Positions 1 through 64,000 of a stretch of 64,000 bases of DNA are shown one piece after another. The stretch covers positions 11,283-75,282 of the forward strand of contig WARV01000024.1 in the NCBI GenBank assembly GCA_013387205.1, given 5' to 3'. Origin of the DNA: Patescibacteria group bacterium. Lineage in GTDB: Bacteria > Patescibacteriota > Doudnabacteria > UBA920. How positions within the stretch are numbered: position 1 is the first letter of the stretch; each line of letters starts with the position of its first letter. The translations under genes and the position numbers were made by a program. Under the pieces are notes generated by a model. The model was not told the origin of the DNA. It did not search any database and saw only the letters and a program-made list of their open reading frames with translations.

Positions 1-30
1 CTGACACACGTCAGCTGGCAGTCACTTAAT

Positions 31-68
31 ATCCATAAGATTCCCATCTGGATGGGAATCTTATGGAT
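31..68. repeat. Perfect palindromic hairpin (core GATGGGAATCTT), paralog at 16477-16515
   Basis: atccataagattcccatc/gatgggaatcttatggat, an 18-bp stem. It sits downstream of the rlmH stop, so it is probably a bidirectional terminator-like hairpin. Confidence 0.6.
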
Positions 69-81
69 ATTTTTATAAAGA

Positions 82-552
82 TTATTTATGATATTCTTTT
101 CCGCTTAGAATTGTGCACGCGCGGTATAATTGTTCTTCCAAAACTACTCTGGCCATATTATGAGGGAAAGTGAGAGGGGATAGGGAAACAGTGTAATTAC
201 TGTATTGCTTTAAAGATTGATGCAGGCCAATTCCGCTGCCCAAAACAAAAACAACTTCTTTGCCAAGCCCGCCAATGCGCTGTAAAAAATTAGAGAAATC
301 TTTGGAACCGCGCAGCGTTCCTTTTTCTTCAAGCAGAATAACAACCCCGTCTTGCGGCAATTGTTTGATGATTTTTTCGGCCTCCTGGAGCTTAATTTTT
401 TCCAAATCTTCATTTTTTCCGTAACCGATTTCCGGAATTTCCACAATCTTTATTTTGGCAAAAGGAGATAAGCGCTTTAAATATTCCGCTTCCAAAGCTT
501 TATAAGCCTGTTCTTTGAATTTTCCAAGCGCGATGATTTTTATTTTGAACAT
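82..552 (-). CDS. rlmH: 23S rRNA (pseudouridine1915-N3)-methyltransferase RlmH (SPOUT family)
   Basis: 156 aa. The length and the C-terminal LSPLTFPHNMARVVLEEQLYRA..HPYH motif are characteristic of RlmH/YbeA. Confidence 0.85.
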   Translation of the reverse strand: MFKIKIIALGKFKEQAYKALEAEYLKRLSPFAKIKIVEIPEIGYGKNEDLEKIKLQEAEKIIKQLPQDGVVILLEEKGTLRGSKDFSNFLQRIGGLGKEVVFVLGSGIGLHQSLKQYSNYTVSLSPLTFPHNMARVVLEEQLYRACTILSGKEYHK

Positions 553-560
553 GTAGATAT

Positions 561-662
561 ATAATCCTAATAACCCGAATTATTATCCAAATGCCCCAAA
601 TCCATCCTAATGGCCCCATTCATATTCGGGGCATTTGGATGAATTCGTAGATTCGGATTATG
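561..662. mobile_element. MITE-like palindromic repeat family A, copy 1 (ATAATCCTAATGCCCCGAAT ... ATTCGGATTATG)
   Basis: Shares terminal inverted repeats and an internal GCCCCAAA/CATTTGGAT core with copies at 3473-3562, 12538-12625 and 28076-28187. Confidence 0.75.
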
Positions 663-764
663 TAATGGTATTTACTACTTTATCATAATTCGCTAAAATA
701 TAACAGCAGAAATAAATTAAAACCAAGTACCCAAGGCCTGCCCTGCGAAGCCTTGGCGAAGCAG

Positions 765-838
765 GGGCCCGTAGTAAAGTGGCATTACGCGGCATTCGCA
801 TTGCTGAGGCGGGGGTTCGATTCCCCCCGGGTCCACCA
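765..838 (+). tRNA. tRNA-Ala (anticodon CGC)
   Basis: Cloverleaf parsed by hand. Acceptor is GGGCCCG/CGGGTCC with the G3:U70 Ala identity pair. D stem is GTAA/TTAC. Anticodon stem is CGGCA/TGCTG with loop TTCGCAT. T arm is GGGGG-TTCGATT-CCCCC. Discriminator is A, and CCA is encoded. Confidence 0.85.
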
Positions 839-841
839 AAA

Positions 842-869
842 ACCACCGAGTATTGCTCGGTGGTTTTTG
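842..869 (+). terminator. Rho-independent terminator after tRNA-Ala
   Basis: CCACCGAG-tattg-CTCGGTGG hairpin followed by TTTTTG. Confidence 0.75.
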
Positions 870-962
870 TATTTGATGATATAATTTAAGCAAACATTTT
901 GAATTATCGTACTCTTATTCGCGCGAATATGCGCATGGTGACATTATCACGAGGCTAAGATT

Positions 963-1199
963 ATGTTTTACTTTTATATTTTAAAATGCAAAGATGGGAC
1001 GCTTTATAGCGGGATTACGAACGATTTGGAAAAAAGGGGAAAGGCGCATAATGCCGGCAAAGGATCCAAATATGTCTGGGCGCACGGCGGGGGAAAAATG
1101 GTTTACAGCGAAAGGTTCCGCTCAAAATCCAAAGCCTTAAAACGGGAAGCTCAAGTGAAAAAAATTTCGCGGGCAGAAAAACTCAAGCTGATAAAATAA
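963..1199 (+). CDS. GIY-YIG nuclease family small protein
   Basis: 78 aa, MFYFYILKCKDGTLYSGITNDLEKRGKAHN..: the GIY...YIG motifs and conserved R/E of UPF0213-like GIY-YIG proteins. Confidence 0.85.
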   Translation: MFYFYILKCKDGTLYSGITNDLEKRGKAHNAGKGSKYVWAHGGGKMVYSERFRSKSKALKREAQVKKISRAEKLKLIK

Positions 1200-1200
1200 A

Positions 1201-1240
1201 ACTACACTTTTTCACGGCCGTGAAAAAGTGTAGTTTTATT
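1201..1240. terminator. Bidirectional terminator hairpin
   Basis: ACTACACTTTTTCACGG/CCGTGAAAAAGTGTAGT perfect stem followed by TTTTATT. It lies between the convergent GIY-YIG and DedA genes. Confidence 0.7.
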
Positions 1241-1247
1241 ATTGATA

Positions 1248-1817
1248 TCACAAAGTTTTCTTGAGGTGCTTGGCAGCCAGTATTTCTATTGTAATAATAA
1301 CGCCCACGAAAATTAAAATAAAAAATTCCGCGTACTTGAAATAGTGCTTTAATAAAACATAAGAAGCACTAAACGCAAACCCAAAAAATCCGATAATTAC
1401 CATCCAAATCAGCACCACCCACAGGGCTGTTTTTAAATATTGCCTAAAGGGAACCTTAAGCATCCCGGCCCTGGCCAAAATAGCACGATGCAAGCCGTAA
1501 ACAAATTTAGAAACCATGAGCGTGCGGAACAATTTTTCAAAAAAATGCCTGTCTAAAATTCCAACAGCATTATTGGTAAATCGGGAAATTTTCTTAAACC
1601 TGTTTATGTTTAAGCCAATCCAATACCACAGCAATTCTTCCAAATACGCGCCGCTTAAAACGGCAAAAAATGCAGGAGCGAAACTTAAAGTTCCCTGGGA
1701 AACCAAAAAACAGGCGGTTAAAAGCGTTAAAGTGGCCTCGAAAAACATCCCCAAAAAAAGCGAAAGATAAAGCCAGGCTCTAACATCCTGATTTTTAAGA
1801 ATTTCAAAAAAATCCAT
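1248..1817 (-). CDS. DedA/VTT-domain (SNARE-associated) family membrane protein
   Basis: 189 aa, multi-pass hydrophobic, with DedA-like motifs (..GAYLEELLWYWIG..; F..K..R.....A.....R). Confidence 0.6.
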   Translation of the reverse strand: MDFFEILKNQDVRAWLYLSLFLGMFFEATLTLLTACFLVSQGTLSFAPAFFAVLSGAYLEELLWYWIGLNINRFKKISRFTNNAVGILDRHFFEKLFRTLMVSKFVYGLHRAILARAGMLKVPFRQYLKTALWVVLIWMVIIGFFGFAFSASYVLLKHYFKYAEFFILIFVGVIITIEILAAKHLKKTL

Positions 1818-1843
1818 AGGTAACTATATTATAGCAAAATAAA

Positions 1844-1937
1844 CCCCGCTCTTTCTTAAAGTGGATAATCCACCGCTATCCATCAATTAATGTTTGACGA
1901 ATAGGCAGCGAATTATCTATATGAAGAAAGGGCGGGG
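1844..1937. repeat. Inverted-repeat element (CCCCGCTCTTTCT ... AGAAAGGGCGGGG) flanking the HTH-murA 3' side
   Basis: Arms at 1844-1856 and 1925-1937. A paralogous arm pair lies at 3654-3667 / 3737-3749, on the other flank of the same gene. Confidence 0.6.
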
Positions 1938-1945
1938 CAGTCCTT

Positions 1946-3469
1946 TTAAAAGCTATGGAGATTTTCTATCTTGGCTCCCAGCTTTTTCAGGCGGTTCACC
2001 AAGTCTTCGTAGCCGCGATTTATGGAATAGACATTGCGCAAAACTGACGTACCTTTGGCTGCCAGCATGGCAATTAAAATTATGGCTGCCGGCCGCAAAG
2101 CCGGAGGACAAATAATTTCTGCTGGTTTAAATTCGCTGGGGCCTTCCACAAAAACCCTGTGGGGATCGGCCAAAATAATATTGGCGCGAAGCTTGGTTAA
2201 TTCCATATAATAGATAGCCCGATTTTCATAAACCCAGTCATGGATTAAAGTGGTGCCCGTGGCTTTGGCGGCAATCGGCACGAAGAAGGGAAGGTTGTCT
2301 ATGTTCAAACCGGGGTAGGGCAGGGGATGGATTTTTTCCTCTAAGGCCAAAAGGCGCGATGGATAAGTTTTTATATCGGCCAAGTTTACGTGCCCGTTCA
2401 AGCCTTTGTATTTTTTCAAAATTTTATATTTAAAACCCATCTTTTCCAGTTTCAACAATTCCACTTCCAAAAAATATATCGGGCATCTTTCAATAGTAAT
2501 AGAAGAATCGGTAGTGGCGGCCAAAGACAAAAATAACATTGACTCAATCGGGTCTTCGCTCAAATAGTAACTGGTCGGATGGTTGATATCAGGCTTGCCG
2601 TACACAGTCAGTGTAGACGTGCCAATGCCTTCGATTTTTACGCCTAAGGCAGAAAGGAAATGGCACAAATCCTGTACCATGTAATTTGAAGAGGCAAACT
2701 TGATAACTGTCTTGCCGGGAATTTTACTGGCAGCCATAAGCGCGTTTTCCGTAACCGTATCGCCCATTTCATAAAGCGGGATTTCCGCAGCAGATAATTT
2801 TTCCACACTGACTTCATAATGGTCGTGGGTGGTGTTTATTTTAACTCCCAAATTTTCCAAAGCGAACAAGTGCGGACGCACGGTCCTGGCACCAAGTTTG
2901 CATCCGCCGGCCAAAGGCAGGGAAAAACGCTTAAATAAATGGATTAGCGGGCCAAGAAGCATGAGCACGCTCCTGGTCTTAACCGCTGCTTCAGCATCAA
3001 GCCTGCTTAAATCAAGTTTTTTTGGAGGATTCAACTCCAAATCCGGACCAACCCATTTTATGGCCACCCCTATACTGGTTAGCACTTCCACCAGGCGATG
3101 AACTTCTTCTATGCGAGGCACATTTTTTAAGGTGGTTTTTCCGGAATTAAGCAAGGAAGCGCAAAGTAAAGCCACAGCCGCGTTCTTGGATGTGTTAGTA
3201 GTGACTTTTCCGGACAATTTATGGCCGCCCTGAATTCTAAAGTTCACAGACTGGTCAGCCAAAGTGATAATTTCACGGTTTAAGACGCTGGAGATTTTAC
3301 TAAGCATCTCTGTGCTGAAGTTCTGCTGGCCTTTTTCCATCCTGGCCACTGCGCTTTGCGAAGTTTTCAAGGCTTTGGCGAATTCACCCTGGGTTAAGCC
3401 TTTTAACTCTCTTAACTCCGAAATGAATTTTCCTATTTTTTGCTGTTCTTGGATTGAATTATTTTTCAT
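1946..3469 (-). CDS. murA: UDP-N-acetylglucosamine 1-carboxyvinyltransferase (MurA) with an N-terminal XRE-type helix-turn-helix domain fused
   Basis: 507 aa. Residues 1-70 are a Cro/C1-type HTH (IGKFISELRELKGLTQGEFAKAL..SQSAVARMEKGQ). The rest is full-length MurA (FRIQGGHKLSGKVTTNTSKNAAVALL..). Confidence 0.85.
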   Translation of the reverse strand: MKNNSIQEQQKIGKFISELRELKGLTQGEFAKALKTSQSAVARMEKGQQNFSTEMLSKISSVLNREIITLADQSVNFRIQGGHKLSGKVTTNTSKNAAVALLCASLLNSGKTTLKNVPRIEEVHRLVEVLTSIGVAIKWVGPDLELNPPKKLDLSRLDAEAAVKTRSVLMLLGPLIHLFKRFSLPLAGGCKLGARTVRPHLFALENLGVKINTTHDHYEVSVEKLSAAEIPLYEMGDTVTENALMAASKIPGKTVIKFASSNYMVQDLCHFLSALGVKIEGIGTSTLTVYGKPDINHPTSYYLSEDPIESMLFLSLAATTDSSITIERCPIYFLEVELLKLEKMGFKYKILKKYKGLNGHVNLADIKTYPSRLLALEEKIHPLPYPGLNIDNLPFFVPIAAKATGTTLIHDWVYENRAIYYMELTKLRANIILADPHRVFVEGPSEFKPAEIICPPALRPAAIILIAMLAAKGTSVLRNVYSINRGYEDLVNRLKKLGAKIENLHSF

Positions 3470-3472
3470 TTT

Positions 3473-3562
3473 ATAATCCTAATGCCCCGAATTTTTATCC
3501 GAATGCCCCAAATGAGTCCTGTTTCGGGTCATTTGGATAGGATTCGGATAATTCGAATTATG
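3473..3562. mobile_element. MITE-like repeat family A, copy 2
   Basis: ATAATCCTAATGCCCCGAATTTTTATCCGAATGCCCCAAA...TTTCGGGTCATTTGGATAGGATTCGGATAATTCGAATTATG. Confidence 0.75.
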
Positions 3563-3653
3563 TTTATATCACATATGAGATAACAATAATAATTTACCAA
3601 TTCCAGCAGCTTTGGTCAATACAATAATCCACAATTTATATCATATATGACAA

Positions 3654-3800
3654 ATCCCGCTCTTTCTCCTTCTAAAAAAACAACAAAGAAACATGCATTG
3701 CTTTAATCAGCGCGGTAAAAAAATATTTACAATGAAAGAAAGGGCGGGATGACAAAACCCCGCCCTGAGCAAACCCGAATGGGTTGAAGGGCGGGGGTAG
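3654..3800. repeat. Inverted-repeat element (TCCCGCTCTTTCT ... AGAAAGGGCGGGA, plus extra GGGCGGG arms) flanking the HTH-murA 5' side
   Basis: Paralog of 1844-1937. Additional AAAACCCCGCCCTGAGC and GAAGGGCGGGGG arms lie downstream. Confidence 0.55.
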
Positions 3801-3826
3801 TAAAACCTTAAGTTAAATTGGTGTGT

Positions 3827-4051
3827 TTAGAAATGCAAAATTTTATCAAACCAATTTTCCAAATAATGTGTTTGCAAATTGGTATAATAAATAACCAACA
3901 CACCTGCCAAATATATTACATTTAAAGCCAATACCCTAAGCAGGTCATGCTTAATTACGCGGTATTCCGCGGCATGGTTTAAATACGCATTGGATGTTTT
4001 TTCCGGACTGCCGGATGAAATTTGCTGTTGTTTCTTGTGCTTTTTGCTCAT
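3827..4051 (-). CDS. Hypothetical small protein, one predicted TM helix
   Basis: 74 aa with a basic N-terminus and hydrophobic core. It occupies the position where rpsE would normally follow rplR. Confidence 0.4.
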   Translation of the reverse strand: MSKKHKKQQQISSGSPEKTSNAYLNHAAEYRVIKHDLLRVLALNVIYLAGVLVIYYTNLQTHYLENWFDKILHF

Positions 4052-4172
4052 ATACGAATTTATTGATACTAATATACGAATTAATGCTAATGATACTAAT
4101 GGCTACTAATGCGTACTAAGAAAGAATTAGTTATACATTCGTTTCATTAGTATTCATTGGTAGATTGGTATC
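4052..4172. mobile_element. MITE-like repeat family H, copy 1 (ACGAATT...CTAATGCGTACTAAG...ATTAGT...)
   Basis: Paralogs at 28445-28568 and 47916-48039 share a near-identical AATGCGTACTAAGA(A/G)AGAATTAGTT core. It fills the whole rplR-downstream spacer. Confidence 0.7.
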
Positions 4173-4179
4173 TTTATTG

Positions 4180-4536
4180 TTAAAACTTAAGTCCGCCTTC
4201 CCTGGCCCCTTCAGCCAAAGCTTTTACCCGGCCATGGTACGCGTATCCGCCGCGGTCAAAAACTACGGTTTCAACGCTTTTCTCTTTGGCTTTTTTGGCA
4301 ACCAGCTTGCCGACTTCGGAAGCAATCTCCGACTTTTTGGCTTTGGATTTAATCTCCATGCTGGAAGCGGCTGCTAAAGTCTTACCGCTCTGGTCGTCGA
4401 TCACCTGGGCATAAATATGGCTGTTGGCCCTAAAAACCGATAATCTCGGCCTCTGGCTGGTGCCGCTAACTATACTGCGGACCCTGGCGTGCCTTCTGGT
4501 TCTTTTAATAATTTTGGCTGCGTTGGAATTTTTCAT
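4180..4536 (-). CDS. rplR: 50S ribosomal protein L18
   Basis: 118 aa, [43 protein letters not shown]. Confidence 0.95.
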
Positions 4537-4568
4537 ATCCTATTATCTTTAAAACTAAATTCTTAAAA

Positions 4569-5123
4569 TTATTTGCCGCCTCCGACGACCTTAACAACCT
4601 TACCGGCTTTCCTGACAATGGTTTCATCCGCGTACTTGATGCCTTTGCCTTTGTAAGGTTCCGGCTTCTTGAGTTCCCTGATTTCTGCCGCAAACTGCCC
4701 GACTCTCTGCTTGTCCGCGCCGCTGACAGTAATAACGTTCTTATCTACCGCAACCGTTAGGTCTTTCGGCACCAAAACTTCCACCGGATGGGAAAAACCC
4801 AGGCTCATGGTCAACTTGCCGGCAGCTGCCGCAACCTTGAATCCTACGCCATTGACTTCCAATTTCTTTTCGTAACCTTTGGTAACGCCTTCGATTAAGT
4901 TAAAAATCAAGGACCTGAACAAGCCCCACAAGGCTTTTTCTTTCTTATCGTCCTTCTTTTTTACGTCCACCAAAATTTCTTTTTCCGAAACAGCAACTTC
5001 AACCTTAGGATGGATAAGCAAAGACAAGGAGCCCTTAGGCCCGGTAACGTTCAAAGACGAATCTTTCTTTTCGACTTTGACCCCGGATGGGATGATTACT
5101 GGTTTTTTTCCTATGCGTGACAT
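4569..5123 (-). CDS. rplF: 50S ribosomal protein L6
   Basis: 184 aa, MSRIGKKPVIIPSGVKV. Confidence 0.95.
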   Translation of the reverse strand: MSRIGKKPVIIPSGVKVEKKDSSLNVTGPKGSLSLLIHPKVEVAVSEKEILVDVKKKDDKKEKALWGLFRSLIFNLIEGVTKGYEKKLEVNGVGFKVAAAAGKLTMSLGFSHPVEVLVPKDLTVAVDKNVITVSGADKQRVGQFAAEIRELKKPEPYKGKGIKYADETIVRKAGKVVKVVGGGK

Positions 5124-5192
5124 ATTATTTCAAATACTTATATTAATCCTTAAACTTTATACTTGGTTTAAATAATGATAATTCCGCTGATT

Positions 5193-5298
5193 TCTCGCGG
5201 ATTACTACGCCCCAAAGGGGCCACTCTGTGGCGGATCTCACGCTGATATAATCTTTCCGCGTGTTATCTGCGTTGCTATCTGCGTCCGTTCCGCGGTT
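5193..5298. repeat. Dispersed repeat family G (CGCCCCAAAGGGGCCAC..GTGGCGG plus CTGCGTTGCTATCTGCG modules) in the rpsH-rplF spacer
   Basis: Reverse-complement paralogs at 18258-18290 and 19858-19915. The CTGCGTTGCTATC(C/T)GCG module recurs at 50690-50720. Confidence 0.65.
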
Positions 5299-5691
5299 CT
5301 ACCAGACCTGGCAAACAACTTCGCCGCCAACCCGCTCTTTCCTGGCCTGTTTGTCAGTCAACAACCCCTTGGGAGTGGAAACGACGGTGATGCCGAATCC
5401 GCTATTAGTCCTCGGGAGTTTTTCCATCGACAGATAGATTCTTTGTCCTGGCTTGCTGACTCTCTTTATTCCGGCAATTACCGGCTCTCCGTCAGATCCG
5501 TATTTAAGTTTTATCTGCAGCATCTTAAAGCGGCCTGTCAGTTCCGAGCAGGTGGAAATAAACCCTTCTTTTTCCAGAAGCTTGGCCAGGTTAGCCTTAA
5601 ACTTGGAATAAGGTAAAACCAGCTCTGCCTTGCGGGCACCGCTTGCGTTTCTTATTCTGGTTAACATGTCGGCTATTGGATCGGTATACAT
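5299..5691 (-). CDS. rpsH: 30S ribosomal protein S8
   Basis: MYTDPIADMLTRIRNA. The ATG at 5691 gives the canonical 130 aa. The longer ORF reaching 5730 starts with TTG. Confidence 0.9.
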   Translation of the reverse strand: MYTDPIADMLTRIRNASGARKAELVLPYSKFKANLAKLLEKEGFISTCSELTGRFKMLQIKLKYGSDGEPVIAGIKRVSKPGQRIYLSMEKLPRTNSGFGITVVSTPKGLLTDKQARKERVGGEVVCQVW

Positions 5692-5804
5692 AACATTGAT
5701 AATTTGCAGTTTCCAATTTTCAATTTTCAAACTCTTTATTCTATTGAAAATTGATTAATTGAAAATTCCTTGTAAATTGTAAATTGCTAATTGAAAATTA
5801 ATTA

Positions 5805-5999
5805 TTACCAGCTTGCTTTCACCACGCCCGGGATTTCTCCCTTGCTGGCCAGCTCCCTGAAGCAAATCCTGCAGAGGTCAAAATCCCTCATGTAAGCTGC
5901 TTTTCTTCCGCATTTCCAGCAACGCCTGATAACTCTGGTTGAGAATTTGGGCTTTATCCTGCTTCTTTTAGCTTTTGCGATATGTGCTTGTGTCGCCAT
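5805..5999 (-). CDS. rpsZ: 30S ribosomal protein S14, type Z (zinc-binding)
   Basis: [38 protein letters not shown]. The internal Met start gives about 64 aa. Confidence 0.85.
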
Positions 6000-6082
6000 A
6001 AATCTATCAAATCTCAAGATCCAAAATTCAAAATCCAAATTGGAAATACAACACTGGTTCTTGGATTTTGGTTCTTTAAATA

Positions 6083-6622
6083 TTATTTCTTAAATGGGAA
6101 ACTCATTAAACTTAATAATTCTTTTGCCTCTTCGTCCGTCTTAGCCGTAGTAACTATAGATACTTCGAGGCCGAAAATATTTTCAAGGGCAGCAGCCGAA
6201 ACTTCCGGAAAAACCAATTGCTCCTTAAGCCCTAAATGGTAATTGCCGCGTCCGTCAAAACCTTTAACCGAAACTCCCTGGAAATCGCGGACCCTGGGCA
6301 AAGCAACGTTAATCAGCTTATCCAAAAAACTGTACATCCTGTAGCCTCTTAACGTGGTCATGACTCCGACAACCTGGTTCTCGCGGACTTTAAAACCAGA
6401 AATGGATTTGCGGGCCAAAGTCTTAACCGGAGCCTGTCCGGTAATGTTGGTCAAATCGGCAGCAATCGCGTCAATCTTCTTTTTATCTTCCTTAAACTTC
6501 CCGACTCCGGCGCTGACAACCACTTTTATAATTTTCGGCACCTGCATGATGTTGGAGTATTTAAATCTGGTTTTTAAGGCAGGGATTATATTCTTATTAT
6601 ATTGTTCTTGTAATCGTTCCAT
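6083..6622 (-). CDS. rplE: 50S ribosomal protein L5
   Basis: 179 aa, L5 signature. Confidence 0.95.
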
Positions 6623-6707
6623 AAAATTAGCTTTTAGTTGATAGCTGATAGCTTTTAGGCCTTAATAATTTTATCCTAATGCCTATAAGCTATCAGCTAA
6701 TACCTAG

Positions 6708-7025
6708 TTATACTGCTTTTCCGCTGGCTTTGGCTACTCTTTGCTTGTTGCCGTTTTCCAAATACTTGTATCCAACTCTGGTGGTCTGCCCGGAATTACT
6801 GTCAACCAGCATTACTTTGGAAATGGGCAGTCCGGCTGGAAAAACAACCTTTTTGCCCGGCTGGCCGGCTTGGCGGCTTTTCTCAAACTTGGTGTGCAAG
6901 TTGATATTTTCCACCACTAACCTTGCGGCTTTGGGTAAGACAGACAAAACTTTGCCGGTCTTGCCTTTGTCTTTGCCAGAAATAACCTTAACCGTATCGC
7001 CTTTTTTAATCTTAAATTTAATCAT
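6708..7025 (-). CDS. rplX: 50S ribosomal protein L24
   Basis: 105 aa, KIKKGDTVKVISGKDKGKTGKVL (KOW). Confidence 0.95.
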   Translation of the reverse strand: MIKFKIKKGDTVKVISGKDKGKTGKVLSVLPKAARLVVENINLHTKFEKSRQAGQPGKKVVFPAGLPISKVMLVDSNSGQTTRVGYKYLENGNKQRVAKASGKAV

Positions 7026-7049
7026 ATATTTACTAAATACTAATTTTGC

Positions 7050-7442
7050 CTAAATTACTTCTGGTGCTAATGAAATTATTTTCTTATAGCCGTCTTCAAA
7101 TTCTCCCAGTGCTTTTTCGCGGATTTCCCTTGGGATAGGGCCGAAAATACGGGTGCCTTTCGGTTCGCCGGATTCCTTGTTCACCAAAACGCCGGCATTC
7201 TCGTCAAAACGGATATAGGAACCGTCGGCTCTCCTGGTCTCTTTGCGGGTGCGGACAATAACCGCGTAAACCTTGTCGCCTTTTTTGACCGAGGAGTTGG
7301 GCGCGGCCTGTTTGACTGACCCGGCCACAATGTCGCCTATGCGGGCATACCTGTTGCTGTTCTTGCCGTTAACGCTGAACACGTTGACTATTTTCGCGCC
7401 GGTATTATCTGCTATTTTTATCCAGGAACGTACTTGTAACAT
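7050..7442 (-). CDS. rplN: 50S ribosomal protein L14 (with short C-terminal extension)
   Basis: [17 protein letters not shown].. I placed the start at the internal Met; the ORF extends to 7502. Confidence 0.85.
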
Positions 7443-7521
7443 AGAATTGATTAAATATTTCGGATTTCGGATTGCGGTCCGCCAGCCGGCGGAAATCCGC
7501 AACGCGCAATTCGTATTTGAA

Positions 7522-7767
7522 TTAAATCTTTTTCAAAACTTTAAACTTCTTCTCTTTAGACATGGGGCGGATTGATTCCATAACCACCTTATCGCCTACA
7601 TGATACTCGTTATTTTCATCATGGGCCTTATACTTCTTGGTGATGGTATAAGCCTTCTTGTATTTGGGATGGCGTTTCCTGACATCGACTTTGACAACGA
7701 CTGTCTTGGTCATTTTATCCGAAACCACCATGCCGGTTATTTGCTGCTTTTTTGGTGCTGTATTCAT
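7522..7767 (-). CDS. rpsQ: 30S ribosomal protein S17
   Basis: 81 aa, [27 protein letters not shown]. Confidence 0.9.
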
Positions 7768-7772
7768 AAACT

Positions 7773-7958
7773 TTAGGCTTTTTGCTTAAGATAAGTTAAT
7801 ATTCTGGCAATATCTTTTTTAATAGCGCCAATCTTGTGCGTGTTCTTAAGCTGGTTTAAGCGCATCTTTACGGACATATCCTGGTATTCCTGCTGTAGTT
7901 CTTCCAGCAAATTGCGGATTTCGGCGTCGGTTTTGGCTTTTAATTCTTTAAACTTCAT
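7773..7958 (-). CDS. rpmC: 50S ribosomal protein L29
   Basis: 61 aa, MKFKELKAKTDAEIRNLLEEL. Confidence 0.9.
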   Translation of the reverse strand: MKFKELKAKTDAEIRNLLEELQQEYQDMSVKMRLNQLKNTHKIGAIKKDIARILTYLKQKA

Positions 7959-7960
7959 AG

Positions 7961-8090
7961 ATTTACTTCGTAAATTTTCTACTAAATACTAATTGATACT
8001 AAATGTACTAAATCTTATCCGAGTATACTTAATTGATATCACCGCTGGTATATAGCTTTAGTATATTTCGTATATTTTAGTATTTAGTAG
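7961..8090. mobile_element. MITE-like repeat family B, copy 1 (..CTACTAAATACTAA ... TTAGTATTTAGTAG)
   Basis: Terminal IRs plus a shared 5' leader AGATTTACTTCGTAAATTTTCTACTAAATAC that is identical to copy 3 at 22847. It fills the rpmC-rplP spacer and abuts the L29 start codon. Confidence 0.75.
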
Positions 8091-8095
8091 AGATG

Positions 8096-8506
8096 TTATT
8101 TCTCTTTTATTAAAAACTTGCTCTTTACCGGAAGCTTGTAGCTGGCAAGCCTCATGGCTTCCCTGGCCTGGGCTTCGGTCACGCCGTCCATCTCGAACAT
8201 TATCTTTCCTCTCTTAACAACAGAAACAAAGTGGTCCACAGCGCCTTTTCCGCCTCCCATGGGAGATTCGTTTCCGTGCACGGTCACTGGCTTGTCGGCA
8301 AATACCCTAATCCAAATTTTTCCGCCGCGCTGCACGTATCTGGTCATGGCGCGCCTGGCTGCTTCAATCTGCCTGGCGGTAACCCAGGAGCCTTCCATGG
8401 CTTTTAAGGCGAACCTGCCGAAAGATATTGTTTCTCCGGCAGTGGCCTTGCCCCAGGTGTCTCCCCTATGGTGTTTGCGGTGTTTTAACTTCTTTGGAAT
8501 AAACAT
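8096..8506 (-). CDS. rplP: 50S ribosomal protein L16
   Basis: 136 aa. Confidence 0.95.
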
Positions 8507-8509
8507 GAT

Positions 8510-8640
8510 AGTAAAATTATTCTAATTATTCTAATTATTCTAATTGACCTAAGTAATGTCTAATAATCTAATGCTTTGGGAATTGGGATTTGTTTAGAAT
8601 AATTAGGTTAATTAGGAATTAGGTTAATTTACAAACTCTG
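8510..8640. repeat. Palindromic spacer element (TTCTAATTATTCTAATT... / ...AATTAGGTTAATTAGGAATTAGG)
   Basis: Tandem TTCTAATTA units on the left mirror AATTAGG units on the right. It fills the rpsC-rplP spacer. Confidence 0.55.
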
Positions 8641-8641
8641 G

Positions 8642-9331
8642 TTAGGCTTTGGCTTTTTCAACGCTAGCTGCCTTGCTTTTGACTGATTGATTCTTTTCCC
8701 CAAAAATATCTCCTTTGTAAATCCAGACTTTTATGCCGACAGTGCCGTAAGTGGTAAAGGCAGTGGACCTGGCAAAATCTATATTAGCCCTTAAAGTATG
8801 AAGCGGGATTTTACCGGCTGAAAGATGTTCGGTCCTGGCGATTTCCGCCCCGTTAAGCCTGCCGCCTATGGCTACTTTGGCTCCCTTGGCTCCGGCGTTC
8901 ATTACCTGCTCCAAGGACTGCTTCATCAAGCGGCGGAACGCGACGCGCTTTTCAATCTGTTCGGCAATGCTGTTGGCTACGACTTGGGCCTGCAAGTTAA
9001 TATCGCGGACTTCTTCAATGTTGACTTTCAAATCTTTCTTGATGCCGAGTTTCTGCTTGATCTTTTTCTTGAGTTCTTCAATCCCCGCGCCGCCTTTGCC
9101 TATTATCAATCCAGGCTTGGTGGTTTTAACGATTACGGTAATGGTGCCGTCCCCGGTGCGTTCAATATCAATCCTGACCAGTCCGGCTCTCTTTAAATGG
9201 TCTTCCAAGTACTGCCGTATCTTTACGTCTTCCTGCAAGAGCTTAGTATAGCCGCTCTTGGAAAACCACCTGGATTTCCAGGTATCGGTTATTTTTATTC
9301 TGAACGATGTTGGGTTAATCTTATGGCCCAT
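8642..9331 (-). CDS. rpsC: 30S ribosomal protein S3
   Basis: 229 aa, KH domain. Confidence 0.95.
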   Translation of the reverse strand: MGHKINPTSFRIKITDTWKSRWFSKSGYTKLLQEDVKIRQYLEDHLKRAGLVRIDIERTGDGTITVIVKTTKPGLIIGKGGAGIEELKKKIKQKLGIKKDLKVNIEEVRDINLQAQVVANSIAEQIEKRVAFRRLMKQSLEQVMNAGAKGAKVAIGGRLNGAEIARTEHLSAGKIPLHTLRANIDFARSTAFTTYGTVGIKVWIYKGDIFGEKNQSVKSKAASVEKAKA

Positions 9332-9406
9332 AATATTTTGAACTTATAACTGATAATTTATAACTTATAACTGTTACTAGTTATCAATTAATTGTTATTA
9401 GTTAGT

Positions 9407-9982
9407 TTATACTCCTGCTTTACGGTTAAATAATCTCCTCTTCTGCTGAATTTTATTCATCTTGGTCTGTTCTTCAGTTTTGAAAACCTGGGACTTCTTA
9501 CCTTCCTTGGCCGGAGCTTTTTCTATGCTAGCAGTTTGCGTTTTTTCTCCCTTTACCTGTTCCGTTTCAGCGGATTTTTTGAATATTTCAAACCTGGAAG
9601 CTTTGGCTTTGGAGCGCTTTTTCTCTTCTAAAACTACGTGGATGTGGGACATTCTGCGGTGGATAGTGGAAGCGCTGCCGCGTGCCCTGGGAAAATACCT
9701 CTTCATCACTTTGCCGGCTTCGGCAGTAATGCTTTTGATCTGAAGGCTCTCAGGATCTATGGAAAAATTATGCTTGGCATTGGCGATTGCGGAATTGATA
9801 AGCTTGGTAACCATGCCCGCCGCTTTCTTGTTGGTGTGCTGGAGCTGGATAAGAGCGTCAGTAGCATACATGCCTTTGACCAAATTGGTAACCAGGCGGA
9901 TTTTCCTCGGGGAAATATGGAGATGCCTTGCATGGGCTGTCACCAATTTAGCGATATTTGATTGTTTAGTGTTATCTGCCAT
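9407..9982 (-). CDS. rplV: 50S ribosomal protein L22 with about 70-aa Lys-rich C-terminal extension
   Basis: 191 aa. The L22 core lies in residues 1-120 and is followed by EKKRSKAKASRFEIFKK...KRRLFNRKAGV. Confidence 0.9.
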   Translation of the reverse strand: MADNTKQSNIAKLVTAHARHLHISPRKIRLVTNLVKGMYATDALIQLQHTNKKAAGMVTKLINSAIANAKHNFSIDPESLQIKSITAEAGKVMKRYFPRARGSASTIHRRMSHIHVVLEEKKRSKAKASRFEIFKKSAETEQVKGEKTQTASIEKAPAKEGKKSQVFKTEEQTKMNKIQQKRRLFNRKAGV

Positions 9983-9989
9983 AAATTAA

Positions 9990-10086
9990 TTGAACAAAAT
10001 TTAAAAAATTAAATAAAATTGAACATAATTATAACTGCAGCTTATTTTTGTCTTTTATGTCAATTTTGTCATTTTTGTCATTCCCC
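9990..10086. repeat. Family C spacer element with phased 9-bp TTTTTGTCA/TGTCA direct repeats
   Basis: TAAATTAATTGAACAAAATTTAAA...ATGTCAATTTTGTCATTTTTGTCATTCC. It is about 90% identical to 10425-10528 and its repeats are shared with 38795-38865. Confidence 0.7.
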
Positions 10087-10419
10087 TTACTTCTTCTCCG
10101 GTTCCTTGGCTGCCTGCAGCTTGGCTTTTTCGGCCGCTGCCTTGGCTGCTTCCTGCTCTTTGGCCATCTTACCGCCATGCCTGATGAATTTCCTGGTTAG
10201 GGCGAATTCGCCGAGCTTGTGGCCGACCATATTTTCGGTAACGAATACCGGCATGTGGGCCCTGCCGTTATGGACCAAAAAGGTAAAGCCTACCATCTCA
10301 GGGGCGATTGCGGAATCGCGCGACCAGGTTTTAATCTGGTCTTTTCCCGGACGTCCGGCCAAAACCTTTTTCATTAATTTTGGATCAATAAATGGTCCTT
10401 TTTTTAGCGATCTAGACAT
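10087..10419 (-). CDS. rpsS: 30S ribosomal protein S19 with Ala/Lys-rich C-terminal tail
   Basis: 110 aa. Confidence 0.95.
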
Positions 10420-10424
10420 AAATT

Positions 10425-10528
10425 AATTGAGCAAAATTTAAATAATTAAATAAAATTGAACATAATTGATACTGCAACTCTTGCTTATATTTTTATCATT
10501 TATGTCAATTTTGTCATTTTTGTCAATT
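10425..10528. repeat. Family C spacer element, copy 2
   Basis: See 9990-10086. Confidence 0.7.
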
Positions 10529-11365
10529 CTACTTGCTTCTCCTCTTAACTATCATCCTATTGCTATATTTCTTCTTGGTTCTGGTCTTAACGCCAAGTGC
10601 GTGTCTGCCCCAAGGAGTTTTTGGATATTTCAAACCAATCGGGTTATGGCCTTCTCCACCACCATGAGGGTGATCAACAGGGTTCATCACTTTACCTCTG
10701 ACAGACGGCCTCCAGCCCATTAATCTCTTTCTTCCGGCCTTGCCTATCCGTACGTTCATCCAGTCGGAGTTCGCAACCTGGCCAATAGATGCCAAAGCAG
10801 TTTCCTTGATTTTCCTAATTTCGCCGCTGGGCATTTTAAGCAAAGCATATCCGGCTTCAATGTTCTGCAAAGTGGCGTAGCTTCCGGCGCTTCTGGAAAT
10901 CCTGCCGCCCTGTCCCGGTATCAATTCAATGTCATGGATCAAGGTTCCAACTGGTATCCTGCTTATAGGCAGCCTGTTGCCTGGCTTGATTTCTGCGCTT
11001 TCAGAATAAATAACAGTATCGCCGACTTTCAACCCTTCCGGAGCCAAAACGTATCTCTTAGTCCCGTCTTTGTAAGCGACTAAAGAAATAAATGCGCTGC
11101 GGGTCGGATCGTATTCCAAAGTCTGAACCTTGGCCGGAATATCTTTCTTGTCGATTCTGGAAAAATCAGTGATTCTCAAAACTCTCCTGAATCCCCCGCC
11201 CTGGTGGCGGACGGTAATTTTGCCGCTGTTATTGCGGCCAGCCTGCTTGGTTTTTGCCACGAGCAAATGGCGCGGAGTCTGGACATTCTTCTTTAAAACA
11301 GAATAATCCGTAACACTGTGAATACGCCTTCCTGCAGATGTTGGTTTGTAAATTTTTACGCTCAT
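10529..11365 (-). CDS. rplB: 50S ribosomal protein L2
   Basis: 278 aa. Confidence 0.95.
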   Translation of the reverse strand: MSVKIYKPTSAGRRIHSVTDYSVLKKNVQTPRHLLVAKTKQAGRNNSGKITVRHQGGGFRRVLRITDFSRIDKKDIPAKVQTLEYDPTRSAFISLVAYKDGTKRYVLAPEGLKVGDTVIYSESAEIKPGNRLPISRIPVGTLIHDIELIPGQGGRISRSAGSYATLQNIEAGYALLKMPSGEIRKIKETALASIGQVANSDWMNVRIGKAGRKRLMGWRPSVRGKVMNPVDHPHGGGEGHNPIGLKYPKTPWGRHALGVKTRTKKKYSNRMIVKRRSK

Positions 11366-11378
11366 ATGATTCGCTTTT

Positions 11379-11488
11379 CTACTAAATACTAATTGATACT
11401 AATTGTACTAAATATCATCAAATATACTTAATCGATCTCACTACTGGTATATGCTTTAGTATCTTTCGTATATTTTAGTATTTAGCAG
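11379..11488. mobile_element. MITE-like repeat family B, copy 2
   Basis: CTACTAAATACTAATTGATACTAATTGTACTAAATA...TTAGTATTTAGCAG in the rplB-rplW spacer. Confidence 0.75.
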
Positions 11489-11495
11489 AGATTGA

Positions 11496-11852
11496 TTAAA
11501 TAGTTTCTACCGTTCCTTCTATCTTGTCTCCGTCTTTTAAGGTTACCACGGCTTTCTTAAAACCGCTGGTCTTGCCGCTGACTCTGCCGTAATTCTTGGT
11601 TTTGCCTTTGATGTTTATCATGTTTACCATGACAACTTTGACCTGGTACGCGGTTTCCACTGCTTTCTTTACGGAAATCTTATTGGCAGACTTGGCTACT
11701 TTAAAGACATACTTGTTGCCGGCAACTAATTTTCCGGCTTTCTCGGAAATCCTGGGCTGAACCAAAACGTTTTGAAGCACCTTAGGAAGCTTTCCGGATT
11801 TAGGCTTATCAGCCTGCTTGCTGCCTTCTTCAGTTTTGTTAAAAATTGCCAT
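11496..11852 (-). CDS. rplW: 50S ribosomal protein L23 (N-terminally extended)
   Basis: 118 aa. Confidence 0.9.
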   Translation of the reverse strand: MAIFNKTEEGSKQADKPKSGKLPKVLQNVLVQPRISEKAGKLVAGNKYVFKVAKSANKISVKKAVETAYQVKVVMVNMINIKGKTKNYGRVSGKTSGFKKAVVTLKDGDKIEGTVETI

Positions 11853-11878
11853 ACTGTTTAAACCCTAAAAATTAAATG

Positions 11879-12520
11879 TTACTTTAAATAAGTTTTTTCT
11901 ATGACTTTCAAGCTGTCCTGCAACACTACAACTGAATCAGCCTTGAGCACTTCAACTACATTCAAGCTATTTGCCAGCTTCGGGGTAATTCCGGGAATGT
12001 TCCTGGAAGCCCTCTGCAGATTTTCGTCCTTTTTCGGCATCAAAAACATCTGTTTTTTGCCAATCTCTTTGACGGCTTTTTTCAAACCGGAAAGGATTTT
12101 GACGAACTCTTTAGTCTTAGGCTGGTCCAAAACCATTTCATTGATGACAATAAACTTGCCACTCTTGGCTTTGTCGGAAAGGGACATAAACAGCGCTTTG
12201 GTCTTAGCTTTCTTGTTAAGCTTTAATTCCCAGTTCTGGTTTGCTCTCGGACCGAAAGTGATACCGCCATGCCTCCAAATCGGGCTGCGGATAGATCCGG
12301 CTCTGGCGCGGCCAGTGCCTTTTTGCTTCCACGGCTTCTTGCCGCCGCCGCTGACTTCGCCGCGGGTCTTGGTGTGGGATGTTCCCTGGCGGGAGTTTAA
12401 CCTGGAAATCCTGACAGCTTCGGCCAGCAAATGCATCTGCGGTTTGACGTCAAAAATCTTGGAGTTCAATTCAATCTCGCCGACCACTTCTGCTTTTTGG
12501 TTATAGACATTTACTTTCAT
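11879..12520 (-). CDS. rplD: 50S ribosomal protein L4
   Basis: 213 aa. Confidence 0.95.
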   Translation of the reverse strand: MKVNVYNQKAEVVGEIELNSKIFDVKPQMHLLAEAVRISRLNSRQGTSHTKTRGEVSGGGKKPWKQKGTGRARAGSIRSPIWRHGGITFGPRANQNWELKLNKKAKTKALFMSLSDKAKSGKFIVINEMVLDQPKTKEFVKILSGLKKAVKEIGKKQMFLMPKKDENLQRASRNIPGITPKLANSLNVVEVLKADSVVVLQDSLKVIEKTYLK

Positions 12521-12537
12521 AAAAAAATATTGGTTAT

Positions 12538-12625
12538 ATAATCCTAATGCCCCGAATTCTTATCCGAATGCCCCAAACGGTTCCCTTTTCGGGTCATTTG
12601 GATGAATTCGTAGATTCGGATTATG
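12538..12625. mobile_element. MITE-like repeat family A, copy 3 (inside the S10 operon, rplC-rplD spacer)
   Basis: ATAATCCTAATGCCCCGAATTCTTATCCGAATGCCCCAAACGG...CGGGTCATTTGGATGAATTCGTAGATTCGGATTATG. Confidence 0.8.
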
Positions 12626-13324
12626 CTATTTTTTCTTCTTCTCTTCCTTTACTTCTGTTAATTTGACCAAAGGTTTTACTTTTCCGGTAGAGACAACCTT
12701 AATGGTGGCGTTGCGGTGTCCGGGAACTGCACCTTTAACTGTTATTAAATTCCTTGCTGGATCAACTTCCACAACCTGGAGATTCTTAACCGTAACTTGC
12801 TGGTTGCCCATATGGCCGGCCATTCTCAAGCCTTTGCGGACATGCTGCGGGAAACGCTGACCGATGGAACCGACGCTCCTGGGCTTGTTATGCCCGTGGC
12901 TGGCCGGGAAACCGGCGAAACCGTGGCGCTTAATGGCTCCGGCAAAACCGCGTCCTTTGCTTACTCCGATAACATCTACAACTTCGCCTATTTGGAAACC
13001 TGATAAATCTAATTTCTGGCCCTTTTGATAAGCACTGCTGTCATCAACCCTGAATTCAGCCAAAGCGGCAAAAGACCCTAATTCTTTCAAGTGTCCTTTT
13101 ATGGACTTGTTGGCTTTGACTTTTTTGCCCACGCCGACCTGTACTGCAGAATACTTGTCTTTGCCATCCTTGGCTTTAACCTGGGTGACAATCATTGACG
13201 AGCCCTTAATGACCGTAACTGGGATAACTGTCCCGCTTTGGTCGAAGTACTGGCTCATATTCAGTTTCTTTCCGATAAGAAAATTCATATTTTCCGTTAC
13301 TGTTTCCATTGCTCCGTTTAACAT
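12626..13324 (-). CDS. rplC: 50S ribosomal protein L3
   Basis: 232 aa. Alternative in-frame starts at 13309 and 13288 are possible. Confidence 0.9.
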   Translation of the reverse strand: MLNGAMETVTENMNFLIGKKLNMSQYFDQSGTVIPVTVIKGSSMIVTQVKAKDGKDKYSAVQVGVGKKVKANKSIKGHLKELGSFAALAEFRVDDSSAYQKGQKLDLSGFQIGEVVDVIGVSKGRGFAGAIKRHGFAGFPASHGHNKPRSVGSIGQRFPQHVRKGLRMAGHMGNQQVTVKNLQVVEVDPARNLITVKGAVPGHRNATIKVVSTGKVKPLVKLTEVKEEKKKK

Positions 13325-13384
13325 CTAAAGATATTAACCGTAGATAGGATTACTTAAATAATTAAATACTTTTAGCGTCTCTAT

Positions 13385-13409
13385 CCGCCTTCGCATAAAG
13401 CTTCGGCGG
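13385..13409. repeat. Repeat family K hairpin (CCGCC-TTCGCATAAAGCTTC-GGCGG)
   Basis: Paralogs at 18133-18155, 19236-19270 (rc), 19745-19775, 54866-54885 (rc) and 54941-54965 (rc). Confidence 0.6.
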
Positions 13410-13439
13410 ATTGTTCACTATGTATAAATTAATGTGAAC

Positions 13440-13465
13440 AAAAAAAACGGGTCTGATTTACCCGT
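13440..13465 (-). terminator. Terminator-like hairpin plus U8 tract between rpsJ and rplC
   Basis: The minus strand reads ACGGGTAAATCAGACCCGT followed by TTTTTTTT. Confidence 0.55.
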
Positions 13466-13577
13466 AATAAACTTAAATGGAAAACCATTTAAACTTTTAG
13501 GTAAATCGTTCTCTGGAATCTTGAGCTCTTGAAAGCTTTGGGATAACAGAACTAATCTACAGACATTTTAAGTTTTA

Positions 13578-13904
13578 CTAGCTCATCTTAATTTCCACAT
13601 CCACGCCGGCTGGAAGGTTCAGGTTGGTCAAAGCATCAATAGTCTTAGGAGTTGCTTCTAAAATATCAATTAATCTCTTGTGGACCCTCATTTCAAACTG
13701 TTCGCGGCTGTCTTTGTGCACGAAAGTAGAACGCAACACGGTATATTTGGTGTGTTCTGTAGGCAGCGGGATTGGTCCGGAGATTGTTGCGCCAGTCCTT
13801 TTGGCAGTTTCAACAATCTGCTTAGAGCTCTGGTCAATCAACTTATGATCGTATGCTCTAATCTTGATGCGTATTCTTGGCGGCTTATTTGCGTCCTTGT
13901 CCAT
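13578..13904 (-). CDS. rpsJ: 30S ribosomal protein S10
   Basis: 108 aa. Confidence 0.95.
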
Positions 13905-14117
13905 TTAGTTGTTGAAGGAATGAAGGTTAAGAATAAGTTATCCACCGTTTTTTCGGTGAAAATTGAATTACTTAAAATTTAAATCAAGTAGTTTAAATTT
14001 GAAATAATCCAAAAATAGGCTGTTTTTATATTCATTTAGCCACTTGGCATATATTACACTAGTGCAGTAATTTTGTCAAATCTTTAAGAAAAAGATTTTG
14101 CAATAAATTCCGCTCTA

Positions 14118-14146
14118 TTGACAAATAACTCAATGTGTGCTATAAT
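14118..14146 (+). promoter_or_regulatory. Consensus sigma-70-type promoter (TTGACA - 17 bp - TATAAT, with TGn)
   Basis: TTGACA at 14118-14123, a 17-nt spacer ending in TGC, and TATAAT at 14141-14146. Confidence 0.5.
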
Positions 14147-14328
14147 ATTTTATCAAAAATAATTTTGAAAATTAAAAGCCCCCTTATTTTAGAGCTTTTT
14201 AACACTAACAATATCAAACATATTAATGACCTATTCTTTATTAGTTTTATCCATCACTAATTCAATAAATTACATCATCACTGCAATTAATACTGCTGGC
14301 AGGTAAAACTCGCAATAAAAAAGCGTCT

Positions 14329-14364
14329 TAAGAGCTATCTGGAAAGATAGCTCTTTTAATTTTT
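14329..14364 (+). terminator. Hairpin plus T-tract (terminator/attenuator-like) in the leader upstream of the 98-aa ORF
   Basis: AAGAGCTATC-tggaaa-GATAGCTCTT followed by TTAATTTTTT. Confidence 0.5.
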
Positions 14365-14464
14365 TAAGGAGGATTCTCTTAGGGAAGTTTGCGCAGATTT
14401 TTTGATACGCAGACTCCCCTAAGAGAACTTGTTTTAACCTTAGGCGGAATGGGAGAACCCAAGC

Positions 14465-14761
14465 ATGAAGATTAATGTAATGATTCTGGAAGCTGCGCTG
14501 GCAGGCCTTGAAAAAAGAAAACGCAAAGTCGAGGAGCAGATTACTGAAGTAGAAAATCTCCTTCTCGCAAATCCTCCGAAAAAGCCGATGTCTATTGCAA
14601 CCCATGCCAGGGCCGGCAAGCGCCATATAAACGCTGAAAGCCGCGAACGAATCGCAGAGGGACAAAAAAAACGCTGGAACAAATGGCGCAAACAGCAGAA
14701 GAAGGCCAAAAGAGCGCCAACCTTGCAGACTAAAACTTCTGCGGACAGAAAAAACAGGTAA
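14465..14761 (+). CDS. Hypothetical highly basic small protein (K/R-rich C-terminus)
   Basis: 98 aa. GGGAGA SD 8 nt upstream. The overlapping minus-strand ORFs have implausible composition. Confidence 0.5.
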   Translation: MKINVMILEAALAGLEKRKRKVEEQITEVENLLLANPPKKPMSIATHARAGKRHINAESRERIAEGQKKRWNKWRKQQKKAKRAPTLQTKTSADRKNR

Positions 14762-14941
14762 GATGCAGGCGGCATACCGCCAAAAGTTCACAAGACGGCG
14801 CAAAGCTTTGCGCCGTCTTTCATTTTGCCCATTAATATTATTATTTCGATATTATTCTAAGTCCTGGTGATCCTTAAAATACTATACAGTATTGTGGTTT
14901 TGCCGAAATTTGATGCCGCAACAAAACTCTGACATTACTTC

Positions 14942-14975
14942 ACTGCTTCGAAGCAGTGAAGTAATGTCAAGAAAA
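14942..14975. repeat. Hairpin repeat family L (CATTACTTCACTGCTTCGAAGCAGTGAAGTAATG)
   Basis: Perfect palindrome. Paralogs at 25039-25072 and 25574-25602. Confidence 0.65.
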
Positions 14976-14980
14976 TTAAA

Positions 14981-15009
14981 ACCCCTCCCGGAAGGGAGGG
15001 GTTTTTCTA
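14981..15009 (-). terminator. Bidirectional rho-independent terminator downstream of tuf
   Basis: AAAACCCCTCCC-ggaa-GGGAGGGGTTTTT. Confidence 0.8.
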
Positions 15010-15035
15010 AACGCTAAGCGCTGTACGCTAAACGC

Positions 15036-16226
<1,191 letters not shown>

Positions 16227-16476
16227 GAGAAGTGTTTCCTTTCTTTCGTCCCGAGAAACCCTAAGCCTTGCGTCTATCGATTTGGCGCAAGGCCAAGGGT
16301 TTTTCTCTTTTTTTCCTAACCTGCCATGTCCCAAATCCGCCAACTGGCGGATAGGACGGTCGGATCGGAATCCAGGGACGATTATGCCACTTTTAGGTGG
16401 CAATATTAATTGTTATACGCATGTTAAATTTTAAAGAATTTTTCCCATCCTGTCAAACACCATAAAATAACAAAAC

Positions 16477-16515
16477 GATGGGAATCTTCTGGGGCAGCCC
16501 CAGAAGATTCCCATC
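16477..16515. repeat. Palindromic hairpin (GATGGGAATCTTCTGGGGC/GCCCCAGAAGATTCCCATC)
   Basis: 19-bp perfect stem with the same GATGGGAATCTT core as 31-68. It lies just downstream of the lipoprotein gene stop. Confidence 0.6.
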
Positions 16516-16526
16516 AAGGAAACTCA

Positions 16527-17636
16527 TTATTGTCCTGACGGCTTTATTAATTCCGTTGATACGTTTAAAGACTTTACAATGTCGGTTAAATTAGACTCAG
16601 GAGTTTTTTGCCAAACAACCACATAATTTCCCCCGGTTTGCGGCGAGAAAATAATCCACTGCTCGCTTCCCTTGGCAAAACTTTGCATGTCTTTCGCATT
16701 CTGGATTTCAATTTTATTTTCAGCCTTTTTGCAATCGGGACAAGGCTTAACGGCATTCCAATATTCCAAAGCACTGGAAGCCCCAATGGCATCGTTGCTG
16801 TAAAACCCGATCTTCAACAAATTATTTTTGCTTTTGTCGCTCAGGATTAAATAATTATTTTGTTTAGTGATTATATATTTGTCTTTTGGATAATTTAGGC
16901 TGTAATGGAACCGGGTTACATATCCTTCGTAATTGGCGTCATGCGTCCCGGAGTAATTCGCCTGCTTTGAATCAGAGATGAACTTAAACGTGCCGAGTAC
17001 CTGATCCAGCCTGTTCCAAACTTCCGTCTGGTTAAATTCTTTAATCGTTCCTTTAGGGTAATTGTCGATGTTGGTATTAGCAACGCGCTGCATTATTTCG
17101 TAGCAGGTGTTATTATGGAAACTCCTGTAAACTTTAACACTGTCAAAATGCCCTAAGGCTGCACCACCGCCAGTGGCCGAATGGAAATCAGTATTATTGA
17201 TTTTTACAATGCCGGCGTCTTTTTGAGCTTCGTTGGTTGAAACGTTAAAGTTATAGCACTGGCTTTGGGTATTTAAATCTTTCAAGATATTTACCGAAAC
17301 TCCGGCGCTGTCAAAATTCGTGCCTGAATATTTATCCTTGGTTAAATACGCACATGCAGCCGTTGTGTCATCACAAGCCGGAATATAAGAAAGCGGGCGG
17401 ATTTTGCTTATATCCGTGTTAAACCCAAAATCATTTGGGTACTGGATAGAAAACCCATACTTAGCAGGACTGGTATAAGTGTTCCAGCCATTCTTGTTGC
17501 CTTGGGGAAGATTTTGGGAATTATCACTGGTTAATGTGGATTGATTAGTCTGTTTTGGCTCGTTTTTTTGCGCCTGCTGATTACATGAAGCAGCAAGCAG
17601 TACTATCGCTGAAACCAAAAATAGATATTTCTTCAT
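16527..17636 (-). CDS. Hypothetical secreted protein / putative lipoprotein
   Basis: 369 aa. N-terminal signal peptide MKKYLFLVSAIVLLAASC with a lipobox-like AASC, then an N/Q/S/T-rich mature region. Confidence 0.5.
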   Translation of the reverse strand: MKKYLFLVSAIVLLAASCNQQAQKNEPKQTNQSTLTSDNSQNLPQGNKNGWNTYTSPAKYGFSIQYPNDFGFNTDISKIRPLSYIPACDDTTAACAYLTKDKYSGTNFDSAGVSVNILKDLNTQSQCYNFNVSTNEAQKDAGIVKINNTDFHSATGGGAALGHFDSVKVYRSFHNNTCYEIMQRVANTNIDNYPKGTIKEFNQTEVWNRLDQVLGTFKFISDSKQANYSGTHDANYEGYVTRFHYSLNYPKDKYIITKQNNYLILSDKSKNNLLKIGFYSNDAIGASSALEYWNAVKPCPDCKKAENKIEIQNAKDMQSFAKGSEQWIIFSPQTGGNYVVVWQKTPESNLTDIVKSLNVSTELIKPSGQ

Positions 17637-17669
17637 AAAATCGCCGATCTAATTATTTGAGCTATCCTG

Positions 17670-17743
17670 GACCCCGGATCAAGCCCGGGGTGGAAACCAA
17701 GGGTACCATCCCGGAATTTTTCAGGGCTGTGAAAAATATCCGG
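17670..17743. repeat. 74-bp direct repeat, left copy, flanking a GIY-YIG gene
   Basis: CAAGCCCGGGGTGGAAACCAAGGGTACCATCCCGGAATTTTTCAGGGCTGTGAAAAATATCCGGGATCCAGTAC, about 80% identical to 18161-18234. Confidence 0.7.
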
Positions 17744-17792
17744 GATCCAGTACTTATGCTTTAATCCTGAATCAAGTTCAGGACAGGCTCTA

Positions 17793-18086
17793 TTAAATAA
17801 TTTTATTATATAAATCTTCCCAATTAGGATTTATCTTCTCAATTAATTCCAATTTCCATTTTCGATACCATCTTTTTAACTGTTTTTCCCGCTTTATGGC
17901 TTCTTCCCTGTCTTCAAAGACTTCATAATAAACCAATCGATGAACCTGGTATTCTTGAGTAAATCCTTTGACAATGTTGTTTTTATGGGTAAAAACCCTG
18001 TTTACAAGATTATTTGTAAAACCGGTATACAAAGTCCCATTCCTATGACTGGCCAGCATATAAACATAATACACTTTATTATCCAT
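17793..18086 (-). CDS. GIY-YIG nuclease family small protein
   Basis: MDNKVYYVYMLASHRNGTLYTGFTNNLVNRVFTHKNN.. The upstream in-frame extension of the ORF runs into the repeat and is probably not translated. Confidence 0.8.
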   Translation of the reverse strand: MDNKVYYVYMLASHRNGTLYTGFTNNLVNRVFTHKNNIVKGFTQEYQVHRLVYYEVFEDREEAIKREKQLKRWYRKWKLELIEKINPNWEDLYNKII

Positions 18087-18120
18087 TGTTTTTGTATTTG
18101 TTTCTGGCTTTTTCCTGGAC

Positions 18121-18300
18121 CTCGGGTCCCATCCTTCGCATAAAGCTACGGCGGGCACAGCAAGCCCGGGGTGGAAACCGAGGACACCATCCAGGAATTT
18201 CGAGTGTATCGGAGAAATATCCGGGATCCAGTACATATTCGCATTGTATAATTCAGCCACGAAGTGGCCCCTTCGAGGCGTACTTATCGGCGACGTTTCT
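18121..18300. repeat. Composite repeat block (family K hairpin, right 74-bp direct repeat at 18161-18234, family G module)
   Basis: CCTTCGCATAAAGCTACGGCGG, then the CAAGCCCGGGGTGGAAACC..CCGGGATCCAGTAC repeat, then CAGCCACGAAGTGGCCCCTTCGAGGCG. Confidence 0.7.
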
Positions 18301-18305
18301 GCGGT

Positions 18306-18701
18306 CTAGAAATCTTCAAACTCCACTTTCGGGCCTTCGAAGTTGAAACTAGTGTCTATAACTTCTTCTTTAACAATTACTTCTTCGCGCAGGTCCTGAA
18401 AGCGTGAAGGAAAAACCTGGCGGGTAGATTGCACTTGAGGCGCAACTGTTTTCCTAAATGGAGTTTCCACTACAGGTTCAATAGTATCTTTTTCCGTCAA
18501 TTGCGCTTTAATAATTTCTTTGTTGATTTTTTCAATATCTTCCGCCTGCTGGACAACCTTCTGCTGCAATTTGCCGAGCAGTAATTTTTGATATTCGTTA
18601 ATAGGCAATATCACCAGCTTAGCATCCCCTGCCTCATCCATAACAAAAAACTTCCCTCCGTCAGCCTTTGCCAGATTGATTAAATCTTGTAATTTTGACA
18701 T
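18306..18701 (-). CDS. Hypothetical protein with Phd/YefM-antitoxin-like N-terminal domain
   Basis: 131 aa. N-terminus LINLAKADGGKFFVMDEAGDAKLVILPINEYQKLL resembles the YefM/Phd fold. It has an acidic C-terminal extension. Confidence 0.45.
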   Translation of the reverse strand: MSKLQDLINLAKADGGKFFVMDEAGDAKLVILPINEYQKLLLGKLQQKVVQQAEDIEKINKEIIKAQLTEKDTIEPVVETPFRKTVAPQVQSTRQVFPSRFQDLREEVIVKEEVIDTSFNFEGPKVEFEDF

Positions 18702-18707
18702 ATTATT

Positions 18708-18783
18708 TTTCCACTAATTCACGAATTTACACAAATCACACTAAATACCAGTTTAGTGATATTAGTGAATTCGTGGATAAGTA
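18708..18783. mobile_element. MITE-like repeat family I, copy 1 (CACTAATTCACGAATT ... AATTCGTG)
   Basis: About 85% identical to 23413-23493. Both copies abut a start codon (the YefM-like ORF here, rpsL there). Confidence 0.7.
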
Positions 18784-18868
18784 ATTTTTGTATTCCCATT
18801 ATACCCCCATTCCCTCAGCTTTACAATCCCCTACAGATTTGGTATTCTAGGATGTTTAGGAGGAAAAA

Positions 18869-19138
18869 ATGGAAAGCAATGAAGAGCAGATTCTGCAAAG
18901 CTTACGGGAAAGGACCAAGGAAACACATGCTTCCCAGCGAGTCACTTTGCTCCTGGTCTATGGCCACAAAGTGAAAGGAGAACTGTATCATGTGGGCGAA
19001 AAAGACATCACCCTGCGTGTCACCCCGTGGTGGCGATCCCTGTTCGGGCTGGGTGCCATATTCTTCCACTGCCACCCGAGCAAGATTGTGGGCTATGCTG
19101 CCCAGTTCATCGACCGTAGCGGCTCTGTTCTCGACTGA
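18869..19138 (+). CDS. Hypothetical small protein
   Basis: 89 aa with a strong SD (AGGAGG, 7 nt upstream). Its GC content is higher than the flanks. Confidence 0.5.
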   Translation: MESNEEQILQSLRERTKETHASQRVTLLLVYGHKVKGELYHVGEKDITLRVTPWWRSLFGLGAIFFHCHPSKIVGYAAQFIDRSGSVLD

Positions 19139-19235
19139 CTACTGGTTATTAGCCTACGATTACCTTAACACGGCCCCCGCCGGAATTACCGGCGGTGGGC
19201 TTTTTCTTTTTGCCTTGTCACGCCGAAGCCTTGCC

Positions 19236-19272
19236 TTGCCCGCCATAGCTTTACGCGAAGGCTGGGGCGAAG
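19236..19272. repeat. Family K repeat (reverse orientation)
   Basis: CCGCCATAGCTTTACGCGAAGGCTGGGGCGAAGGCGG. Confidence 0.55.
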
Positions 19273-19349
19273 GCGGATGCTTTACAATTCCCTGCCCTTT
19301 TGTTATTCTAACCATCGCAATATGGTCTCAGACGAGAGGAGGAACATTA

Positions 19350-19595
19350 ATGGCAGGTTCCGTTATTTCTGCAGCCGTGCATTATGAATGCACAGATCCG
19401 AAAAAAGATAACTCTGGGTATCTAATCATGGTGCCGGTAGTTGAAGGCACCAATATCCCAGACGTCACCAAGACTGGCACAATTGTTGCAAAAAGAGAAT
19501 CCGGAGATATCACCGTAGAGGCAAGGATTCCAAACATCAATTACTGCCCGGAATGCGGTGCGCACATTCACGACGATCCGATACCGCGACGCTGA
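19350..19595 (+). CDS. Hypothetical small protein with C-terminal CPECG zinc-ribbon-like motif
   Basis: 81 aa. GAGGAGG SD 7 nt upstream of the ATG at 19350. Confidence 0.5.
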   Translation: MAGSVISAAVHYECTDPKKDNSGYLIMVPVVEGTNIPDVTKTGTIVAKRESGDITVEARIPNINYCPECGAHIHDDPIPRR

Positions 19596-19744
19596 ATTTC
19601 CTTTTGCCCTAACCGCCCAATCCCGACTTTTTGGGACAAGCGGTTCAGGGCTTTTCTTTTTGCTTGAATTACGTAATCTTTTTGTCATTGCGAGGAGACA
19701 AAGGGCTTTATCTTTGCCGACGAAGCAATCTTTTCATGATTAAG

Positions 19745-19915
19745 ATTGCTTTCACCTTCGCTAAAGCTACGGCGGACAAGTCGGCTGCACTCATAAGACA
19801 TCTAGCCAATTTTAAAGGGCCAACCGTTAGGTTGGCCCTTTCAACTTCAGCGATATATCCGCCACGAAGTGGCCCCTTTGGGGCGTTGCTATCCGCGAGT
19901 AATCCGCGGTACTAC
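19745..19915. repeat. Composite repeat block (family K plus family G modules) downstream of fusA
   Basis: CCTTCGCTAAAGCTACGGCGG ... CCGCCACGAAGTGGCCCCTTTGGGGCGTTGCTATCCGCGAGTAATCCGCGG. Confidence 0.65.
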
Positions 19916-22035
19916 ATACCCTTTCTCACATTAACGCCAGCGCGGGATTCAATAATCTTCTGCGCAATATTGCGAGGCACTTCGGCGTAGTGGTCGAATT
20001 CCATAGTGTAGGATGCTTGTCCCTGCGTCATGGAACGCAAAGTTGTGGCGTAGCCGAACATTTCGGACAGCGGCACAAAAGCGTCAATAATCTTAAGATG
20101 CAAGCGGTCAGTCATTTCGTTAATCTGCGCGCGCTTGGAGTTAAGGTCGCCGATAACGTCACCCATGTTGGTTTCCGGAGTGGTAACTTCCACTTTCATA
20201 ATCGGCTCCAAAATAATCGGATCAGCTCTCTTAATCACATCTTGAAGTCCCTTGGAAGCGGCGATTTTAAATGCCATTTCAGAAGAGTCTACTTCGTGGT
20301 AAGAACCGTCGTAAACGGCAATTTGAAAGTCCACCAAAGGATATCCGGCAATAACGCCGTTGGCAGCAGATTCCTGAATACCTTTATCAATCGGTTTGAT
20401 ATATTCTTTAGGAATAACACCGCCGACGATTTCATCAAGGAATTTATAACCTTCGCCTCTGGCAAGCGGCTCGGCACGCAAGTAAACGTGCCCGTACTGC
20501 CCGCGTCCGCCGGACTGGCGGATGTATTTGCTTTCCGCGGTGGCCGTACTCTTGATGGTTTCCTTGTAAGCGACTTCCGGCTTTCCGACGTTGGCTTCCA
20601 CTTTAAATTCGCGCTTCATGCGGTCCACAATGATTTCCAAGTGCAATTCGCCCATTCCGGCAATAATTGTCTGCTGGGTTTCTTCGTTGGTAGACAACTT
20701 GAAGGTCGGATCTTCTTCAGCCAGCTTGGACAAAGCAATGCCCATTTTTTCCTGGTCAGCTTTGGTCTTAGGCTCAACAGCCATGTGAATGACCGGATCT
20801 GCGAACTTAATGGCTTCCAAAACAATCGGCTTGTCCATATCGCAAAGCGTGTCACCGGTAAAGGTGTCTTTGGGCCCAACGAGCGCGCAAATGTCTCCGG
20901 CAAAAACTTCCTTGACTTCGTCGCGCTGATCCGCGCGCATGCGCACAATACGTCCTACGCGCTCTTTATTTTGGGTACGCGCGTTAAGAACGTAAGAGCC
21001 AGCTTCCAGCTTCCCCGAGTATACGCGGAAGAAAGCCAAGCGTCCGACGAACGGGTCAGTGGCAATTTTAAAAGCCAAAGCCGTAAATGGTTCATCATCG
21101 GAAGGTTTGCGTTCTAACGGCGCTTCGGTTTTTGGTTCATGGCCTTTTACCGATCCCCTGTCAGTCGGGCTAGGCAAAAAGTTGGTAACAGCGTCCAAAA
21201 TGGTCTGCACAATAACCCCGCGTCCGTCTCCGCCTAAAACCGGGAAGAATTTTCCGCCCTGCACGGCCTTGCGGATAGCAGTCAAAAATTCCTGTTCGGT
21301 CAATTCCTGTCCGCCTAAGTATTTTTCCATCAAAGCATCGTCGCTTTCCACAACTTTTTCCATGAGCTTATGGCGATATTCTTTGGCTTTTTCCATCATA
21401 TCTGCCGGCACTTCTTCGATAGTGAATTCTTTATCAGTAAAATCTTTGTAGGTGTAAGCCTTCATGTTAATCAAGTCCACGACGCCGCGAATTTCTTTTT
21501 CAAAACCGATTGGGATTTGAATAGGAAAAGCGTTCGGAGACAATCTCTTGTGGATGGAATCGAGCGAGCGGTAAAAATCGCCGCCGGTCTGGTTGATCTT
21601 GTTGATAAAGCACATGCGAGGCACCTGATACTTGTCAGCCTGGCGCCAGACAGTTTCGGACTGCGGCTCCACGCCCATCTTGCCGTCGAACACGACTACG
21701 GCGCCGTCCAAGACGCGCAAAGAGCGCTCCACTTCCACGGTAAAGTCCACGTGGCCCGGAGTGTCAATAATGTTGATTTTGTGCTTGGTGTCGCCGCCGA
21801 GCTTTATAAAGCGCGGGGTCCAATAGCAAGTCACGGCCGCGGAAGTAATGGTAATTCCGCGTTCGCGTTCCTGCTCCATCCAGTCAGTCACGGTCTCGCC
21901 TTCGTGCACCGCGCCGATCTTATGGATCATTCCTGTGTTATATAAGATACCTTCGGTAACCGTGGTCTTGCCGGCATCAATGTGCGCGATAATCCCAATG
22001 TTACGAGTTACCTCAATAGGATACTCTCTTGGCAT
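19912..22035 (-). CDS. fusA: Elongation factor G
   Basis: 707 aa, [16 protein letters not shown].. Confidence 0.97.
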
Positions 22036-22139
22036 AAAATAATTTAGTGATTAAATAATTTTTTGATTTATTGATTTTACTTGATGTCCGATAAACCTAA
22101 TAAGGCTTATCATGACCTATATTAACGGTTAAATCCTAA

Positions 22140-22297
22140 TAAGTTTGCGTTTTAGCCGTTCTTTTATACCACCTCCCCCTCGCTTCGCTCGGGTACTCCT
22201 CCTAATATTAGGAGGAGAGACTGCAGTTCTCCCCTCCTGCAAAGGAGGGGTGCCCCGACTTGTCGGGACGGGGTGGTATATTCGTAGATTCGATTTC
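22140..22297. repeat. Nested-hairpin structured spacer between rpsG and fusA
   Basis: Perfect palindrome TCCTCCTAATATTAGGAGGA. Also CCCCTCC-tgcaaa-GGAGGGG, and long-range TATACCACCTCCCCC / GGGGTGGTATA arms. Confidence 0.55.
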
Positions 22298-22846
22298 TTA
22301 TCTTCTGTTAAATCTCGCAAAGTGCGCGAAAGCCTTGTTGGCTTCGGCCATGCGGTGGGTGTCGTCGCGCTTCTTGACTGCAGCGCCAATCTTGTTGTAG
22401 GCATCCATAATTTCCGCGGCGAGCTTTTCACGCATCGGGGCGCCTTTTCTGGACTGGGCAGCGGCAATCATCCACTTCATTCCCAAAGTGGTCCTTCTTG
22501 GTTCCATGACTTCCATCGGAACCTGATAGTTGGACCCGCCAATGCGGCGGCCTTTAATTTCCATCAACGGGGAAACGTTTTTCAAGGCAATGTCAAAAAC
22601 CTGGCGGCCATCCAAAACTTTTTCCTTATTCCCTTCGCCTTTGGCAGCAGGCGCTGGTGTAGCGGCTGCCGGGGCTGATTTCATTTTTTCAGTGACAATC
22701 TCCAAAGCATCGTAAAAGATTTTCCTGGCCACGTTCTTCTTGCCGTTCTGCATCATGTAATTGATGAATTTGGCGTATTTGACGCTGCCGAATTTCAGGT
22801 CAGGAAGCGGAGTGTGTTTGTCGTAACTTCTAGATTTTCTTGGCAT
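22298..22846 (-). CDS. rpsG: 30S ribosomal protein S7 (with Ala/Pro-rich insertion)
   Basis: 182 aa. Confidence 0.95.
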   Translation of the reverse strand: MPRKSRSYDKHTPLPDLKFGSVKYAKFINYMMQNGKKNVARKIFYDALEIVTEKMKSAPAAATPAPAAKGEGNKEKVLDGRQVFDIALKNVSPLMEIKGRRIGGSNYQVPMEVMEPRRTTLGMKWMIAAAQSRKGAPMREKLAAEIMDAYNKIGAAVKKRDDTHRMAEANKAFAHFARFNRR

Positions 22847-22990
22847 AGATTTACTTCGTAAATTTTCTACTAAATACTAATTATTACTAATTGTACTAAA
22901 TATTATCAACCAAGCTTTATTGATATCACTGTTGGTATATAGCTTTAGTATATTTAGTATCCTTTAGTATTTAGTAGAAGTATTAGTAGA
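22847..22990. mobile_element. MITE-like repeat family B, copy 3 (rpsL-rpsG spacer)
   Basis: AGATTTACTTCGTAAATTTTCTACTAAATACTAATTATTACTAATTGTACTAAATA...TTAGTATTTAGTAG. It abuts the S7 start. Confidence 0.75.
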
Positions 22991-22994
22991 GAGA

Positions 22995-23408
22995 TTATTT
23001 AGCTTTTGCTCCATATTTGCTTCTGCCGCGTTTTCGACCGTCAACGCCTAAGGTATCTAATTTGCCGCGGACAATGTGATAGCGAACGCCTGGAAGGTCC
23101 TTAACCCTTCCACCGCGGATCATGACCACGCTGTGTTCCTGCAAGTTGTGGCCGATTCCTGGAATGTAAGCAATAACTTCCATTCCGTTGGTGAGTTTGA
23201 CTTTTGCCACCTTGCGCAAAGCCGAGTTCGGCTTTTTCGGGGTGGTGGTGTAAACCTTTAAGCACACGCCGCGCATAAAAGGAGCGCCGGTTTTGATGTG
23301 CAAGGTTTTGTTCTTAATCAGGTTGACGCGGCGCAAAAGTGCCGGAGACTTGCTCTTGGCCAAAAGCGGGCGCCTGCCTTTTCGAACTAATTGGTTAATT
23401 GTTGGCAT
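22995..23408 (-). CDS. rpsL: 30S ribosomal protein S12 (with about 13-aa internal insertion)
   Basis: 137 aa, [13 protein letters not shown].. Confidence 0.95.
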
Positions 23409-23412
23409 ACTT

Positions 23413-23493
23413 CTCCACTAATTCACGAATTTACACGAATCACACTAAATACCAGATTAGTGATATTAGTGATGATTAGTGAATTCGTGGATA
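23413..23493. mobile_element. MITE-like repeat family I, copy 2 (immediately upstream of rpsL)
   Basis: CCACTAATTCACGAATTTACACGAATCACACTAAATACCAGATTAGTGATATTAGTGATGATTAGTGAATTCGTGG. Confidence 0.7.
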
Positions 23494-23783
23494 AATAATA
23501 TTCTTGAATAAAAAAACTCCGCAGCAAAACTTGAGGAGCTTTTGCTACTTCGCCTGTTTGGTACCGGCTGAAAGCCGTCCGCCGATGAGGCGGATCTCCC
23601 GAAACCTGTGGGAGTAATCTTCCCGAACATTGCGACTAATATAGTAATACTTCTTCGCGATATTTGCGCAATCTGCGCATCCGCGAATAGGGTTTCTTAT
23701 TCAATTACCAATATTATACTATATTGACAAAAAAAGTCAATAACTTTAAGCTACACATAACACAGTCAGAATGGGAGGATTTA

Positions 23784-24173
23784 ATGACGGTTAAACAGGA
23801 TATTGGGACACTGGCATTATTCTATCATGTAGGGTTTTTTCTGTTCTGGTCAGATCTGCACAATAAAACTAATGCGGCAACACAGCCTCTTGAAGGCCTC
23901 ACTGAGATTACTTGCACCATCGCTATCTTAGTTTGGGGTATAGCCACCGCAGTAGTCAAGATCGGGATGATCTGCGGAGCCTGGAAGAAACTGCGACACA
24001 TAAGTGCTGTTAGTATTACTGCTTTTACGCTTTCCATCATCCTCTCAATGTTTATTACGAACGAGAGGTCATGGCAACCCACGGCATTACAAAGAACACT
24101 GGGCGAGATTGACATACTGAGCCAAGTAATGATCGACTTGGTTATCCTTATCAATTTTCGCCGACAATCCTAA
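23784..24173 (+). CDS. Hypothetical integral membrane protein
   Basis: 129 aa from the ATG at 23784 (GGGAGGA SD). It has 3-4 hydrophobic helices. Confidence 0.5.
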   Translation: MTVKQDIGTLALFYHVGFFLFWSDLHNKTNAATQPLEGLTEITCTIAILVWGIATAVVKIGMICGAWKKLRHISAVSITAFTLSIILSMFITNERSWQPTALQRTLGEIDILSQVMIDLVILINFRRQS

Positions 24174-24180
24174 TATTCAC

Positions 24181-24222
24181 CCGCGCTACCCTGCCCTATA
24201 GTAGCGCGGCTTTTTTATTGGC
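24181..24222 (+). terminator. Rho-independent terminator
   Basis: CCGCGCTAC-cctgccctata-GTAGCGCGG followed by CTTTTTTATT. Confidence 0.75.
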
Positions 24223-24443
24223 AAAAAATGTCAACTAATTATACTATAAGGCCTTGCACGAGGCAATCGGCGCAATAATCACGCTGTCGGAAGACAAAGT
24301 TTGACCCTCTAAAACGACCGCGAGGTTACCTAACGGTAGCCCGCGGCGTTTTTTATCAATATCTCCCATACACTGGAGTATGGGATAATTTACATTGTGA
24401 CAAAATTCATTCGATATTCGTCAAATACAAACAAGGAGGATGC

Positions 24444-24884
24444 ATGAAAATTCCGCTATCAAAGCTTTTGCATCGGTTTGAGCACGTAATAGGCAAAATC
24501 ATAACTGCTTTTTTAAAAAGAAAAGGATATATAGCTGACAAAAGATTCGCGCATGTCAGTATTACCTTAAATAACCGGCCATTTAATGACGACCAAATGT
24601 TTAAATTCGCCGACAATGAACTGAGGCAAATCCGCCATTTTGATTGGCGGCTGAATTTCGGGATGATGCGCCAGGAAGTAATAGTGCTGGTGGAAAACAT
24701 CGCGAGAAATAAAAATAACCCGACTCTGCTTCCGTGCGGCGCCATTGATTTGGAAAAAGCGAATAGATTTCTTTTAAAAGTAGGGTTTCCGTATAGGCTT
24801 GCATTAGCGCACGGATTAAACAATTCCGCGCTTGCCGAATACCGCCTGCGTAAAATAAAAGAAATTGATAGCGAACAGTCCTAA
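24444..24884 (+). CDS. Hypothetical protein
   Basis: 146 aa with an AAGGAGGA SD. Confidence 0.5.
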   Translation: MKIPLSKLLHRFEHVIGKIITAFLKRKGYIADKRFAHVSITLNNRPFNDDQMFKFADNELRQIRHFDWRLNFGMMRQEVIVLVENIARNKNNPTLLPCGAIDLEKANRFLLKVGFPYRLALAHGLNNSALAEYRLRKIKEIDSEQS

Positions 24885-24926
24885 GCGCGACTTAAAACCG
24901 CTTTTTCTTTTTTAATGATTATTTCT

Positions 24927-24964
24927 ATTCCCGGATTTCGAGCGATCGCTCGAAATCCGGGAAT
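24927..24964. repeat. Perfect 38-bp palindrome ATTCCCGGATTTCGAGCGATCGCTCGAAATCCGGGAAT
   Basis: Stem-loop or terminator, or an operator-like site. Confidence 0.6.
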
Positions 24965-25038
24965 AGATCAATTTCACTTTTCTGACATTTCTCCAATACT
25001 ACATAGTATTGTACTTTTGTCAGAGTTTGATGATACAA

Positions 25039-25072
25039 CATTCCTTCACTACTTCGAAGTAGTGAAGAAATG
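25039..25072. repeat. Hairpin repeat family L, copy 2
   Basis: CATTCCTTCACTACTTCGAAGTAGTGAAGAAATG. Confidence 0.65.
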
Positions 25073-25142
25073 TTCAAGTATTGACAAAGGAGGTAAGATA
25101 GATGAAAATTATACTTAAAACCCAAAGATCCAAGGAGGAAAC

Positions 25143-25487
25143 TTGCCGGAAAAATTATTGCTTAAAGGGCGCCACTGGAATCAGTTGAAGTTAAGACGGA
25201 AACCATCCAGAAAAGCGCCAGAAAAAATCCAGCTGAGCGATGACCAGTGGGAAGAACTGGTTAAAATCCAAATTCCTGAATGCTATAATAAGCGACTAGT
25301 TGAACAATATATCAAGGAAGCATATCGCCAGCATAAAGAAGGGCAAATAGGAATTTTCATCCCTCCCAATGACCTTGAAAAAGTCAACGAGTGCCTGCGC
25401 AGCGCCAATGTCAAGTTTTTTTTCAGCTGCATTCACGCCCCAGCAGTCGGCAGTAATGAGAGAATGTGCTGGTTTTTTGTTGCTTAA
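25143..25487 (+). CDS. Hypothetical protein (TTG start)
   Basis: 114 aa. AAGGAGG lies 5 nt upstream of the TTG. Family L hairpins flank it on both sides. Confidence 0.45.
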   Translation: MPEKLLLKGRHWNQLKLRRKPSRKAPEKIQLSDDQWEELVKIQIPECYNKRLVEQYIKEAYRQHKEGQIGIFIPPNDLEKVNECLRSANVKFFFSCIHAPAVGSNERMCWFFVA

Positions 25488-25573
25488 AGCCAACAATGCC
25501 GGCACCACACCCAACGCTGCTTAAAGCCCCTAATAAGGCTCGGCAGCGTATTTCTTTTCCATCAAACTCAAAC

Positions 25574-25602
25574 ATTTCTTCACTACTTCGAAGTAGTGAA
25601 GT
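25574..25602. repeat. Hairpin repeat family L, copy 3
   Basis: CATTTCTTCACTACTTCGAAGTAGTGAAG. Confidence 0.65.
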
Positions 25603-25618
25603 TTTGTAAAAATTTTAT

Positions 25619-26233
25619 TTATATCAACTTAATATGGAAAATGTTTTCGAATAAGATTATTGCGGGTAGGAGGATTTTATCCAATAAACCCAGATACAAA
25701 AACACCAGCACCAGGATAAACCCGTAACGTTCCCATTCTAAAATTTTATACATTATCTCATCTGGCGCCAGCGAGGCCAAAATTTTGCTGCCGTCCAAAG
25801 GAGGAATGGGGACCAAGTTAAAAATTCCCAAAACCAGGTTAAGCAAAATGGCCTGGTATAAAATCGGTTCTGCAATGCGGTTTGACAGGCCAAGCTTAAT
25901 TGGTATTACAAAAAGCACAGCCAAAATGAAATTTGCCATAGGACCGGCCAAGCTGACTAAAGCCATCCCGCTTTTTGGGCGCCTCAAATTATTAAAATTG
26001 ACCGGCACGGGCTTGGCCGCGCCAAATATTATCGGCGAACCGGCCAACATCAACAAGAGAGGCAAAAGGACAGATCCAAAAGGATCAATATGAGGTATGG
26101 GATTTAAGGTAATCCTACCCGCTTCCCTGGCCGTATCATCGCCAAGTTTTTCCGCTACTATCCCGTGACTGACTTCGTGGACTATCGCGGAAAAGATTAA
26201 AATAACGAATGTAATAATGATATTCATAAACAA
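25619..26233 (-). CDS. Site-2 protease family (M50) zinc metalloprotease
   Basis: 204 aa, HEVSHG (HExxH) ... NLVPIPPLDGSK (LDG motif), multi-pass membrane. Confidence 0.8.
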   Translation of the reverse strand: MFMNIIITFVILIFSAIVHEVSHGIVAEKLGDDTAREAGRITLNPIPHIDPFGSVLLPLLLMLAGSPIIFGAAKPVPVNFNNLRRPKSGMALVSLAGPMANFILAVLFVIPIKLGLSNRIAEPILYQAILLNLVLGIFNLVPIPPLDGSKILASLAPDEIMYKILEWERYGFILVLVFLYLGLLDKILLPAIILFENIFHIKLI

Positions 26234-26414
26234 AATGATAAAAATTTGTTTTTAACTGATCGTGAGATAATTCATACCCCCTCTTGCTAATTATAACAAA
26301 TTATGTTAGACTATGTAAGAACTTCAGAATTGGGTTTAAATTCTGAAATCTTAAATCATAAATCCCGCCTTCTCTGGCGGGTCGCCGATGAGGCGACTTA
26401 AATCGAAATTATTT

Positions 26415-26588
26415 ATGCCAAGAATGTGCACAATTTGCGGTAAGACTTACTCTCGCACCATTAAGCGCTCCCATAGCATGCGCGCTTCCATTGTCAGGCT
26501 TCTTCCTAACTTGCAGTGGACCCGCCACAACGGGAAAAGAGTAAAAGCTTGCACCCGCTGCATTAAGACAAAAGCCAAGACTAAATAG
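26415..26588 (+). CDS. rpmB: 50S ribosomal protein L28
   Basis: MPRMCTICGKTYSRTIKRSHSMRASIVRLLPNLQ.. matches the L28 family. The ORF could start 27 nt earlier, at 26388. Confidence 0.75.
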   Translation: MPRMCTICGKTYSRTIKRSHSMRASIVRLLPNLQWTRHNGKRVKACTRCIKTKAKTK

Positions 26589-26603
26589 TTTTGCAAACAT
26601 TCC

Positions 26604-26640
26604 CCCGCCTTTCGACAACACACAAAGGCGGGGTTTTTGT
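26604..26640 (+). terminator. Rho-independent terminator after rpmB
   Basis: CCCGCCTTT-cgacaacacac-AAAGGCGGG followed by GTTTTTGT. Confidence 0.8.
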
Positions 26641-26683
26641 TTATAAACAAATTTGATATAATAAAATAACCGTGAGATAATTT

Positions 26684-28075
26684 TTGAAACAAAAAATGAG
26701 AGAAAAGATAAAAATATTATTTGCTAAAGCAAAAGAAAAAATTTTGGGGTTTTTAAAAAAATGTTTTAATTTTAAAACCTTACCCTGGATTTTAATAGGA
26801 TTGGTTTTGCTCGGAGCCGCTGGCGTTGGCGGATATTTTTTGTACCAAAAAAAATATCCCAAAAAAATCCAATTACAGGCTGTAAAAAACCAAAATATTT
26901 ATATGGCATTCCTGGATGAAATTTACGGCATAATCCAAACCAATTACTGGGAAAAAATTTCTGACGAACAATTGACCGAGCTTTATCGCCTGGCAGTGGA
27001 AAAAGTCAGCGGGAAACCTGCAACGCTTCCGGCAAAAAACCGCGAAGCTCTGGACAATTTGCTTTTAAGCAACATCAACTCACTGGAAAATAATGGCAAG
27101 AAAAAAGAATTCGCTGCCAATGTTGCAGACGTGGTGCTGGCAAATTTGCAACCCTTTGGCCGCAGCCGGCTTTATACCCAAAAACTCCAGCAGGATTTAA
27201 GCAACGCGGTAAATAATATAGATCCGACCGCAAACCTTTATGCCGACTTGGGGGTAAAAAAAGATTCCAAACCCGAAGAAATCAAACAAGCTTACGAGCA
27301 AAAAGCAAATGAACTTGCAAAAGATACGAGCGAGGGAGGAAAACAAAAACTGGCACAGGTCAACCGCGCGTACGAGGCTTTAAAAACTCCTGAACTGAAA
27401 AACCGCTATGACCAGACCGGGGCTGAACCAAGCGTTATTGGCGAGCGGCTTGGCACAAACATCGAGCATATTTGGATAAAGAGGTTCTCCCCGACAACCA
27501 TCCAGGACTTGGTGTCTGTAGCAGACGAAGCGGACAAGAATGGCGGCAAAGATTTAAATACTTTAATTTTAGACTTGCGCGGAAACATCGGCGGGGCTAT
27601 TGACCAACTCCCCTATTTTTTGGGGCCATTTGTCGGGCCGGACAGGGAAGCTTACCAGTATTACCACCAGGGAGAAAAATTACCGTTTCGAACTTTGGCA
27701 GGATGGCTGCCCAGCCTGGTCAGATATAAAAAAGTAGTAATTATGACGGACGAACGCTCGCAATCATCAGCAGAAGTAATGGCGGCATCTTTAAAGAAAT
27801 TTAATGTTGGGGTGCTGGTTGGAACCAAAACCAAAGGCTGGGGCACGATTGAAAGAGTGTTTGATATAAAGACGCAAATCGACCCGAATGAAATTTACGC
27901 CGCGTTTTTGGTACACACTATCACTTTGCGCGACGACGGCCAGCCCATTGAAGGCCGCGGCGTAGATCCGGCAATAGATATTACGGCCAAAGATTGGGGC
28001 AAACAGCTGGAAGATTACTTTAACTTCCCTCCCCTAATCCAGGCCGTACAGAAAGTTTGGAATGAAAAATATTAA
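26684..28075 (+). CDS. C-terminal processing (S41) peptidase with N-terminal TM anchor and an internal degenerate J-like domain
   Basis: 463 aa. LILDLRGNIGG is the S41 signature. Residues near 180-250 (LYADLGVKKDSKPEEIKQAYEQKANELAKD..RAYEALKTPELKNRYDQ) resemble a DnaJ J-domain lacking HPD. Confidence 0.75.
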   Translation: MKQKMREKIKILFAKAKEKILGFLKKCFNFKTLPWILIGLVLLGAAGVGGYFLYQKKYPKKIQLQAVKNQNIYMAFLDEIYGIIQTNYWEKISDEQLTELYRLAVEKVSGKPATLPAKNREALDNLLLSNINSLENNGKKKEFAANVADVVLANLQPFGRSRLYTQKLQQDLSNAVNNIDPTANLYADLGVKKDSKPEEIKQAYEQKANELAKDTSEGGKQKLAQVNRAYEALKTPELKNRYDQTGAEPSVIGERLGTNIEHIWIKRFSPTTIQDLVSVADEADKNGGKDLNTLILDLRGNIGGAIDQLPYFLGPFVGPDREAYQYYHQGEKLPFRTLAGWLPSLVRYKKVVIMTDERSQSSAEVMAASLKKFNVGVLVGTKTKGWGTIERVFDIKTQIDPNEIYAAFLVHTITLRDDGQPIEGRGVDPAIDITAKDWGKQLEDYFNFPPLIQAVQKVWNEKY

Positions 28076-28187
28076 CATAATCCGAATTACCCAAAAAATA
28101 TCCTAATAACCCGAAAACAAGACCAACCAAAGGTTGGTCTTGTTTATTTAGGGGCATTCGGATGCTAATTCGGGGCATTAGGATTAC
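28076..28187. mobile_element. MITE-like repeat family A, copy 4 (reverse orientation)
   Basis: CATAATCCGAATTACCC...GGGGCATTCGGATGCTAATTCGGGGCATTAGGATTAC. Confidence 0.75.
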
Positions 28188-28189
28188 AT

Positions 28190-28444
28190 TTACAACGCGC
28201 CTTCTTGTTTTAAAATTTGCTGCTTGCGCCTGCGGCCGCGATTGTAGCCGCCGGGTTTTCCATCTGCGCGAATAACACGGTGGCAAGGAATTTCGGGGTT
28301 ATAATTTTTGCTTAAAATATTTCCGACAGCTCTAAAAGCTCCGGGGCTTCCGGCGAATTCCGCCACTTCCCCATATGTCAAAGTCTGGCCTTTGGGGATT
28401 TTTTTGACGATTTCGTATACGCGTTGGGTAAAAGTCTTGTTCAT
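28190..28444 (-). CDS. MGMT-family (O6-alkylguanine-DNA alkyltransferase C-terminal domain) protein
   Basis: 84 aa with PCHRV active-site motif. It is the Ogt/Ada C-terminal domain only. Confidence 0.8.
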   Translation of the reverse strand: MNKTFTQRVYEIVKKIPKGQTLTYGEVAEFAGSPGAFRAVGNILSKNYNPEIPCHRVIRADGKPGGYNRGRRRKQQILKQEGAL

Positions 28445-28568
28445 AATTACGAATTATACTGACCAATCTACTAATGTAACGAATAAAGCGAATGACAACT
28501 AATGCGTACTAAGAGAGAATTAGTTGTCATTGGTTATTATTAGCATGAATTCGTTGATTGGTTAATCC
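28445..28568. mobile_element. MITE-like repeat family H, copy 2
   Basis: It fills the entire spacer between the MGMT start and the DUF3048 stop. Confidence 0.7.
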
Positions 28569-29648
28569 TTATTTCCAGCTAACTTGGCTTGTTAACTCTT
28601 GGGGCACCAATTCAACCCAGGTCGTACCGCGGTTGAATTCTATCTCTTTCCCTGACGTATCATAATACCTGGTCCTGTCACCTCCCTGCTTTTTCCAGGT
28701 TCCTGCCATGGCTTTTCCGTCTAAAAACACAATCGCCTTGCCGCCACTTTTTAAATCCATGCCTAATGACAGCGGGGTATCTGTTTTAACGGGAAAAGTT
28801 TGGACAAATTGCACAACAATATTTTTTGTAAAAATCTGGTTTTTTGTATCCAAATCAACATGCGGCTTTCCGGCCAGCAATCGCTGGTAGTTATTATCCT
28901 TTTGGTTATAGATATAAGTTATCGCATACTCGGGAAAAGAAAAGTTTATATTAATATTTTTTGCGGGCAACTGCGCATACGTTAAAGCATCACCAGCTGC
29001 CTTATCATCTTTAAACTTCCAAGGATTAAATGAGGCGACATCGCTATATTTATGGAAATTCGCAAACGCCAGAAGCTTCTCCATTGAAGAATACATGTTA
29101 TGAGGCGCGAATCTGGTTTTTATGCGATGGAAAAAAGTGCCATCGTCCATAAATTCATCGCCGTTGGAAATTTTTTTATAAACCCCCAGTTTGATATTTT
29201 GCAGAACGTCGCTATTACCGCCAACATGGACATAAATAGCATTAAGCTCGTCCGCTAACTCTGCAAAATATGTTCTGGCAGACCTGATAGGCCCAATATT
29301 AACCGGGGACTTGGTTTGGTAAACAGCCATAAACCTTGTAATGCCGCCTTCGGCCAAAGTTTCGTAAACCAAATCCGCGTCAGTAAGGCCCGATTGCGGC
29401 CTGCTATCCGGATGGTTTTCCACCATCACTGCCACTGGTCGTTTTTTTGCCGTGGCTTCTTCAACGGGCAAACCGTTTATGCTAATAAATTTCTGTTCGA
29501 TTTTCCCCGTTTCAACCGCTTTCTGTTCCTGTTTCAAACCCAGAACCGGAGACTCGCCAGGTTTTTTGTCCGATTTTTTCCTGGCAAAAACAAATGTTAC
29601 GCTTAAAATTATTACCGCAGTGGCGATAATCAGATATTTTTTTCTCAT
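28569..29648 (-). CDS. DUF3048-domain (YerB-like) secreted/lipoprotein
   Basis: 359 aa with a signal peptide. AVMVENHPDSRPQSGL..ADLVYE.LAEGGITRF matches DUF3048. Confidence 0.7.
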   Translation of the reverse strand: MRKKYLIIATAVIILSVTFVFARKKSDKKPGESPVLGLKQEQKAVETGKIEQKFISINGLPVEEATAKKRPVAVMVENHPDSRPQSGLTDADLVYETLAEGGITRFMAVYQTKSPVNIGPIRSARTYFAELADELNAIYVHVGGNSDVLQNIKLGVYKKISNGDEFMDDGTFFHRIKTRFAPHNMYSSMEKLLAFANFHKYSDVASFNPWKFKDDKAAGDALTYAQLPAKNININFSFPEYAITYIYNQKDNNYQRLLAGKPHVDLDTKNQIFTKNIVVQFVQTFPVKTDTPLSLGMDLKSGGKAIVFLDGKAMAGTWKKQGGDRTRYYDTSGKEIEFNRGTTWVELVPQELTSQVSWK

Positions 29649-29882
29649 GAGAATTTCAATTCTTAATATAAAATTTTTACTAATTTTGCCATATTTGTAT
29701 TATAACAAAATTTTTCGTTTATTTTCCGAAATTGCCGTTTTTGTTTTTGTTCATGGGAAAAAATCTGCCATTATTTTGGTGTAACCATGAGGGTTTTTTA
29801 CCGTCAGATAAAACAACCAAAGGGTATGGAGTTCCCCCAGCTTCATACCCCGTGGTACTATACCGATTTTGATATCAACCAT

Positions 29883-29910
29883 AAAAAACGCCCTTATGGG
29901 CGTTTTTTAT
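29883..29910 (-). terminator. Bidirectional terminator after the sigma factor gene
   Basis: AAAAAACGCCC-ttat-GGGCGTTTTTTAT. Confidence 0.8.
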
Positions 29911-29915
29911 TCTTT

Positions 29916-30425
29916 CTAATTTTTAAATTTTACTTTTAGCGCTTTTACCGCGCGGTTTATTTTTACCGAAACATTGTTGGCATTGGTATCTAATATCTTG
30001 GCTATTTCTTTTGGATCCAAATCATTAACATATCTCAATACCAAAATTTCTTTATAATCCGGAGGCAGGTCTTTCATGCCGTCAACCACTTCGTTAAACA
30101 AAACTTTTTTCTCTATGCTTTTATTGCCTTCGTATGACGGTTCAAAAGCGGGAGATTTCTCCATGAGGACTTCAAGGCTCTCTTCTTTCTTTTTGCGCGA
30201 TTCATCTATTATCAAATTATTGGCCACCCGGTACAGGAAAGCGCGCAAATTTTCCACTTTTTTGCCCTGCATCAAGTATTGCCAAACCCGCATGAAAGTT
30301 TCTTGGACTAATTCTTCCGCCCGGGTCTTGCTGTAAACCCTGAAAAAGCAATGCCTGTAAATGGCTTCCGAATAATTTTCGTAAGCGGAAAGAAATTGTT
30401 GTTGAATTTCGTCCGTCATATTCAC
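29916..30425 (-). CDS. RNA polymerase sigma-70 factor, ECF subfamily
   Basis: 169 aa with region 2 (LVQETFMRVWQ) and region 4 (DLDPKEIAKILDTNANNVSVKINRAVKALK). Confidence 0.85.
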   Translation of the reverse strand: MNMTDEIQQQFLSAYENYSEAIYRHCFFRVYSKTRAEELVQETFMRVWQYLMQGKKVENLRAFLYRVANNLIIDESRKKKEESLEVLMEKSPAFEPSYEGNKSIEKKVLFNEVVDGMKDLPPDYKEILVLRYVNDLDPKEIAKILDTNANNVSVKINRAVKALKVKFKN

Positions 30426-30847
30426 CTCCAGAGCTTCTGTAAAAGCAGAAGCTTTATTGCTTAATCCCCCAGAGAAACAAAAAAAGTCTAATCTAATAAA
30501 TAAATTTTATTTCGTGATTAAACTTTTCAATTGGAATTAAAATATTTTGTCGGTTTATAGTTACATAAAATTGTTAATACCTCGTGGGCTTTTCCAGTAA
30601 ATCTTTTGCTATTATTTTTATCCTACAATAATTAAAAACCAATGTCTAGCCAAACTGTGGATAACTTTAGATAGATAAAAGTAAAAATATTTTATTGTTT
30701 TTTCCTATGGGAGATAAAAAAAATTCCCTGATTGAAGGAAATTCGGTTAAAACTATAATTAATTGATTGTTATAAATTAGTCTCAATGTTTAAAATAAAA
30801 ATACCACATACAACTTACTTAAACTATTATGGTCGGGCTGCTGGGAA

Positions 30848-30881
30848 CCCGCCTCTTCGGCGGGCCCGCCGAAGAGGCGGG
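30848..30881. repeat. Perfect 17/17 palindrome CCCGCCTCTTCGGCGGG|CCCGCCGAAGAGGCGGG
   Basis: A GC-rich island in a 28%-GC spacer, adjacent to a GIY-YIG gene. Confidence 0.6.
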
Positions 30882-30925
30882 TCGAACAACCATTAATACT
30901 TATAAATAAACCATCTTTATAACGA

Positions 30926-31192
30926 CTATTTATGCATTCTAATATAGTTTTCCAGTTTATCATTCAACACTTCTCTCCCGTAGCCAGTTTTAAAAAATCT
31001 CTCTGATTTCATTGCATCAGCTTTCTCTAAATAAGCTTCGTAATATATTAATTTGAATGGTGCATGTTTCTTTGTATAACTACCGCCTCTCTTTCTGTTA
31101 TGCTCTGACAAAAATCTTCTTTTTAAATCATCAGTATAACCTTTATACAAAGCCCCATCTTTTAAACTTTCTAACACATAAAAATACCACAT
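30926..31192 (-). CDS. GIY-YIG nuclease family small protein
   Basis: 88 aa, MWYFYVLESLKDGALYKGYTDDLKRRFLSEHN. Confidence 0.85.
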   Translation of the reverse strand: MWYFYVLESLKDGALYKGYTDDLKRRFLSEHNRKRGGSYTKKHAPFKLIYYEAYLEKADAMKSERFFKTGYGREVLNDKLENYIRMHK

Positions 31193-31216
31193 TTTTAATC
31201 CTTTTTAGGATTTCTT

Positions 31217-31290
31217 TGGTCGGGATGCCGAGAATCGAACTCGGACTACATGCACCCCATGCATGCGTACTACCACTATACTACATCCCG
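31217..31290 (-). tRNA. tRNA-Pro (anticodon GGG)
   Basis: Minus strand reads CGGGATG-TA-GTAT-AGTGGTA-GTAC-G-CATGC-ATGGGGT-GCATG-TAGT-CCGAG-TTCGATT-CTCGG-CATCCCG-A-CCA. The C1:G72 pair is typical of bacterial tRNA-Pro. Confidence 0.85.
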
Positions 31291-31326
31291 TTAATTACTG
31301 GTTAAATATAAATTGAAATTTGGTTT

Positions 31327-31366
31327 GATTGCGTATCTGCCTCATCGGCAGCTATACTACAACCCG
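31327..31366 (-). other. Partial duplicate of tRNA-Pro 5' half (tRNA remnant)
   Basis: Minus strand reads CGGGTTGTAGTATAGC.., which matches the tRNA-Pro acceptor and D arm (CGGGATGTAGTATAG), then diverges. Confidence 0.4.
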
Positions 31367-32093
31367 AAAATGTGATAATTAACTAACTTATTATAGCAAA
31401 AGAAATATATTAAAAAAAGTGGCGCCCCGGAAATCCACTTGTTGCCTGGTAAGGCTGTTGGATTAAATCCGGGGCATAATGTAATGTTATTTCACCGCTT
31501 GAGATGTTCGGCGGGTATATAAACCAAGGGCGGTTGGCCTGGCAGACTCCCGCAACTTACACACCTGTTGTCTATTGGATTACACTCTTGATCAGAACCA
31601 CAGCAAGAGCAAAATCTTATCTTTACAGGACCGCTCAAAGCGGAACTCTTCAAAGATGTTTCCGACATCGTTCCTCCTAAAATATCACTTGCTACAGCAA
31701 GCAGCTACGCCTTGCAGATTTGGACGGCATATCTCATAGGGGGCGAGGCATGACTTGCATACATCTTCCCCTGATTTCGGGTCTTCCTTTACTTCTGTGA
31801 CCTTTCCGCAAAACCCGCAAAACCTCTTGTCGACCTGATTCTCTTTATTCATCCTGAATCCCCCTTATTCTAACTGCAAAACTTGGTCTAAAATTTTAGG
31901 CAAAATTTTCCAGTAAGAAAGTGTTGCCAGGCTCAACACTTTATGAAAAATCTTTGGTAGAAAGATATCCACAAAGGTGTTGAGCCTGGATTGCGCGCGG
32001 GAGCCGGTTGGCTTTGCGCAAAATGGGTGGGTGGAATGCATGGCCAGTGTTACGGCTGATCAGCCGACAAAAGACGCTTCCCCGTCCACAAAA

Positions 32094-32396
32094 TCATTGC
32101 TCCGTGAGCTCCAAGTAATTCAAAATCTCCGAAAAAGTTGCCGGCGTGGCATTCCTGACGCAATTTGTCCGACAAGCCAGCGTTTCCTTACGGTCTGACG
32201 TCCTGATCAAAGCAAATGGTATTTTTGATCTAGTGACCTCATAACTGTTCGGGCAATGCGGACACTTCACATCAAGCTGATAAATTTTCTGATTTCTGTC
32301 CCTTTTCGCTTGGAACTCTGGTTTTCTGGGTACTTCTTGAATTAGAACTATCCGCACCTCGATCTCATCAAAATCAAGGTGCGCCAACGTGCTCAT
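32094..32396 (-). CDS. Hypothetical protein with CPHC...CRTNC zinc-ribbon-like motifs
   Basis: 100 aa with a strong AAGGAGGA SD. Confidence 0.5.
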   Translation of the reverse strand: MSTLAHLDFDEIEVRIVLIQEVPRKPEFQAKRDRNQKIYQLDVKCPHCPNSYEVTRSKIPFALIRTSDRKETLACRTNCVRNATPATFSEILNYLELTEQ

Positions 32397-32743
32397 GAGC
32401 TTAGTCCTCCTTAAATTCCAAACTCACTTCTGATGCAATCCAATTTAATCCCAAAGCTTTAGGACGAAATCGGATTGCGCCAGTTATTTTAAAGAGCTAA
32501 TCCTTTTAAAAAACCTGCCCTTTTTTGGGGCAGGTTGTAAGCTTCTTTTTCAAGTAAAGCTACTTACCCTTTTGCCCCGCAAAACCCTACGTTAAGGACA
32601 GCCTTAGTAACAAAGGCTACGACGGAGGAATTAATTTGGCGGGCAAAGTTGCTCATAAAAGGGTTCTTCAAAAAATACTGTTTAAAATATTATAAACAGC
32701 AATAAAAAATGTGTCAAATGATATTCATTCAACTATCAAGGGG

Positions 32744-32780
32744 ACACCTTGTACTGCACTAGGTGTCCCCTTGAAATACC
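32744..32780. repeat. Palindromic hairpin family M (CAAGGGGACACCTTG ... CTAGGTGTCCCCTTG)
   Basis: Downstream of the parB stop. Paralog at 52748-52787. Confidence 0.6.
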
Positions 32781-32834
32781 CAATAAAATCAGGTATTTTA
32801 AATGGCTCAACCTAGGCTCAAGCCATTCATTTTT

Positions 32835-33857
32835 CTATACGGTTAGATAAGAGCCCCCTTGCTCTGATGATTCCTGTGCCATCTTGTGGATAAGCTCATC
32901 AAGTTCTTCATCACTAAAGAATTCTATGGTAATCCTACCTCCTCTACCCTGGCGCTGGATTTTCACCTGGGTTCCGAGCTTGCCGCGCAACTCAGTTTCC
33001 ATGGCCATAAGTTTTGGGTCAGGAGCGGCGGCATCCATCTGCCTCTTTAAGGTCAACTCCCTGACTTTGGCTTCCACCTGCCTGACGTTAAGGCCCTGGT
33101 CCAAAACCATTTTGTACATCAAAAGAATTTTTTCCGGATCTACCAACCCAAGCATTGCGCGGGCGTGGCCTTCGGTAATCTTTTCTTCAATCACCCCGCG
33201 CTGGATTTCCGCCGGCAAATTAAGCAAGCGAACCGTGTTTGCCACAGCAGGCCTGGACTTGCCGACTTTCTTTGCCACCTGCTCCTGGGTCATGTTAAAG
33301 GTTTTCATCAGCCTTTCATAAGCCTGGGCTTCCTCTATGGGATTCAACTCCTTGCGCTGGATGTTTTCAATTAACGCCACTTCCAATTTAGTCTGGTCAA
33401 CCATGGCTTCTTTTATGATAGCCGGAACTTTTTCCAATCCTGCCAACTGGCTGGCCCTGAACCTTCTTTCTCCCACGACCAATTCAAACCCAACCGGCGT
33501 CCTGGTAACCACCAAGGGCTGAATGACTCCATGCTCTTTTATGGATTCCGCCAACTCCTTTAAGGCATTTGGTTCAAAAATTTTCCTGGGCTGATAAGGA
33601 TTCGGAGCGATTTTGGCAACTTCAATTTCCTGAATTTGCGCGTCTTCATAGGAAACCCTGTCTGGATTTGCGGGTTTTTGCTGAAGCTCTGGTGCTACAG
33701 GCTGACTGTCTGCAGCCTGGTTTTCTGTTTGGCTGACGGTCGTCGTCTCAGGCACCTGCGTAATAGGCTGCTGCACTGCGACTACAGACTGCGACACTCC
33801 TATGTTGTCTAAAGATTGTATTGTTATGTTTGGCTGGCTGGCAATTTGGTCTTCCAT
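32835..33857 (-). CDS. parB: ParB/Spo0J-family partition protein with about 70-aa low-complexity N-terminal extension
   Basis: 340 aa with GERRFRA, an HTH (MTQEQVAKKVGKSRPAVANTVRLL) and a C-terminal dimerization motif. No parA is adjacent. Confidence 0.85.
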   Translation of the reverse strand: MEDQIASQPNITIQSLDNIGVSQSVVAVQQPITQVPETTTVSQTENQAADSQPVAPELQQKPANPDRVSYEDAQIQEIEVAKIAPNPYQPRKIFEPNALKELAESIKEHGVIQPLVVTRTPVGFELVVGERRFRASQLAGLEKVPAIIKEAMVDQTKLEVALIENIQRKELNPIEEAQAYERLMKTFNMTQEQVAKKVGKSRPAVANTVRLLNLPAEIQRGVIEEKITEGHARAMLGLVDPEKILLMYKMVLDQGLNVRQVEAKVRELTLKRQMDAAAPDPKLMAMETELRGKLGTQVKIQRQGRGGRITIEFFSDEELDELIHKMAQESSEQGGSYLTV

Positions 33858-34152
33858 GTCATTTGTTTCTTATGATTTTCTAAGGCTTTATTCTTGTAAA
33901 ATCTTAACAAATTTTACGGCTTTGGGCAACTTGAACCCGGGCTTTACGAAATTCCCAAACATTGCTAAAATATATAAGAATCTGTTAGAAAAATAATTTT
34001 TAGGCGATATTTTAGAATTTCGAGGCAGTCGGACATAACAAATTTCGATGTTTAGCCGTAGGCTAAGCGGAGGAATTTTTATGGCCGAATGGCCGAAATT
34101 ATAAAATTGCAGCCAAGAAGTATTTTTCTAACAGGTTCATGAAGTTAATATT

Positions 34153-34237
34153 GGCCGAGTGGCGGAATTGGCAGACGCGCACGACTCAAAATCGTGTATC
34201 GAAAGGTGTGAGGGTTCGACTCCCTCCTCGGCCACCA
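34153..34237 (+). tRNA. tRNA-Leu (anticodon CAA), type II with long variable arm
   Basis: GGCCGAG-TG-GCG-GAATTGGCAGA-CGC-G-CACGA-CTCAAAA-TCGTG-TATCGAAAGGTGTG-GAGGG-TTCGACT-CCCTC-CTCGGCC-A-CCA. Confidence 0.85.
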
Positions 34238-34395
34238 CGTACCAGTCGAAAACCTAACGGTTCGAGAATGGTGCATGCCGTGTACCGAAGTCACTTTAGT
34301 GACGAGTGGTTCACGGCTGTCCGTGTTCGCTCGGGTACATGGCACAGCCATGTACATGACAATGCGAGTGGTACATGAAAAAAGATTAGTTTAAT
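34238..34395 (+). ncRNA. Candidate structured RNA / tRNA trailer co-transcribed with tRNA-Leu
   Basis: A GC-rich (about 55%) stretch of about 150 nt with several local hairpins (GTCACtttaGTGAC; CATGGCacaGCCATG). It runs from the tRNA to a terminator at 34396-34424 and has no coding potential. Confidence 0.3.
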
Positions 34396-34424
34396 TTCCC
34401 CTACTCCTAGAACTGGGAGTTTTT
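34396..34424. terminator. Bidirectional terminator (ACTCC-tagaactg-GGAGT plus T6)
   Basis: It lies between the convergent tRNA-Leu transcript and uppP. Confidence 0.65.
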
Positions 34425-35269
34425 TATTTGCCTAAAATCTTATTTAACCAGAATTGAAGTTCCCCCCTATTCAACACTATAAGCACTATCAACACGGCTA
34501 ATATCAACCTATACCAAATAAACAGCGCGAACCCGTGTTTCGATAAGTAACGAATTAAATATTTAATGGCAATAAACCCGAAGACCGCAGCAGAAACAAA
34601 ACCAATTATCAACTCCTGGGTCGTAACTCCTTCGTGAAGGTGGTTGATATTTAAAATACCAGCCCCCAAAATAATCGGGATAGACATCAAAAAGGAAAAC
34701 CTGGCTGCATCAGCGCGCTTAAAACCCAAAGCCACCCCCGATGCGATTGTACTGCCGCTTCTTGATACTCCAGGGATTACAGCCAAAGCCTGGCTTAAGC
34801 CGACTAATAAAGAATCAAACCATGTGATGCGGTCTAAATTTTTTATCTTTTTCCCATAATAATCCGCCAACCAAAGCAGAAGAGCAAAACCGCTGATCGT
34901 AACAGCAATGAGCAGCGGATTCCTAAAAGCATTTTCTGCATCCTGTTCGAGCAGCTTGCCGATTATCGCTCCGGGAACGGAAGCGATAATTAAAAACCAG
35001 GCAAGTTTTTGGTAGATATTATTCTCGAAATCGCGGGTAGATTTAAACAGCGAATGCCAGAAGCCTTTAATCAGCAGCCAAATATCCTGCCAAAAATACG
35101 CAAGCACGGCTGCCAAGGTTCCAAGATGCAGGGCAACGTCAAAACCTAAGCCCGGATCGCTCCACCTGAAAAACCACGGTGCCAATATTAAATGCGCAGA
35201 TGAAGAAATCGGCAAAAACTCCCCCAAACCTTGAATAGCTCCTAACACTGCTGAATGCAATATAGTCAT
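34424..35269 (-). CDS. uppP: Undecaprenyl-diphosphatase
   Basis: 281 aa with GLGEFLPISSSAHL and a C-terminal PGxSRSG motif. Confidence 0.9.
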   Translation of the reverse strand: MTILHSAVLGAIQGLGEFLPISSSAHLILAPWFFRWSDPGLGFDVALHLGTLAAVLAYFWQDIWLLIKGFWHSLFKSTRDFENNIYQKLAWFLIIASVPGAIIGKLLEQDAENAFRNPLLIAVTISGFALLLWLADYYGKKIKNLDRITWFDSLLVGLSQALAVIPGVSRSGSTIASGVALGFKRADAARFSFLMSIPIILGAGILNINHLHEGVTTQELIIGFVSAAVFGFIAIKYLIRYLSKHGFALFIWYRLILAVLIVLIVLNRGELQFWLNKILGK

Positions 35270-35296
35270 ATAAGATATAGGATTTAAGATTTAAGA

Positions 35297-35650
35297 TTAA
35301 GATTTTTTTCCTGCGGAATTTTTCGTAGAAAACATTATTGCTGTAATTTCATCAGCTTCCTTTAATAATGGTTCAACTAAATTTATTTTCATCAATTTTG
35401 AATCAATTATCATTTCCAACCAAAAACAACTTTCATCTGATTCTTCAACCACTATTCCGATTTTCGCAACGAATTCCTGTTTTGATCTTGATCTGCAAGC
35501 AGCGCGATAATTAACCGCTACTGCAGTCCCAGATCTCAGTAATTGATTTCCTATTACCCTACCTGCATCATTTCTTGGTAAAGCTTGGGTTAACTTAATA
35601 ATCCTAAGAGCGAATTGTTTCGTCCTATTTTTTAGATCTTGTTTATCCAT
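35297..35650 (-). CDS. Four-helix-bundle protein (TIGR02436 / 23S rRNA intervening-sequence protein family)
   Basis: 117 aa, ..QLLRSGTAVAVNYRAA..SKQEFVAKIGIVVEESDESCFWLEMI. Confidence 0.8.
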   Translation of the reverse strand: MDKQDLKNRTKQFALRIIKLTQALPRNDAGRVIGNQLLRSGTAVAVNYRAACRSRSKQEFVAKIGIVVEESDESCFWLEMIIDSKLMKINLVEPLLKEADEITAIMFSTKNSAGKKS

Positions 35651-35685
35651 ATATCTTAAATCATATATGATAAATCCTAAATTAT

Positions 35686-36936
35686 TTATTCAATTCCCGG
35701 AACCGGAAAATTTAAGGAGAATTCTTTGACTTGCTGTTTTATTTCAGCGAGTTTGTTTTCGTCGTTACGGCTTGCCAAAGCTTGATCCATTAAATCCGCC
35801 ACGGTTTGCATTTCTGCTTCCAACATTGCCCTGGTGGTAATGGCCGGAGTACCCAGGCGTACGCCGGAAGGATCCAGCGGCTTTCTTGGGTCGTAAGGAA
35901 TCATGTTTTTGTTGATGGAAATACCTACGTGCTCCAAAGTTTTTTCCGCTTCCTTGCCAGTAATGCCTTTGCTGCCAAACATATCAACTAACATTAAATG
36001 ATTATCTGTGCCGCCAGAAATTATACGGTAGCCTTTTTCCTGCAGAGCTGTTGCCAAAGCTTTGGCATTTTTAATAATCTGCGCCGCATAATCCTGGAAC
36101 TCAGGCTTTAGCGCTTCTCCGTAAGCCACGGCTTTGGCCGCGTTAATGTGGTCATGCGGGCCGCCTTGCACTCCCGGAAAAACTGCCTTGTCTATTAAGG
36201 CAGCAAACTTTTCCTTGCACATAATCATAGCCCCGCGCGGCCCGCGCAAAGTTTTGTGCGTAGTCGTGGAAACCACATCAAAATAAGGTACCGGGTTTTC
36301 CAATTGTTTTCCGGCAATTAGTCCTGCAATATGGGCAATATCGGCAAAAGTAAAAGCACCAATCTTGTCCGCAATTTCCTTAAACCTTTTCCAATCCATA
36401 TTCCTGCTATATGCGGAAAAGCCTGCCAAAATCATTTTGGGTTTTTCCCGCAAGGCAATTTCCTCCACTTCATCCATATCAATAATTTCAGTTTCCTTTT
36501 TGGCAAAGTAAGGAATGATGGTGTATAGCTTGCCGCTGAAATTTAAAGGGTGGCCGTGCGACAAATGTCCGCCCTGGTCCAGAGAAAACCCCAAAACTTT
36601 ATCGCCGGGATTAAGCAGAGCCATATAAACCGCCAAATTAGCCGGACTGCCGGACAAAGGCTGTACGTTTACATGCTCTGCATCAAATAACTGCTTGGCC
36701 CGCTCTATAGCCAAGCCTTCTGCCTGGTCGATTATTTCATTGCCGCCATAATATCTTTTTCCCGGATACCCTTCGCTGTACTTATTGGCTAAGACGGATC
36801 CCATAGCCTCAAGCACAGCCTTGGAAACATAATTTTCAGAAGCAATTAGTTCAATTCCCTCTTTTTGTCTTTGCTCCTCGCGTTTGATAATTTCGTAAAG
36901 CGCGGGGTCTTGTTGTTGTATACCAGAATAATTCAT
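35686..36936 (-). CDS. glyA: Serine hydroxymethyltransferase
   Basis: 417 aa from the ATG at 36936. The ORF extends to a TTG at 36981. Confidence 0.95.
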   Translation of the reverse strand: MNYSGIQQQDPALYEIIKREEQRQKEGIELIASENYVSKAVLEAMGSVLANKYSEGYPGKRYYGGNEIIDQAEGLAIERAKQLFDAEHVNVQPLSGSPANLAVYMALLNPGDKVLGFSLDQGGHLSHGHPLNFSGKLYTIIPYFAKKETEIIDMDEVEEIALREKPKMILAGFSAYSRNMDWKRFKEIADKIGAFTFADIAHIAGLIAGKQLENPVPYFDVVSTTTHKTLRGPRGAMIMCKEKFAALIDKAVFPGVQGGPHDHINAAKAVAYGEALKPEFQDYAAQIIKNAKALATALQEKGYRIISGGTDNHLMLVDMFGSKGITGKEAEKTLEHVGISINKNMIPYDPRKPLDPSGVRLGTPAITTRAMLEAEMQTVADLMDQALASRNDENKLAEIKQQVKEFSLNFPVPGIE

Positions 36937-37045
36937 TGATTTAAAGAAATTAATAATCTGAAAAATTATACAATTGTACAAATTTTCAGTTTATCACAAA
37001 TTTAGTTCATGGTATTTAATTTGCAGCTTATTCTTTTGCATGTAT

Positions 37046-37465
37046 TTAGAATTTAATTTCAAACTCCTCGTTATTATCTAAATCAACATACCTAATCAAT
37101 TTTGGCAAAACTTTAAAATAACAGTTTCCGGGTATTTTGGAATATTTTTCAAAACTCGGTTTTTTCTTTATGTGAACGCTCACGTATTTTTCCCTTTCCT
37201 GATCAAAAACTTCTTTAGCGGCACCTTCGTATTGGATAGTTTTACTGTCATTTCCGCCTACTACAAAAGAAATACTTGGATTGTTTTGCAGGTTTTTATA
37301 TTTTCTGGTGCTATTAAAACATCCGAATACCAGTTCCAAATCTTCAGTCTCCCCAAAACCCACCAGCGCACTTTCCGGCAAATTATCTAATGCTACAGTG
37401 GATAGCACTCCAAGGGTATATCTCTTAAATACTGCTAGTATCTTGCTTTTTTGTTGCGGTTCCAT
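37046..37465 (-). CDS. Pyridoxamine 5'-phosphate oxidase-like (FMN-binding split barrel) family protein
   Basis: 139 aa. The pattern resembles general-stress-protein-26 / PNPOx-like proteins. Confidence 0.55.
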   Translation of the reverse strand: MEPQQKSKILAVFKRYTLGVLSTVALDNLPESALVGFGETEDLELVFGCFNSTRKYKNLQNNPSISFVVGGNDSKTIQYEGAAKEVFDQEREKYVSVHIKKKPSFEKYSKIPGNCYFKVLPKLIRYVDLDNNEEFEIKF

Positions 37466-37497
37466 ATCTTACATCTTATATCCTAAATCTTAACTCT

Positions 37498-38646
37498 CTA
37501 TATGTACATATACAGCAAGCTAAACACCGCTGCTAGTATGAATAGTACCATAAAACTGCCGGTCAGGCTAAAAAGGATTATGCCTAAAATACAGGCTATT
37601 AATTTGCCAATAGCCAAGCTTTGCTCGAAAAACACGGCATAAGGCACTACATGCGTGGCTTCTGCCCGAAGGTAGGTTAGCGTGGAAATAGGAATAAAGT
37701 CTATTTCCTTGCTGGCGCGGGACAAAGAATCAATCACAAAAACTGACATAACGCTGGTAGCTATAAACCTGGCAACCCAGACCAAGCTAGACATGAACGC
37801 GCCAATCTTTATTAATATCCTTTTGGTATACTGATCGGTAATTTTACCTAAAAATAGAGCAAGCAAAGCAGCGGCCAAGCTAGCCATTGTTGCCAAAAAA
37901 CCCGTGCCTTCATAATCTTTCACGATCAAATAAATAAATATAGGCCAGATGGTCAGCACAATTAATTCTTCCCCAAATCCCAAGTAACCGATGAATTTTT
38001 TCGGATACGATTTATACAATTCCAAAGTGTCGCTGAATTTGTATATTTTGGGAATAAAAATTTCTTGTGCCGTAAGAATAGGAATAATACTACAGCAATA
38101 CAAAACCGCGGAAAACAAAAACGCGGCAGGTATTCCAAAATATTGGGAGAGCAGTCCTCCAACTAGCGGCCCGACAACATGCGAAATGCTGATAATGGCA
38201 TAGACCATGGAAAATTCCCTGCCGACCTGCTCTTGTTGGCCGTACCTGGCCATGACCGAATGAAAACCTGGCCAATAAAAAGATTTTTGGATACCAAAAA
38301 TCACAGCCCCAAAAAACGCCAAATTTGGATGATTGACGCTAGAGAGCAAGGCAAACCAATAAAAAACCTGGAAGGGAACGCTTAAAGCAATACTGTGACG
38401 GTAGCCGAAGACGCTGGCAAACTTGGCGCCGTAAGGAATGGTAATAATATACACAGCATAAACCACTGCCATGAAAAGCAGGATTTTCGGCACCGTGTAG
38501 TTTAAAACCGAATATAGGAAGATAGGCTCAAACAGCATGACTACAGCCAATGCCATGTTCGATATTGCCGAGGAAGCATACAGCTCCCCTATCTCCCTGC
38601 GCACGCTTTTATTGAAGTATTGTGGAAGATGAAAATTTAAAAGCAT
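37498..38646 (-). CDS. MFS transporter
   Basis: 382 aa with about 11-12 TM helices and a G..SQYFG motif. Confidence 0.8.
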   Translation of the reverse strand: MLLNFHLPQYFNKSVRREIGELYASSAISNMALAVVMLFEPIFLYSVLNYTVPKILLFMAVVYAVYIITIPYGAKFASVFGYRHSIALSVPFQVFYWFALLSSVNHPNLAFFGAVIFGIQKSFYWPGFHSVMARYGQQEQVGREFSMVYAIISISHVVGPLVGGLLSQYFGIPAAFLFSAVLYCCSIIPILTAQEIFIPKIYKFSDTLELYKSYPKKFIGYLGFGEELIVLTIWPIFIYLIVKDYEGTGFLATMASLAAALLALFLGKITDQYTKRILIKIGAFMSSLVWVARFIATSVMSVFVIDSLSRASKEIDFIPISTLTYLRAEATHVVPYAVFFEQSLAIGKLIACILGIILFSLTGSFMVLFILAAVFSLLYMYI

Positions 38647-38865
38647 AGATTAAATGACAAAATTGACAAAATTTAAATAATTAACATAAATGACGCTTGG
38701 CGTCATCCTGAGCGAATGCAGCTGAGCGAAGGATCTCTTGAGCAACAAGAGAAGATTCCTCGGCTGCACTCGGAATGACAACTTCATATAAAATAAGGTT
38801 TGTCATTTTTGTCATTTATGTCATTCTCGTCGTTTTTGTCATTTGGATTATTTTTGTTTCCATAT
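38647..38865. mobile_element. Composite palindromic element: TGACAAA(A) 9-bp direct-repeat arrays flanking a GTCATCCTGAGCGAATGC...GCACTCGGAATGAC inverted-repeat core
   Basis: The core at about 38690-38790 is paralogous to in-frame insertions at 41181-41325 (leuS) and 49920-50070 (M24 peptidase). The flanks share TTTTTGTCA units with family C. Confidence 0.7.
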
Positions 38866-38901
38866 TTTTCCTAATATCTAAAAACTAAAACCTATAACCT
38901 G

Positions 38902-41900
38902 TCAAATTACCAGGTTAATGAGTTTGTTTGGCACATAAATTACGCGTTTTATTTCACTTGTGCCGACTGCTTTTTTTACCTGCTCTACCACCAACGCCTC
39001 TGCCTTGACTTCGTCCTGGCTGCTATCCCGCTTAATGGACAGCTTAGCTTTAACTTTTCCGTTGACCTGTACAACAACATCAACAGTCTGGTCTATCACC
39101 AAAGCAGGATTATATTTTGGCCATTCGTGCTCTTGCAAAGATTTTTTATTGCCGAATAAAGAATACAGTTCTTCGCAAAAATGCGGGGCAAACGGGTACA
39201 TTAAAGCCAAAAAAGTTTTTAAAGAATCTAAAGTTATAAAGTCCTGCTTTATTTCATTATGGAATTCCATAAAGCTGGAAACAGCGGTGTTAAACCTCAT
39301 ATTTTCCAAATCTTCCGTAACCTTTTTAATTAGCTTATGCAAAGCTTTTTCTACTTTTTCCGTATCTTTAACTCCCTGATTATTTTTCGCATGAGGAGAA
39401 CTAATAACTTCATTCGCCCAAACCCAAACCCTGTCTAAAAACCTTCTCACGCCCAAAATCCCCTTATCGTTCCATGATACGGTCATTTCGTGCGGCCCCA
39501 AAAAAGGCTCGTACATCCTTAGAGTATCAGCTCCGAACTTTTTAACCACTTCGTTGGGATTAACCACATTTCCGCGGCTTTTAGACATCTTCTCGCCGTC
39601 CGCGGCTAAAATGATTCCATGAGGCTTTCTTAATACATAAGGTTCTTTGGTAGTAACCAACCCCTGGTCGTATAAGAACAGATTCCAAAAACGGGAGTAC
39701 AGCAAATGCAAAGTCGTATGTTCCATTCCTCCAAAGTAAACATCCACCGGGATCCAATACTTCTGCTTCTTTTTGTCAGAAAAAACTTTTTTATCTTTAG
39801 GGTCAATATACCTTAACCAATACCAAGAAGATCCTGCCCATTGCGGCATAGTATTGGTCTCGCGCTTGGCCGGCCCTTTGCATTTTGGACATTTTACATT
39901 TACCCAAGTCTCAATTGCGGCCAAAGGAGACTCCCCTGTCCCAGTCGGTTCGTAATTCTCAACCTCCGGCAATTTAACCGGCAAATCTTTTTCCGGCACC
40001 GCAACGATGCCGCACTTTTCGCAGTGAATTATAGGAATTGGCTCGCCCCAATATCTTTGCCTGCTAAAAACCCAATCTCGCAGCTTGTACTGCACGGTTA
40101 ATTTTCCGAACTCTTTTGCCATTTTTTCAATCGCTTGTTCTGAACCTAATCCGGAAAATTTTCCGGAGTTTATAAGCGTACCGTATTCCACGGAAGCCTT
40201 AGCTAATACCGGGGATGCAATGGCGCTGTCGATTATTTCATCCATTAATTCCGGAAGTTCTTTTAATCCCGACGATGTACCAAAATGGCCCTTGTTTTTC
40301 AAGACAACTGTATTCGCTTGCATATCTCTTTCGTATAAATCCTTTACCGACAAAGGTATATGTTCGTCGTTATCAGAAAACAAAGCAGTCGTTCCGGCTA
40401 CTAAATCCCGGATTTTTTCCCAATCCAAAGAAGCCTGCGAAACTTTCTGGATAGCTTCTGCTGGAGAATCGGCATGGTTGTCGCGATACCATTCCCAATC
40501 CATATCCGGATGGGTTGGTGCAACTAAAAATAAATGCCTAATCTTTTTGTTGAATTTCATCAGAAACTGCAAAGCGGTAGGCGCTCCCAAACTATACCCT
40601 ATAACAAGGGAGTTCTCATTTATCTCATCTTTATACTTTTCCAAAACCTTCAGTCTTTTATTTAAATCCGGGGTTCCCTGGTCATTCATATCAGGAGATA
40701 TCACTTTATATCCCAAGGCAGATAATTTTTCAGAAAGCCATGGAAACCAATTATTTTTGCCGTTACCGTTAGTCCCATGCAGCAACAAGACCGTACCGAC
40801 ATATTGCGGACGGACCACCTGGGTTATGGGCAAATTAAATTTTTGGGCAAACTCGAAATCGCGCTCGTCGTGTGCCGGCACAGCCATAATCGCGCCCGTG
40901 CCATAACCCCACAAAACGTAATCCGCAACCCATACCGGAATTTCTTCCTTCGTCGCGGGGTTAATTGCTTTTATACCTTTTAGTTCAACGCCGGTCTTTT
41001 CTTTTTCCAAAGACGTCCTTTGTGTTTCCGTTTCGCTCTTTACATCCTCGATATACTTTCTGACTTCCCCATAATTCTTAATTCTTGATTCTAAATTCTG
41101 CACCAACGGATGTTCAGGCGCCACAACCATATAAGTCGCGCCAAAAATAGTATCCGGGCGGGTAGTAAAGACTTTAATCTTCATGGCGTCATCCTGAGTC
41201 CCGGATGCATCTGAGGGACGAAGGATCTCTTTATTTGACTGAGGGTGAGATTCTTCGCTCGGCTGCACTCGCTCAGAATGACGCCGAGAGGATAATATCA
41301 CTTCGCCTTTTGCACTCCTCACAATGACACCGAAATCTATTTCCGCGCCAACGCTTTTTCCAATCCAGTTTTCCTGCTGCAGCTTAACAGCCTCCGGCCA
41401 CTCCGGCAGATTTTTTAACCCTTCCAAAAGCTTTTCGGCGTAAGCCGTAATTTTCAAATACCACTGCCTTAACTCTTTTTTTACAACAACAGTTCCGCAC
41501 CTGTCGCATTTGCCGTCAATCACTTCTTCGTTAGCCAGCCCGGTTTTATCTTTAGGGCACCAGTTTATAAGCCCGGTAGCTTCGTAAGCCAAGCCTGCTT
41601 CAAAAAACTTCAAAAAGATCCACTGCGTCCATTTATAATAGTCAGGATCCGTGGTGTTTACTTCCCTGCTCCAATCGAAACTAGTTCCCCAGGATTCAAG
41701 CTGGGCTTTGGCATTTTTGATATTTTTTGCCGTGGAAATGCTCGGATGGATATGGTGCTTTATTGCAAAATTTTCCGCAGGCAAACCAAAAGCATCCCAA
41801 CCGATTGGGTATAATACTTCATGGCCTTTCATGCGTAAGAAGCGGCTGTAAATATCCCCGGCAATATAAGGGCGCAAGTGTCCCATGTGCAAACCTTCGC

Positions 41901-42033
41901 CGGAAGGGTAAGGAAATTCCACCAGCACATATTTTTTCGGATTTTTTGAAAAATCTTTAGCGACAAAAGTTTTTTTCTGCTGCCAATATTTCTGCCACTT
42001 CTTTTCAATTTGTAATGGGTTATATTTCTTCAT
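38902..42033 (-). CDS. leuS: Leucine--tRNA ligase carrying two in-frame insertions (an RPE-like palindromic insert and an RBBP9/YdeN-like alpha/beta-hydrolase domain)
   Basis: HMGH and KMSKS class I motifs, a CP1 editing domain, and the anticodon-binding C-terminus. The ORF is 1062 aa from a TTG at 42090; I placed the start at the ATG at 42033 (1043 aa). Confidence 0.95.
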   Translation of the reverse strand: MKKYNPLQIEKKWQKYWQQKKTFVAKDFSKNPKKYVLVEFPYPSGEGLHMGHLRPYIAGDIYSRFLRMKGHEVLYPIGWDAFGLPAENFAIKHHIHPSISTAKNIKNAKAQLESWGTSFDWSREVNTTDPDYYKWTQWIFLKFFEAGLAYEATGLINWCPKDKTGLANEEVIDGKCDRCGTVVVKKELRQWYLKITAYAEKLLEGLKNLPEWPEAVKLQQENWIGKSVGAEIDFGVIVRSAKGEVILSSRRHSERVQPSEESHPQSNKEILRPSDASGTQDDAMKIKVFTTRPDTIFGATYMVVAPEHPLVQNLESRIKNYGEVRKYIEDVKSETETQRTSLEKEKTGVELKGIKAINPATKEEIPVWVADYVLWGYGTGAIMAVPAHDERDFEFAQKFNLPITQVVRPQYVGTVLLLHGTNGNGKNNWFPWLSEKLSALGYKVISPDMNDQGTPDLNKRLKVLEKYKDEINENSLVIGYSLGAPTALQFLMKFNKKIRHLFLVAPTHPDMDWEWYRDNHADSPAEAIQKVSQASLDWEKIRDLVAGTTALFSDNDEHIPLSVKDLYERDMQANTVVLKNKGHFGTSSGLKELPELMDEIIDSAIASPVLAKASVEYGTLINSGKFSGLGSEQAIEKMAKEFGKLTVQYKLRDWVFSRQRYWGEPIPIIHCEKCGIVAVPEKDLPVKLPEVENYEPTGTGESPLAAIETWVNVKCPKCKGPAKRETNTMPQWAGSSWYWLRYIDPKDKKVFSDKKKQKYWIPVDVYFGGMEHTTLHLLYSRFWNLFLYDQGLVTTKEPYVLRKPHGIILAADGEKMSKSRGNVVNPNEVVKKFGADTLRMYEPFLGPHEMTVSWNDKGILGVRRFLDRVWVWANEVISSPHAKNNQGVKDTEKVEKALHKLIKKVTEDLENMRFNTAVSSFMEFHNEIKQDFITLDSLKTFLALMYPFAPHFCEELYSLFGNKKSLQEHEWPKYNPALVIDQTVDVVVQVNGKVKAKLSIKRDSSQDEVKAEALVVEQVKKAVGTSEIKRVIYVPNKLINLVI
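40216..40809 (-). other. Alpha/beta-hydrolase (Ser_hydrolase/RBBP9/YdeN-like) domain inserted in the LeuRS leucyl-specific domain
   Basis: Residues near 428-625: VLLLHGTNGNGKNNW (HG oxyanion), VIGYSLGA (GxSxG nucleophile elbow), FSDNDEHIP (acid), KGHF (His). Flanked by canonical LeuRS ..FNLPITQVV and GTLINSGKFSGL. Confidence 0.75.
41181..41325. mobile_element. RPE-like palindromic element inserted in frame in leuS
   Basis: GGCGTCATCCTGAGTCCCGGATGCATCTGAGGGACGAAGGATCTC ... GATTCTTCGCTCGGCTGCACTCGCTCAGAATGACGCC. It encodes the low-complexity segment IVRSAKGEVILSSRRHSERVQPSEESHPQSNKEILRPSDASGTQDDA, between the conserved IDFGV and KIKVFTTRPDT. Confidence 0.75.
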
Positions 42034-42086
42034 AATAGTATATTCATTATTTCCTCTCCCTTTAGGGAGAGGGTGGGGTGAGGGGG

Positions 42087-42452
42087 TCAATTTTTCAAAA
42101 ATTGATAAATTCTATTTAAAACCCCTTCTAAATTTTCATCTAAGTCATTATCCCAAAATCTTAAAACAATATATCCTTGATCTCTCAAAAGTTTATCTCT
42201 TAATGAATCGGTAATTTTTTTCTGAAGATGATGACTACCATCTAATTCAATGATTAATCTTTTTTTGATACAAATAAAATCAACTATAAAATTTCCAATC
42301 GGATACTGCCTTCTAAATTTAAAATCTTTAAACCTTCTATGTCGCAGAAGATACCATAATTTTTGTTCCCAAGGAGTTTGATTTATCCTTAACTTCCTGG
42401 CTGCTTGTATCAAATTTTGGTTTTCAATCCCCCTCATCCGTCCTCCGGCCAC
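42087..42452 (-). CDS. DUF559 (endonuclease-domain, Vsr-like fold) protein
   Basis: 121 aa, ..NQTPWEQKLWYLLRHRR..FKFRRQYPIGNFIVDFIC....IIELDGSHH....D..RD..L...GY.VLRFWDNDL. Flanked by CTCCCTttaGGGAGAG (42055-42070) and CTCCCTcaGGGAGAAGG (42455-42475) hairpins. Confidence 0.8.
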   Translation of the reverse strand: MAGGRMRGIENQNLIQAARKLRINQTPWEQKLWYLLRHRRFKDFKFRRQYPIGNFIVDFICIKKRLIIELDGSHHLQKKITDSLRDKLLRDQGYIVLRFWDNDLDENLEGVLNRIYQFLKN

Positions 42453-42460
42453 CTTCTCCC

Positions 42461-43348
42461 TCAGGGAGAAGGAAATAAGAAAAGTTTTTTTGCATTCTCT
42501 GTCGTCATCTTCTCAACCTCGGCAAGTTCCAAACCAAGGACTTCCGCCACCCTTTGAGCCACGTACTTTACGTACGCTGGCTCATTTCTTTTGCCCCGGT
42601 TCGGAACCGGAGCCAGATAAGGGCAATCGGTCTCCAAAACAAACCTGTCCAGCGGCGCCTGTTTGACCAGTTTTTCCATGTTTCCAGTCTTATCAAATGT
42701 AATTATACCATTAAAGCTTATGTAGCCGCCAAGCTTATAAAATTCCTGCATCAGCTCCGGGCTTCCGGTATAACTATGAAGTACAAACCTGATATCAGAT
42801 TTAAGATTTAAGATTTCTGATTTAAGAATTTCTAAAATATCAATTGCGGCATCATCTGTACCCTTTGATGAACGGGAGTGAATAATCAACGTTTTATCTA
42901 ATTCTTTTGCCAAATTAATCTGGGCGATAAAAGCTTGTTTTTGCTTTTCTTTGATAATATCCAAACTTTCCAGATGGTCCCCATCCTGATGGGGACCATC
43001 TGGAACAGGTAACCGATAATAATCCAAACCGCATTCCCCTATTCCCACAACTTTGGGATTCTCCGCCAGACTTCGATACATCGATGTATCGAAGTGCTCT
43101 TCGCGGGTTAAAAAATGGGTTTCTTCTTCATCGACATGCTGCGAATGGGTGTGCTCGGGATGCAATCCCACAGCCGCGTACACTCCTTTCTCGAACATGT
43201 TTGCTAATTCCACTGCCTGCCTGGATGTGTCAATTTGCGAGCCAATGTTAATAACCCAAACGCCTTGGTCCATTGAGCGCTTGAGCACTTCCTTGGCATC
43301 ATCCTTAAACCCGCGAAAATTTACGTGAGCATGGGTGTCGATGAGCAT
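42461..43348 (-). CDS. tatD: TatD-family metal-dependent hydrolase (DNase) with a short microsatellite-derived insertion
   Basis: 295 aa, IDTHAHVN..; the metG-tatD linkage is conserved. (AGATTTAAG)n at 42795-42830 encodes LKSEILNLKSDIRF. Confidence 0.85.
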   Translation of the reverse strand: MLIDTHAHVNFRGFKDDAKEVLKRSMDQGVWVINIGSQIDTSRQAVELANMFEKGVYAAVGLHPEHTHSQHVDEEETHFLTREEHFDTSMYRSLAENPKVVGIGECGLDYYRLPVPDGPHQDGDHLESLDIIKEKQKQAFIAQINLAKELDKTLIIHSRSSKGTDDAAIDILEILKSEILNLKSDIRFVLHSYTGSPELMQEFYKLGGYISFNGIITFDKTGNMEKLVKQAPLDRFVLETDCPYLAPVPNRGKRNEPAYVKYVAQRVAEVLGLELAEVEKMTTENAKKLFLFPSP

Positions 43349-43365
43349 GAATTATGAAGTATGAA

Positions 43366-44808
43366 TTAAGAATTAAGAATGCGGGGAAACAGTGGTTCAG
43401 CTTTGATAATGGGATATTTTTTCAGATGATCTAATATTTTTAGACTGGATTCTGGCAAAAACGGTTCTAACTGTTCGGCCACAAAATAAATTCTTGCTAT
43501 GAGATGGTGGGAAACGTCGCTGAATTCCGCCAAATCAGATTTTGCCAAATCCCATAATTTCTTTTCATCAACAATTTTATTCGCAATAATAACCTGCTCC
43601 CAAATTTTCGATAACGCCGTATGAAAACGGAAATTTGCTATTTCTGCTTCAATCTCTTTTTTTTCCTTGCTAAAATCGCAATAAAAAATATTTTTCTGGC
43701 TTTCGTATTTTCCACCGAGATATTTCTCTGCCAATGTGGTGACGCGGCTAACTAAGTTACCCAAACCATTTGCCAGTTCGCCCTCATAGCGAGTTTTTAA
43801 TTTCTCTTCGCTTACATCCCCGTCATCGCCGAACGCCACTTCGCGCAAAAGCAAATAACGCACGGCGTCCGCGCCGTACTTAGCCACCCAATCGTTCGGG
43901 TCAATTACATTACCAATGCTTTTGGACATCTTTTCTCCGCCAACAGTCAAATAACCATGCACAACAACCTCTTTAGGCAAAGGCAGTCCGGCTGCAAGCA
44001 AAATTGCCGGCCAAATTATGCAATGAAATTTGGAAATATCCTTGCCGATAATATGGCAGTTTGCCGGCCACCAATCTTTTCCATTTTCATCTTTGGCGCC
44101 GGTAACGTAATTAATAAGCGCATCCACCCATACATACACGGTCTGCTCTTTATCCCACGGCAGAGGTATTCCCCATTTCACGTTCGGCCTCGATATGGCA
44201 ATATCGTTAAAACCTTGCTCAAGCAAACTTAAAATTTCATTTTTGCGCTCAACCGGCCAAATTTTCAATTCATCTTTTTCAATTGATTCCTTAATTTTTC
44301 CGGTAAATTCTGACACTTTCAAAAACCAGTTTTTTTCCGTAACAAGTTCCGGCTTGGTTTTATGGATTGGACACAAGCCGTCTATTAAATCTTTTTCCGG
44401 ATAAAACGTCTCGCAAGATACGCAATACAAACCGCTATATTCTCCTTCATAAACATAACCATTGTCCTTTATCTTTATCAGTAAATCTTCAACGGTCTTA
44501 ATATGGTCAGCATCAGTTGTACGGATAAGCCTGTCAGGCTGGATATTAAGCTGGTCCCAGGCAAAACTAAACTGGGCGGCTGTCTGGTCAGTAAACTCTT
44601 TTAAAGCCACACCGGATGCCGCAGCAGCTTTTTCGATTTTCGAGCCATGCTCGTCTGTCCCGGTTAAGAATCGCACTCTATCTCGCCCGTACTTAGCCGA
44701 ATAAAACCTGGCCAACACGTCGGCTGCAACTTTCTCATATGCATGGCCAATGTGCGGCTTGGCGTTAATGTAATCTATTGCGGTTGTAATAAAGAATTTT
44801 TCAGTCAT
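43366..44808 (-). CDS. metG: Methionine--tRNA ligase (short form, no C-terminal tRNA-binding domain)
   Basis: 480 aa with an HIGH-type motif (INAKPHIGHAYEKV) and KMSKS. Confidence 0.95.
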   Translation of the reverse strand: MTEKFFITTAIDYINAKPHIGHAYEKVAADVLARFYSAKYGRDRVRFLTGTDEHGSKIEKAAAASGVALKEFTDQTAAQFSFAWDQLNIQPDRLIRTTDADHIKTVEDLLIKIKDNGYVYEGEYSGLYCVSCETFYPEKDLIDGLCPIHKTKPELVTEKNWFLKVSEFTGKIKESIEKDELKIWPVERKNEILSLLEQGFNDIAISRPNVKWGIPLPWDKEQTVYVWVDALINYVTGAKDENGKDWWPANCHIIGKDISKFHCIIWPAILLAAGLPLPKEVVVHGYLTVGGEKMSKSIGNVIDPNDWVAKYGADAVRYLLLREVAFGDDGDVSEEKLKTRYEGELANGLGNLVSRVTTLAEKYLGGKYESQKNIFYCDFSKEKKEIEAEIANFRFHTALSKIWEQVIIANKIVDEKKLWDLAKSDLAEFSDVSHHLIARIYFVAEQLEPFLPESSLKILDHLKKYPIIKAEPLFPRILNS

Positions 44809-44903
44809 AAATTTAAATTATACCTTTAAATTATAGCGTTTTTTGCAGTAAAAAGGAAGGCCGCCGCAAGTACTTGCGGCGGCCTATAAGACACATTTCT
44901 TGT

Positions 44904-45911
44904 TTATGTCGTTGATCTGGCCGAATAAATTTCCCTGAAGACAATTGTTATGGCAGTGGCCAGCGGCACGGAAATTAACACCCCCACCACTCCGGCTAAT
45001 TTCAAGCCTATTAATAAAGCCAGTAACACCACAAGCGGCGAAGTACCCACGGTTTTTTCCATAATCTTGGGCACTAAAACATATCCTTCAAATTCATGCA
45101 CTAAAATATATAAAACAATTACCGCTATGGCTAAAGACGGCTGCTGGCTAAAAGCCAGCAGCACGGCCGGGACAGCCGAAAGGAAAGGCCCGATATACGG
45201 AACCAGCTCAAACAAACCGGCCAGCAGCGCCAGGACCAGGGCATACTTAACATGCAAAATCGTCAGGCCGATGAATGTAAAAAGAAAAATGCCGAAACAA
45301 ATAATTACCTGCCCAATAACCCACAACCCCATCTTTTTTTGGATCTTATCAATAAGGTTCATTGTAAATTCATGATGGTGTTTCGGCACCAAAGAATCCA
45401 CAAAAGATTTCATGCCCTTTTCTTCCACCAGAAGGTAGATAGAGATGATTAACACCGCAATGAAAGAAAGGACACCGTTAAAGAATACGAATGTTTTTGC
45501 CAAAACCCCTCCTCCGCTGGAAATGCCGGATGTCAAATTTTTCAGAATGTCTGAAATATTATAATTACTTGGGATTATTGCCCCAAAATACTTGTGGATC
45601 TCCCCATTATACATTGGCAAATTATCCCGCAAGAAAGAAGCCTCCCTTAAGACCGGCGGAATTACCAAATACACAATTAAGACAGCTACGGCCAAAACCA
45701 ATCCGTAGACAGCCAGGACGCTGACAATGCGCGGGATTTTTATCTTATTCAAATAATTAACCAGCGGGTCCATGGCCGACCCTAATATCAAAGACAATAA
45801 AATAATCACGACAATGTCGCGGATTAGCCATAAAAAAACCAAAGCCAAAAATGCAAAAATGACCTTTAAAATTATTTTCGTGCTGGTATCTAACTCGTTG
45901 TAATATCTCAT
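44904..45911 (-). CDS. AI-2E family transporter (UPF0118/PerM)
   Basis: 335 aa from the ATG at 45911, with 7-8 TM helices and the conserved PYIG and SVP motifs. Confidence 0.8.
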   Translation of the reverse strand: MRYYNELDTSTKIILKVIFAFLALVFLWLIRDIVVIILLSLILGSAMDPLVNYLNKIKIPRIVSVLAVYGLVLAVAVLIVYLVIPPVLREASFLRDNLPMYNGEIHKYFGAIIPSNYNISDILKNLTSGISSGGGVLAKTFVFFNGVLSFIAVLIISIYLLVEEKGMKSFVDSLVPKHHHEFTMNLIDKIQKKMGLWVIGQVIICFGIFLFTFIGLTILHVKYALVLALLAGLFELVPYIGPFLSAVPAVLLAFSQQPSLAIAVIVLYILVHEFEGYVLVPKIMEKTVGTSPLVVLLALLIGLKLAGVVGVLISVPLATAITIVFREIYSARSTT

Positions 45912-46065
45912 ACCCTGTAGAATTTCTTTGCAATTGTTCGCTGTCCGCCAGCTGGCGGATACCGACAACGAAGATTATTGCAATGTAAGTGAATTTGACG
46001 TCCCTTATAGGCTAACCTATTATTTACCGCTCACAACAGGAGGTTTGCAAAGAAGCTCTACAGGG
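45912..46065. mobile_element. MITE-like repeat family J, copy 1 (CCTGTAGAATTTCTTTG ... CAAAGAAGCTCTACAGGG)
   Basis: Terminal IRs are identical to copy 2 at 52562-52700 but the internal sequence differs. Both copies directly abut a start codon. Confidence 0.75.
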
Positions 46066-46105
46066 CATGCCTTTATTTTACACTTTAACCAGTAAAAAAT
46101 CCAGC

Positions 46106-46330
46106 TTAAACAGCTGGATTTTCTTGTGATTGTTCGTCTAAAATTTTTCTGGCTTTTTCTATCTGTTCATCGGCTCTTTTAATCCCTTCCAAGCAATAAG
46201 ACTTGATTTGCTCTCGCAAAAAGTCATTCAGGCCTTCGGCTTGCAAATCCCTGACTAAGATATCCTTTATGGTCTGGTCTAACTCGGAGCCTTGGATCAA
46301 ATCTGTGATAATTTGAATTTTCTCGTCCAT
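46106..46330 (-). CDS. Hypothetical small acidic protein
   Basis: 74 aa. Its start overlaps the stop of the upstream 46-aa ORF (TAAcATG). Confidence 0.4.
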   Translation of the reverse strand: MDEKIQIITDLIQGSELDQTIKDILVRDLQAEGLNDFLREQIKSYCLEGIKRADEQIEKARKILDEQSQENPAV

Positions 46331-46332
46331 GT

Positions 46333-46473
46333 TAAACCGCCTCCTCTACTTTAGCCAGGATTGTCTGAAACCCTTCCTTAGCTTTAACCGGATTTTCAAA
46401 GTTATGCCATGGAGCTTCCGGCGCAGGTGGAAGTTCGCTGACAGGATGCATTCTTGCTTCAAGATTATCCATT
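46333..46473 (-). CDS. Hypothetical small protein (46 aa), translationally coupled to the 74-aa ORF
   Basis: MDNLEARMHPVSELPPAPEAPWHNFENPVKAKEGFQTILAKVEEAV. It is not in the ORF track because it is under 60 aa; I read it by eye. Confidence 0.3.
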
Positions 46474-46488
46474 TGCTTGCCTTTCTTT

Positions 46489-47373
46489 TTATTTCTTGAG
46501 ATTATCCCTCAAGCTCTTTAAAAGTTTAATGTCTGCTTCCACTTTATCATGCTCTGTTTCTAAAATCAAGGGGAAAGGTGACATTTTACCTTTAACCTTC
46601 GACATTTGACTAAAAAATTCCAAAATAGACTTAAACCCTTCAACACCAATCTCTCCATCGCCTATATGCTGGTGCCTATCTTTCCTACTGCCCAAAGGAG
46701 TTTTGGAATCGTTGATATGGCTCATTTTCAGGTGCTTTAGGCCTATTACCTTATCAAACTCACTGAACACCTCAACTGCTCCGCCAGTTGGCGGATGAGC
46801 CATTCGCAGGTCATACCCGCTGGCAAAGGCGTGCTGGGTATCAAAGCAAACGCCGCCAAAACCTTTAAATTTCACCAATGGCTCCATAATCTCTGCCAAC
46901 TCCTCAAAAGTGTCGCCGATAATATTTCCGCCGCCTGCCGCAATTTCCAGCAAAAGCTTAGTTTCGCCTTCATAGTCTTCCAAAACCTTTTTTAGCCCGT
47001 CTTTGGTTTGTTTAAAGGCATCCTTTTCACCCAAATCCTTAAAACTGCCTAAGTGCGTCATGACGTACAAAGCACCAAGCTTATCGGAGCGCTCCAGTTC
47101 CTGCCTGACCACGGAAATCGAGCCGTGGTAAATCCTCGGCTCTATGGAACCAAAGTTGATGTAATAAGGAGTATGGACCACGAATTCCTTAAATCTATAA
47201 TTTTCCATTTCGGCTTTAAACCGTGCCGAGGTTTTATCGTCTATTTCCGCGCCCTTACCTCCCTGCGGCGGCCGGGTAAAAATCTGGAAAGTTTCGCAAT
47301 TCAAATCCGCCGCGTTTTTAGGCGCGTTCCAAACTCCCCCAGCAGCTGAAACATGGCAGCCGATTTTTAACAT
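46489..47373 (-). CDS. nfo: Deoxyribonuclease IV (endonuclease IV, AP endonuclease family 2)
   Basis: MLKIGCHVSAAGG.. with conserved metal-binding H/D/E residues. Confidence 0.85.
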   Translation of the reverse strand: MLKIGCHVSAAGGVWNAPKNAADLNCETFQIFTRPPQGGKGAEIDDKTSARFKAEMENYRFKEFVVHTPYYINFGSIEPRIYHGSISVVRQELERSDKLGALYVMTHLGSFKDLGEKDAFKQTKDGLKKVLEDYEGETKLLLEIAAGGGNIIGDTFEELAEIMEPLVKFKGFGGVCFDTQHAFASGYDLRMAHPPTGGAVEVFSEFDKVIGLKHLKMSHINDSKTPLGSRKDRHQHIGDGEIGVEGFKSILEFFSQMSKVKGKMSPFPLILETEHDKVEADIKLLKSLRDNLKK

Positions 47374-47915
47374 ATCTTTTCCAACCATTGTTTTATCTTA
47401 AGTTGATTGCTTAAAGTGCAAGAGTTGCACCAATTTTCAGGATGGGATAATAATTCCTTATTATATTCATCCATATTATACCATTTCGCGCCAATGATTT
47501 CCCCATCATTGAATATTAATTGGCTTATGTCGCTATTGAACAAATATGCGTAGTTTTCGTAAAAATGCATCCATGGTTCGTATTTGCCTTTATCAATTAA
47601 TACTAAACCGGATTCTCTTACAGCAAGCCCGACTTCTTCCTCCAGTTCAGCAAGCGCGGTTTTTAAAAAAGATGACCCGGCTTTAACATGGCCGCCCAAA
47701 TAACTTTGCCATTTTCCCGGATTACCGGACAAGTGCAAAGCCCGCCTTGTGCACAAAATCTGCCCTTGCTTGTTTACCAGCCAAATGTTTGCCACGGCAT
47801 GCCACTGCCTGGTGCCATCCCTACAGACCAAACTGCGCGGCTTTGGTTCGGTTAAATTTCCCTGTTCATCGAAACAAGACAAAAGCTCGTCATTTGGGTT
47901 TGTTTTTGTTTCCAT
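47367..47915 (-). CDS. NUDIX hydrolase
   Basis: 182 aa. Nudix box GGHVKAGSSFLKTALAELEEEVGL. Confidence 0.8.
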   Translation of the reverse strand: METKTNPNDELLSCFDEQGNLTEPKPRSLVCRDGTRQWHAVANIWLVNKQGQILCTRRALHLSGNPGKWQSYLGGHVKAGSSFLKTALAELEEEVGLAVRESGLVLIDKGKYEPWMHFYENYAYLFNSDISQLIFNDGEIIGAKWYNMDEYNKELLSHPENWCNSCTLSNQLKIKQWLEKIC

Positions 47916-48039
47916 ATTAACGAATTAGCTTGACTAATCAACTAATGTAACGAATATTACCAATGATAACTAATGTTATCTAAGTAAGGATTAGTTGCCA
48001 TTAGTTATTATTAGTATGGATTCGTAGATTAGTTAATTA
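47916..48039. mobile_element. MITE-like repeat family H, copy 3
   Basis: It fills the NUDIX-M16 spacer exactly, from start codon to stop codon. Confidence 0.7.
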
Positions 48040-49308
48040 TCACACCTTCAATATCTTTTTGAACATCTTCTCGTTTTTGTACGGGCCGATAATTGCCAGG
48101 CTTAATTTTTCATCCTTAAAAACGTCATTAGCGACTTTTTGGATATCTTTGGCCGTAATTTTATCCAATTTATCAAAAGCCATGGTGGGCGTTTCAATCT
48201 TTTTATGGAAAGCCGCGCGCTCCAAAAACCAATCCAACCTGACCTGATTATCTTCCAATGCTAACGTGGTTTTTCCTTTTATGTATTCTTTTGCCTTAAT
48301 AAGCTCTCTCTCTTCAACCGGAACTTCCTTAATTCTCTTAAGTTCGCTTAAAATAACCTGCAACGCTTCGGCTGCTTTATCCACCTGCACTCCGCTGGTA
48401 ATGGTAAAAGATCCTGTGTCCTGATAGCTGCCGGGCATGGCCCTGACATAATAAGCCAATCCTCTTTTTTCCCTGACTTCAGTAAACAGCCTGCTGGACA
48501 TGCCTCCGCCTAAGACAGATCCTAAAACCAGCAAAGCGGTGTTGCGCGGGTCGCCGTAAGCATAGCTTTTGAAACCCAATGCCATGTGCGCCTGTTCGGT
48601 TTCCTTGAAAGAAATTTTCAGACGCGCTGAGCTTTGCTTATCTAAGGCCTTTCCCCACCCGTCGTGATTTTTTTTGGGATGGTTTGACCAGTATTTTTTC
48701 ACCAGGCCGTCAAATTGTTTTTGGTTGTATTTTCCGGAAATCCCCAATATCATATTAGGCGCCTGGTAATGCCTGGAAACGTAATCCATGAACATTTCTT
48801 TAGTAAACTTGGTGACTGTCTCCTTGCTTCCGGCAATATCCCGCCCAAGGGCGTCTTTTGGCCACATGGTCGATTCCAAAACGTTCTCAATCTCGGCAAT
48901 AGGCGTATCTTTATACATGTTTATTTCTTCCACAATCACGCCTTTCTCCCTTTCCAGTTCGTCCCGATCAAGCAGCGGGCACTGGACCATATCTGTAAGC
49001 ACTTCAAAAATCAAAGGCAAATATTTGCTGGCTGCCTTGATGTAATATTGCGTATGCTCCTTGCCGGTGTTGGCGTTCATTTCCCCGCCTATGGAATCTA
49101 TAAGTTCGGAAATAGCCAAAGCCGACGGATATTTTTTCGTTCCTTTAAATAAAAAATGTTCCAAAAAATGCGAGATGCCGTTTTCTTTGGCAGATTCGCA
49201 CCTTGAGCCTGTTCTGACAAAAAAATCCACCACCACGCTTTCCGCGTCGCTCCCCGGCACTTCCATAATTGTCAATCCATTTGGTAATTTACTCTTTTTG
49301 TAATTCAT
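48040..49308 (-). CDS. M16-family (insulinase/pitrilysin-like) zinc peptidase
   Basis: 422 aa with the HFLEH inverted zinc motif. Confidence 0.85.
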   Translation of the reverse strand: MNYKKSKLPNGLTIMEVPGSDAESVVVDFFVRTGSRCESAKENGISHFLEHFLFKGTKKYPSALAISELIDSIGGEMNANTGKEHTQYYIKAASKYLPLIFEVLTDMVQCPLLDRDELEREKGVIVEEINMYKDTPIAEIENVLESTMWPKDALGRDIAGSKETVTKFTKEMFMDYVSRHYQAPNMILGISGKYNQKQFDGLVKKYWSNHPKKNHDGWGKALDKQSSARLKISFKETEQAHMALGFKSYAYGDPRNTALLVLGSVLGGGMSSRLFTEVREKRGLAYYVRAMPGSYQDTGSFTITSGVQVDKAAEALQVILSELKRIKEVPVEERELIKAKEYIKGKTTLALEDNQVRLDWFLERAAFHKKIETPTMAFDKLDKITAKDIQKVANDVFKDEKLSLAIIGPYKNEKMFKKILKV

Positions 49309-49630
49309 TGTTTTGATTAATAAACCTTCCTTCTTTTAATAACTCAGACTGTAACTGGATACTGTCAACAAATTCATTAAAATTTTTCTCGTAGTATCCG
49401 TCTTCAGTCATCTGTTTTATTTGTTTTATTTGGCTAAGCAGTTCATTGGCTACTAAAAAATGCGTTTCACTGGCGCCAGGTTTTAATTTATGGCCGGTCG
49501 GATTAATTTCCGCAAATTTTTCCCTGGTTGCCGTTAAATCTCGTTCAAGCTTATCCAGCCTAGATTGCAACTCCTGCTTTTCAGCAAAAGGCTCTTCTGG
49601 CTTTAAACCCTTTACTTCTAAATTACTCAT
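49289..49630 (-). CDS. Hypothetical coiled-coil protein
   Basis: 113 aa. Confidence 0.4.
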   Translation of the reverse strand: MSNLEVKGLKPEEPFAEKQELQSRLDKLERDLTATREKFAEINPTGHKLKPGASETHFLVANELLSQIKQIKQMTEDGYYEKNFNEFVDSIQLQSELLKEGRFINQNNELQKE

Positions 49631-50844
49631 ATAATGTTGTCTTTTAATTTTGTTGAAACATTTATAAATTTTTTAATCTGGCCCTTTTCTAAATATACCA
49701 AATCTTCAATCCTTATGCCACCGATTTTCGGCAGGTATACGCCGGGTTCTACGCTGAACACCATGCCATTTTTTATTATATCTTTTGATTTAGGGGATAA
49801 ATTCGGCAGCTCGTGGATTTCAAGGCCCGTGCCATGCCCGAGGCTATGTATGAAATATTTATCAAGATTTTTCTCGGCTAAAATCGCCACGGCTTTTTGG
49901 TAAACCTGGTCTCCTGTCACCCCCTTGTCATTGCGAGCCACGAGTGCAGCCGAGTGGCGCGGCAATCTTTCCCTTGTAATAAGATTGCTTCGCTCGGCCG
50001 TTCGGCTTTGCTCAGGCCGACTCTGAGTAGAATCGAATGGGTCGAATGCACTTGCTCGCAATGACATAAAGTCTATGCATCCCCAATACGCCTTCTCCAC
50101 CTGGTTATAAGCCGCTTCCAATTTTGCCGGAGCTTTTTTTAAAAACACTGTCCTGGTAAAATCGCTGCAATAATTTTTATACTTAAAGCCGAAGTCCAAA
50201 ATTACGGATTCTCCCGGTTTTAGCTTTTTCTTAGACGGCACATGATGCGGAATGGCAGCATTAGGCCCGCTTGCCACAATCGGCGGAAAGCTTATGTCTT
50301 GCGCCCCAAACTTTAGGCCTGTTTGTTTGATAAACTCCGCCAATTCTATCTCTGTAGGGACGAGAAGCGGCCACCCGCTACGCAAGCGGCGCTTAACCTG
50401 AAAAAAAACCTGCTCCACGATTTTCATCGATTTCCCAATCAAGGATATTTCTTCCGGTTCTTTAATCATCCTCTGAAAATCAACCGGGTCGTGTTTAATA
50501 TTCACCTTAATTCTTAAATCTTTGCTCTTTACTCTTATATATCTGACTTCCGCGTAAGTGAACTCCCCAAATACGTCCAAAACTTGCCTGGGATGGATAT
50601 ATGTTCCTATATTTTTCAAAAAATCCGAATGGATCCCCTCTATCCTTTCCAATCCATCCCCCAAGAAGATAACTGATGGGTTTCCGCGCTGATCTGCGTT
50701 GCTATCCGCGTGTTTCCGCGGCTTCACTAATAAATACCCATGCATAAAAGAACGACCTGTTAAATATAACAGGTTTTCTTTTTTCTTTATCAGCAACGGC
50801 TGCTTTAAAGAAAATTGGAGTTGTTTTATCCTGCTTCTGTCCAT
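49627..50844 (-). CDS. pepP: M24-family Xaa-Pro aminopeptidase carrying an in-frame RPE-like insertion
   Basis: 405 aa with the C-terminal pita-bread motifs HSLGHGTGLEIHE and VEPGVY. Confidence 0.85.
   Translation of the reverse strand: MDRSRIKQLQFSLKQPLLIKKKENLLYLTGRSFMHGYLLVKPRKHADSNADQRGNPSVIFLGDGLERIEGIHSDFLKNIGTYIHPRQVLDVFGEFTYAEVRYIRVKSKDLRIKVNIKHDPVDFQRMIKEPEEISLIGKSMKIVEQVFFQVKRRLRSGWPLLVPTEIELAEFIKQTGLKFGAQDISFPPIVASGPNAAIPHHVPSKKKLKPGESVILDFGFKYKNYCSDFTRTVFLKKAPAKLEAAYNQVEKAYWGCIDFMSLRASAFDPFDSTQSRPEQSRTAERSNLITRERLPRHSAALVARNDKGVTGDQVYQKAVAILAEKNLDKYFIHSLGHGTGLEIHELPNLSPKSKDIIKNGMVFSVEPGVYLPKIGGIRIEDLVYLEKGQIKKFINVSTKLKDNII
49920..50070. mobile_element. RPE-like palindromic element inserted in frame in the M24 peptidase gene
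   Basis: GTCATTGCGAGCCACGAGTGCAGCCGAG ... GGGTCGAATGCACTTGCTCGCAATGAC. It encodes ..SLRASAFDPFDSTQSRPEQSRTAERSNLITRERLPRHSAALVARNDKGV.. Confidence 0.7.
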
Positions 50845-51234
50845 CTATGCTGCGTACTGCTTAAATATTTGCAAAGCTTCTTCAATCCTATTTTTTAAAA
50901 CCATTATATCATCGCCAGCAACACTATCTTCGTTCCTCATTGCAAAATATTTGTCGGATATTTTCCTTAAATCCGCATGGCAAGCATTGACTATGCCTGC
51001 ATGCTGGGGTTTTAGGTTTTTTCCTATATAGAAATAAATGTTCTCAAATTTCGAAACTGCACGTGATACTTCCTCTGCGGTTATCGCATTATCCTCTAAG
51101 AGCAAAAATTCATCCAATTTTTCTTTGCCGCTTGCGAACTCTGTTTCATGACGCAAGGCATCCTTTGCTATTTGGCCCTGTGTTAAATTTTGATCCTCGT
51201 ACTCCAAGACCCCTTCGGGACTCATATTACTCAT
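50845..51234 (-). CDS. Hypothetical protein
   Basis: About 129 aa from the ATG at 51234, just downstream of the glyQS stop. Confidence 0.4.
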   Translation of the reverse strand: MSNMSPEGVLEYEDQNLTQGQIAKDALRHETEFASGKEKLDEFLLLEDNAITAEEVSRAVSKFENIYFYIGKNLKPQHAGIVNACHADLRKISDKYFAMRNEDSVAGDDIMVLKNRIEEALQIFKQYAA

Positions 51235-51238
51235 ATGT

Positions 51239-52561
51239 TTATAAGCTGTTAATGTTCTTTTGCAAATAAGATTGCAAATCATCAATTTTCACCCTGGGCT
51301 GCTCTTTGGTGTCGCGGCTACGCACGGTTACGCTTCCGTCTTCCAAAGTCTGGAAATCCACGGTAATGCCAAATGGCGTGCCTATTTCGTCCTGGCTATA
51401 ATAACGTTTGCCCACGTTCCCCCTGTCATCCCAGGCCGTGGAAAAGTGCTCTTTAAGCTGGTCGTAAATTTCGCGCGCTTTGGCAACCAATTCCGGCTTG
51501 TTCTTTAACAGCGGAAACACCGCAACTTTATACGGAGCCAAACGCGGCGGCAGAGCCAAATACACGCGATCCTCTTCTTCGCGGTAATGCTCGCACAAAA
51601 CCGCCAAAACCGTGCGGTCAACTCCCCAGGTCGGCTCTATTACGTGCGGCAAATATTTCTCGGAAGTGTAAGGGTCAGTATATCTCAAGTCCTGGCCGGA
51701 TTTTTCCTGATGGTTCTTCAAGTCAAAATCCGTGCGGTAAGCCAAGCCGTAAAGTTCGCTCACGCCGAACGGAAAATGGTACTCAAAATCTATGGTACGC
51801 TTGCTGTAATGCGCCAATTCGTCCTTAGGCACTTCCAGTTCATGGACATGAGTCAAATCTATCCCCAAATCCTTATTGATCCAGGACAGCATGTTCTCGC
51901 GCCACATCTCAAAATACTTATTCCATTCCGCGTCCTCTTTCGGGACCGGGATGAAATATTCAATTTCCATCTGTTCGAATTCGCGCGTGCGGAAAATAAA
52001 ATTTCCCGGGGTGATTTCATTGCGGAAAGCCTTCCCAATTTGCCCAATGCCGAAAGGTACGGTCTTGCGCGAAGTATCCAAAACATTCTTAAAATCCACG
52101 AACATGGCTTGCGCGGTCTCCGGCCTGAAATACGCAATGTTCGCCTGCTCTTCCGCCGGACCGATAAAAGTCTTGAACATCAAATTAAACATCTTGGCTT
52201 CGGTAAATCCGGCGGACTTATCGCAAGAAGCACAAGGTTTGGTTGTATCAATCTGGTCAGCGCGAAAACGGGTGTGGCAGTTCTTGCATTCCACCAAAGG
52301 ATCGCTGAAATTTTTCAAATGGCCGGATGCTTCCCAAACTGCCGGCTTCATAATTAAAGCCGCATCAATGCCGACCATGTCATCCCTGCCTTGCACAAAT
52401 CGCTTCCACCACAACTGCTTAATGTTGTTTTTCAATTCCACTCCGACAGGACCGTAATCCCAAGAATTAGCAAACCCGCCATAAATCTCGCTGCCCGGGA
52501 AAATAAACCCTCTTCTTTTGCACAAAGACACTATTTTATCCATCAAATCGTTGTTATTCAT
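51239..52561 (-). CDS. glyQS: Glycine--tRNA ligase (alpha2 dimeric class II type)
   Basis: 440 aa, FPGSEIYGGFANSWDYGPVG.. Confidence 0.95.
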   Translation of the reverse strand: MNNNDLMDKIVSLCKRRGFIFPGSEIYGGFANSWDYGPVGVELKNNIKQLWWKRFVQGRDDMVGIDAALIMKPAVWEASGHLKNFSDPLVECKNCHTRFRADQIDTTKPCASCDKSAGFTEAKMFNLMFKTFIGPAEEQANIAYFRPETAQAMFVDFKNVLDTSRKTVPFGIGQIGKAFRNEITPGNFIFRTREFEQMEIEYFIPVPKEDAEWNKYFEMWRENMLSWINKDLGIDLTHVHELEVPKDELAHYSKRTIDFEYHFPFGVSELYGLAYRTDFDLKNHQEKSGQDLRYTDPYTSEKYLPHVIEPTWGVDRTVLAVLCEHYREEEDRVYLALPPRLAPYKVAVFPLLKNKPELVAKAREIYDQLKEHFSTAWDDRGNVGKRYYSQDEIGTPFGITVDFQTLEDGSVTVRSRDTKEQPRVKIDDLQSYLQKNINSL

Positions 52562-52700
52562 ATCCTGTAGAATTTCTTTGAAATTCCCGATATAATCGGG
52601 ACGACAATGCTAGATATTAATTAAGTAAATTGATGCCTAAGCAGAACTGTTTTTGAATTCCAAAAATTATCTTAAAGTTCTCAAAGAAGCTCTACAGGGC
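52562..52700. mobile_element. MITE-like repeat family J, copy 2 (abuts the glyQS start codon)
   Basis: TATCCTGTAGAATTTCTTTG...CCCGATATAATCGGG...CAAAGAAGCTCTACAGGGC. Confidence 0.75.
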
Positions 52701-52747
52701 ACAAAAATATTATAACAAATTGCCTTATTTGCAACAAATCAAGCTTA

Positions 52748-52787
52748 TAAGAGGACACCTTGCAATATTGCAAGGTGTCCTCTTGTT
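52748..52787. repeat. Palindromic hairpin family M, copy 2 (AAGAGGACACCTTGCAATATTGCAAGGTGTCCTCTT)
   Basis: Perfect 36-bp palindrome. It is followed by a second hairpin, GGCTAAATCCTAAatttATTAGGATTTAGCC, at 52801-52832. Confidence 0.65.
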
Positions 52788-52883
52788 TATCAACCAAACG
52801 GCTAAATCCTAAATTTATTAGGATTTAGCCGTTGAAAAAGAGCCTGAATTTGTATCCAGGCTCCTTCTGCGCAAAGCGCAGGC

Positions 52884-53366
52884 CTACTTCTCTTTGATTT
52901 TGTAGTCGTCGCGGGTGACCTTTAACTCACCGGTAACGCCGTCATAAGCAGCGTGATATGCAAATGTCACAATTACATGCACGGTGTTCCCGCACAGCAA
53001 CTTAAGCGATCCGCGCGAGGAGTATGTAAACCCTTCGGCCGAGCCGCTGAAATTGTACGGCTGCTCTTCATTCAATATGCAGCTGTTGCCGGAAAACAGC
53101 TCCCTGCCAGACGCGACAACCTGCTGTTTCCAGTTGACGTGGACCGTATCGCCAATCATCACCCGATGAAAACTACTGGTTATCTTCCCCTCGTCTAAGA
53201 CTGTTAGCCCTTTGGAGCTAAAAATTAAAACCATGTTCGACGGAGTGAGATACACCACATCCGTATTTTTGAAGTTGTCGGCCTGCGCGTTTAAGGCGGC
53301 AGGCAAAAAGGAGACGAGAACCGCGGCGATGAAAATCGCCAAAAAACCCGAGACGACTCGATTCAT
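52884..53366 (-). CDS. Hypothetical secreted protein
   Basis: About 160 aa from the ATG at 53366 (AAGGAGGA SD), with signal peptide MNRVVSGFLAIFIAAVLVSFLPAALNAQA. Confidence 0.5.
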   Translation of the reverse strand: MNRVVSGFLAIFIAAVLVSFLPAALNAQADNFKNTDVVYLTPSNMVLIFSSKGLTVLDEGKITSSFHRVMIGDTVHVNWKQQVVASGRELFSGNSCILNEEQPYNFSGSAEGFTYSSRGSLKLLCGNTVHVIVTFAYHAAYDGVTGELKVTRDDYKIKEK

Positions 53367-53513
53367 GCTGTCCTCCTTATTTTTTGAAACACAAGGCCGC
53401 AATAATAACTACTTTGACTCAACGGGCCATAACAACTTACCTCTTGACTTCGCTCGAGACGGCATCTGTATAGTCTTTATAACTCATCACCCTTCACAAG
53501 CTCAGGATAAAAG

Positions 53514-54827
53514 CTATTGATTAGTATAATCTTTATAGTTTTTCACCATCTCATCAAAATACTCGTAAGTTATTGCGTTGCGGATTTTATCCATTAAGTT
53601 CAAATAAAACCTCAAATTGTGCATGCTGGCCAAACGGATAGCTAAGGGTTCGCCTACCGCAAACAAGTGGCGGAGATAAGCTTTGGTATGGTTCAAGCAA
53701 AGGTAGCAGTTGCAGGTGTTGTCCACCGGCGTAAAGTCTTCTTTGTATTTCTCCAGGCGGATATCGATTGTTTGATAACCCTCGACGGTAGAAGCATCTT
53801 GTAGCGGGCGGATACTATCCGCCCCTACGGCCGGTTTTTCGATATTCCTTGCCGCAATATACAATCTTCCATGCCTCGCTTCCCTTGTCGGGATAACGCA
53901 ATCAAAAGTGTCACAGCCCCGCGCCACGCCTTGGACGATATCAAACGGCGTTCCTACCCCGAGCAAATGCTTAGGCGCAGTAACCGGCAGAAAAGGCACG
54001 GCGTATTCTACGGCTTTCATCATTTCCTCGTGCGGTTCGCCCACGGCCACGCCGCCAATCGCAAACCCTTCAAAGCCAAAACCGGCCATGTCCAAAGCGG
54101 ACTGCTTGCGCAAATCTTCAAAGCTTGCGCCCTGGACAATCCCCCACAACTTTTGGCCGGGGTTGACCGGATCGCCGCTTTGCGTAATTCTTTGGTGTTC
54201 TTTAATGGCGCGCTCAGCCCATCTTTTAGTCAGTTCAATGGATTCCTTGCTGCGTTTGTGCTCAAACGGATAACCCGGGAAGTCATCTAATATCAAAGCA
54301 ATGTCGCTGCCTAAATTGGCCTGAATGTCCACGGATTTTTCCGGAGACAACACTTCCTGCTTGCCGTCCAAATCGAACTGGAACAACACCCCGGCTTCCA
54401 TCACCTTGCGGAACTTGGCCAAAGAAAAAACCTGGAAGCCGCCGCTGTCCGTAAAAATCGGTCCCTTCCAGTTCATGAATTTATGCAAGCCTCCTGCTTT
54501 ATAAATAAGCCCGTCGCCCGGCCTCTGCCACAAATGGTAAGTGTTGGCCAAAACCATGTCCGCGCCCCAAAACTTTAACTCTTCAGATGTGACAGATTTC
54601 ACTGTGCCGCGGGTGCCGATTGGTAAAAACGCCGGGGTCTTTACATCCCCGTGCGCGGTATGGATTACGCCTGTGCGAGCTTTGGATGACTTGCCCCGCA
54701 CTAATTCTTGATGTCCCTTTGATGGCTTTTCTTTTTCACCACGCTTAAAATCATCTTCATCAGACTGTTGATAATCATGAAAATTAGTGCGGGGTGAATC
54801 AGGTTTTAAAATATCGAAATAAGACAT
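53514..54827 (-). CDS. tgt: Queuine tRNA-ribosyltransferase (tRNA-guanine transglycosylase) with about 50-aa N-terminal extension
   Basis: 437 aa with zinc site CxCxxC..H (CNCYLCLNHTKAYLRH). Confidence 0.9.
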   Translation of the reverse strand: MSYFDILKPDSPRTNFHDYQQSDEDDFKRGEKEKPSKGHQELVRGKSSKARTGVIHTAHGDVKTPAFLPIGTRGTVKSVTSEELKFWGADMVLANTYHLWQRPGDGLIYKAGGLHKFMNWKGPIFTDSGGFQVFSLAKFRKVMEAGVLFQFDLDGKQEVLSPEKSVDIQANLGSDIALILDDFPGYPFEHKRSKESIELTKRWAERAIKEHQRITQSGDPVNPGQKLWGIVQGASFEDLRKQSALDMAGFGFEGFAIGGVAVGEPHEEMMKAVEYAVPFLPVTAPKHLLGVGTPFDIVQGVARGCDTFDCVIPTREARHGRLYIAARNIEKPAVGADSIRPLQDASTVEGYQTIDIRLEKYKEDFTPVDNTCNCYLCLNHTKAYLRHLFAVGEPLAIRLASMHNLRFYLNLMDKIRNAITYEYFDEMVKNYKDYTNQ

Positions 54828-54829
54828 AA

Positions 54830-54990
54830 ATGCAGTGGCGTCATTCCGCTTGTCCTCCGTAGCTTTAGCGAAGGTGGAAGCGAGCGAGGAATCTCTTTGT
54901 TTAAAATATCCAGATCCTTCACTGTGTTCAGAGCCTGCCCCGGACTTGCTGTGCCCGCCGTAGCTTTATGCGAAGGCTGGGATCCGGGGA
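54830..54990. repeat. Composite repeat block (family K hairpins in reverse orientation plus a partial 74-bp repeat)
   Basis: CCTCCGTAGCTTTAGCGAAGGTGG ... GCCCGCCGTAGCTTTATGCGAAGGCTGGGATCCGGGGATGAAGCCCGTG. Confidence 0.65.
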
Positions 54991-55052
54991 TGAAGCCCGT
55001 GAACCATTATACCAAAAAAGCTCCGGCTTGTCACCGGAGCTGAAATCTTTGA

Positions 55053-55490
55053 TTAGTTTTTATTTTGCATTAAATCCTGAAAACTTGGTTGCTGAGGAAT
55101 ATCTAAATGATAACTAATACCTAAAAAATTATTAATCTCACCTGAAATTTTACTTTGTATCACAACCCTATCCTTTGAATTCACCGAACTATTGCGATAC
55201 TGGCTGCTATGGATAAAATTTATCCTTTGGGATTTTGGTACAATAGTTCCTTTCTCTAAAATTTCCTCAGGCCTTCCTGTGATAATATCTTTATGGAACG
55301 AAGTTTTGCCTATTATAATATCACCGTCACTGGTTACTATAAAAGCCCTGGTATGGTTATGTTTTAATGCATTGGTAATTTCTTCACGATTTGAATATTC
55401 GCAATTTACCAAAAACCCAAAAGGAATTTCGATATTATTATGCCACGGTTCAAACGATGAACTTTCAGCTCTAAAACCTTCCTGATACAT
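55053..55490 (-). CDS. Hypothetical protein (AT-rich)
   Basis: 146 aa from the first in-frame ATG that clears the upstream gene. Confidence 0.35.
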   Translation of the reverse strand: MYQEGFRAESSSFEPWHNNIEIPFGFLVNCEYSNREEITNALKHNHTRAFIVTSDGDIIIGKTSFHKDIITGRPEEILEKGTIVPKSQRINFIHSSQYRNSSVNSKDRVVIQSKISGEINNFLGISYHLDIPQQPSFQDLMQNKN

Positions 55491-55587
55491 AAGATATAAG
55501 TTATTTTCCTTAAGTATATCACAAATTTTCAAATTTAAAACAAACGGCTGCGGATCTTTTTTGAGATCCGCAGCCGCACTTGAAACG

Positions 55588-56331
55588 TTACTTCTTTTTG
55601 AGTTTGGGCAGCAACACCACTGCAAGCAGCCCTGCTCCAGCCAGGAATGTTGTTCCTGGTTCGGGCGCTTCCGAGGTGCCGGGGTCATCGCCGGGTATCC
55701 TTGGCTCGCTGAGCGCAGTGCCATACTGGAATTGCACGCCGCTGATGTTGCTGGCGTTAAATCCTTCAGGCAGCCCGCTTAGAGTGAAAATCACGCTGTT
55801 TTTGATTAGCGCGTTATCGCCAGTCACGGGCGAGTTGCCGGTTGTGGCATTATCGCCTTTTGACGTTATGCCATACTGCAGGCCGTCAGGGTTTGTTGGC
55901 CCTTGAAGGTTATTGCCGGGAAACAGGTTCCCGGGACCGAACAATCCAAGGCCGGAGCTGGAAATACCGCACGGTCCCGGCGCAGATGCGCCAAGGCCGC
56001 AGGCAAAGCCCCACTCGCCTCCGACAGATCCGCCCGGATCAGTACCTCCGTATACCACGGAACTGCCCGGCGACAAAACCGCGGAAAGAGGCATGAGCCC
56101 CGAAGGGACACCGGAAAAAAATACCGCAGTCAGTACGTCCGCAGGCACCATCACGTCGTCCATGCTTGTATTGGTGAGTTTTACCACCAAATTCGTGCCC
56201 TGGACTTCAAACACCGCTTCTGCGGCCAAATCGCCGCTGTGGCCGGTGTACATAATCGTGCCGGCAAAAGCCGAAGCCGAAATACCCAACAACAAAGCAA
56301 CTGTAAGCAACACTGCTCTTACAAACTTCAT
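55588..56331 (-). CDS. PEP-CTERM sorting-domain secreted protein (Gly/Ser/Pro-rich)
   Basis: 247 aa. Signal peptide, then C-terminal PEPGTTFLAGAGLLAVVLLPKLKKK (PEP motif, TM, basic tail). GC is about 58% against about 40% in the flanks. Confidence 0.75.
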   Translation of the reverse strand: MKFVRAVLLTVALLLGISASAFAGTIMYTGHSGDLAAEAVFEVQGTNLVVKLTNTSMDDVMVPADVLTAVFFSGVPSGLMPLSAVLSPGSSVVYGGTDPGGSVGGEWGFACGLGASAPGPCGISSSGLGLFGPGNLFPGNNLQGPTNPDGLQYGITSKGDNATTGNSPVTGDNALIKNSVIFTLSGLPEGFNASNISGVQFQYGTALSEPRIPGDDPGTSEAPEPGTTFLAGAGLLAVVLLPKLKKK

Positions 56332-56431
56332 TCTTTAACTTCCTCCGCTAGATTGGAATTTGCTTCGAGACAAAAAACTATCCGAAACTAAGCCAGTTTA
56401 CCATAAAATCTAGGTTTTGTCCACCATAACA

Positions 56432-56461
56432 AAAACGTCCCGATGGAAACGGGACGTTTTA
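56432..56461. terminator. Bidirectional terminator between pnp and the PEP-CTERM gene
   Basis: AAAAACGTCCCG-atggaa-ACGGGACGTTTTAT. Confidence 0.75.
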
Positions 56462-56470
56462 TAATATCTA

Positions 56471-58780
56471 TTATCTATCGAAGTTTCTTCTTGGCGGGCG
56501 GGAACCTCCGTGGCCTCCCCTGCCTCCGCCATGGCCGCCGCGATGGGAACCTCCGCCCATGCGCGGGCCGCGGTATTCATCGTATTCGGCATGAGCACCT
56601 GCCCCAGCTCCTCTGCTTCGCTCGGAACCTAAGCCAGCCGGCGCGGCTTCGGCAAAAGGCTTGTGGGTCAAGTTAATCCTTCCCTGCTCGTCAATCTCGC
56701 TGACCTGGACTTTTAACTTATCGCCAATCTTAACCACGTCTTCCACGCGGTTCACTCTGTAATTGGCCAATTGCGAAATATGCACCAGGCCTTCCTTGCC
56801 TGGCAAAACTTCCACGAACGCGCCAAAGTCCATCAGCCTGGTCACCTTGCCTTCATAAATTTCGCCCGGCTCGACTTCTTTAACAATGTTCTGAATCCAT
56901 TCCACCGCTTTCTTGGCGCTTTCTGCGTCGGTCGATGTCACCATAACCAAACCATCATCTTCAATATCTATTTTAACGCCCGGACAGTTGGCAATAATTT
57001 CGTTAATAGTCTTGCCGCCGCTTCCGATAACTTCGCGGATCTTGTCCGGCTTAATCTTAAAGCTGGTAATGCGCGGGGCATACGGGGAAAGATCGGGACG
57101 CGGCGCAGGTAAAGCTTCTTTCATCTTGGATATAATGTGGATACGCGCCGGCTTGGCTTGGGCCAAAGCTTTAGCCAAAATTTCCGGAGTCAATCCTTTA
57201 ACTTTGATATCCAATTGCAAAGCAGTTACGCCTTCTTCGCTTCCTGTTACTTTAAAGTCCATGTGGCCGTTAAAATCTTCTATTCCGGCAATGTCAGTTA
57301 ACACTTTAAAGTGCTCGGGATTGCTTTCGTCCATAACAAGCCCCATGGCACAGCCGCCGATAATGTGCTTAATAGGCACGCCGGCATCCATAAGTGCAAG
57401 TGTCGACCCGCAAGTAGAAGCCATAGAAGTTGATCCATTGCTGGACATTATTTCAGAAACCAAACGCATGGTATAAGGGAATTCTTCCTGGGCAGGAAGC
57501 GTAACTTCTACAGCGCGTTCGGCTAATGCGCCGTGGCCGATTTCGCGGCGGCCAGGGCCGCGGATTGGAGCGACTTCGCCTACGGAATAACCTGGAAAAT
57601 TGTAATGGTGGATATATCTCTTGGCGCGACCCTCTATCGGATCTTCCATTCCGTCCAAAGTCTGCTCATCGCCCTTGCTGCCCAAAGTGATGGTTGTCAA
57701 AGCCTGGGTCTCGCCTCTTGTAAACAGCGCGCTGCCATGGGTTCTGGGCAAAACGCCGACTTCGCAGGTTATGGGGCGAGTTTCATCTAATTTCCTGCCG
57801 TCCACGCGGCGCTCGTGCTCTAAAATCTGCTTCTGCTGGAATTTTTTCAGAATTTTATCAATGCATTTATCCACTTCTTTTTCAATATTCACACCTTCCA
57901 GTTCTCCGAGTTCAGATGCCACTTTTTCCAAAATTTGTTTGGAAATATTATCGATATTTTCTTCGCGCTGCTCTTTACTCTTTACATAAACAGCCGGCTC
58001 AATAACACCGGAAGTCAGCAAGCTGCTGACTTTGGCAAAAACCTGTTCGTTGGGTTTTATAATGACCGGTTCAACTTTTGCCGTGCCTATTTCTTTGCTG
58101 AAATCTTCCTGGCATTTGACCAGCGCGCCCAAAAACGGCTGCGCGAATTTTATAGCTTCCACAATTTCTTCTTCGCTGACCAAATTGGCGCCGGCTTCCA
58201 CCATTATAATATGCTCGCCGGTTCCGCAGACAATCAAATCCATGCTGCTTTTTTCCTGCTGCTCGTGAGTCGGGTTTATTACGTATTGGCCGTCAATTTT
58301 TCCCACGCGGCATCCGGCAACCGGGCCGTCGTAAGGGATTTTGCTTATGGCCAAAGCCATGCTGGCAGCATTGACCGCCACAATATCAGGTTCGTTTTCA
58401 CCGTCAACGGATAAAACCGTGGCAATTACTTGCACGTCATTTCTCATTCCTTCGGGGAACATGGGCCTAAGGGTCCTATCTATAACCCTACCTTTTAAAA
58501 TGGCTCCATCAGTGGCACGGCCTTCCCTTTTGACCCAGCGGCTGCCCTTTATTTTGCCGGCAGCGTATAATCTTTCCTCGTAATCTACTAAGAGCGGAAA
58601 AAAGTCCACGCCTTCGCGCGGGGTTTTTCCCATTACCACAGTGGCTAACACCACGGTATCGCCCAAGCGGGCAACCACCGCGGCATCGGCCTGTTTGGCA
58701 ATTTTTCCTGTTTCAAATACAAAATCCTTCTCGCCAACCTTGCACGAGACTTTCTTGGACACTATTTGGTTATTCTCCAT
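56471..58780 (-). CDS. pnp: Polyribonucleotide nucleotidyltransferase (PNPase) with C-terminal RGG/Gly-His-rich tail
   Basis: 769 aa from the ATG at 58780 (AAGGA SD), with two PH domains, KH and S1. Tail: ..GAGAGAHAEYDEYRGPRMGGGSHRGGHGGGRGGHGGSRPPRRNFDR. Confidence 0.95.
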   Translation of the reverse strand: MENNQIVSKKVSCKVGEKDFVFETGKIAKQADAAVVARLGDTVVLATVVMGKTPREGVDFFPLLVDYEERLYAAGKIKGSRWVKREGRATDGAILKGRVIDRTLRPMFPEGMRNDVQVIATVLSVDGENEPDIVAVNAASMALAISKIPYDGPVAGCRVGKIDGQYVINPTHEQQEKSSMDLIVCGTGEHIIMVEAGANLVSEEEIVEAIKFAQPFLGALVKCQEDFSKEIGTAKVEPVIIKPNEQVFAKVSSLLTSGVIEPAVYVKSKEQREENIDNISKQILEKVASELGELEGVNIEKEVDKCIDKILKKFQQKQILEHERRVDGRKLDETRPITCEVGVLPRTHGSALFTRGETQALTTITLGSKGDEQTLDGMEDPIEGRAKRYIHHYNFPGYSVGEVAPIRGPGRREIGHGALAERAVEVTLPAQEEFPYTMRLVSEIMSSNGSTSMASTCGSTLALMDAGVPIKHIIGGCAMGLVMDESNPEHFKVLTDIAGIEDFNGHMDFKVTGSEEGVTALQLDIKVKGLTPEILAKALAQAKPARIHIISKMKEALPAPRPDLSPYAPRITSFKIKPDKIREVIGSGGKTINEIIANCPGVKIDIEDDGLVMVTSTDAESAKKAVEWIQNIVKEVEPGEIYEGKVTRLMDFGAFVEVLPGKEGLVHISQLANYRVNRVEDVVKIGDKLKVQVSEIDEQGRINLTHKPFAEAAPAGLGSERSRGAGAGAHAEYDEYRGPRMGGGSHRGGHGGGRGGHGGSRPPRRNFDR

Positions 58781-58898
58781 AATTATCCTTTGCCCTTGTT
58801 TTAAACAAGGGCACATGAAATGATTTGCGCGTTGACGATGACTTGGTTTAAGTCCTCGCTGTACCCGCAAACCATTTCTTAATTATTTTTAAAAATTT

Positions 58899-59303
58899 TC
58901 AACTTATTGTGACGGCTGGATTAGCCAAGACTTCCTTTATCTTTTCCAAAATTTCGTTCGGGGTAAAGTATGCTTTCACCAAAAAAGCCTGGGCGTTTAA
59001 CACTTTGGCTTTTAAGATATCCTCATTGCTCCACAGGTTGCTTAAGACAATCACCGGGGTTTTAGCAATAGATTGGTCTTTGTTGCCCCTTAAAATATCC
59101 AAAATTTGGAAACCGGAAAGTTCCGGCAGCATCAAATCCAGCATGACCAGGTCTGGTTTTTCTTTTAAGATTAAATCCAAGCCCTTTTTCCCGTCCTCCC
59201 CTGCCTTTATGTCAAAACCAGCCGTGCTTAACTTGTGGGATATTATTTCCCTCATAGCCATGTCGTCTTCCACCATGACAATTTTGTATTTTTTATCAGC
59301 CAT
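58899..59303 (-). CDS. Single-domain response regulator (CheY-like receiver)
   Basis: 134 aa with the conserved D13/D57/K107 positions. Confidence 0.8.
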   Translation of the reverse strand: MADKKYKIVMVEDDMAMREIISHKLSTAGFDIKAGEDGKKGLDLILKEKPDLVMLDLMLPELSGFQILDILRGNKDQSIAKTPVIVLSNLWSNEDILKAKVLNAQAFLVKAYFTPNEILEKIKEVLANPAVTIS

Positions 59304-59433
59304 AAATTTTTGATTTCAATTTATAGGTATATTATATCAAAACTAACGGATTTTTGCAAAATAAACCAAGGCTTATCAAAACCAGACAACCTTATTTTTT
59401 TCATTTGGAAAAAGCTTGGCTGGCTCAGTTTTA

Positions 59434-59895
59434 TTAGGAAGAAAAAACTTCTTTTCTTTGATTTATTTTAAAAAAATCAGATATTGGGATTTCTTGATCC
59501 TGTACTAAATTTATCTCCAAAGCCTCTTTAGGTGGAAACCAAGAATATTCTGAATGTTCAGCAATGTTCAATGCGACTTCCGGTTTACTATCTATTTCTA
59601 TAGCAAAAATATAAAACATAAAATCCGTATCGCCATGCCTCACATAATAGCATCTTTCGTACTTAGTTATTTTATCCATAGTGACGTTTATGCCTGTCTC
59701 TTCAAAAGTTTCCCTGCAAATAGCATCTTCCAAACTTTCCCCGTTGCCTACTTTTCCTGCCGGAGGCCCCCATTTCTTTTCTTGAGGCTTGCCTGCCTGT
59801 CTTTTAAGCATCAATATCTTTCCATCATTTATTATAAACAACGACACCACATCAAACTTTTTACTAAAACCTTTTATGGGATTAATAGATATCAT
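59434..59895 (-). CDS. NUDIX hydrolase
   Basis: 153 aa. Nudix box GKVGNGESLEDAICRETFEETGI. Confidence 0.8.
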   Translation of the reverse strand: MISINPIKGFSKKFDVVSLFIINDGKILMLKRQAGKPQEKKWGPPAGKVGNGESLEDAICRETFEETGINVTMDKITKYERCYYVRHGDTDFMFYIFAIEIDSKPEVALNIAEHSEYSWFPPKEALEINLVQDQEIPISDFFKINQRKEVFSS

Positions 59896-60056
59896 ATAAA
59901 TGAAATAAATTATGCTTATGTTATACCAAAACTGGAGTTTTTATGCAAAATATGCTATAATTTCTAATAGTTTGAAGGCTTATAATGATACAAATAACAA
60001 ATAATCCTCCATCCATAAAAACGTAAAGGCAGCAAAACATCATTAATGAAATCTTA

Positions 60057-61148
60057 ATGTTCTCTGAATTTAAAGAATTTGATAACCATGAGTTGCTCAT
60101 ACATTTCAACGACAAAGATACAGGATTAAAAGGCTTTATTGCCATACATAATACGACTTTAGGGACTGCTACTGGGGGAACCCGCTACCGCATTTACCAG
60201 ACAGAAGAAGATGCTTTAAAAGACGTGTTAAGGCTTTCTCAAGCCATGACATACAAGTGTGCTTTGGCAGACGTTCCTTTTGGTGGCGGAAAAGCGGTGA
60301 TAATGGCCGACCCGAGGCAAACCAAAAACGAAGAAATCCTTTTTGCTTATGCACGCAAAATCAATTTTTTAAAAGGGAGTTTTACAACCGGCGAAGATGC
60401 CGGGTTAAATGACGAAGATGTAAAAGTATTAAGCAAGGTATCGCCTTACATAAACGGAGCCTCTTGCGGGCAGGAAGGACTGTCTTTTTGGGCAGCCAAA
60501 GGAGTTTATGAGGCAATGAGGGCAGGATTAAAATTTAAATGGCATGCGGATAGTTTTGCAAATAAAACCATAGCCATAAAAGGCTTGGGCAAACTTGGTT
60601 TTGCCCTTTGCGGTTTGCTTGTAGAAAGTGGCGCTAACGTTATCGCTGCTGACATAGACCTGGAAACTGCAGCCCGCGCATTAAAAAAATATCCGAACAT
60701 TAAAATAACTGACGCACAGACTATTCACAAACAAGAAGTAGACATCTTTAGCCCTTGCGCTTTAGGGAACGATATAACGCCAAAAACTATCGAAGAACTT
60801 AAATGCGGTATGGTGTGCGGAGGAGCTAACAACCAGCTGGCTGACAAAGAATGCGGACAACGTCTGCACGAGCGAGGTATCCTATACATACCGGATTATG
60901 TAGCTAATGCCGGAGGACTCATTAGGGCAGTAGCAGACATGACAGTTAAGGGCGGCGATGTCCACAACTGGGTTGAAGCAAAAGTAAAAAATATATACGT
61001 AACCTCAACTGTGATAATTTATGAATCAATCAAAAATAATTTATCAACAAGCGATGTTGCAAATCGCCTGGCTCTAGAAAAATTAGCTGCCGGAGCCAAA
61101 ATAAAAGAAAAAGAAAAATATGAGCTCAAACTTTCCAAAGCAATTTAA
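60057..61148 (+). CDS. Glu/Leu/Phe/Val dehydrogenase family amino-acid dehydrogenase (leucine/phenylalanine dehydrogenase-like)
   Basis: 363 aa with the catalytic-Lys motif VPFGGGKAVI and an NAD Rossmann motif GLGKLGFALCGLL. Confidence 0.8.
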   Translation: MFSEFKEFDNHELLIHFNDKDTGLKGFIAIHNTTLGTATGGTRYRIYQTEEDALKDVLRLSQAMTYKCALADVPFGGGKAVIMADPRQTKNEEILFAYARKINFLKGSFTTGEDAGLNDEDVKVLSKVSPYINGASCGQEGLSFWAAKGVYEAMRAGLKFKWHADSFANKTIAIKGLGKLGFALCGLLVESGANVIAADIDLETAARALKKYPNIKITDAQTIHKQEVDIFSPCALGNDITPKTIEELKCGMVCGGANNQLADKECGQRLHERGILYIPDYVANAGGLIRAVADMTVKGGDVHNWVEAKVKNIYVTSTVIIYESIKNNLSTSDVANRLALEKLAAGAKIKEKEKYELKLSKAI

Positions 61149-62643
61149 TTGCCAAGAAGCTGACTTAGTAATTAGGCAAATCCAAAAATTCAACGGATTT
61201 TTTTGGGATCGCGTACGAAAAAAAAGGATGCTGCAGCTGTTTCATCAGGCGGCCCATAATGTACCTGCCTACAAGGATTTTTTGAAAAAAAATAAAATTT
61301 CTCCAGATAAAATTAAAACCCTCGCCGATTTTCGGCTAGTACCGCCGGTCACTAAAAAAAATTATTTAACCCAATACCCTCTTGAACTGCTAACTTGGAA
61401 AGGGTCAGATAAACAGACTACTATTTTTACCTCTACCTCTGGTTCTACAGGCCAGCCCTTCTACTTTCCCAGACAATACCAGCTGGACTGGCAATCATCT
61501 ATCACTCACGAATTATTTTTAACCAGCGGAACCCACGACTTAAAAAAACCTATTCTGATTATAGACAGCTTCGGGATGGGGGTTTGGATAGGAGGACTGA
61601 TAACTTATAAAGCTTTTGAGTTAGTGGGACAAAGAAAAGAAATTCCGCTTTCAATTATCACCCCTGGCATCAACAAAATAGAAATTTTTAAAACAATTAA
61701 AAATCTTACGCCGTATTTCAAGCAAATAATTTTGGCAGGGTATCCCCCGTTCATTAAAGATGTAATAGACGAAGCAATAGCGCAAGGTATTAATCTCAAA
61801 CAGCTTAAAATCCGCACATTATTTGCAGCGGAGCCGTTTAGCGAAACATTCAGGGAACACCTCGCTAAGCAGGCAGGCATAAAAAATATTTTTTTAGATA
61901 CAGCAAACATTTATGGTTCCGCGGACTTGGGAACCATGGCTTCCGAAACCCCAACTTCCATTTTAATACGGCGAATTGCCCACCAGCACCACGATATTTT
62001 CAAACAATTATTTTCCAATATAAACAAAACTCCTACACTTGCGCAGTACAACCCATTTTTCATAAATTTTGAGTCAGAAAACGAAGAAATTTTTATTACG
62101 GGCAATAACACCCTCCCCCTAATACGGTACGGCATAGGAGACCACGGCGGAGCCTTAACCTTTAATGAAGTAGAAAGCCTACTGGCAAAAAACAGTGTGA
62201 ATTTAATTTCAGAGGCCAAGAAAAACCATTTATTACACCACGTATATAAATTGCCGTTTGTGTATGTTTACGAAAGAAAAGATTTTTCCACCACGCTGTA
62301 TGGCCTGCAGGTTTATCCGGAATATATCCGCGAACCTCTGCTGCAGGCCCCTTTAAACAAAAATTTAACCGGCAAGTTTTTGATGGAAACAAAATTCGAC
62401 AAAAAACATAACCAATATCTGGAAATAAACCTAGAACTGCAGAAAACCAGACAAGCCACCGAACGCTTACTCAAAACTGCCACGCAAAAAATTATGCACG
62501 GTCTGACATCCAAGAGTTCAGAATACAAGGAACTTTACCATCATTTAAAAAAGCGAGCTATACCAAAACTGGTATTTTGGCCTGCTGAACATCCTTTATA
62601 TTTTAAGAAAGGAGTTAAACAAAAATGGGTACAAAACCATTAA
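61120..62643 (+). CDS. PaaK / coenzyme-F390-synthetase-like adenylate-forming enzyme (ANL superfamily)
   Basis: 507 aa with an AMP-binding P-loop analogue FTSTSGSTGQPFYFP, YGSAD and RYGIGD. It overlaps the upstream gene by 29 nt. Confidence 0.7.
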   Translation: MSSNFPKQFNCQEADLVIRQIQKFNGFFWDRVRKKRMLQLFHQAAHNVPAYKDFLKKNKISPDKIKTLADFRLVPPVTKKNYLTQYPLELLTWKGSDKQTTIFTSTSGSTGQPFYFPRQYQLDWQSSITHELFLTSGTHDLKKPILIIDSFGMGVWIGGLITYKAFELVGQRKEIPLSIITPGINKIEIFKTIKNLTPYFKQIILAGYPPFIKDVIDEAIAQGINLKQLKIRTLFAAEPFSETFREHLAKQAGIKNIFLDTANIYGSADLGTMASETPTSILIRRIAHQHHDIFKQLFSNINKTPTLAQYNPFFINFESENEEIFITGNNTLPLIRYGIGDHGGALTFNEVESLLAKNSVNLISEAKKNHLLHHVYKLPFVYVYERKDFSTTLYGLQVYPEYIREPLLQAPLNKNLTGKFLMETKFDKKHNQYLEINLELQKTRQATERLLKTATQKIMHGLTSKSSEYKELYHHLKKRAIPKLVFWPAEHPLYFKKGVKQKWVQNH

Positions 62644-63770
62644 TCTTCAACGCGAAAGAAATCTCAGTTGAAAATATAAAAAAACAGGTTAATCCTGCCA
62701 AAGTTCTGGATTCATTTTCTGAACAGTTACATGAATTGTTTTTAATCCGCAATCCCCGCTTCCGCTTTAATAAAGATTTCGCCCAGGAACTCGAAACTTT
62801 TATTAACGATTTTAGGCAAGAAAAAACACTGGAAGAAACAGGTTATTGGGTATTTTTTCCTTGGAACGAAACTCTAGTTCATTATTTACCGGAAGTTGAA
62901 CACCTGGAACTAAGAACAGCTAGAAATAAAAACCTGATTTCCGGCCAAGAGCAGGAAAAATATTATAACGCGACAGTTGGAGTTGCAGGCTTGAGCGTAG
63001 GCAGCCACGCAGCCCTGACTTTGGCCATGACTGGCGGGGCCAAGAACATCAAACTGGCTGACCCGGACACTATTTCCGTTTCCAATTTAAACCGCCTCCG
63101 CTATGGGGCCATGCAAGTCGGTCTTAACAAAACAGAAGCTGCCGCTCATTTCATATACGAAATTAATCCCTATTCCAATATTTTTCTTTATCCCGAAGGG
63201 ATAAATCAAGACAACATTGAAGAATTTGTAAAAGGGTCGGTATCTGTTCCTAAACTTGATATTCTTTTGGAAGGCGTGGATAATTTAGAGATGAAAATTC
63301 TGCTCAGAGAGTATGCCAAAAAAGCCGGCATTCCCGTGGTTATGGCTACGGATAACGGCGACGGAATTATTGTCGATGTGGAGAGATACGACTTGGAGCC
63401 CGACTTGTTATTATTTAACGGCGCGCTGGGAAATTTCAGTATTGAGGATTTCCGGAATTTCCCTCCGCAGCAGCTGCCCCAGCTTGCCACTAAAGTCGCA
63501 GGGCCTGATTATGTGGTACCAAAAATGCTTGCCTCGGTATTTGAAGTAGGAAAAAGTTTATATTCTTGGCCACAGTTAGGCACAGCGGCGACTTTTACAG
63601 GAGTAGCTACTGCATACCTGACAAGAAACATTATTAACAACAAGAATATCAAAAGCGGTAAATACGACATAAATTTAGACTCTATCTTTGAAAGCGATTA
63701 CACAAACCTGTCTATTGCCCAAAACCGCCAGGAAGAAAGAAAATCTTTGCTAAAAAATTTAGGTTTATAA
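62625..63770 (+). CDS. E1-like / ThiF-MoeB-family adenylyltransferase with about 130-aa N-terminal extra domain
   Basis: 381 aa with a Rossmann motif VGVAGLSVGSHAALTLAMTGG and the E1 signature DPDTISVSNLNRLRY. It overlaps the upstream gene by 19 nt. Confidence 0.75.
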   Translation: MGTKPLIFNAKEISVENIKKQVNPAKVLDSFSEQLHELFLIRNPRFRFNKDFAQELETFINDFRQEKTLEETGYWVFFPWNETLVHYLPEVEHLELRTARNKNLISGQEQEKYYNATVGVAGLSVGSHAALTLAMTGGAKNIKLADPDTISVSNLNRLRYGAMQVGLNKTEAAAHFIYEINPYSNIFLYPEGINQDNIEEFVKGSVSVPKLDILLEGVDNLEMKILLREYAKKAGIPVVMATDNGDGIIVDVERYDLEPDLLLFNGALGNFSIEDFRNFPPQQLPQLATKVAGPDYVVPKMLASVFEVGKSLYSWPQLGTAATFTGVATAYLTRNIINNKNIKSGKYDINLDSIFESDYTNLSIAQNRQEERKSLLKNLGL

Positions 63771-63774
63771 AATT

Positions 63775-64000
63775 ATGGATCCCATCCCCCGAGACCACAT
63801 TTACAAAATTTTGGAAGCTGGAGGGCAAGCACCTTCGGGAAGCAATTCACAACCTTGGAAATTTAAGGTAAACGGCAACACCATAGAAATTATTGCCTTA
63901 CCGGAAAAAGACCATCCTATTTTGAATTTCAGGTATCGTGGCACTTGGATTGCGCACGGTGCACTAATAGAAAACCTACTAATAGCCGCATCTGCATTGG
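63775..64000 (+). CDS. Nitroreductase-fold protein (5' partial; runs off window end)
   Basis: MDPIPRDHIYKILEAGGQAPSGSNSQPWKF.. is the classic nitroreductase N-terminal motif. It starts 5 nt after the E1-like stop. Confidence 0.7.
   Translation, partial: MDPIPRDHIYKILEAGGQAPSGSNSQPWKFKVNGNTIEIIALPEKDHPILNFRYRGTWIAHGALIENLLIAASAL

Follow-up and report, generated by a model that had tools for sequence, protein, structure and literature searches.

A MurA protein with an N-terminal Cro/C1-type HTH domain in Patescibacteria: probable autoregulation and flanking hairpin elements of a proposed mobile family

The murA gene in the 64-kb stretch of DNA analyzed here (hereinafter, the window) encodes one intact protein, in which an HTH domain of the Cro/C1 (XRE) type is fused to the N-terminus of a full MurA that retains all catalytic residues. 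MurA (UDP-N-acetylglucosamine 1-carboxyvinyltransferase) catalyzes the first committed step of peptidoglycan synthesis and is the target of fosfomycin; in the bacteria that have been studied well, its known control consists of feedback inhibition and regulated proteolysis, not of a DNA-binding domain on the enzyme. Taken as a whole, the locus is read here, with reasonable though not full confidence, as an autoregulating HTH-MurA and independent insertions of mobile elements around its gene (Table 1).

Table 1. Positions of the murA locus features in the window
Feature	Position	Strand	Evidence or remark
DedA/VTT-domain membrane protein gene	1248..1817	-	conserved downstream neighbour of murA
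E1, E-family hairpin element, 13-bp IR	1844..1937	.	in the murA-dedA spacer; the interior is itself a long hairpin
HTH-MurA gene	1946..3469	-	507 aa; uninterrupted frame; Pfam/NCBIfam matches; AlphaFold2 model; Foldseek
MurA (enolpyruvyl transferase) domain, aa 76-504	1958..3244	-	NCBIfam; solved MurA alignment; Foldseek
Cro/C1 (XRE)-type HTH domain, aa 16-67	3269..3424	-	Pfam HTH_3; 28-homologue alignment; modelled helices
Family A MITE copy	3472..3562	.	between O1 and the murA start codon; lengthens the leader by ~90 nt
O1, promoter-proximal candidate operator ATATCACATATGAGAT	3566..3581	.	one mismatch to ATATCA-N4-TGATAT
Predicted murA promoter, TTGACC-17 nt-TAAATT with upstream TG	3591..3619	-	between O2 and O1
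O2, distal candidate operator ATATCATATATGACAA	3638..3653	.	72 bp from O1
E2, E-family hairpin element, 14-bp IR	3654..3750	.	unstructured 69-nt interior; between the ORF74 terminator and O2
Terminator-like hairpin after ORF74, CCCCGCCCT...AGGGCGGGG then TTTTG	3758..3796	-	stem resembles E arms
ORF74, small conserved ORF without family match	3827..4051	-	precedes HTH-murA in relatives too

Architecture and spread of the HTH-MurA fusion

The original prediction that an HTH domain and MurA reside in one polypeptide is borne out by the Pfam search, in which residues 16-67 of a single 507-aa frame match HTH_3 (PF01381; E 5.6e-13; 49.2 bits, the cutoff being 23) and residues 80-494 match EPSP_synthase (PF00275; E 2.3e-46); the N-terminal domain additionally matches HTH_31 and HTH_19, which are classical DNA-binding models. 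Among the NCBIfam profiles, NF006873 (a MurA subfamily) is matched above its cutoff (325.2 bits vs 297), and the scores obtained with the equivalog profile TIGR01072 (319.6) and with NF009470 (241.8) are below the respective cutoffs of 392.7 and 552. Alignment with 33 solved MurA sequences yielded E-values from 1e-40 to 1.5e-57, and the AlphaFold2 model (mean pLDDT 85.8) compared with solved MurA structures using Foldseek gave target TM-scores of 0.87-0.94. The motifs that align with solved MurA are SKNAA (containing Lys95), LAGGCKLGARTV (Cys190 and Arg195), SEDPIES (Asp306) and ENRAIY (Arg417); these five residues, which we take to be the equivalents of E. coli K22, C115, R120, D305 and R397, respectively, are invariant in an alignment of 28 homologues. 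Like canonical bacterial MurA, for example that of E. coli or E. cloacae (PDB 1uae and 1ejc), to which it is 26-30% identical, HTH-MurA has the two-domain fold, the active-site Cys loop and the conserved Lys, Arg and Asp; it differs by the N-terminal HTH of ~75 aa, a lineage-specific insertion at approximately aa 345-385 and the TIGR01072 score below the cutoff.

In the structural model, the HTH domain consists of four helices (residues 2-22, 27-33, 38-45 and 53-62) with pLDDT values of 62-85. The segment comprising helix 2, the turn and helix 3, LTQGEFAKALKTSQSAVARMEKGQQN, is of the canonical Cro/C1 type, and the segment predicted to form the recognition helix, TSQSAVARME, hardly varies among the 28 homologues, its conservation being equal to that of the active site. 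Purifying selection on both halves of the protein is supported.

Contrary to the original prediction, which regarded this architecture as rare, the search for the same fusion in related lineages identified it in 120 of the 120 closest homologues (70-80% identity, all from Patescibacteria and from independent assemblies) and in eight of the nine deeper full-length representatives of clusters formed at 50% identity. Judging from these sequences, the fusion is the standard form of MurA in a large clade of CPR/Patescibacteria. Sister MurA proteins at 65% identity (P0121) lack the HTH, indicating that this domain is dispensable for the enzyme. A full-text literature search of incomplete coverage returned no paper on an HTH-MurA fusion.

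The probability that the fusion is an artefact, in which a small regulator gene would have been joined to murA through a frameshift, mis-assembly or a wrongly called start, is practically negligible. There is no stop and no change of frame in 1946-3469, the linker between the two domains is short and conserved in the homologues, and the architecture of ~505 aa recurs throughout the top matches, which come from many independent assemblies and sources, as well as in the deep clusters.

A conserved palindrome at murA and the autoregulation model

Comparison of the murA loci of relatives revealed a 16-bp palindrome, ATATCAYATATGATAT, which in nine of nine relatives lies no more than 35 nt from the murA ATG (15-35 nt upstream), irrespective of whether the upstream neighbour is ORF69, mreB or another gene. 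Usually, there is a second copy ~72 bp further upstream, so that the pair brackets the promoter; the 72-bp spacing is common to the L001, L004 and L143 loci and the window. Altogether, ~75 kb of the relatives' murA loci contain 15 matches to the motif, and the palindrome by murA accounts for 12 of these. The relatives also have an equivalent predicted promoter, TTGAC(A/T)-17-TAnnnT, at the same position as in the window. Within the window, O1 and O2 are the only good matches with an AT-rich centre. The other matches, considered as possible further operator copies, were rejected: they combine a TGGTAT half-site with GC-rich centres and look like chance occurrences or -10 regions. The palindrome scan of the window detected no regulon beyond murA.

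The distance between O1 and the murA start is 112 nt in the window vs 15-35 nt in the relatives. The family A MITE that the original prediction placed directly upstream of the gene is real (3472-3562). Three other copies of this family are present in the window, and the copy at murA folds with -28.3 kcal/mol on the mRNA strand; no match to the family outside the source genome was found in 143 fetched loci. This MITE would represent a separate insertion into the murA leader, with the possible effect of adding ~90 structured nt.

Judging by these comparisons, the probable target of the HTH is the 16-bp palindrome and not the repeats that flank the gene, and HTH-MurA probably represses its own promoter. 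According to this model, HTH-MurA, which would be the normal MurA of the lineage with a permanently fused N-terminal XRE-type HTH (a tblastn search identified no second murA-like sequence in the 64-kb window), binds, most likely as a dimer or a higher oligomer, to the two copies of ATATCAYATATGATAT, such that the promoter, with O1 just 3' of the -10 box and O2 ~72 bp upstream, would be bracketed and repressed. The window retains both sites, and this retention supports autoregulation; the original suggestion of autoregulation is thus plausible, with the constant presence of the palindrome by murA and the position of the promoter between O1 and O2 as its comparative support. Several considerations count against this model. 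DNA binding by the HTH, repression and the oligomeric state are all inferred from sequence. The palindrome calls for a dimer whereas MurA enzymes are usually described as monomers, and some other factor could occupy the palindrome. Furthermore, the proximal palindrome of L143 is degenerate, with 3 mismatches, and the sister MurA at 65% identity has no HTH.

Alternatively, the HTH could be a protein-interaction module that tethers MurA to the cell-wall machinery, with the palindrome bound by another regulator. The HTH of RodZ contacts MreB. Given this RodZ precedent for an XRE-like HTH that serves protein contact (RodZ is treated in PMC9804626), the location of HTH-murA as the divergent neighbour of mreB in two relatives, L141 and L144, is in line with such a tether. 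Nevertheless, we consider this possibility unlikely: the HTH fits three DNA-binding models, and no RodZ-type model was returned for it in the Pfam search; the helix 2-turn-helix 3 pattern is canonical for Cro/C1 and the recognition helix is invariant; the matching palindrome accompanies the gene in every context examined; and no other regulator is conserved beside murA in the loci of the relatives.

If it represses its own promoter, HTH-MurA would be an enzyme-repressor of the BirA/PutA/NadR kind. BirA is a biotin ligase with an HTH, PutA is a proline dehydrogenase with a ribbon-helix-helix domain, and NadR combines an HTH with an NMN adenylyltransferase. The likeness consists in the combination of a metabolic enzyme with a DNA-binding domain by which the promoter of the enzyme's gene or pathway is repressed (as proposed for HTH-MurA) and in an operator palindrome that overlaps the promoter; the enzyme, the pathway and the HTH class (Cro/C1) are different, and the comparison draws on general knowledge of the three systems. 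Ligand control of DNA binding defines BirA and PutA; that occupancy of the MurA domain by substrate or product tunes DNA binding is a speculation. CPR bacteria have tiny genomes and, as far as is known, few transcription factors. A large clade of these bacteria appears to have a repressor domain hard-wired onto MurA, along with a conserved pair of candidate operators around its own promoter. Should autoregulation hold, this would be a simple, testable mode of transcriptional control in organisms that are nearly impossible to study genetically, and HTH-MurA would join the small class of enzyme-repressors as a new member.

Hairpin elements flanking murA

On both sides of murA, in direct orientation, there are non-coding elements of 92-97 nt with inverted repeats of 12-14 bp, E1 and E2, the arms of which are identical over 12 nt. 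Exact copies of the 12-mer CCCGCTCTTTCT lie at 1845-1856 and 3656-3667, and those of its partner AGAAAGGGCGGG at 1925-1936 and 3737-3748; there are no others in the 64 kb. The interiors of E1 and E2 are unrelated in sequence, and hence the original description of paralogous inverted-repeat elements at both ends of the gene holds for the arms only. An 8-bp direct repeat, ATGACAAA, flanks E2 (3647-3654 and 3749-3756), and removal of E2 together with one copy of this repeat yields GGGGTTTTGTCATATATGATATAA, a reconstructed empty site that matches the uninterrupted site of L143. E1 has no target duplication; the murA-dedA spacer in which it lies is 128 nt long vs 21-32 nt in L001, L002 and L004. 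In comparison with the relatives, E1, E2 and the family A MITE all appear to be insertions; an Rfam search produced no match at any of the three, either at the gathering thresholds or at E <= 1.

We propose that E1 and E2 are two independent insertions of a mobile hairpin family of ~95 bp, which would be neither marks of a murA cassette nor targets of the HTH. As possible side effects, E1 would place a very stable hairpin with a U-rich tail between murA and dedA, and E2 would have duplicated the edge of O2 without destroying this site.

The original prediction tied these repeats to murA and envisaged binding of the HTH to them. Under such a scenario, the elements would be partners of the gene, namely, HTH operators or the ends of a mobile murA cassette inserted after rplR, and two elements with identical arms in direct orientation on either side of the gene, as well as the end of the ribosomal operon nearby at rplR, would fit. 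This scenario is close to refuted, and its probability appears to be very low. The E arms are missing from the murA loci of all 11 relatives, the same arms are scattered among CPR genomes (those of Saccharibacteria and Kaiserbacteria included, with copies within the genes for RNase P RNA and in the vicinity of tRNA genes), and what is conserved at murA is another motif, the 16-bp palindrome. Moreover, the block ORF74-murA-dedA-GIY-YIG-rlmH retains the same order in relatives that have no E elements, so that murA was not brought in as a cassette, and E1 lies between two genes that form a conserved pair. It also follows from the shared order that the break in the ribosomal operon is between rplR and ORF74 (4052-4179), not at murA. 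Thus, murA does not occupy the place where rpsE-rplO-secY would be expected, as originally proposed, but is found in its normal neighbourhood, the breakpoint being one gene further upstream.

Two other identities of the elements were considered and rejected. Integron attC sites are incompatible with the sequence of the arms CCCGCYCTTTCT and AGAAAGRGCGGG, in which there are no core sites (RYYYAAC/GTTRRRY), and with the conserved murA synteny in relatives without the elements. As for generic terminators, the stems of the other terminators in the window are unrelated to the E arms, and the GC-rich end of the arms is outermost.

The E family in CPR genomes

The E family appears to be a small mobile hairpin element that is widespread in CPR genomes. 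It is represented by more than 130 occurrences in CPR DNA, among which there are at least 117 distinct copies, in hosts that include Saccharibacteria and Kaiserbacteria and in unrelated contexts. Arm pairs with a gap of 55-85 nt were found 15 times in the genome collection, compared to ~0.1 expected according to our own estimate; the metagenome collection contains at least 120 of them. The length distribution peaks at 95 nt, with terminal inverted repeats of 12-14 bp and a variable interior of ~71 nt; in 860 kb of fetched loci, longer arm pairs were limited to two (264 and 268 nt), and the arms also occur as short hairpins, with loops of 1-9 nt. The arms are often followed by GT, and there is no conserved GTAG box. 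Unrelated flanks surround cores with 97-100% identity (L058 3146 vs 4048, on one contig; L082 vs L096), and among paralogous copies of a composite repeat of ~250 nt, the core takes either orientation with respect to the shared flank. Some E copies interrupt RNA genes: those of RNase P RNA, at hairpins P3 and P12, and those of tRNAs, at the anticodon arm.

Several features speak against the mobile-element reading: a target duplication is absent in 75 of the 117 copies, E1 included; the lengths of those that are present are irregular (TNNA repeats of 4 bp flank about eight independent copies, and overall the repeats are inconsistent, 4 or 7-8 bp); no transposase partner was noted for the family; and E1 and E2 share only the arms. 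The possibility that the interiors are degenerate tRNAs or long palindromes was rejected, given that they are mostly unstructured (median z -0.6) and that a tRNA is present in only 2 of the 117 copies. With regard to a phage origin of the family, no match was found in viral contigs.

Another explanation is that E1 and E2 have been retained at murA for a useful RNA or DNA structure: E1 might uncouple dedA from murA by termination or attenuation, or either element might be a processing or stabilizing hairpin or a small invertible promoter switch. On the mRNA strand, E1 indeed has a folding energy of -50.2 kcal/mol (z -8.3), with GUUUAUUUUG following it, its interior contains a promoter-like sequence on the + strand (TTGACG-17 nt-CTATAT), the core occurs in both orientations relative to one flanking repeat in other genomes, and the arms covary in a manner that preserves pairing (at arm position 6, C-G in 75 cases, T-A in 28 and mixed in 45). 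On balance, this explanation appears improbable. The murA loci of relatives have neither element, the interior of E2 is unstructured (z of about 0) and the median z of the family is -0.6, and the promoter-like match in E1 was missed by the consensus scan. In addition, the mixed-arm copies have the non-pairing C..A combination on the mRNA-sense strand in 12 of 15 cases, which is the opposite of what selection for an mRNA hairpin would produce, and the orientation differences observed are those between paralogous copies.

The insertion reading of E1 and E2 invites comparison with known repeat families. Similarly to the Correia/NEMIS elements of Neisseria and other MITEs, E elements are non-coding, ~100 bp long and bounded by terminal inverted repeats, with many copies in intergenic or intra-operon spacers, co-transcribed hairpins and identical cores in different contexts; in contrast to these, the E interiors are extremely variable while the element length is fixed at ~95 nt, arm conservation extends over whole CPR classes, target duplications follow no regular pattern (none, 4 bp or 7-8 bp), and no parent insertion sequence is known. 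The REP/BIME/REPIN sequences of proteobacteria resemble E in being GC-rich imperfect palindromes that form single short hairpins or pairs ~70 nt apart, and in forming mosaics with other motifs between operon genes, but a single E arm is not palindromic, E has no conserved tetranucleotide of the GTAG type, and no RAYT transposase is known for it. Hairpin insertions tolerated inside functional genes, as observed for E, are also known from Rickettsia palindromic elements and 23S rRNA intervening sequences, although the sequences and hosts of these are other than those of the E family.

A more far-reaching interpretation, which we offer only tentatively and consider doubtful, is that E elements are a previously undescribed, CPR-wide, hairpin-ended mobile module rather than a conventional MITE. 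The fixed stem of 12-14 bp would be recognized as a hairpin, and the interior of ~71 nt would be free cargo; insertion would be preferentially into the tips of hairpins already present (P3 and P12 of RNase P RNA, anticodon arms of tRNAs, terminators), and some copies would bring along a whole tRNA gene to replace the one that they disrupt (L010 for Trp, L133 for Val). If this were the case, the presence of E1 and E2 at murA would be incidental and the family would be a new kind of element. A full-text search of the literature, in which coverage was likewise incomplete, found no paper on CPR MITEs or hairpin repeats. The E family accounts for unusual operon spacers in CPR genomes and for insertions in their RNase P RNA and tRNA genes, and such insertions can confuse annotation.

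The HTH-MurA protein and its distribution

HTH-murA is a single unbroken frame of 507 aa in which Pfam identifies HTH_3 (aa 16-67, E 5.6e-13) followed by EPSP_synthase (aa 80-494, E 2.3e-46), in agreement with the original prediction of a DNA-binding domain fused to MurA. The protein scores 325.2 bits against NF006873, an NCBIfam MurA subfamily model (cutoff 297), and 319.6 bits, below the cutoff of 392.7, against the stricter equivalog TIGR01072. The catalytic part can be aligned over its whole length with solved MurA enzymes (best E 1.5e-57), with SKNAA, LAGGCKLGARTV, SEDPIES and ENRAIY in register with the respective motifs, and the AlphaFold2 model (mean pLDDT 85.8) superimposes on MurA crystal structures with target-normalised TM-scores of 0.87-0.94. 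Both domains are conserved: across 28 aligned homologues, the TSQSAVARME segment of the recognition helix and the catalytic residues Lys95, Cys190, Arg195, Asp306 and Arg417 are essentially invariant. A second MurA-like sequence was not detected within the 64 kb window.

All of the best 120 database matches are ~505 aa long, show 70-80% identity and contain both Pfam domains; the named sources among them are Patescibacteria, Doudnabacteria, Parcubacteria and Paceibacterota, and many independent assemblies are represented. An exhaustive search over 50%-identity cluster representatives identified nine further full-length clusters at 33-55% identity, eight of which score with both HTH_3 and EPSP_synthase. 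Judging from these homologues, the fusion is real and old; it is found in related lineages, and the architecture initially described as rare is common in its own. Sister MurA proteins without the HTH also exist, for example P0121 (443 aa, 65% identical, with a complete but different N-terminus), and therefore the HTH domain defines a clade rather than all Patescibacteria (CPR). An assembly or frameshift artefact is very unlikely because the two domains co-occur in every one of these 120 matches, from many independent sources. Database entries name the fusion proteins plainly as MurA, and no published description of the fusion, or of E- or family A-type repeats, was found in the literature searched.

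Gene neighborhood and candidate operators

The window and the relatives share the order small ORF-terminator-HTH-murA-dedA-(GIY-YIG)-rlmH; therefore, murA is in its native context and does not take the place of rpsE-rplO-secY, as had been proposed. The difference begins upstream of the small ORF (ORF74), where the relatives carry genes for DUF4446, bactofilin and a DAG-kinase-like protein, whereas the window contains the end of an S10-spc ribosomal operon that stops at rplR; rpsE, rplO and secY are missing among the window ORFs scanned. The rplR/ORF74 junction contains a third palindromic repeat of the ATACTAATG type, part of which recurs in the window. ORF74 encodes a small protein that has a hydrophobic tail and matches no Pfam family; in most relatives, its conserved counterpart (67-70 aa) immediately precedes HTH-murA. 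The window further contains two small GIY-YIG nuclease-domain ORFs and an ORF for a "23S rRNA intervening sequence protein" (PF05635), at 963-1199, 17793-18260 and 35297-35650.

Comparison of the relatives' DNA upstream of HTH-murA, obtained by exact-protein look-up, revealed a 16-bp palindrome, ATATCAYATATGATAT, located 15-35 nt upstream of the start codon at all 9 loci compared and overlapping or directly following a predicted TTGAC(A/T)-17-TAnnnT promoter. In several relatives, a second copy is present ~72 bp further upstream, just past the small ORF's terminator. The palindrome is kept at murA whatever the upstream neighbor (small ORF, mreB or other), and murA-upstream sites account for 12 of the 15 matches (≤2 mismatches) in ~75 kb of the relatives' loci. 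The window has the same candidate arrangement, with palindrome matches O1 and O2 on the two sides of a predicted promoter; the remaining matches in the window appear unrelated.

For Cro/C1-type repressors, the classic hallmark of autorepression is an invariant recognition helix combined with a palindrome that accompanies the gene at its promoter. The most likely mechanism, we infer, is that O1 and O2 are bound by oligomers of HTH-MurA, which would thereby repress murA transcription (and that of dedA where both genes share a transcript) and tie MurA supply to MurA concentration; more speculatively, domain closure of MurA induced by substrate or product might alter the affinity for DNA. Autoregulation, as originally suggested, accordingly keeps a plausible basis in the conserved promoter palindrome, but not in the flanking inverted repeats. 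A role of the HTH as a RodZ-like protein-contact module, for which the sole hint is that mreB adjoins HTH-murA in two loci, would leave the conserved palindrome unexplained and seems improbable. Under the autorepression model, HTH-murA would be a new variant of enzyme-repressor fusion, of moderate interest because the model is testable. In L141 (619-1683) and L144 (284-1297), HTH-murA is divergent from the neighboring mreB, and the palindrome lies between the two genes.

Coordinates of the features in the window and in fetched loci (L numbers)
Feature	Location	Remarks
HTH-MurA ORF	1946..3469	minus strand
O1, candidate operator	3566-3581	palindrome match, 72 bp from O2
O2, candidate operator	3638-3653	palindrome match, 72 bp from O1
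Predicted murA promoter	between O2 and O1	TTGACC-17-TAAATT
ORF74	3827-4051	minus strand
rplR	4180..4536	minus strand
rplR/ORF74 junction	4052-4179	28-nt stretch recurs at 28498-28525
Family A copies (n=4)	560-660; 3472-3562; 12541-12620; 28080-28184	second is copy 2
E1 12-mers	1845-1856/1925-1936	
E2 12-mers	3656-3667/3737-3748	
Direct repeats flanking E2	3647-3654; 3749-3756	8 bp
E in RNase P RNA helix P12	L062 1057-1150; L120 495-587	gene identity by Rfam
E in RNase P RNA helix P3	L050 971-1061; L056 3158-3248; L088 166-263	gene identity by Rfam
Nested tRNA genes	L010 2920-3125	complete tRNA-Trp between E arms
Nested tRNA genes	L133 60-235	complete tRNA-Val between E arms; minus strand
Mosaic spacers rpsH-rplF, rplF-rplR	L058 3080-3370; 3925-4200	CPR ribosomal-protein operon, ~280 nt each

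Insertions at the murA locus

Comparison with the relatives shows that the inverted-repeat elements E1 and E2, on either side of HTH-murA, and the family A copy in its leader are insertions. E1 and E2 had been described as matching; they do share the exact 12-mers CCCGCTCTTTCT and AGAAAGGGCGGG, but the interiors are unrelated, so that paralogy is limited to the arms. E arms were not found at any relative's murA locus examined. The murA-dedA spacer is 128 nt in the window versus 21-32 nt in the relatives, and E1 is the difference. E2 is flanked by the direct repeat ATGACAAA, and deletion of E2 with one repeat copy yields GGGGTTTTGTCATATATGATATAA, the uninterrupted terminator-operator junction of the fetched locus L143; because the duplicated target restores the O2 half-site, E2 leaves O2 intact. 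The interior of E1 is structured (z -7.1; about 0 for E2), and the predicted hairpin of E1 (-50 kcal/mol), followed by a U-rich stretch, is placed between murA and dedA. An alternative hairpin, likewise terminator-like, is possible at 3741-3766 on the minus strand: there, the adjoining E2 arm, CCCGCCCT, can pair with the ORF74 terminator's 3' strand, AGGGCGGGG, and TTCTTTCATT follows.

Family A, a separate MITE (miniature inverted-repeat transposable element) type, consists of 17-nt ATCCNAATGCCCCRAAT units in direct and inverted order, with the ends ATAATCC...GGATTAT. Copy 2 lies between O1 and the start codon, immediately upstream of murA as predicted, so that the ATG is separated from the candidate operators by 112 and 184 nt rather than about 20 and 92; it adds ~90 structured nt (-28 kcal/mol) to the leader. 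Of the four copies in the window, three share one orientation and terminate 3-20 nt before the start codon of a minus-strand gene (rlmH, murA or the gene at 11879..12520); family A was not detected in the 143 fetched loci. Taken together, the three insertions probably alter the proposed murA circuit only incidentally.

The E family across CPR

The E arm pair, 55-85 nt apart, has 15 matches in the collection of species-representative genomes, almost all of them from Saccharibacteria, Kaiserbacteria, Parcubacteria and other Patescibacteria, at least 120 in metagenome contigs and none in viral contigs. The properties of the family were computed on 117 distinct copies among the matches listed; these show a sharp length peak at 95 nt and highly variable, mostly unstructured interiors (median z -0.6). 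Arm position 6 covaries among the matches listed (C-G 75, T-A 28, mixed 45), and the base pair just outside the 12-mers likewise alternates between C-G and T-A. The arms also form short hairpins with loops of 1-9 nt.

Some E cores share 97-100% identity although their flanks are unrelated, which identifies a ~101-nt unit including a 14-bp inverted repeat as the mobile entity; two such copies occupy consecutive spacers of a CPR ribosomal-protein operon on one contig. Because target duplications are irregular (none in 75 of the 117 listed copies, 4-bp TNNA in ~8 independent cases, 7-8 bp at E2) and no parent element or transposase was identified, we describe the family, from its sequence features, as MITE/REP-like in behavior and assign it to neither class. 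E1 and E2 are, on this comparison, mobile-element copies, and the E repeats a new variant of MITE/REP-like repeats. Both this distribution and the synteny of the murA neighborhood contradict the original view of the flanking repeats as partners of murA, and their being HTH operators or boundaries of a murA cassette is highly implausible.

In mixed-arm copies (15 loci including E1 and E2), the gene-sense strand reads non-pairing C...A in 12 cases versus 3, an excess that points to a directional bias of mutation or repair, as opposed to selection for a hairpin in the mRNA. That E1 or E2 is under selection for a structural role, or is an invertible switch, is unlikely given this excess on the mRNA strand and the lack of conservation of either element at murA.

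The behavior of the E family inside RNA genes is of further, more speculative interest. In bacterial class A RNase P RNA genes (Rfam), E copies with GC-rich interiors substitute the tips of helices P12 and P3, the P3 copies lying between GCGGAGAATCGC and GAGGAAAGTCCG. In the two nested tRNA loci, the E-tRNA unit is embedded in another, similar tRNA-like gene at the anticodon-arm region, with one half of that gene on either side; in L010, the inner and outer genes have nearly identical 3' halves. The L058 spacers are filled with a mosaic of hairpin modules, identical E copies and variant arms CCCAGCCCTTTCT among them, in an arrangement that resembles BIME-type mosaics. Finally, with respect to one and the same ~250-nt composite repeat in the flank, the E core (arms and interior) is found in either orientation (L033, L038 and L082 versus L040, L096, L129 and L028; L054 versus L081); in one such pair, the core is 100% identical and inverted, and one flank is 97% identical.

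Follow-up and report, generated by a model that had tools for sequence, protein, structure and literature searches.

Does the spc operon of this genome truly end after rplR, or does the contig join stretches of DNA that lie apart in the organism? The window, by which we mean the whole stretch of 64,000 nucleotides analysed here, is part of a 94,945-nt contig of a Candidatus Doudnabacteria metagenome-assembled genome (MAG). Its minus strand carries the str part of the ribosomal-protein cluster (S12, S7, EF-G and EF-Tu) and the S10-spc part, which runs S10, L3, L4, L23, L2, S19, L22, S3, L16, L29, S17, L14, L24, L5, S14, S8, L6 and L18. From rpsJ to rplR this order is the same as in the canonical bacterial S10-spc cluster (...rplF-rplR-rpsE-(rpmD)-rplO-secY...). 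Pfam identifies L6, S8, S14 and L5 on the 5' side of L18, so that rplF and rpsH precede rplR as they do in the canonical operon. Unlike in that operon, however, rpsE is not found immediately 3' of rplR. The original prediction that the cluster ends in the contig after rplR, without rpsE, rplO or secY, is borne out by the Pfam gene order and by tblastn over the 64 kb: with queries taken from a relative (L006), S5, L15 and SecY were absent from the window and L18 was the sole match. The succession described for the DNA beyond L18, namely a 74-aa ORF, repeat copies, an HTH-MurA gene and a DedA gene, was also recovered by Pfam and by repeat comparison. The features on the two sides of the break are as follows.

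4569–5123, minus strand: rplF (L6), the penultimate gene of the ribosomal block (Pfam Ribosomal_L6, E 2e-38); contig L001 matches its 3' part at 100% identity
4180–4536, minus strand: rplR (L18), the final ribosomal gene of the contig (Pfam Ribosomal_L18p, E 6.7e-45); L001 encodes the same protein, residue for residue
4052–4179, minus strand: 128-nt spacer that fills the interval between the L18 stop codon and the following start codon, an imperfect palindrome belonging to a dispersed repeat family
4049–4051, minus strand: junction ATG, by pairwise alignment the start codon both of rpsE on L001 and of the window's ORF74; the L001 translation is the S5 N-terminus
3827–4051, minus strand: ORF74, a conserved small membrane protein of 74 aa with no Pfam match, which opens the other synteny block
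3741–3766, minus strand: GC-rich hairpin with a T-run 3' of ORF74, terminator-like by consensus scan alone
3470–3600, minus strand: second palindromic repeat element, abutting the HTH-MurA start codon (repeat copies; fold z -2.5)
1946–3469, minus strand: HTH-MurA, a fusion of HTH_3 with an EPSP-synthase-fold (MurA-like) domain (Pfam HTH_3 and EPSP_synthase; 70–80% identity in relatives)
1248–1817, minus strand: membrane protein of the VTT/DedA family (Pfam VTT_dom at 28.3 bits, under the gathering score of 33.9); position kept in L088 and L111
963–1199, plus strand: GIY-YIG domain protein (Pfam); position kept, on the opposite strand, in L088 and L111
765–838, plus strand: tRNA-Ala
82–552, minus strand: RlmH (SPOUT methyltransferase), at which the collinear block, as seen in the window, ends (Pfam SPOUT_MTase, E 8e-44); position kept in relatives

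GC skew and GC3 skew, calculated per gene across the junction, were dominated by noise over 4 kb. The str operon is interrupted on this contig as well: the fusA-tuf gap of ~3.5 kb (16404–19911) holds a lipoprotein-like ORF without a Pfam match (16527–17636), a GIY-YIG-like ORF (17793–18260), a small acidic ORF (18306–18701) and GC-rich repeats.

The gene order to be expected after rplR in this lineage was taken from related genomes. A scan of GTDB with the S5 N-terminus returned at least 80 loci, nearly all of them labelled Candidatus Doudnabacteria, Patescibacteria or 'Saccharibacteria'. Among the matches listed, the best identity to the S5 N-terminus was 90%, and the window genome's own rpsE locus was not among these. 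It turned out that the order S8-L6-L18-S5 is present in every GTDB locus with upstream DNA among the matches listed (78/78), and it is found in two ENA contigs as well. The two S5 loci that come without upstream DNA, L024 and L040, are on contigs that start at, or within ~35 nt of, the rpsE start codon. Such starts fit assemblies that break in the L18–S5 spacer; their positions (1 in L024, 36 in L040) suggest that this repeat-bearing spacer breaks other assemblies of the lineage. The longer order L18-S5-L15-SecY was found in 74 of 82 related loci among the matches listed; of the remaining eight, contig ends truncate six, an insertion is present in one, and at one SecY had no match.

The string that the original prediction had expected downstream of L18, S5-(L30)-L15-SecY-Adk and on to L17, is therefore upheld for S5-L15-SecY, at the 74 of 82 loci just given, and not for the remainder as placed in L006. 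In that relative (10001–16028) the order is L18-S5-L15-SecY, L30 is missing from the S5–L15 interval, and secY is followed by a Zincin_1 gene and a gene for a T4SS coupling protein, L006 being the one relative inspected beyond secY. The genes adk-map-infA-rpmJ-rpsM-rpsK-rpsD-rpoA-rplQ are not contiguous with secY there. Compared with the canonical cluster, L006 is thus without rpmD and ends at secY rather than running on into adk-map-infA and the alpha operon. Because of this arrangement, it may be wrong to expect adk...rplQ immediately downstream in the lineage.

The DNA on the other side of the junction has a conserved gene order of its own. ORF74 is a small membrane protein that is genuinely conserved; its homologues, of 67–96 aa (mostly 67–74 aa), all begin with an invariant MSKKH. 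In each of the 42 contigs with enough upstream DNA (42/42), it leads the unit ORF74-HTH-MurA-(DedA)-(GIY-YIG, opposite strand)-RlmH. Upstream of ORF74, on the opposite strand, all 42 have DUF4446, bactofilin and a YegS-like kinase, with IF2 and RbfA further out; none of these 42 loci has L18, L6 or S5 near ORF74. Positions 1–4051 of the window proved collinear with the ORF74 block in comparison with L088 and L111. Since the MSKKH start is invariant in ORF74 homologues, the join in the window runs exactly from start codon to start codon. On the evidence of gene order and alignment, then, the window unites two conserved synteny blocks precisely at a start codon. We also considered a collapsed deletion between neighbouring blocks and rejected it, since no gene of the ORF74 block occurs within 10 kb of S5 at the listed S5 loci.

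Some further features of this block can be recorded here. The HTH_3–MurA-like fusion, at 70–80% identity in L084, L086, L088, L111 and others, lies nearly always directly after ORF74, and the two form a stable Doudnabacteria gene pair; a few relatives are without HTH-MurA. Two perfect palindromes flank genes of the block in the window. One (28–71, with 21-nt arms and a 2-nt loop) lies just 3' of rlmH, less than 80 nt from the left edge of the window; the other (1195–1240, with 23-nt arms and no loop) separates GIY-YIG and DedA, two convergent genes. Both are probably bidirectional terminators.

The most telling comparison came from a look-up of the exact L18 protein, which led to one other contig, Logan SRR19769811_2950198 (L001, 999 nt). 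L001 matches the window from position 4860 to about 4031, and pairwise identity is 100% up to the ATG at 4051–4049, over ~810 nt. This stretch comprises the 3' end of rplF, rplR in full, the 128-nt spacer from end to end and the ATG itself. From the very next base there is no similarity between the two, and where the window has ORF74, L001 encodes the S5 N-terminus (63 residues). Set against the canonical cluster, then, the window contig stops after rplR, whereas L001 goes on to rpsE and the relatives to rpsE-rplO-secY. Because the non-coding spacer of L001 is identical and is then followed by S5, the population from which the window comes would appear to keep the canonical rplR-rpsE junction with the same non-coding DNA. 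L001 could represent a sister strain, with a source other than the reads of this MAG.

One point that weighs against a mis-join is the way L001 passes through the repeat. The Logan assembly graph, which we take to be built with k=31, carries L001 across the spacer unbroken. Either the exact stretch shared with a second copy is shorter than 31 nt, or that second copy received no coverage in this low-coverage run. One of the eight window proteins tested is complete in Logan, a literature search for the run SRR19769811 returned nothing, and an exact 26-mer from the junction side (the 3' end of the spacer) had no match in JGI metagenomes. The exact ORF74 and HTH-MurA proteins have no record outside the NCBI contig. 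Taken over the exact-protein look-ups and the JGI 26-mer, the L18–ORF74 junction has no second sighting in independent data.

We next turn to the spacer itself. Its predicted RNA fold has an energy between -23 and -25 kcal/mol, with z-scores around -3.6 to -3.9 (-23.2 kcal/mol at z -3.6 in one of the calculations), and two further members of its family are present in the window:

28445–28568, minus strand: junction-family copy 2, reaching to the ATG of an MGMT-like ORF of 84 aa (76% identity; fold z -4.4)
47916–48039, minus strand: junction-family copy 3, ending at the ATG of a Nudix gene (76% identity; fold z -6.9)

All three copies span the whole interval between the preceding stop codon and the following ATG and share the conserved end ...AATTCGTA..TATG. 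The L18–ORF74 break thus falls on the 3' edge of one copy of a dispersed repeat. Being short, non-coding, multi-copy and palindromic, the junction spacer fits what is expected of a MITE/REP-like element. Family copies occur at other intergenic sites in Doudnabacteria (L051, L017, L070). In L094 a copy at 71% identity over 131 nt lies directly 5' of the ORF74 homologue and reaches to that gene's ATG. In a similar way, the L18–S5 spacer of L012 resembles the region upstream of ORF74 in L096. When the junction spacer, the regions upstream of ORF74 and the L18–S5 spacers are compared, the family copies are all ~70–76% alike, within genomes and between them. By analogy with these relatives, a family copy plausibly lies upstream of ORF74 in the window genome too. 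Such a copy would provide shared sequence for a wrong path through the assembly graph or for homologous recombination.

Other repeats speak to the origin of the two halves. The element at 3470–3600 is 90% identical, over 3469–3538, to 12534–12603 in the L3–L4 spacer, and it has further copies at 557–626 and, inverted, at 28148–28189; a second pair is formed by 625–679 and 12588–12642. Repeat families are thus common to both sides of the junction at 84–90% identity, and the distance to all relatives is about the same for either half. Since the families span the junction at this identity and the distances to relatives are alike, both halves can be assigned to one genome, and on the same grounds a cross-species chimera was rejected as unlikely.

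A further question is where rpsE lies. Every window protein tested resides on one NCBI contig, the 94,945-nt one, and the exact L18 protein, too, is recorded on a single NCBI contig. A full-length S5 query retrieved P0084, a complete S5 of 167 aa that is known from NCBI only and is encoded on a separate contig of 41,617 nt; its residues 1–63 are identical to the S5 fragment of L001. Like the window proteins it is NCBI-only, and most likely it comes from the same assembly or MAG. Because P0084 on the 41,617-nt contig shares the L001 N-terminus, rpsE of this organism would exist on another contig. We also asked whether rpsE might be split or truncated in this lineage, as a first S5 search had yielded proteins of at most 111 aa. 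These are read-length fragments or nanopore frameshifts, and the idea was dropped: full-length S5 proteins of 166–169 aa are abundant. In two ENA contigs that we take for long-read (nanopore) assemblies (L002, 1455–2124; L003, 10001–10472), rpsE and its neighbours are fragmented by frameshifts, and many database entries of ~100 aa under the name 'S5' are such fragments and no split gene.

Taken together, these observations make it probable that the L18–ORF74 junction is an intragenomic assembly mis-join at a repeat and not the gene order of the organism. The alternative raised beforehand, two contigs wrongly joined at a repeat copy, has thus become the best-supported reading and a likely one. 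In the true genome, ...rplF-rplR-[palindromic spacer]-rpsE-rplO-secY would lie apart from a second locus in which DUF4446 diverges from ORF74-HTH-murA-dedA...rlmH. Both rpsE and, probably, ORF74 would be preceded by a hairpin repeat of the same family ending exactly at the start codon. The assembler would have entered the repeat from rplR and left it on the wrong side, producing a contig that is right on either side of the ATG and wrong across it, with the rpsE-rplO-secY segment stranded on another contig. Of these steps, we infer the wrong join by the assembler and the presence, upstream of ORF74 in this genome, of a sufficiently similar repeat. A mis-join explains all of the observations: the canonical order of L001 in identical DNA, rpsE on another contig, a junction seen in none of the related loci, at least about 120 in number, and the placement of that junction at the edge of a repeat. 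The breakpoint that had been predicted within an invariant operon, mediated by repeats, is real in so far as the break does fall between two conserved blocks at a repeat copy. A genuine rearrangement is disfavoured by canonical L001, by rpsE lying elsewhere and by the fact that no relative has the junction.

Among the alternatives, a very recent inversion at the level of the strain deserves the closest attention, although we regard it as rather unlikely. Recombination between inverted hairpin repeats, one before rpsE and the other before ORF74, would have placed ORF74-HTH-murA-dedA after rplR and left rpsE-rplO-secY divergent from DUF4446 and driven by what had been the ORF74 promoter; a co-occurring strain with the ancestral order would then be the source of L001. 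The contig does exist as deposited, both ORFs are intact at the junction, and the genome is rich in repeats of this kind, the family being present upstream of ORF74 in a relative as well. The orientations also fit (in the window L18 and ORF74 point the same way, and relatives have DUF4446 and ORF74 transcribed divergently), as does an rpsE on a different contig. Yet the ~810 nt at 100% identity to a contig of canonical order, non-coding spacer included, mean that any real event must be extremely recent. Moreover, rplR-rpsE is kept in every listed S5 locus with upstream DNA and the DUF4446|ORF74 arrangement in 42/42, which implies strong selection against a break. Assembly errors ignore selection; a real break must survive in an operon that is kept in every sampled relative. 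The junction has also gone without a second sighting, with the exact ORF74 and HTH-MurA proteins confined to NCBI and the 26-mer absent from JGI metagenomes.

The two other alternatives we consider very improbable even when taken jointly. A partial duplication, with two copies of rplF-rplR-spacer of which one precedes rpsE and the other ORF74, would reconcile L001 with the window and call for neither assembly error nor strain variation. It is nonetheless highly improbable: ribosomal-protein genes are seldom duplicated, NCBI records the exact L18 protein on one contig only, and no relative has a second L18 near ORF74. In addition, an identical flank would stop L001 at a branch after the ATG in a k=31 graph, whereas L001 continues. 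Still harder to credit is an old, fixed trait of the species, in which the spc operon truly ends after rplR and rpsE-secY moved away long ago. The contig itself is all that speaks for it, against the canonical junction of L001 in identical DNA, a junction with neither sequence decay nor a distinct spacer, and the integrity of both blocks in every relative.

The mis-join that we favour has the marks of repeat-induced chimeric contigs in short-read assemblies: a junction at a repeat edge, correct flanks, a contradicting assembly and the displaced genes elsewhere, all judged here from sequence alone. It differs in that the repeat copy at the second locus is known from a relative, L094, and not from the window genome. 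The elements themselves resemble REP/MITE-like palindromic repeats in being ~105–135 nt long, non-coding, imperfectly palindromic and multi-copy, in falling into several families and in being common to related genomes. They differ from these in filling stop-to-start spacers exactly, with the 3' end abutting the start codon.

This arrangement is general in the window. Long imperfect hairpins built of short repeated words fill most of the ribosomal-operon spacers that were folded, from stop codon to start codon. With their counterparts outside the operon, hairpin-filled spacers lie at 12521–12625, 11366–11495, 8507–8641, 7959–8095, 6623–6707, 4052–4179, 3470–3600, 28445–28568 and 47916–48039, with z between -2.5 and -6.9; in two other spacers folding is weak or absent (z -1.9 and +0.9). 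They belong to several families, and are intergenic in L012, L017, L051, L070, L094 and L096 too. A role in RNA processing or stability is possible, as is mobility. Repeat-like segments are also seen within genes. In leucyl-tRNA synthetase (38902–42090, minus strand, 1062 aa), such a segment, in frame, precedes a Ser_hydrolase/alpha-beta-hydrolase insert (PF06821, residues 434–616) located right after the editing domain. In an M24 peptidase (49627–50844, minus strand), an in-frame insert (about ...LRASAFDPFDSTQSRPEQSRTAERSNLITRERLPRHSAALVARNDKG...) divides the Pfam match in two and resembles the translation of GC-rich repeat elements found elsewhere in the window.

What would a real break mean? 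Two reports on Vibrio cholerae describe experiments in which the S10-spc-alpha locus was relocated and indicate that ribosomal-protein loci are movable, at a fitness cost (PMC4395360, PMC10127744). As described there, the whole locus was moved (PMC4395360, PMC10127744), whereas here the cut would be internal, between rplR and rpsE; the comparison bears on the window only if the break is real. That a Doudnabacteria strain has recently split rplR from rpsE by recombination between hairpin repeats abutting start codons is, in our estimate, unlikely. Were it true, this would be a rare cut within one of the most conserved gene strings of bacteria, and hairpin repeats would be able to rewire essential operons. 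The small membrane protein, HTH-MurA and DedA would be wired onto the end of a ribosomal-protein transcript, with rpsE-rplO-secY under a foreign promoter, and the 'stop-to-start' hairpin cassettes would take an active part in reshuffling the operons of CPR genomes.

As it stands, the finding is one of caution. A clean-looking MAG contig can hide an intragenomic mis-join at a 128-nt repeat, and inferences about gene order, or about a "missing ribosomal gene", that are drawn from such contigs need validation at the level of reads. The more interesting biology lies less in the break than in the repeat cassettes that fill the stop-to-start spacers of the operon.

Follow-up and report, generated by a model that had tools for sequence, protein, structure and literature searches.

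Most intercistronic spacers of the S10-spc ribosomal-protein operon in the analysed DNA (64,000 nucleotides, hereafter the window) are expanded by long imperfect hairpins, and the reading preferred here, with a probability of roughly 0.6, is that these are palindromic repeat families which spread through intergenic DNA and persist as tolerated selfish inserts filtered by translation. The gene identities were confirmed by Pfam, and the order on the minus strand is rpsJ-rplC-rplD-rplW-rplB-rpsS-rplV-rpsC-rplP-rpmC-rpsQ-rplN-rplX-rplE-rpsZ-rpsH-rplF-rplR. The 17 intercistronic spacers, in that order, measure 289, 105, 26, 130, 109, 104, 75, 135, 137, 5, 79, 24, 85, 83, 113, 175 and 32 nt; 13 of them are expanded (75–289 nt) and four are compact, with the terminal rplR-orf74 spacer (128 nt) also expanded. 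A preliminary description of this DNA, which had nearly every spacer occupied and 90–130 bp long, was thus right for the 13 and the terminal spacer but not for the four compact ones, and gave too narrow a range. Its premise that this operon normally has spacers below 30 bp agrees with about 100 unrelated loci of other bacteria, where the median S10-spc spacer is 0–30 nt, indicating that the expansion is real and unusual. Twelve of the expanded spacers are essentially a single long imperfect hairpin each, with inverted repeats of 20–45 nt per arm, and the elements listed in the description were recovered, the rpsQ-rplN hairpin and the rplN-rplX remnant having been missed (Table 1). Spacers of at least 60 nt were found at 13/17 operon junctions and at 29/43 other co-directional junctions (p = 0.55); repeat colonisation is not operon-specific.

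Table 1. Repeat elements and structured RNA located in the window (z, fold energy against shuffles).
Position	Strand	Spacer	Feature	Evidence
13435..13563	-	rpsJ-rplC	Conserved structured RNA with intrinsic terminator	Alignment, covariation
13383..13439	-	rpsJ-rplC	Two small hairpins downstream of the leader	Fold
12521..12625	-	rplC-rplD	Family A hairpin element	z = -4.4; further copies in window
11366..11495	-	rplW-rplB	Family B hairpin element	89% identity to 7959-8095, 84% to 22847-22978; z = -3.5
10420..10528	-	rplB-rpsS	Family C element with GACAAAA words	86% identity to 9983-10086
9983..10086	-	rpsS-rplV	Family C element, decayed inverted repeat	Family match and arm alignment
9332..9406	-	rplV-rpsC	Hairpin with heptad AGTTATA words	z = -2.5
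8507..8641	-	rpsC-rplP	Hairpin with CCTAATT and AATTAGAAT words	Inverted repeats
7959..8095	-	rplP-rpmC	Family B hairpin element	45-nt arms; z = -4.9 sense, -6.7 antisense
7443..7521	-	rpsQ-rplN	Hairpin with G+C-rich core and ATCCGAA words	Fold
7026..7049	-	rplN-rplX (24 nt)	Remnant, right arm of a family B-type element	TTAGTATTTAGTA at 7031-7043
6623..6707	-	rplX-rplE	Near-perfect palindrome with GCTGATAGCT and AGCTATCAGC words	z = -5.3
6000..6082	-	rplE-rpsZ	Hairpin with CCAAAAT and ATTTTGG words	z = -3.2
5692..5804	-	rpsZ-rpsH	Hairpin with TTTTCAAT and TTGAAAAT words	Inverted repeats, fold
5124..5298	-	rpsH-rplF	Family G composite element	CGCAGATA and CGCGGA words and G+C-rich hairpin
4052..4179	-	rplR-orf74, where the operon is broken	Family H hairpin element	z = -3.6 sense, -5.8 antisense
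22847..22978	-	rpsL-rpsG	Family B copy outside the operon	
38647..38901	-		Family C-type arms with a G+C-rich hairpin element (about 115 nt) nested between them	

Families A, B, C, G and H and the small hairpin K, described from the outset as multi-copy, are all real repeats with further copies elsewhere in the window. Family A recurs at 558-662, 3469-3562 and 28076-28189; family B at 22847-22978, in a copy whose common sequence with 7959-8095 extends up to the ATG; family C in the arms of 38647-38901; family H at 28445-28568 and 47916-48039; family G at 5124-5298 resembles 18253-18304 and, in inverted orientation, 19847-19914; and the family K core CCGCCGNAGCTTTATGCGAAGG occurs four times, on both strands, against zero expected. 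Copies of one family lie 10–45 kb apart between unrelated genes, and both orientations were seen for families A and G and hairpin K. For the rplV-rpsC hairpin no second copy was found within the window.

Differential histories were observed among about 25 related Doudnabacteria loci, the window's own genome being absent from both collections searched. Median spacer length is 74–114 nt in some of these genomes and 5–19 nt in others, sister genomes have compact operons with spacers of 3–20 nt, and the ribosomal-protein tree places the expanded state in at least two lineages. The best spacer-to-spacer matches are paralogous (99% over 233 nt in locus L004; 100% over 103 nt in L002); the spacer in which a given family sits varies from genome to genome, even where synonymous sites are saturated; nested insertions were detected in L003, in L004 and at 38647-38901 of the window; the rpsZ-rpsH spacer of L081 holds an element related to that of the window; and in L002 and L003 the rplN-rplX spacer holds full elements with a 3' end that TTAGTATTTAGTA of the window's remnant matches. 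Elements sometimes overrun the gene end and supply the last 5–10 codons and the stop codon, such as the L4 C-terminal tails of L001, L004, L010 and L083, which are coded by element arms. Similar elements are present in other CPR lineages. The relatives thus show mobile-repeat dynamics: elements are gained, replaced, inserted into one another or cut down to a one-arm remnant. Orthologous spacers often hold unrelated families or are empty, yet some are 85–93% identical in pairs of genomes that agree at only 48–58% of four-fold degenerate sites, and the word cores are invariant across six genomes. Such spacers and cores change far more slowly than under neutral decay, which needs either recent horizontal spread or constraint, through a function for the host or through recognition by a protein that mobilises the elements.

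The proposal that the operon tolerated a MITE colonisation is supported in part: colonisation is favoured by presence/absence, paralogues of 99–100% identity, shared families, nesting and remnants, but MITE in the strict sense is not. No target-site duplication above chance was observed, and neither the 64-kb window nor the related loci (roughly 450 kb) yielded a transposase or autonomous partner, so that transposition is inferred rather than shown. With word-array arms and near-uniform orientation as well, the elements are neither classical MITEs nor classical REPs.

The placement of the hairpins is highly regular, with at least 14 Watson-Crick pairs in 172 of 188 spacers, a median start 3 nt past the stop codon and a median end 10 nt ahead of the ATG, and Shine-Dalgarno-like motifs in only six of the 188. 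Element orientation was alike in 176 pairs and inverted in four; this near-uniformity could equally reflect a function at the mRNA level. On the sense strand ATG occurs at 0.40 and TATG at 0.22 of expectation, compared with 0.58 for CAT and 0.43 for CATA, their complements; TATG is the local start context, U standing at -1 before about 90% of starts. The mRNA strand of the elements is under translational selection, as seen in AUG depletion together with uniform orientation. Within 30 nt, stops close all three frames in 26% of spacers on the sense and 37% on the antisense strand, against 10–11% in shuffles; this quick closure at both element ends comes from arms built as arrays of 7- or 8-nt words with TAG or TAA.

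RNA folding gave a different picture. When 12 expanded spacers were compared with 200 dinucleotide shuffles each, z reached -2.5 or lower in eight as sense RNA and in ten as antisense RNA, and the summed minimum free energy was -265 (sense) against -311 kcal/mol (antisense), the rpsC-rplP hairpin alone giving -18.6 against -31.6 kcal/mol. Some elements fold poorly as RNA: of the two in family C, that of rplB-rpsS is weak (z = -1.9) with 31 Watson-Crick pairs in the arm alignment, and that of rpsS-rplV is no better than shuffles (z = +0.9). Arm mismatches are A·C (369) more often than G·U (258), and a well-sampled family of 11 copies exhibited no covariation, compensatory changes being present in just 1 of 16 pairs and the words being invariant; the leader RNA of the same operon, by contrast, covaries strongly. 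Selection for RNA structure of the elements is not supported, given the excess of A·C, the better antisense fold and the absent covariation, and the same three observations leave co-option for RNA processing or translational coupling, as suggested earlier, with no positive support. It is accordingly rather unlikely that the hairpins are host-maintained intercistronic RNA modules, which would serve as processing sites of the RNase III 'punctuation' type, protect 3' ends from PNPase, or appose stop and start for re-initiation or shunting without Shine-Dalgarno sequences. Such modules would accommodate the uniform orientation relative to transcription, copies alike right up to the ATG, some orthologues conserved far beyond synonymous sites, the AUG-poor sense strand, the PNPase gene in the window, the lack of Shine-Dalgarno sequences with U kept at -1, and the nearly exact stop-to-start span; an end-to-end palindrome inserted in a spacer of 3–20 nt would yield that span anyway, however, and sister genomes do with such short spacers, while the orthologous spacers are often empty or differently filled.

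The element arms are arrays of 7–9 nt words, 167 of 318 arms being internally periodic (period 7 > 9 > 8), and the distance from one TAG to the next, or from one CTA to the next, has a sharp peak at 7–8 nt. The cores AAAGTT/AACTTT and TTAGTA are fixed across genomes while the intervening bases vary, and TACGAA facing TTAGTA exemplifies a systematic one-sided difference in which pairing is broken and the word kept. All of this would suit word arrays that serve as DNA- or RNA-level binding sites of a sequence-specific protein. This protein might be a nuclease or transposase, a protein of the nucleoid, or a regulator that binds RNA and reads UAG repeats at 7-nt spacing, and the hairpin would be secondary to inverted site arrays. 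That reading is improbable, since the many word families would require many proteins or loose specificity, no candidate protein was found, and slippage within arms could produce the periodicity. Less probable again is that replication errors (short-word slippage and intra-strand template switching) built the hairpins where they stand, with only local spread by copy-choice or gene conversion and no transposable element: the missing target-site duplications, the microsatellite-like arms and the same-orientation copies, often in neighbouring spacers of one operon, fit this, but the distances between same-family copies in the window, the families shared at different spacers of genomes saturated at synonymous sites and the two orientations of A, G and K do not. 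It is hardly credible that the assembly or binning of a metagenome created the pattern. Nothing was found in favour of such an artefact; more than 15 independent assemblies, made in different projects with different assemblers, have the same architecture, a read pair spans more than the length of an element, and the flanking genes are intact in conserved order.

On the preferred reading of selfish repeats filtered by translation, several families of non-coding, end-to-end palindromic elements (60–140 nt, up to about 250 nt) would have spread through intergenic DNA in one sub-lineage of Candidatus Doudnabacteria (Patescibacteria/CPR). They are probably selfish or near-neutral and co-transcribed with the operon, and within an essential operon with no Shine-Dalgarno sequences before its genes only translationally inert copies would survive, namely self-folding, AUG-free copies with a weakened sense-strand hairpin that leave in place or supply an A/U-rich leader with U at -1. 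Absent target-site duplications and strict orientation would suit a DDE transposase less well than a copy-choice mechanism or one that acts strand-specifically on single strands (HUH/Y1-like). Side effects on the mRNA may include processing sites and barriers to PNPase. In a tiny-genome, Doudnabacteria-like host even the most conserved bacterial operon could then be colonised if the inserts create no false translation starts.

The rpsJ-rplC spacer differs from the rest. The family K hairpin and the terminator noted there exist, but the core is no repeat: it is a structured and conserved leader that has the terminator at its end. A terminator scan placed the stem at 13465-13447, followed by an eight-T run, and the two downstream hairpins are GTTCAC...GTGAAC (13413-13439) and family K (13383-13411). 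The leader was aligned over 14 Doudnabacteria loci, compact-operon genomes included; in its main helix pairing holds in 94% of cells and compensatory changes were seen at 8 of 14 pairs, values reached by 0 of 500 shuffles. Its covariance model, R1, matches only Doudnabacteria among the loci searched, and an Rfam search gave no match.

REP, BIME and REPIN sequences of Enterobacteria and Pseudomonas are mobilised by RAYT tyrosine transposases. The Doudnabacteria elements resemble them as extragenic imperfect palindromes, co-transcribed, often lying between cistrons or just past stop codons and lacking target-site duplication, but REPs are 14–40 nt with one consensus per class, whereas the hairpins here are 60–140 nt in many families with no shared consensus, their arms are word arrays, no RAYT gene was found in the sequence examined, and they are single one-orientation hairpins instead of the alternating pairs of BIMEs and REPINs. 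The definition and roles of REP, BIME and REPIN, including their influence on how stable the mRNA is and on ribosomes close to the stop codon, are given in PMC12306157. With bacterial MITEs (Correia of Neisseria, ERIC, RUP and Nezha; features in PMC3184786) they share a length of about 100–150 bp, non-coding sequence, terminal inverted repeats, a long RNA stem-loop, multiple intergenic copies and presence/absence varying among relatives. They differ in having no detectable target-site duplication or cognate IS, in an inverted repeat that spans the whole element and not its termini, and in near-uniform orientation; this separation is by features, sequence comparison being with Rfam only. Rickettsia palindromic elements (RPEs) insert in frame within genes. 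Palindromic repeats in the small genome of a host-dependent bacterium that donate codons to proteins are common to RPEs, listed in PMC3184786, and to the present elements. The latter give only the last 5–10 codons and the stop and are otherwise intergenic. Some organelle genomes (e.g., Volvox, Chlamydomonas) likewise have intergenic DNA filled with palindromic repeats, and RNase III sites lie between the early genes of phage T7. Hairpins between nearly all genes of a polycistronic unit are the common trait, but lineages and sequences are unrelated and there is no evidence of processing at the Doudnabacteria hairpins. The rpsJ-rplC core alone, set apart from known ribosomal-protein leaders and attenuators by its Rfam result and its restriction to Doudnabacteria among the searched loci, is comparable to the L4-regulated S10 leader of E. 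coli as a conserved, covarying, structured terminator RNA in the S10 operon, although it sits after rpsJ and not before it.

The 18 ribosomal-protein genes on the minus strand were observed in the canonical S10-spc order, as confirmed by Pfam, in a genome of the Patescibacteria (CPR) placed near Candidatus Doudnabacteria, with no exact match found for its S3 protein and top S3 identities of 87% (a MAG of the genome collection) and 85% (metagenome collection). The genomes of CPR/Patescibacteria count as streamlined, and the S10-spc operon is the classic example of densely packed genes coupled in translation; in some 100 unrelated bacterial loci retrieved by the same query, the operon had a median spacer of 0–30 nt. 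The 17 intercistronic spacers observed here measure 289, 105, 26, 130, 109, 104, 75, 135, 137, 5, 79, 24, 85, 83, 113, 175 and 32 nt, with 13 of them ranging from 75 to 289 nt, so the abnormal structured spacers reported in the preliminary description were correctly seen; the spacer 3' of rplR measures 128 nt. About 18% of the window is non-coding, and spacers of at least 60 nt occupy 13/17 operon junctions versus 29/43 other co-directional junctions (p = 0.55), by which a preferential colonisation of the operon was rejected. The spc operon is interrupted 3' of rplR (3827-4179, downstream to 1946), at a copy of the family H hairpin repeat, while relatives carry rpsE-rplO-secY after rplR, and none of these three genes was found anywhere in the window. 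The repeats may drive rearrangements, and this break, which sits at the family H copy, may have arisen by recombination between copies of a repeat.

Coordinates of the operon limits, signals, structured RNA and repeats in the window
Feature	Position	Strand	Basis or remark
rpsJ	13904-13578	minus	First gene of the S10-spc run; Pfam
rplR	4536-4180	minus	Last gene of the S10-spc run; Pfam
Promoter-like site	14079-14051	minus	Sequence scan
Conserved structured RNA ending in intrinsic terminator (leader)	13435-13563	minus	Core of rpsJ-rplC spacer, upstream of rplC
Terminator at the 3' end of the leader	13465-13447	minus	Terminator scan
Family K hairpin (CCGCCGNAGCTTTATGCGAAGG)	13388-13409, 18133-18154	minus	4 copies in all versus 0 expected by chance
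Family K hairpin (CCGCCGNAGCTTTATGCGAAGG)	19240-19261, 54955-54976	plus
Family H repeat, then 74-aa ORF without family (orf74)			After rplR
HTH-EPSP-synthase-like fusion	1946-3469		Next after orf74
Terminator-like hairpin	3766-3741	minus	3' of orf74; terminator scan
Small perfect palindromes	24928-24962, 25044-25068, 25577-25601

Every expanded spacer except rpsJ-rplC consists essentially of a single long imperfect inverted repeat, 60–140 nt in length and without an ORF, with arms of 20–45 nt that are 72–91% complementary. The multi-copy nature proposed earlier for these families was confirmed: the hairpin families A, B, C, G and H and the small hairpin K recur elsewhere in the window, exclusively within intergenic DNA, with 2–4 copies per family within 64 kb (up to 5–6 copies of one family in one operon of the relatives) and at least 10 unrelated word families within one operon. 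In the 24-nt rplN-rplX spacer, only a remnant of the right arm survives from a family B-type element. Minus-strand terminators were called only in the rpsJ-rplC leader and 3' of orf74; the scan called none of the intercistronic repeat hairpins as an intrinsic terminator (a G+C-rich stem followed by a T-run) and detected no T-run directly 3' of them. From this lack of T-runs and from the position within the operon, we infer that the elements are co-transcribed with their flanking genes. The proposal that all strongly folding intergenic regions are elements of the same kind was rejected, as several of those beyond the operon are G+C-rich terminators of the usual kind.

The anatomy of the elements was described from 188 expanded spacers of related operons, whose counts are not independent, as copies share descent. 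At least 14 Watson-Crick pairs were present in 172 of the 188, the hairpin beginning at a median of 3 nt 3' of the stop codon and ending at a median of 10 nt 5' of the ATG, with the short leader left before the ATG being 78% A+T. Copies with different flanking genes are usually similar from stop codon to ATG. Internal periodicity was observed in 167 of 318 arms, with period 7 the commonest (86), followed by 9 (39) and 8 (26), and the spacing of successive TAG-TAG and CTA-CTA triplets peaks at 7–8 nt. As neither 7 nor 8 is divisible by 3, the words soon bring a stop codon into each reading frame, and closure of all three within 30 nt was observed on the sense (mRNA) strand in 26% of spacers and on the antisense strand in 37%, versus 10–11% in shuffles.

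The repeats and the RNA in the rpsJ-rplC spacer exhibit different patterns of conservation. When each spacer was folded against 200 dinucleotide shuffles, z-scores of −2.5 or lower were obtained for 8/12 spacers as sense RNA (summed MFE −265 kcal/mol) and for 10/12 as antisense RNA (−311 kcal/mol). Arm mismatches comprise 369 A·C versus 258 G·U, with purine-purine mismatches exceeding pyrimidine-pyrimidine ones. In an 11-copy family from six genomes the word cores are invariant, with compensatory changes in 1 of 16 pairs and a covariation term of +0.47, and family B with its relatives displays a systematic one-sided word change, TACGAA opposite TTAGTA, which disrupts pairing in every word. Taken together, the better antisense fold, the excess of A·C, the invariant cores and this change indicate that words are conserved and pairing is not; the compensatory changes with G·U prevailing over A·C that mark a structured cis-acting RNA were not found in the repeats.

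The leader of the rpsJ-rplC spacer does exhibit such compensatory changes and serves as a positive control for the repeats in the same operon. It is conserved in all Doudnabacteria loci aligned, compact genomes included; its main helix is 94% paired, with compensatory changes in 8 of 14 pairs and variants that are G·U, not A·C, and neither any of 500 shuffles nor any slid control reached the observed covariation values. Among 40 sources, its covariance model matched Doudnabacteria only. Rfam returned only three tRNAs at gathering score in the 64 kb, and no relevant match at E ≤ 10 within 13280-13620. This RNA is not a repeat but a candidate for a ribosomal-protein leader or attenuator (an autoregulatory RNA) specific to the lineage, and the leader-terminator is open to testing as such. 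The K hairpin and terminator assigned to this spacer in the preliminary description are both present, with the core being the conserved leader and only the surrounding hairpins being repeats.

The operon was annotated in about 25 Doudnabacteria loci, with gene starts of the relatives taken from tblastn and the nearest start codon. Median spacers of 74–114 nt were observed in 11 genomes of one clade and in L010, versus 5–19 nt in L006, L007, L012 and L013, and the compact L009 (9 nt) is nested in the tree beside the window's genome. In all-against-all comparison, the best spacer matches were paralogous within a genome, such as a 233-nt match at 99% in L004 and a 103-nt match at 100% in L002, and one family was found in different spacers of different genomes, while orthologous spacers contain unrelated families, or are empty, or are highly similar. 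Small G+C-rich palindromes are nested within elements in L003, L004 and the window (38647-38901, where a hairpin of the GTCATTCC...GGATGAC type lies within family C arms), and one-arm remnants were also found. In L001, L004, L010 and L083, the last 5–10 codons of rplD and its stop codon lie within the left arm of an element, resulting in a Lys-rich C-terminal extension of L4 by 5–10 residues. Nested palindromes, remnants and element-encoded rplD ends were counted as signs of mobility, which we infer from this comparative pattern. Colonisation by non-autonomous palindromic repeat families, with the tolerance of an essential SD-less operon as the filter, is the best-supported reading, with a confidence of about 0.6.

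Hairpins built from words in the same style were also observed in S10-spc spacers of distant CPR lineages (L017, L061 and L052), such as TACGAAT with ATTCGTA and AGTCAAA with GACTTT. Look-alikes of the GTCATTCC...GGATGAC hairpin occur in Buchananbacteria operon spacers (L061, L052) and in the flanks of a GIY-YIG gene of L085.

For the pairs L003-L015, L002-L015 and L002-L003, four-fold degenerate sites are 48–58% identical, while several orthologous spacers are 85–93% identical and other spacers are unrelated. Neutral decay of old insertions cannot yield such values at this synonymous divergence, so the spacer similarity would require either sequence constraint, through recognition by a mobilising protein or through host function, or recent horizontal spread with turnover. 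Matches of at least 60 bits comprise 176 pairs in the same orientation versus 4 inverted, in a sample where genes of the other strand flank only 7 of the 349 intergenic regions of related loci, so that replication and transcription bias are inseparable there. On the sense strand, ATG is the most depleted trinucleotide (0.40 of expectation) and TATG the most depleted tetranucleotide (0.22), with their complements less depleted (0.58 and 0.43; p about 0.001–0.006). The TATG depletion matters because about 90% of ribosomal-protein genes have T at −1, with an A-rich −5/−6, in expanded and compact genomes alike; essentially no SD motifs were found at ribosomal-protein gene starts of the window and relatives, and SD-like motifs occur in 6/188 expanded spacers. 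The almost uniform orientation and the ATG/TATG depletion are signs of selection on the mRNA strand.

A host function, in the form of processing, stabilisation against PNPase (encoded in the window at 56471-58870) or stop-to-start juxtaposition, might accommodate these signs and the constraint on the spacers; with pairing not conserved in the repeats, it is considered unlikely. Still more speculative is the idea that the cassettes, beyond being tolerated, could be lineage-specific intercistronic punctuation of SD-less CPR, namely stop-to-start oriented modules whose arms of heptad UAG/CUA words would be read by a dedicated protein; the modules would direct processing and stabilisation of each cistron, or let ribosomes that terminate shunt over the folded insert to a U-AUG start 10 nt beyond, and would spread by means of the host or of a domesticated nuclease. 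Such punctuation would account for conservation between species well beyond that of synonymous sites, for the invariance of the words and for the 176:4 orientation. Word arrays acting simply as protein-binding sites would be consistent with conserved words and are improbable. A purely local origin of the hairpins is, with one family recurring in different spacers of different genomes, highly improbable. An assembly or binning artefact is very unlikely, the same style of hairpin recurring across related loci.

The S10-spc operon of a lineage regarded as streamlined carries a palindromic repeat of about 100 nt in most spacers, in the window and in many relatives. If mobile, the elements would represent an undescribed type, with word-array arms, no target-site duplication and strict orientation, and a natural experiment in what can be tolerated by an essential operon without SD motifs: no AUG, early three-frame stops and a leader kept with U at −1. 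If functional, they would represent a new way to organise polycistronic mRNAs. In practice, the repeats inflate intergenic DNA and can mislead gene callers through C-terminal tails and spurious opposite-strand ORFs. Nothing describing these findings was retrieved from the literature searched on palindromic, MITE or hairpin repeats or Shine-Dalgarno sequences in CPR/Patescibacteria, Doudnabacteria and Parcubacteria, and Patescibacteria receive no mention in RepRanger, a 2025 survey of REPs.

Several other genes were also observed. A small GIY-YIG ORF (about 18086-17796, region 17660-18305, minus strand), flanked by direct repeats of about 90–125 nt, stands with unknown ORFs between fusA and tuf, and a similar ORF is inserted in the 1012-nt rplB-rpsS spacer of L085, flanked by GTCATTCCCG...CGGGAATCCAG hairpins; these ORFs may represent mobile elements of a second class within such operons. 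A 114-aa ORF without family (25143-25487) lies between two copies of TTCACTACTTCGAAGTAGTGAAG. The leucyl-tRNA synthetase (38902-42090, minus; 1062 aa) harbors an inserted serine-hydrolase/alpha-beta-hydrolase domain at residues ~433-616, and genes of the 23S rRNA intervening-sequence-protein family (35297-35650, minus) and of DUF559 endonuclease-like type (42087-42452, minus) lie among housekeeping genes, with similar four-helix IVP-like ORFs present as accessory genes in relatives.

The elements were finally compared with known systems. In TIGR arrays, units of about 36 nt are repeated in tandem next to a Tas gene, and a likeness to them was dismissed, as the elements are isolated hairpins of 7–9 nt words and the window has no Tas gene. 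Viral contigs gave 0 exact matches to the family A and B arm motifs, and so no indication that a phage acts as vector. Neither the window nor about 450 kb of related loci yielded a transposase: no transposase domain occurs among the 65 window ORFs (Pfam), and none was evident by eye among 109 accessory ORFs of related loci, where only a GIY-YIG ORF was of note. No ORF proved to be enclosed by element arms, the search returning only the arms of neighbouring hairpins and the palindrome pair around the ORF at 25143-25487. REP/REPIN sequences (PMC12306157) are likewise extragenic and palindromic, and are transcribed with their flanking genes; they are palindromes of about 14–40 nt with a common consensus, whereas the elements are longer and fall into unrelated word families. 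REPs also flank an associated RAYT (Y1 transposase) gene, of which the window holds no copy. MITEs (PMC3184786) share with the elements the terminal inverted repeats, the short length without a transposase gene and the multiple copies per genome; they differ in their target-site duplications. An autonomous IS that shares the ends of a MITE supplies its transposase in trans, and no transposase pointing to such a partner was found among the window ORFs or the accessory ORFs of related loci. Direct repeats flanking 116 elements did not exceed expectation at 3 nt or more (22 versus 23.3), 4 nt or more (5 versus 6.5) or 5 nt or more (0 versus 1.9), and those of 2 nt numbered 69 versus 60.5 ± 4.6, so that with somewhat fuzzy element ends 2-nt duplications are still possible. 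The MITE colonisation suggested in the preliminary description is therefore supported as regards short, multi-copy inverted repeats and not as regards target-site duplication or, in the loci covered, a transposase, and the lack of duplications together with the strict orientation argues against a classical DDE-type MITE and would be compatible with copy-choice or with a strand-specific mechanism acting on single strands.
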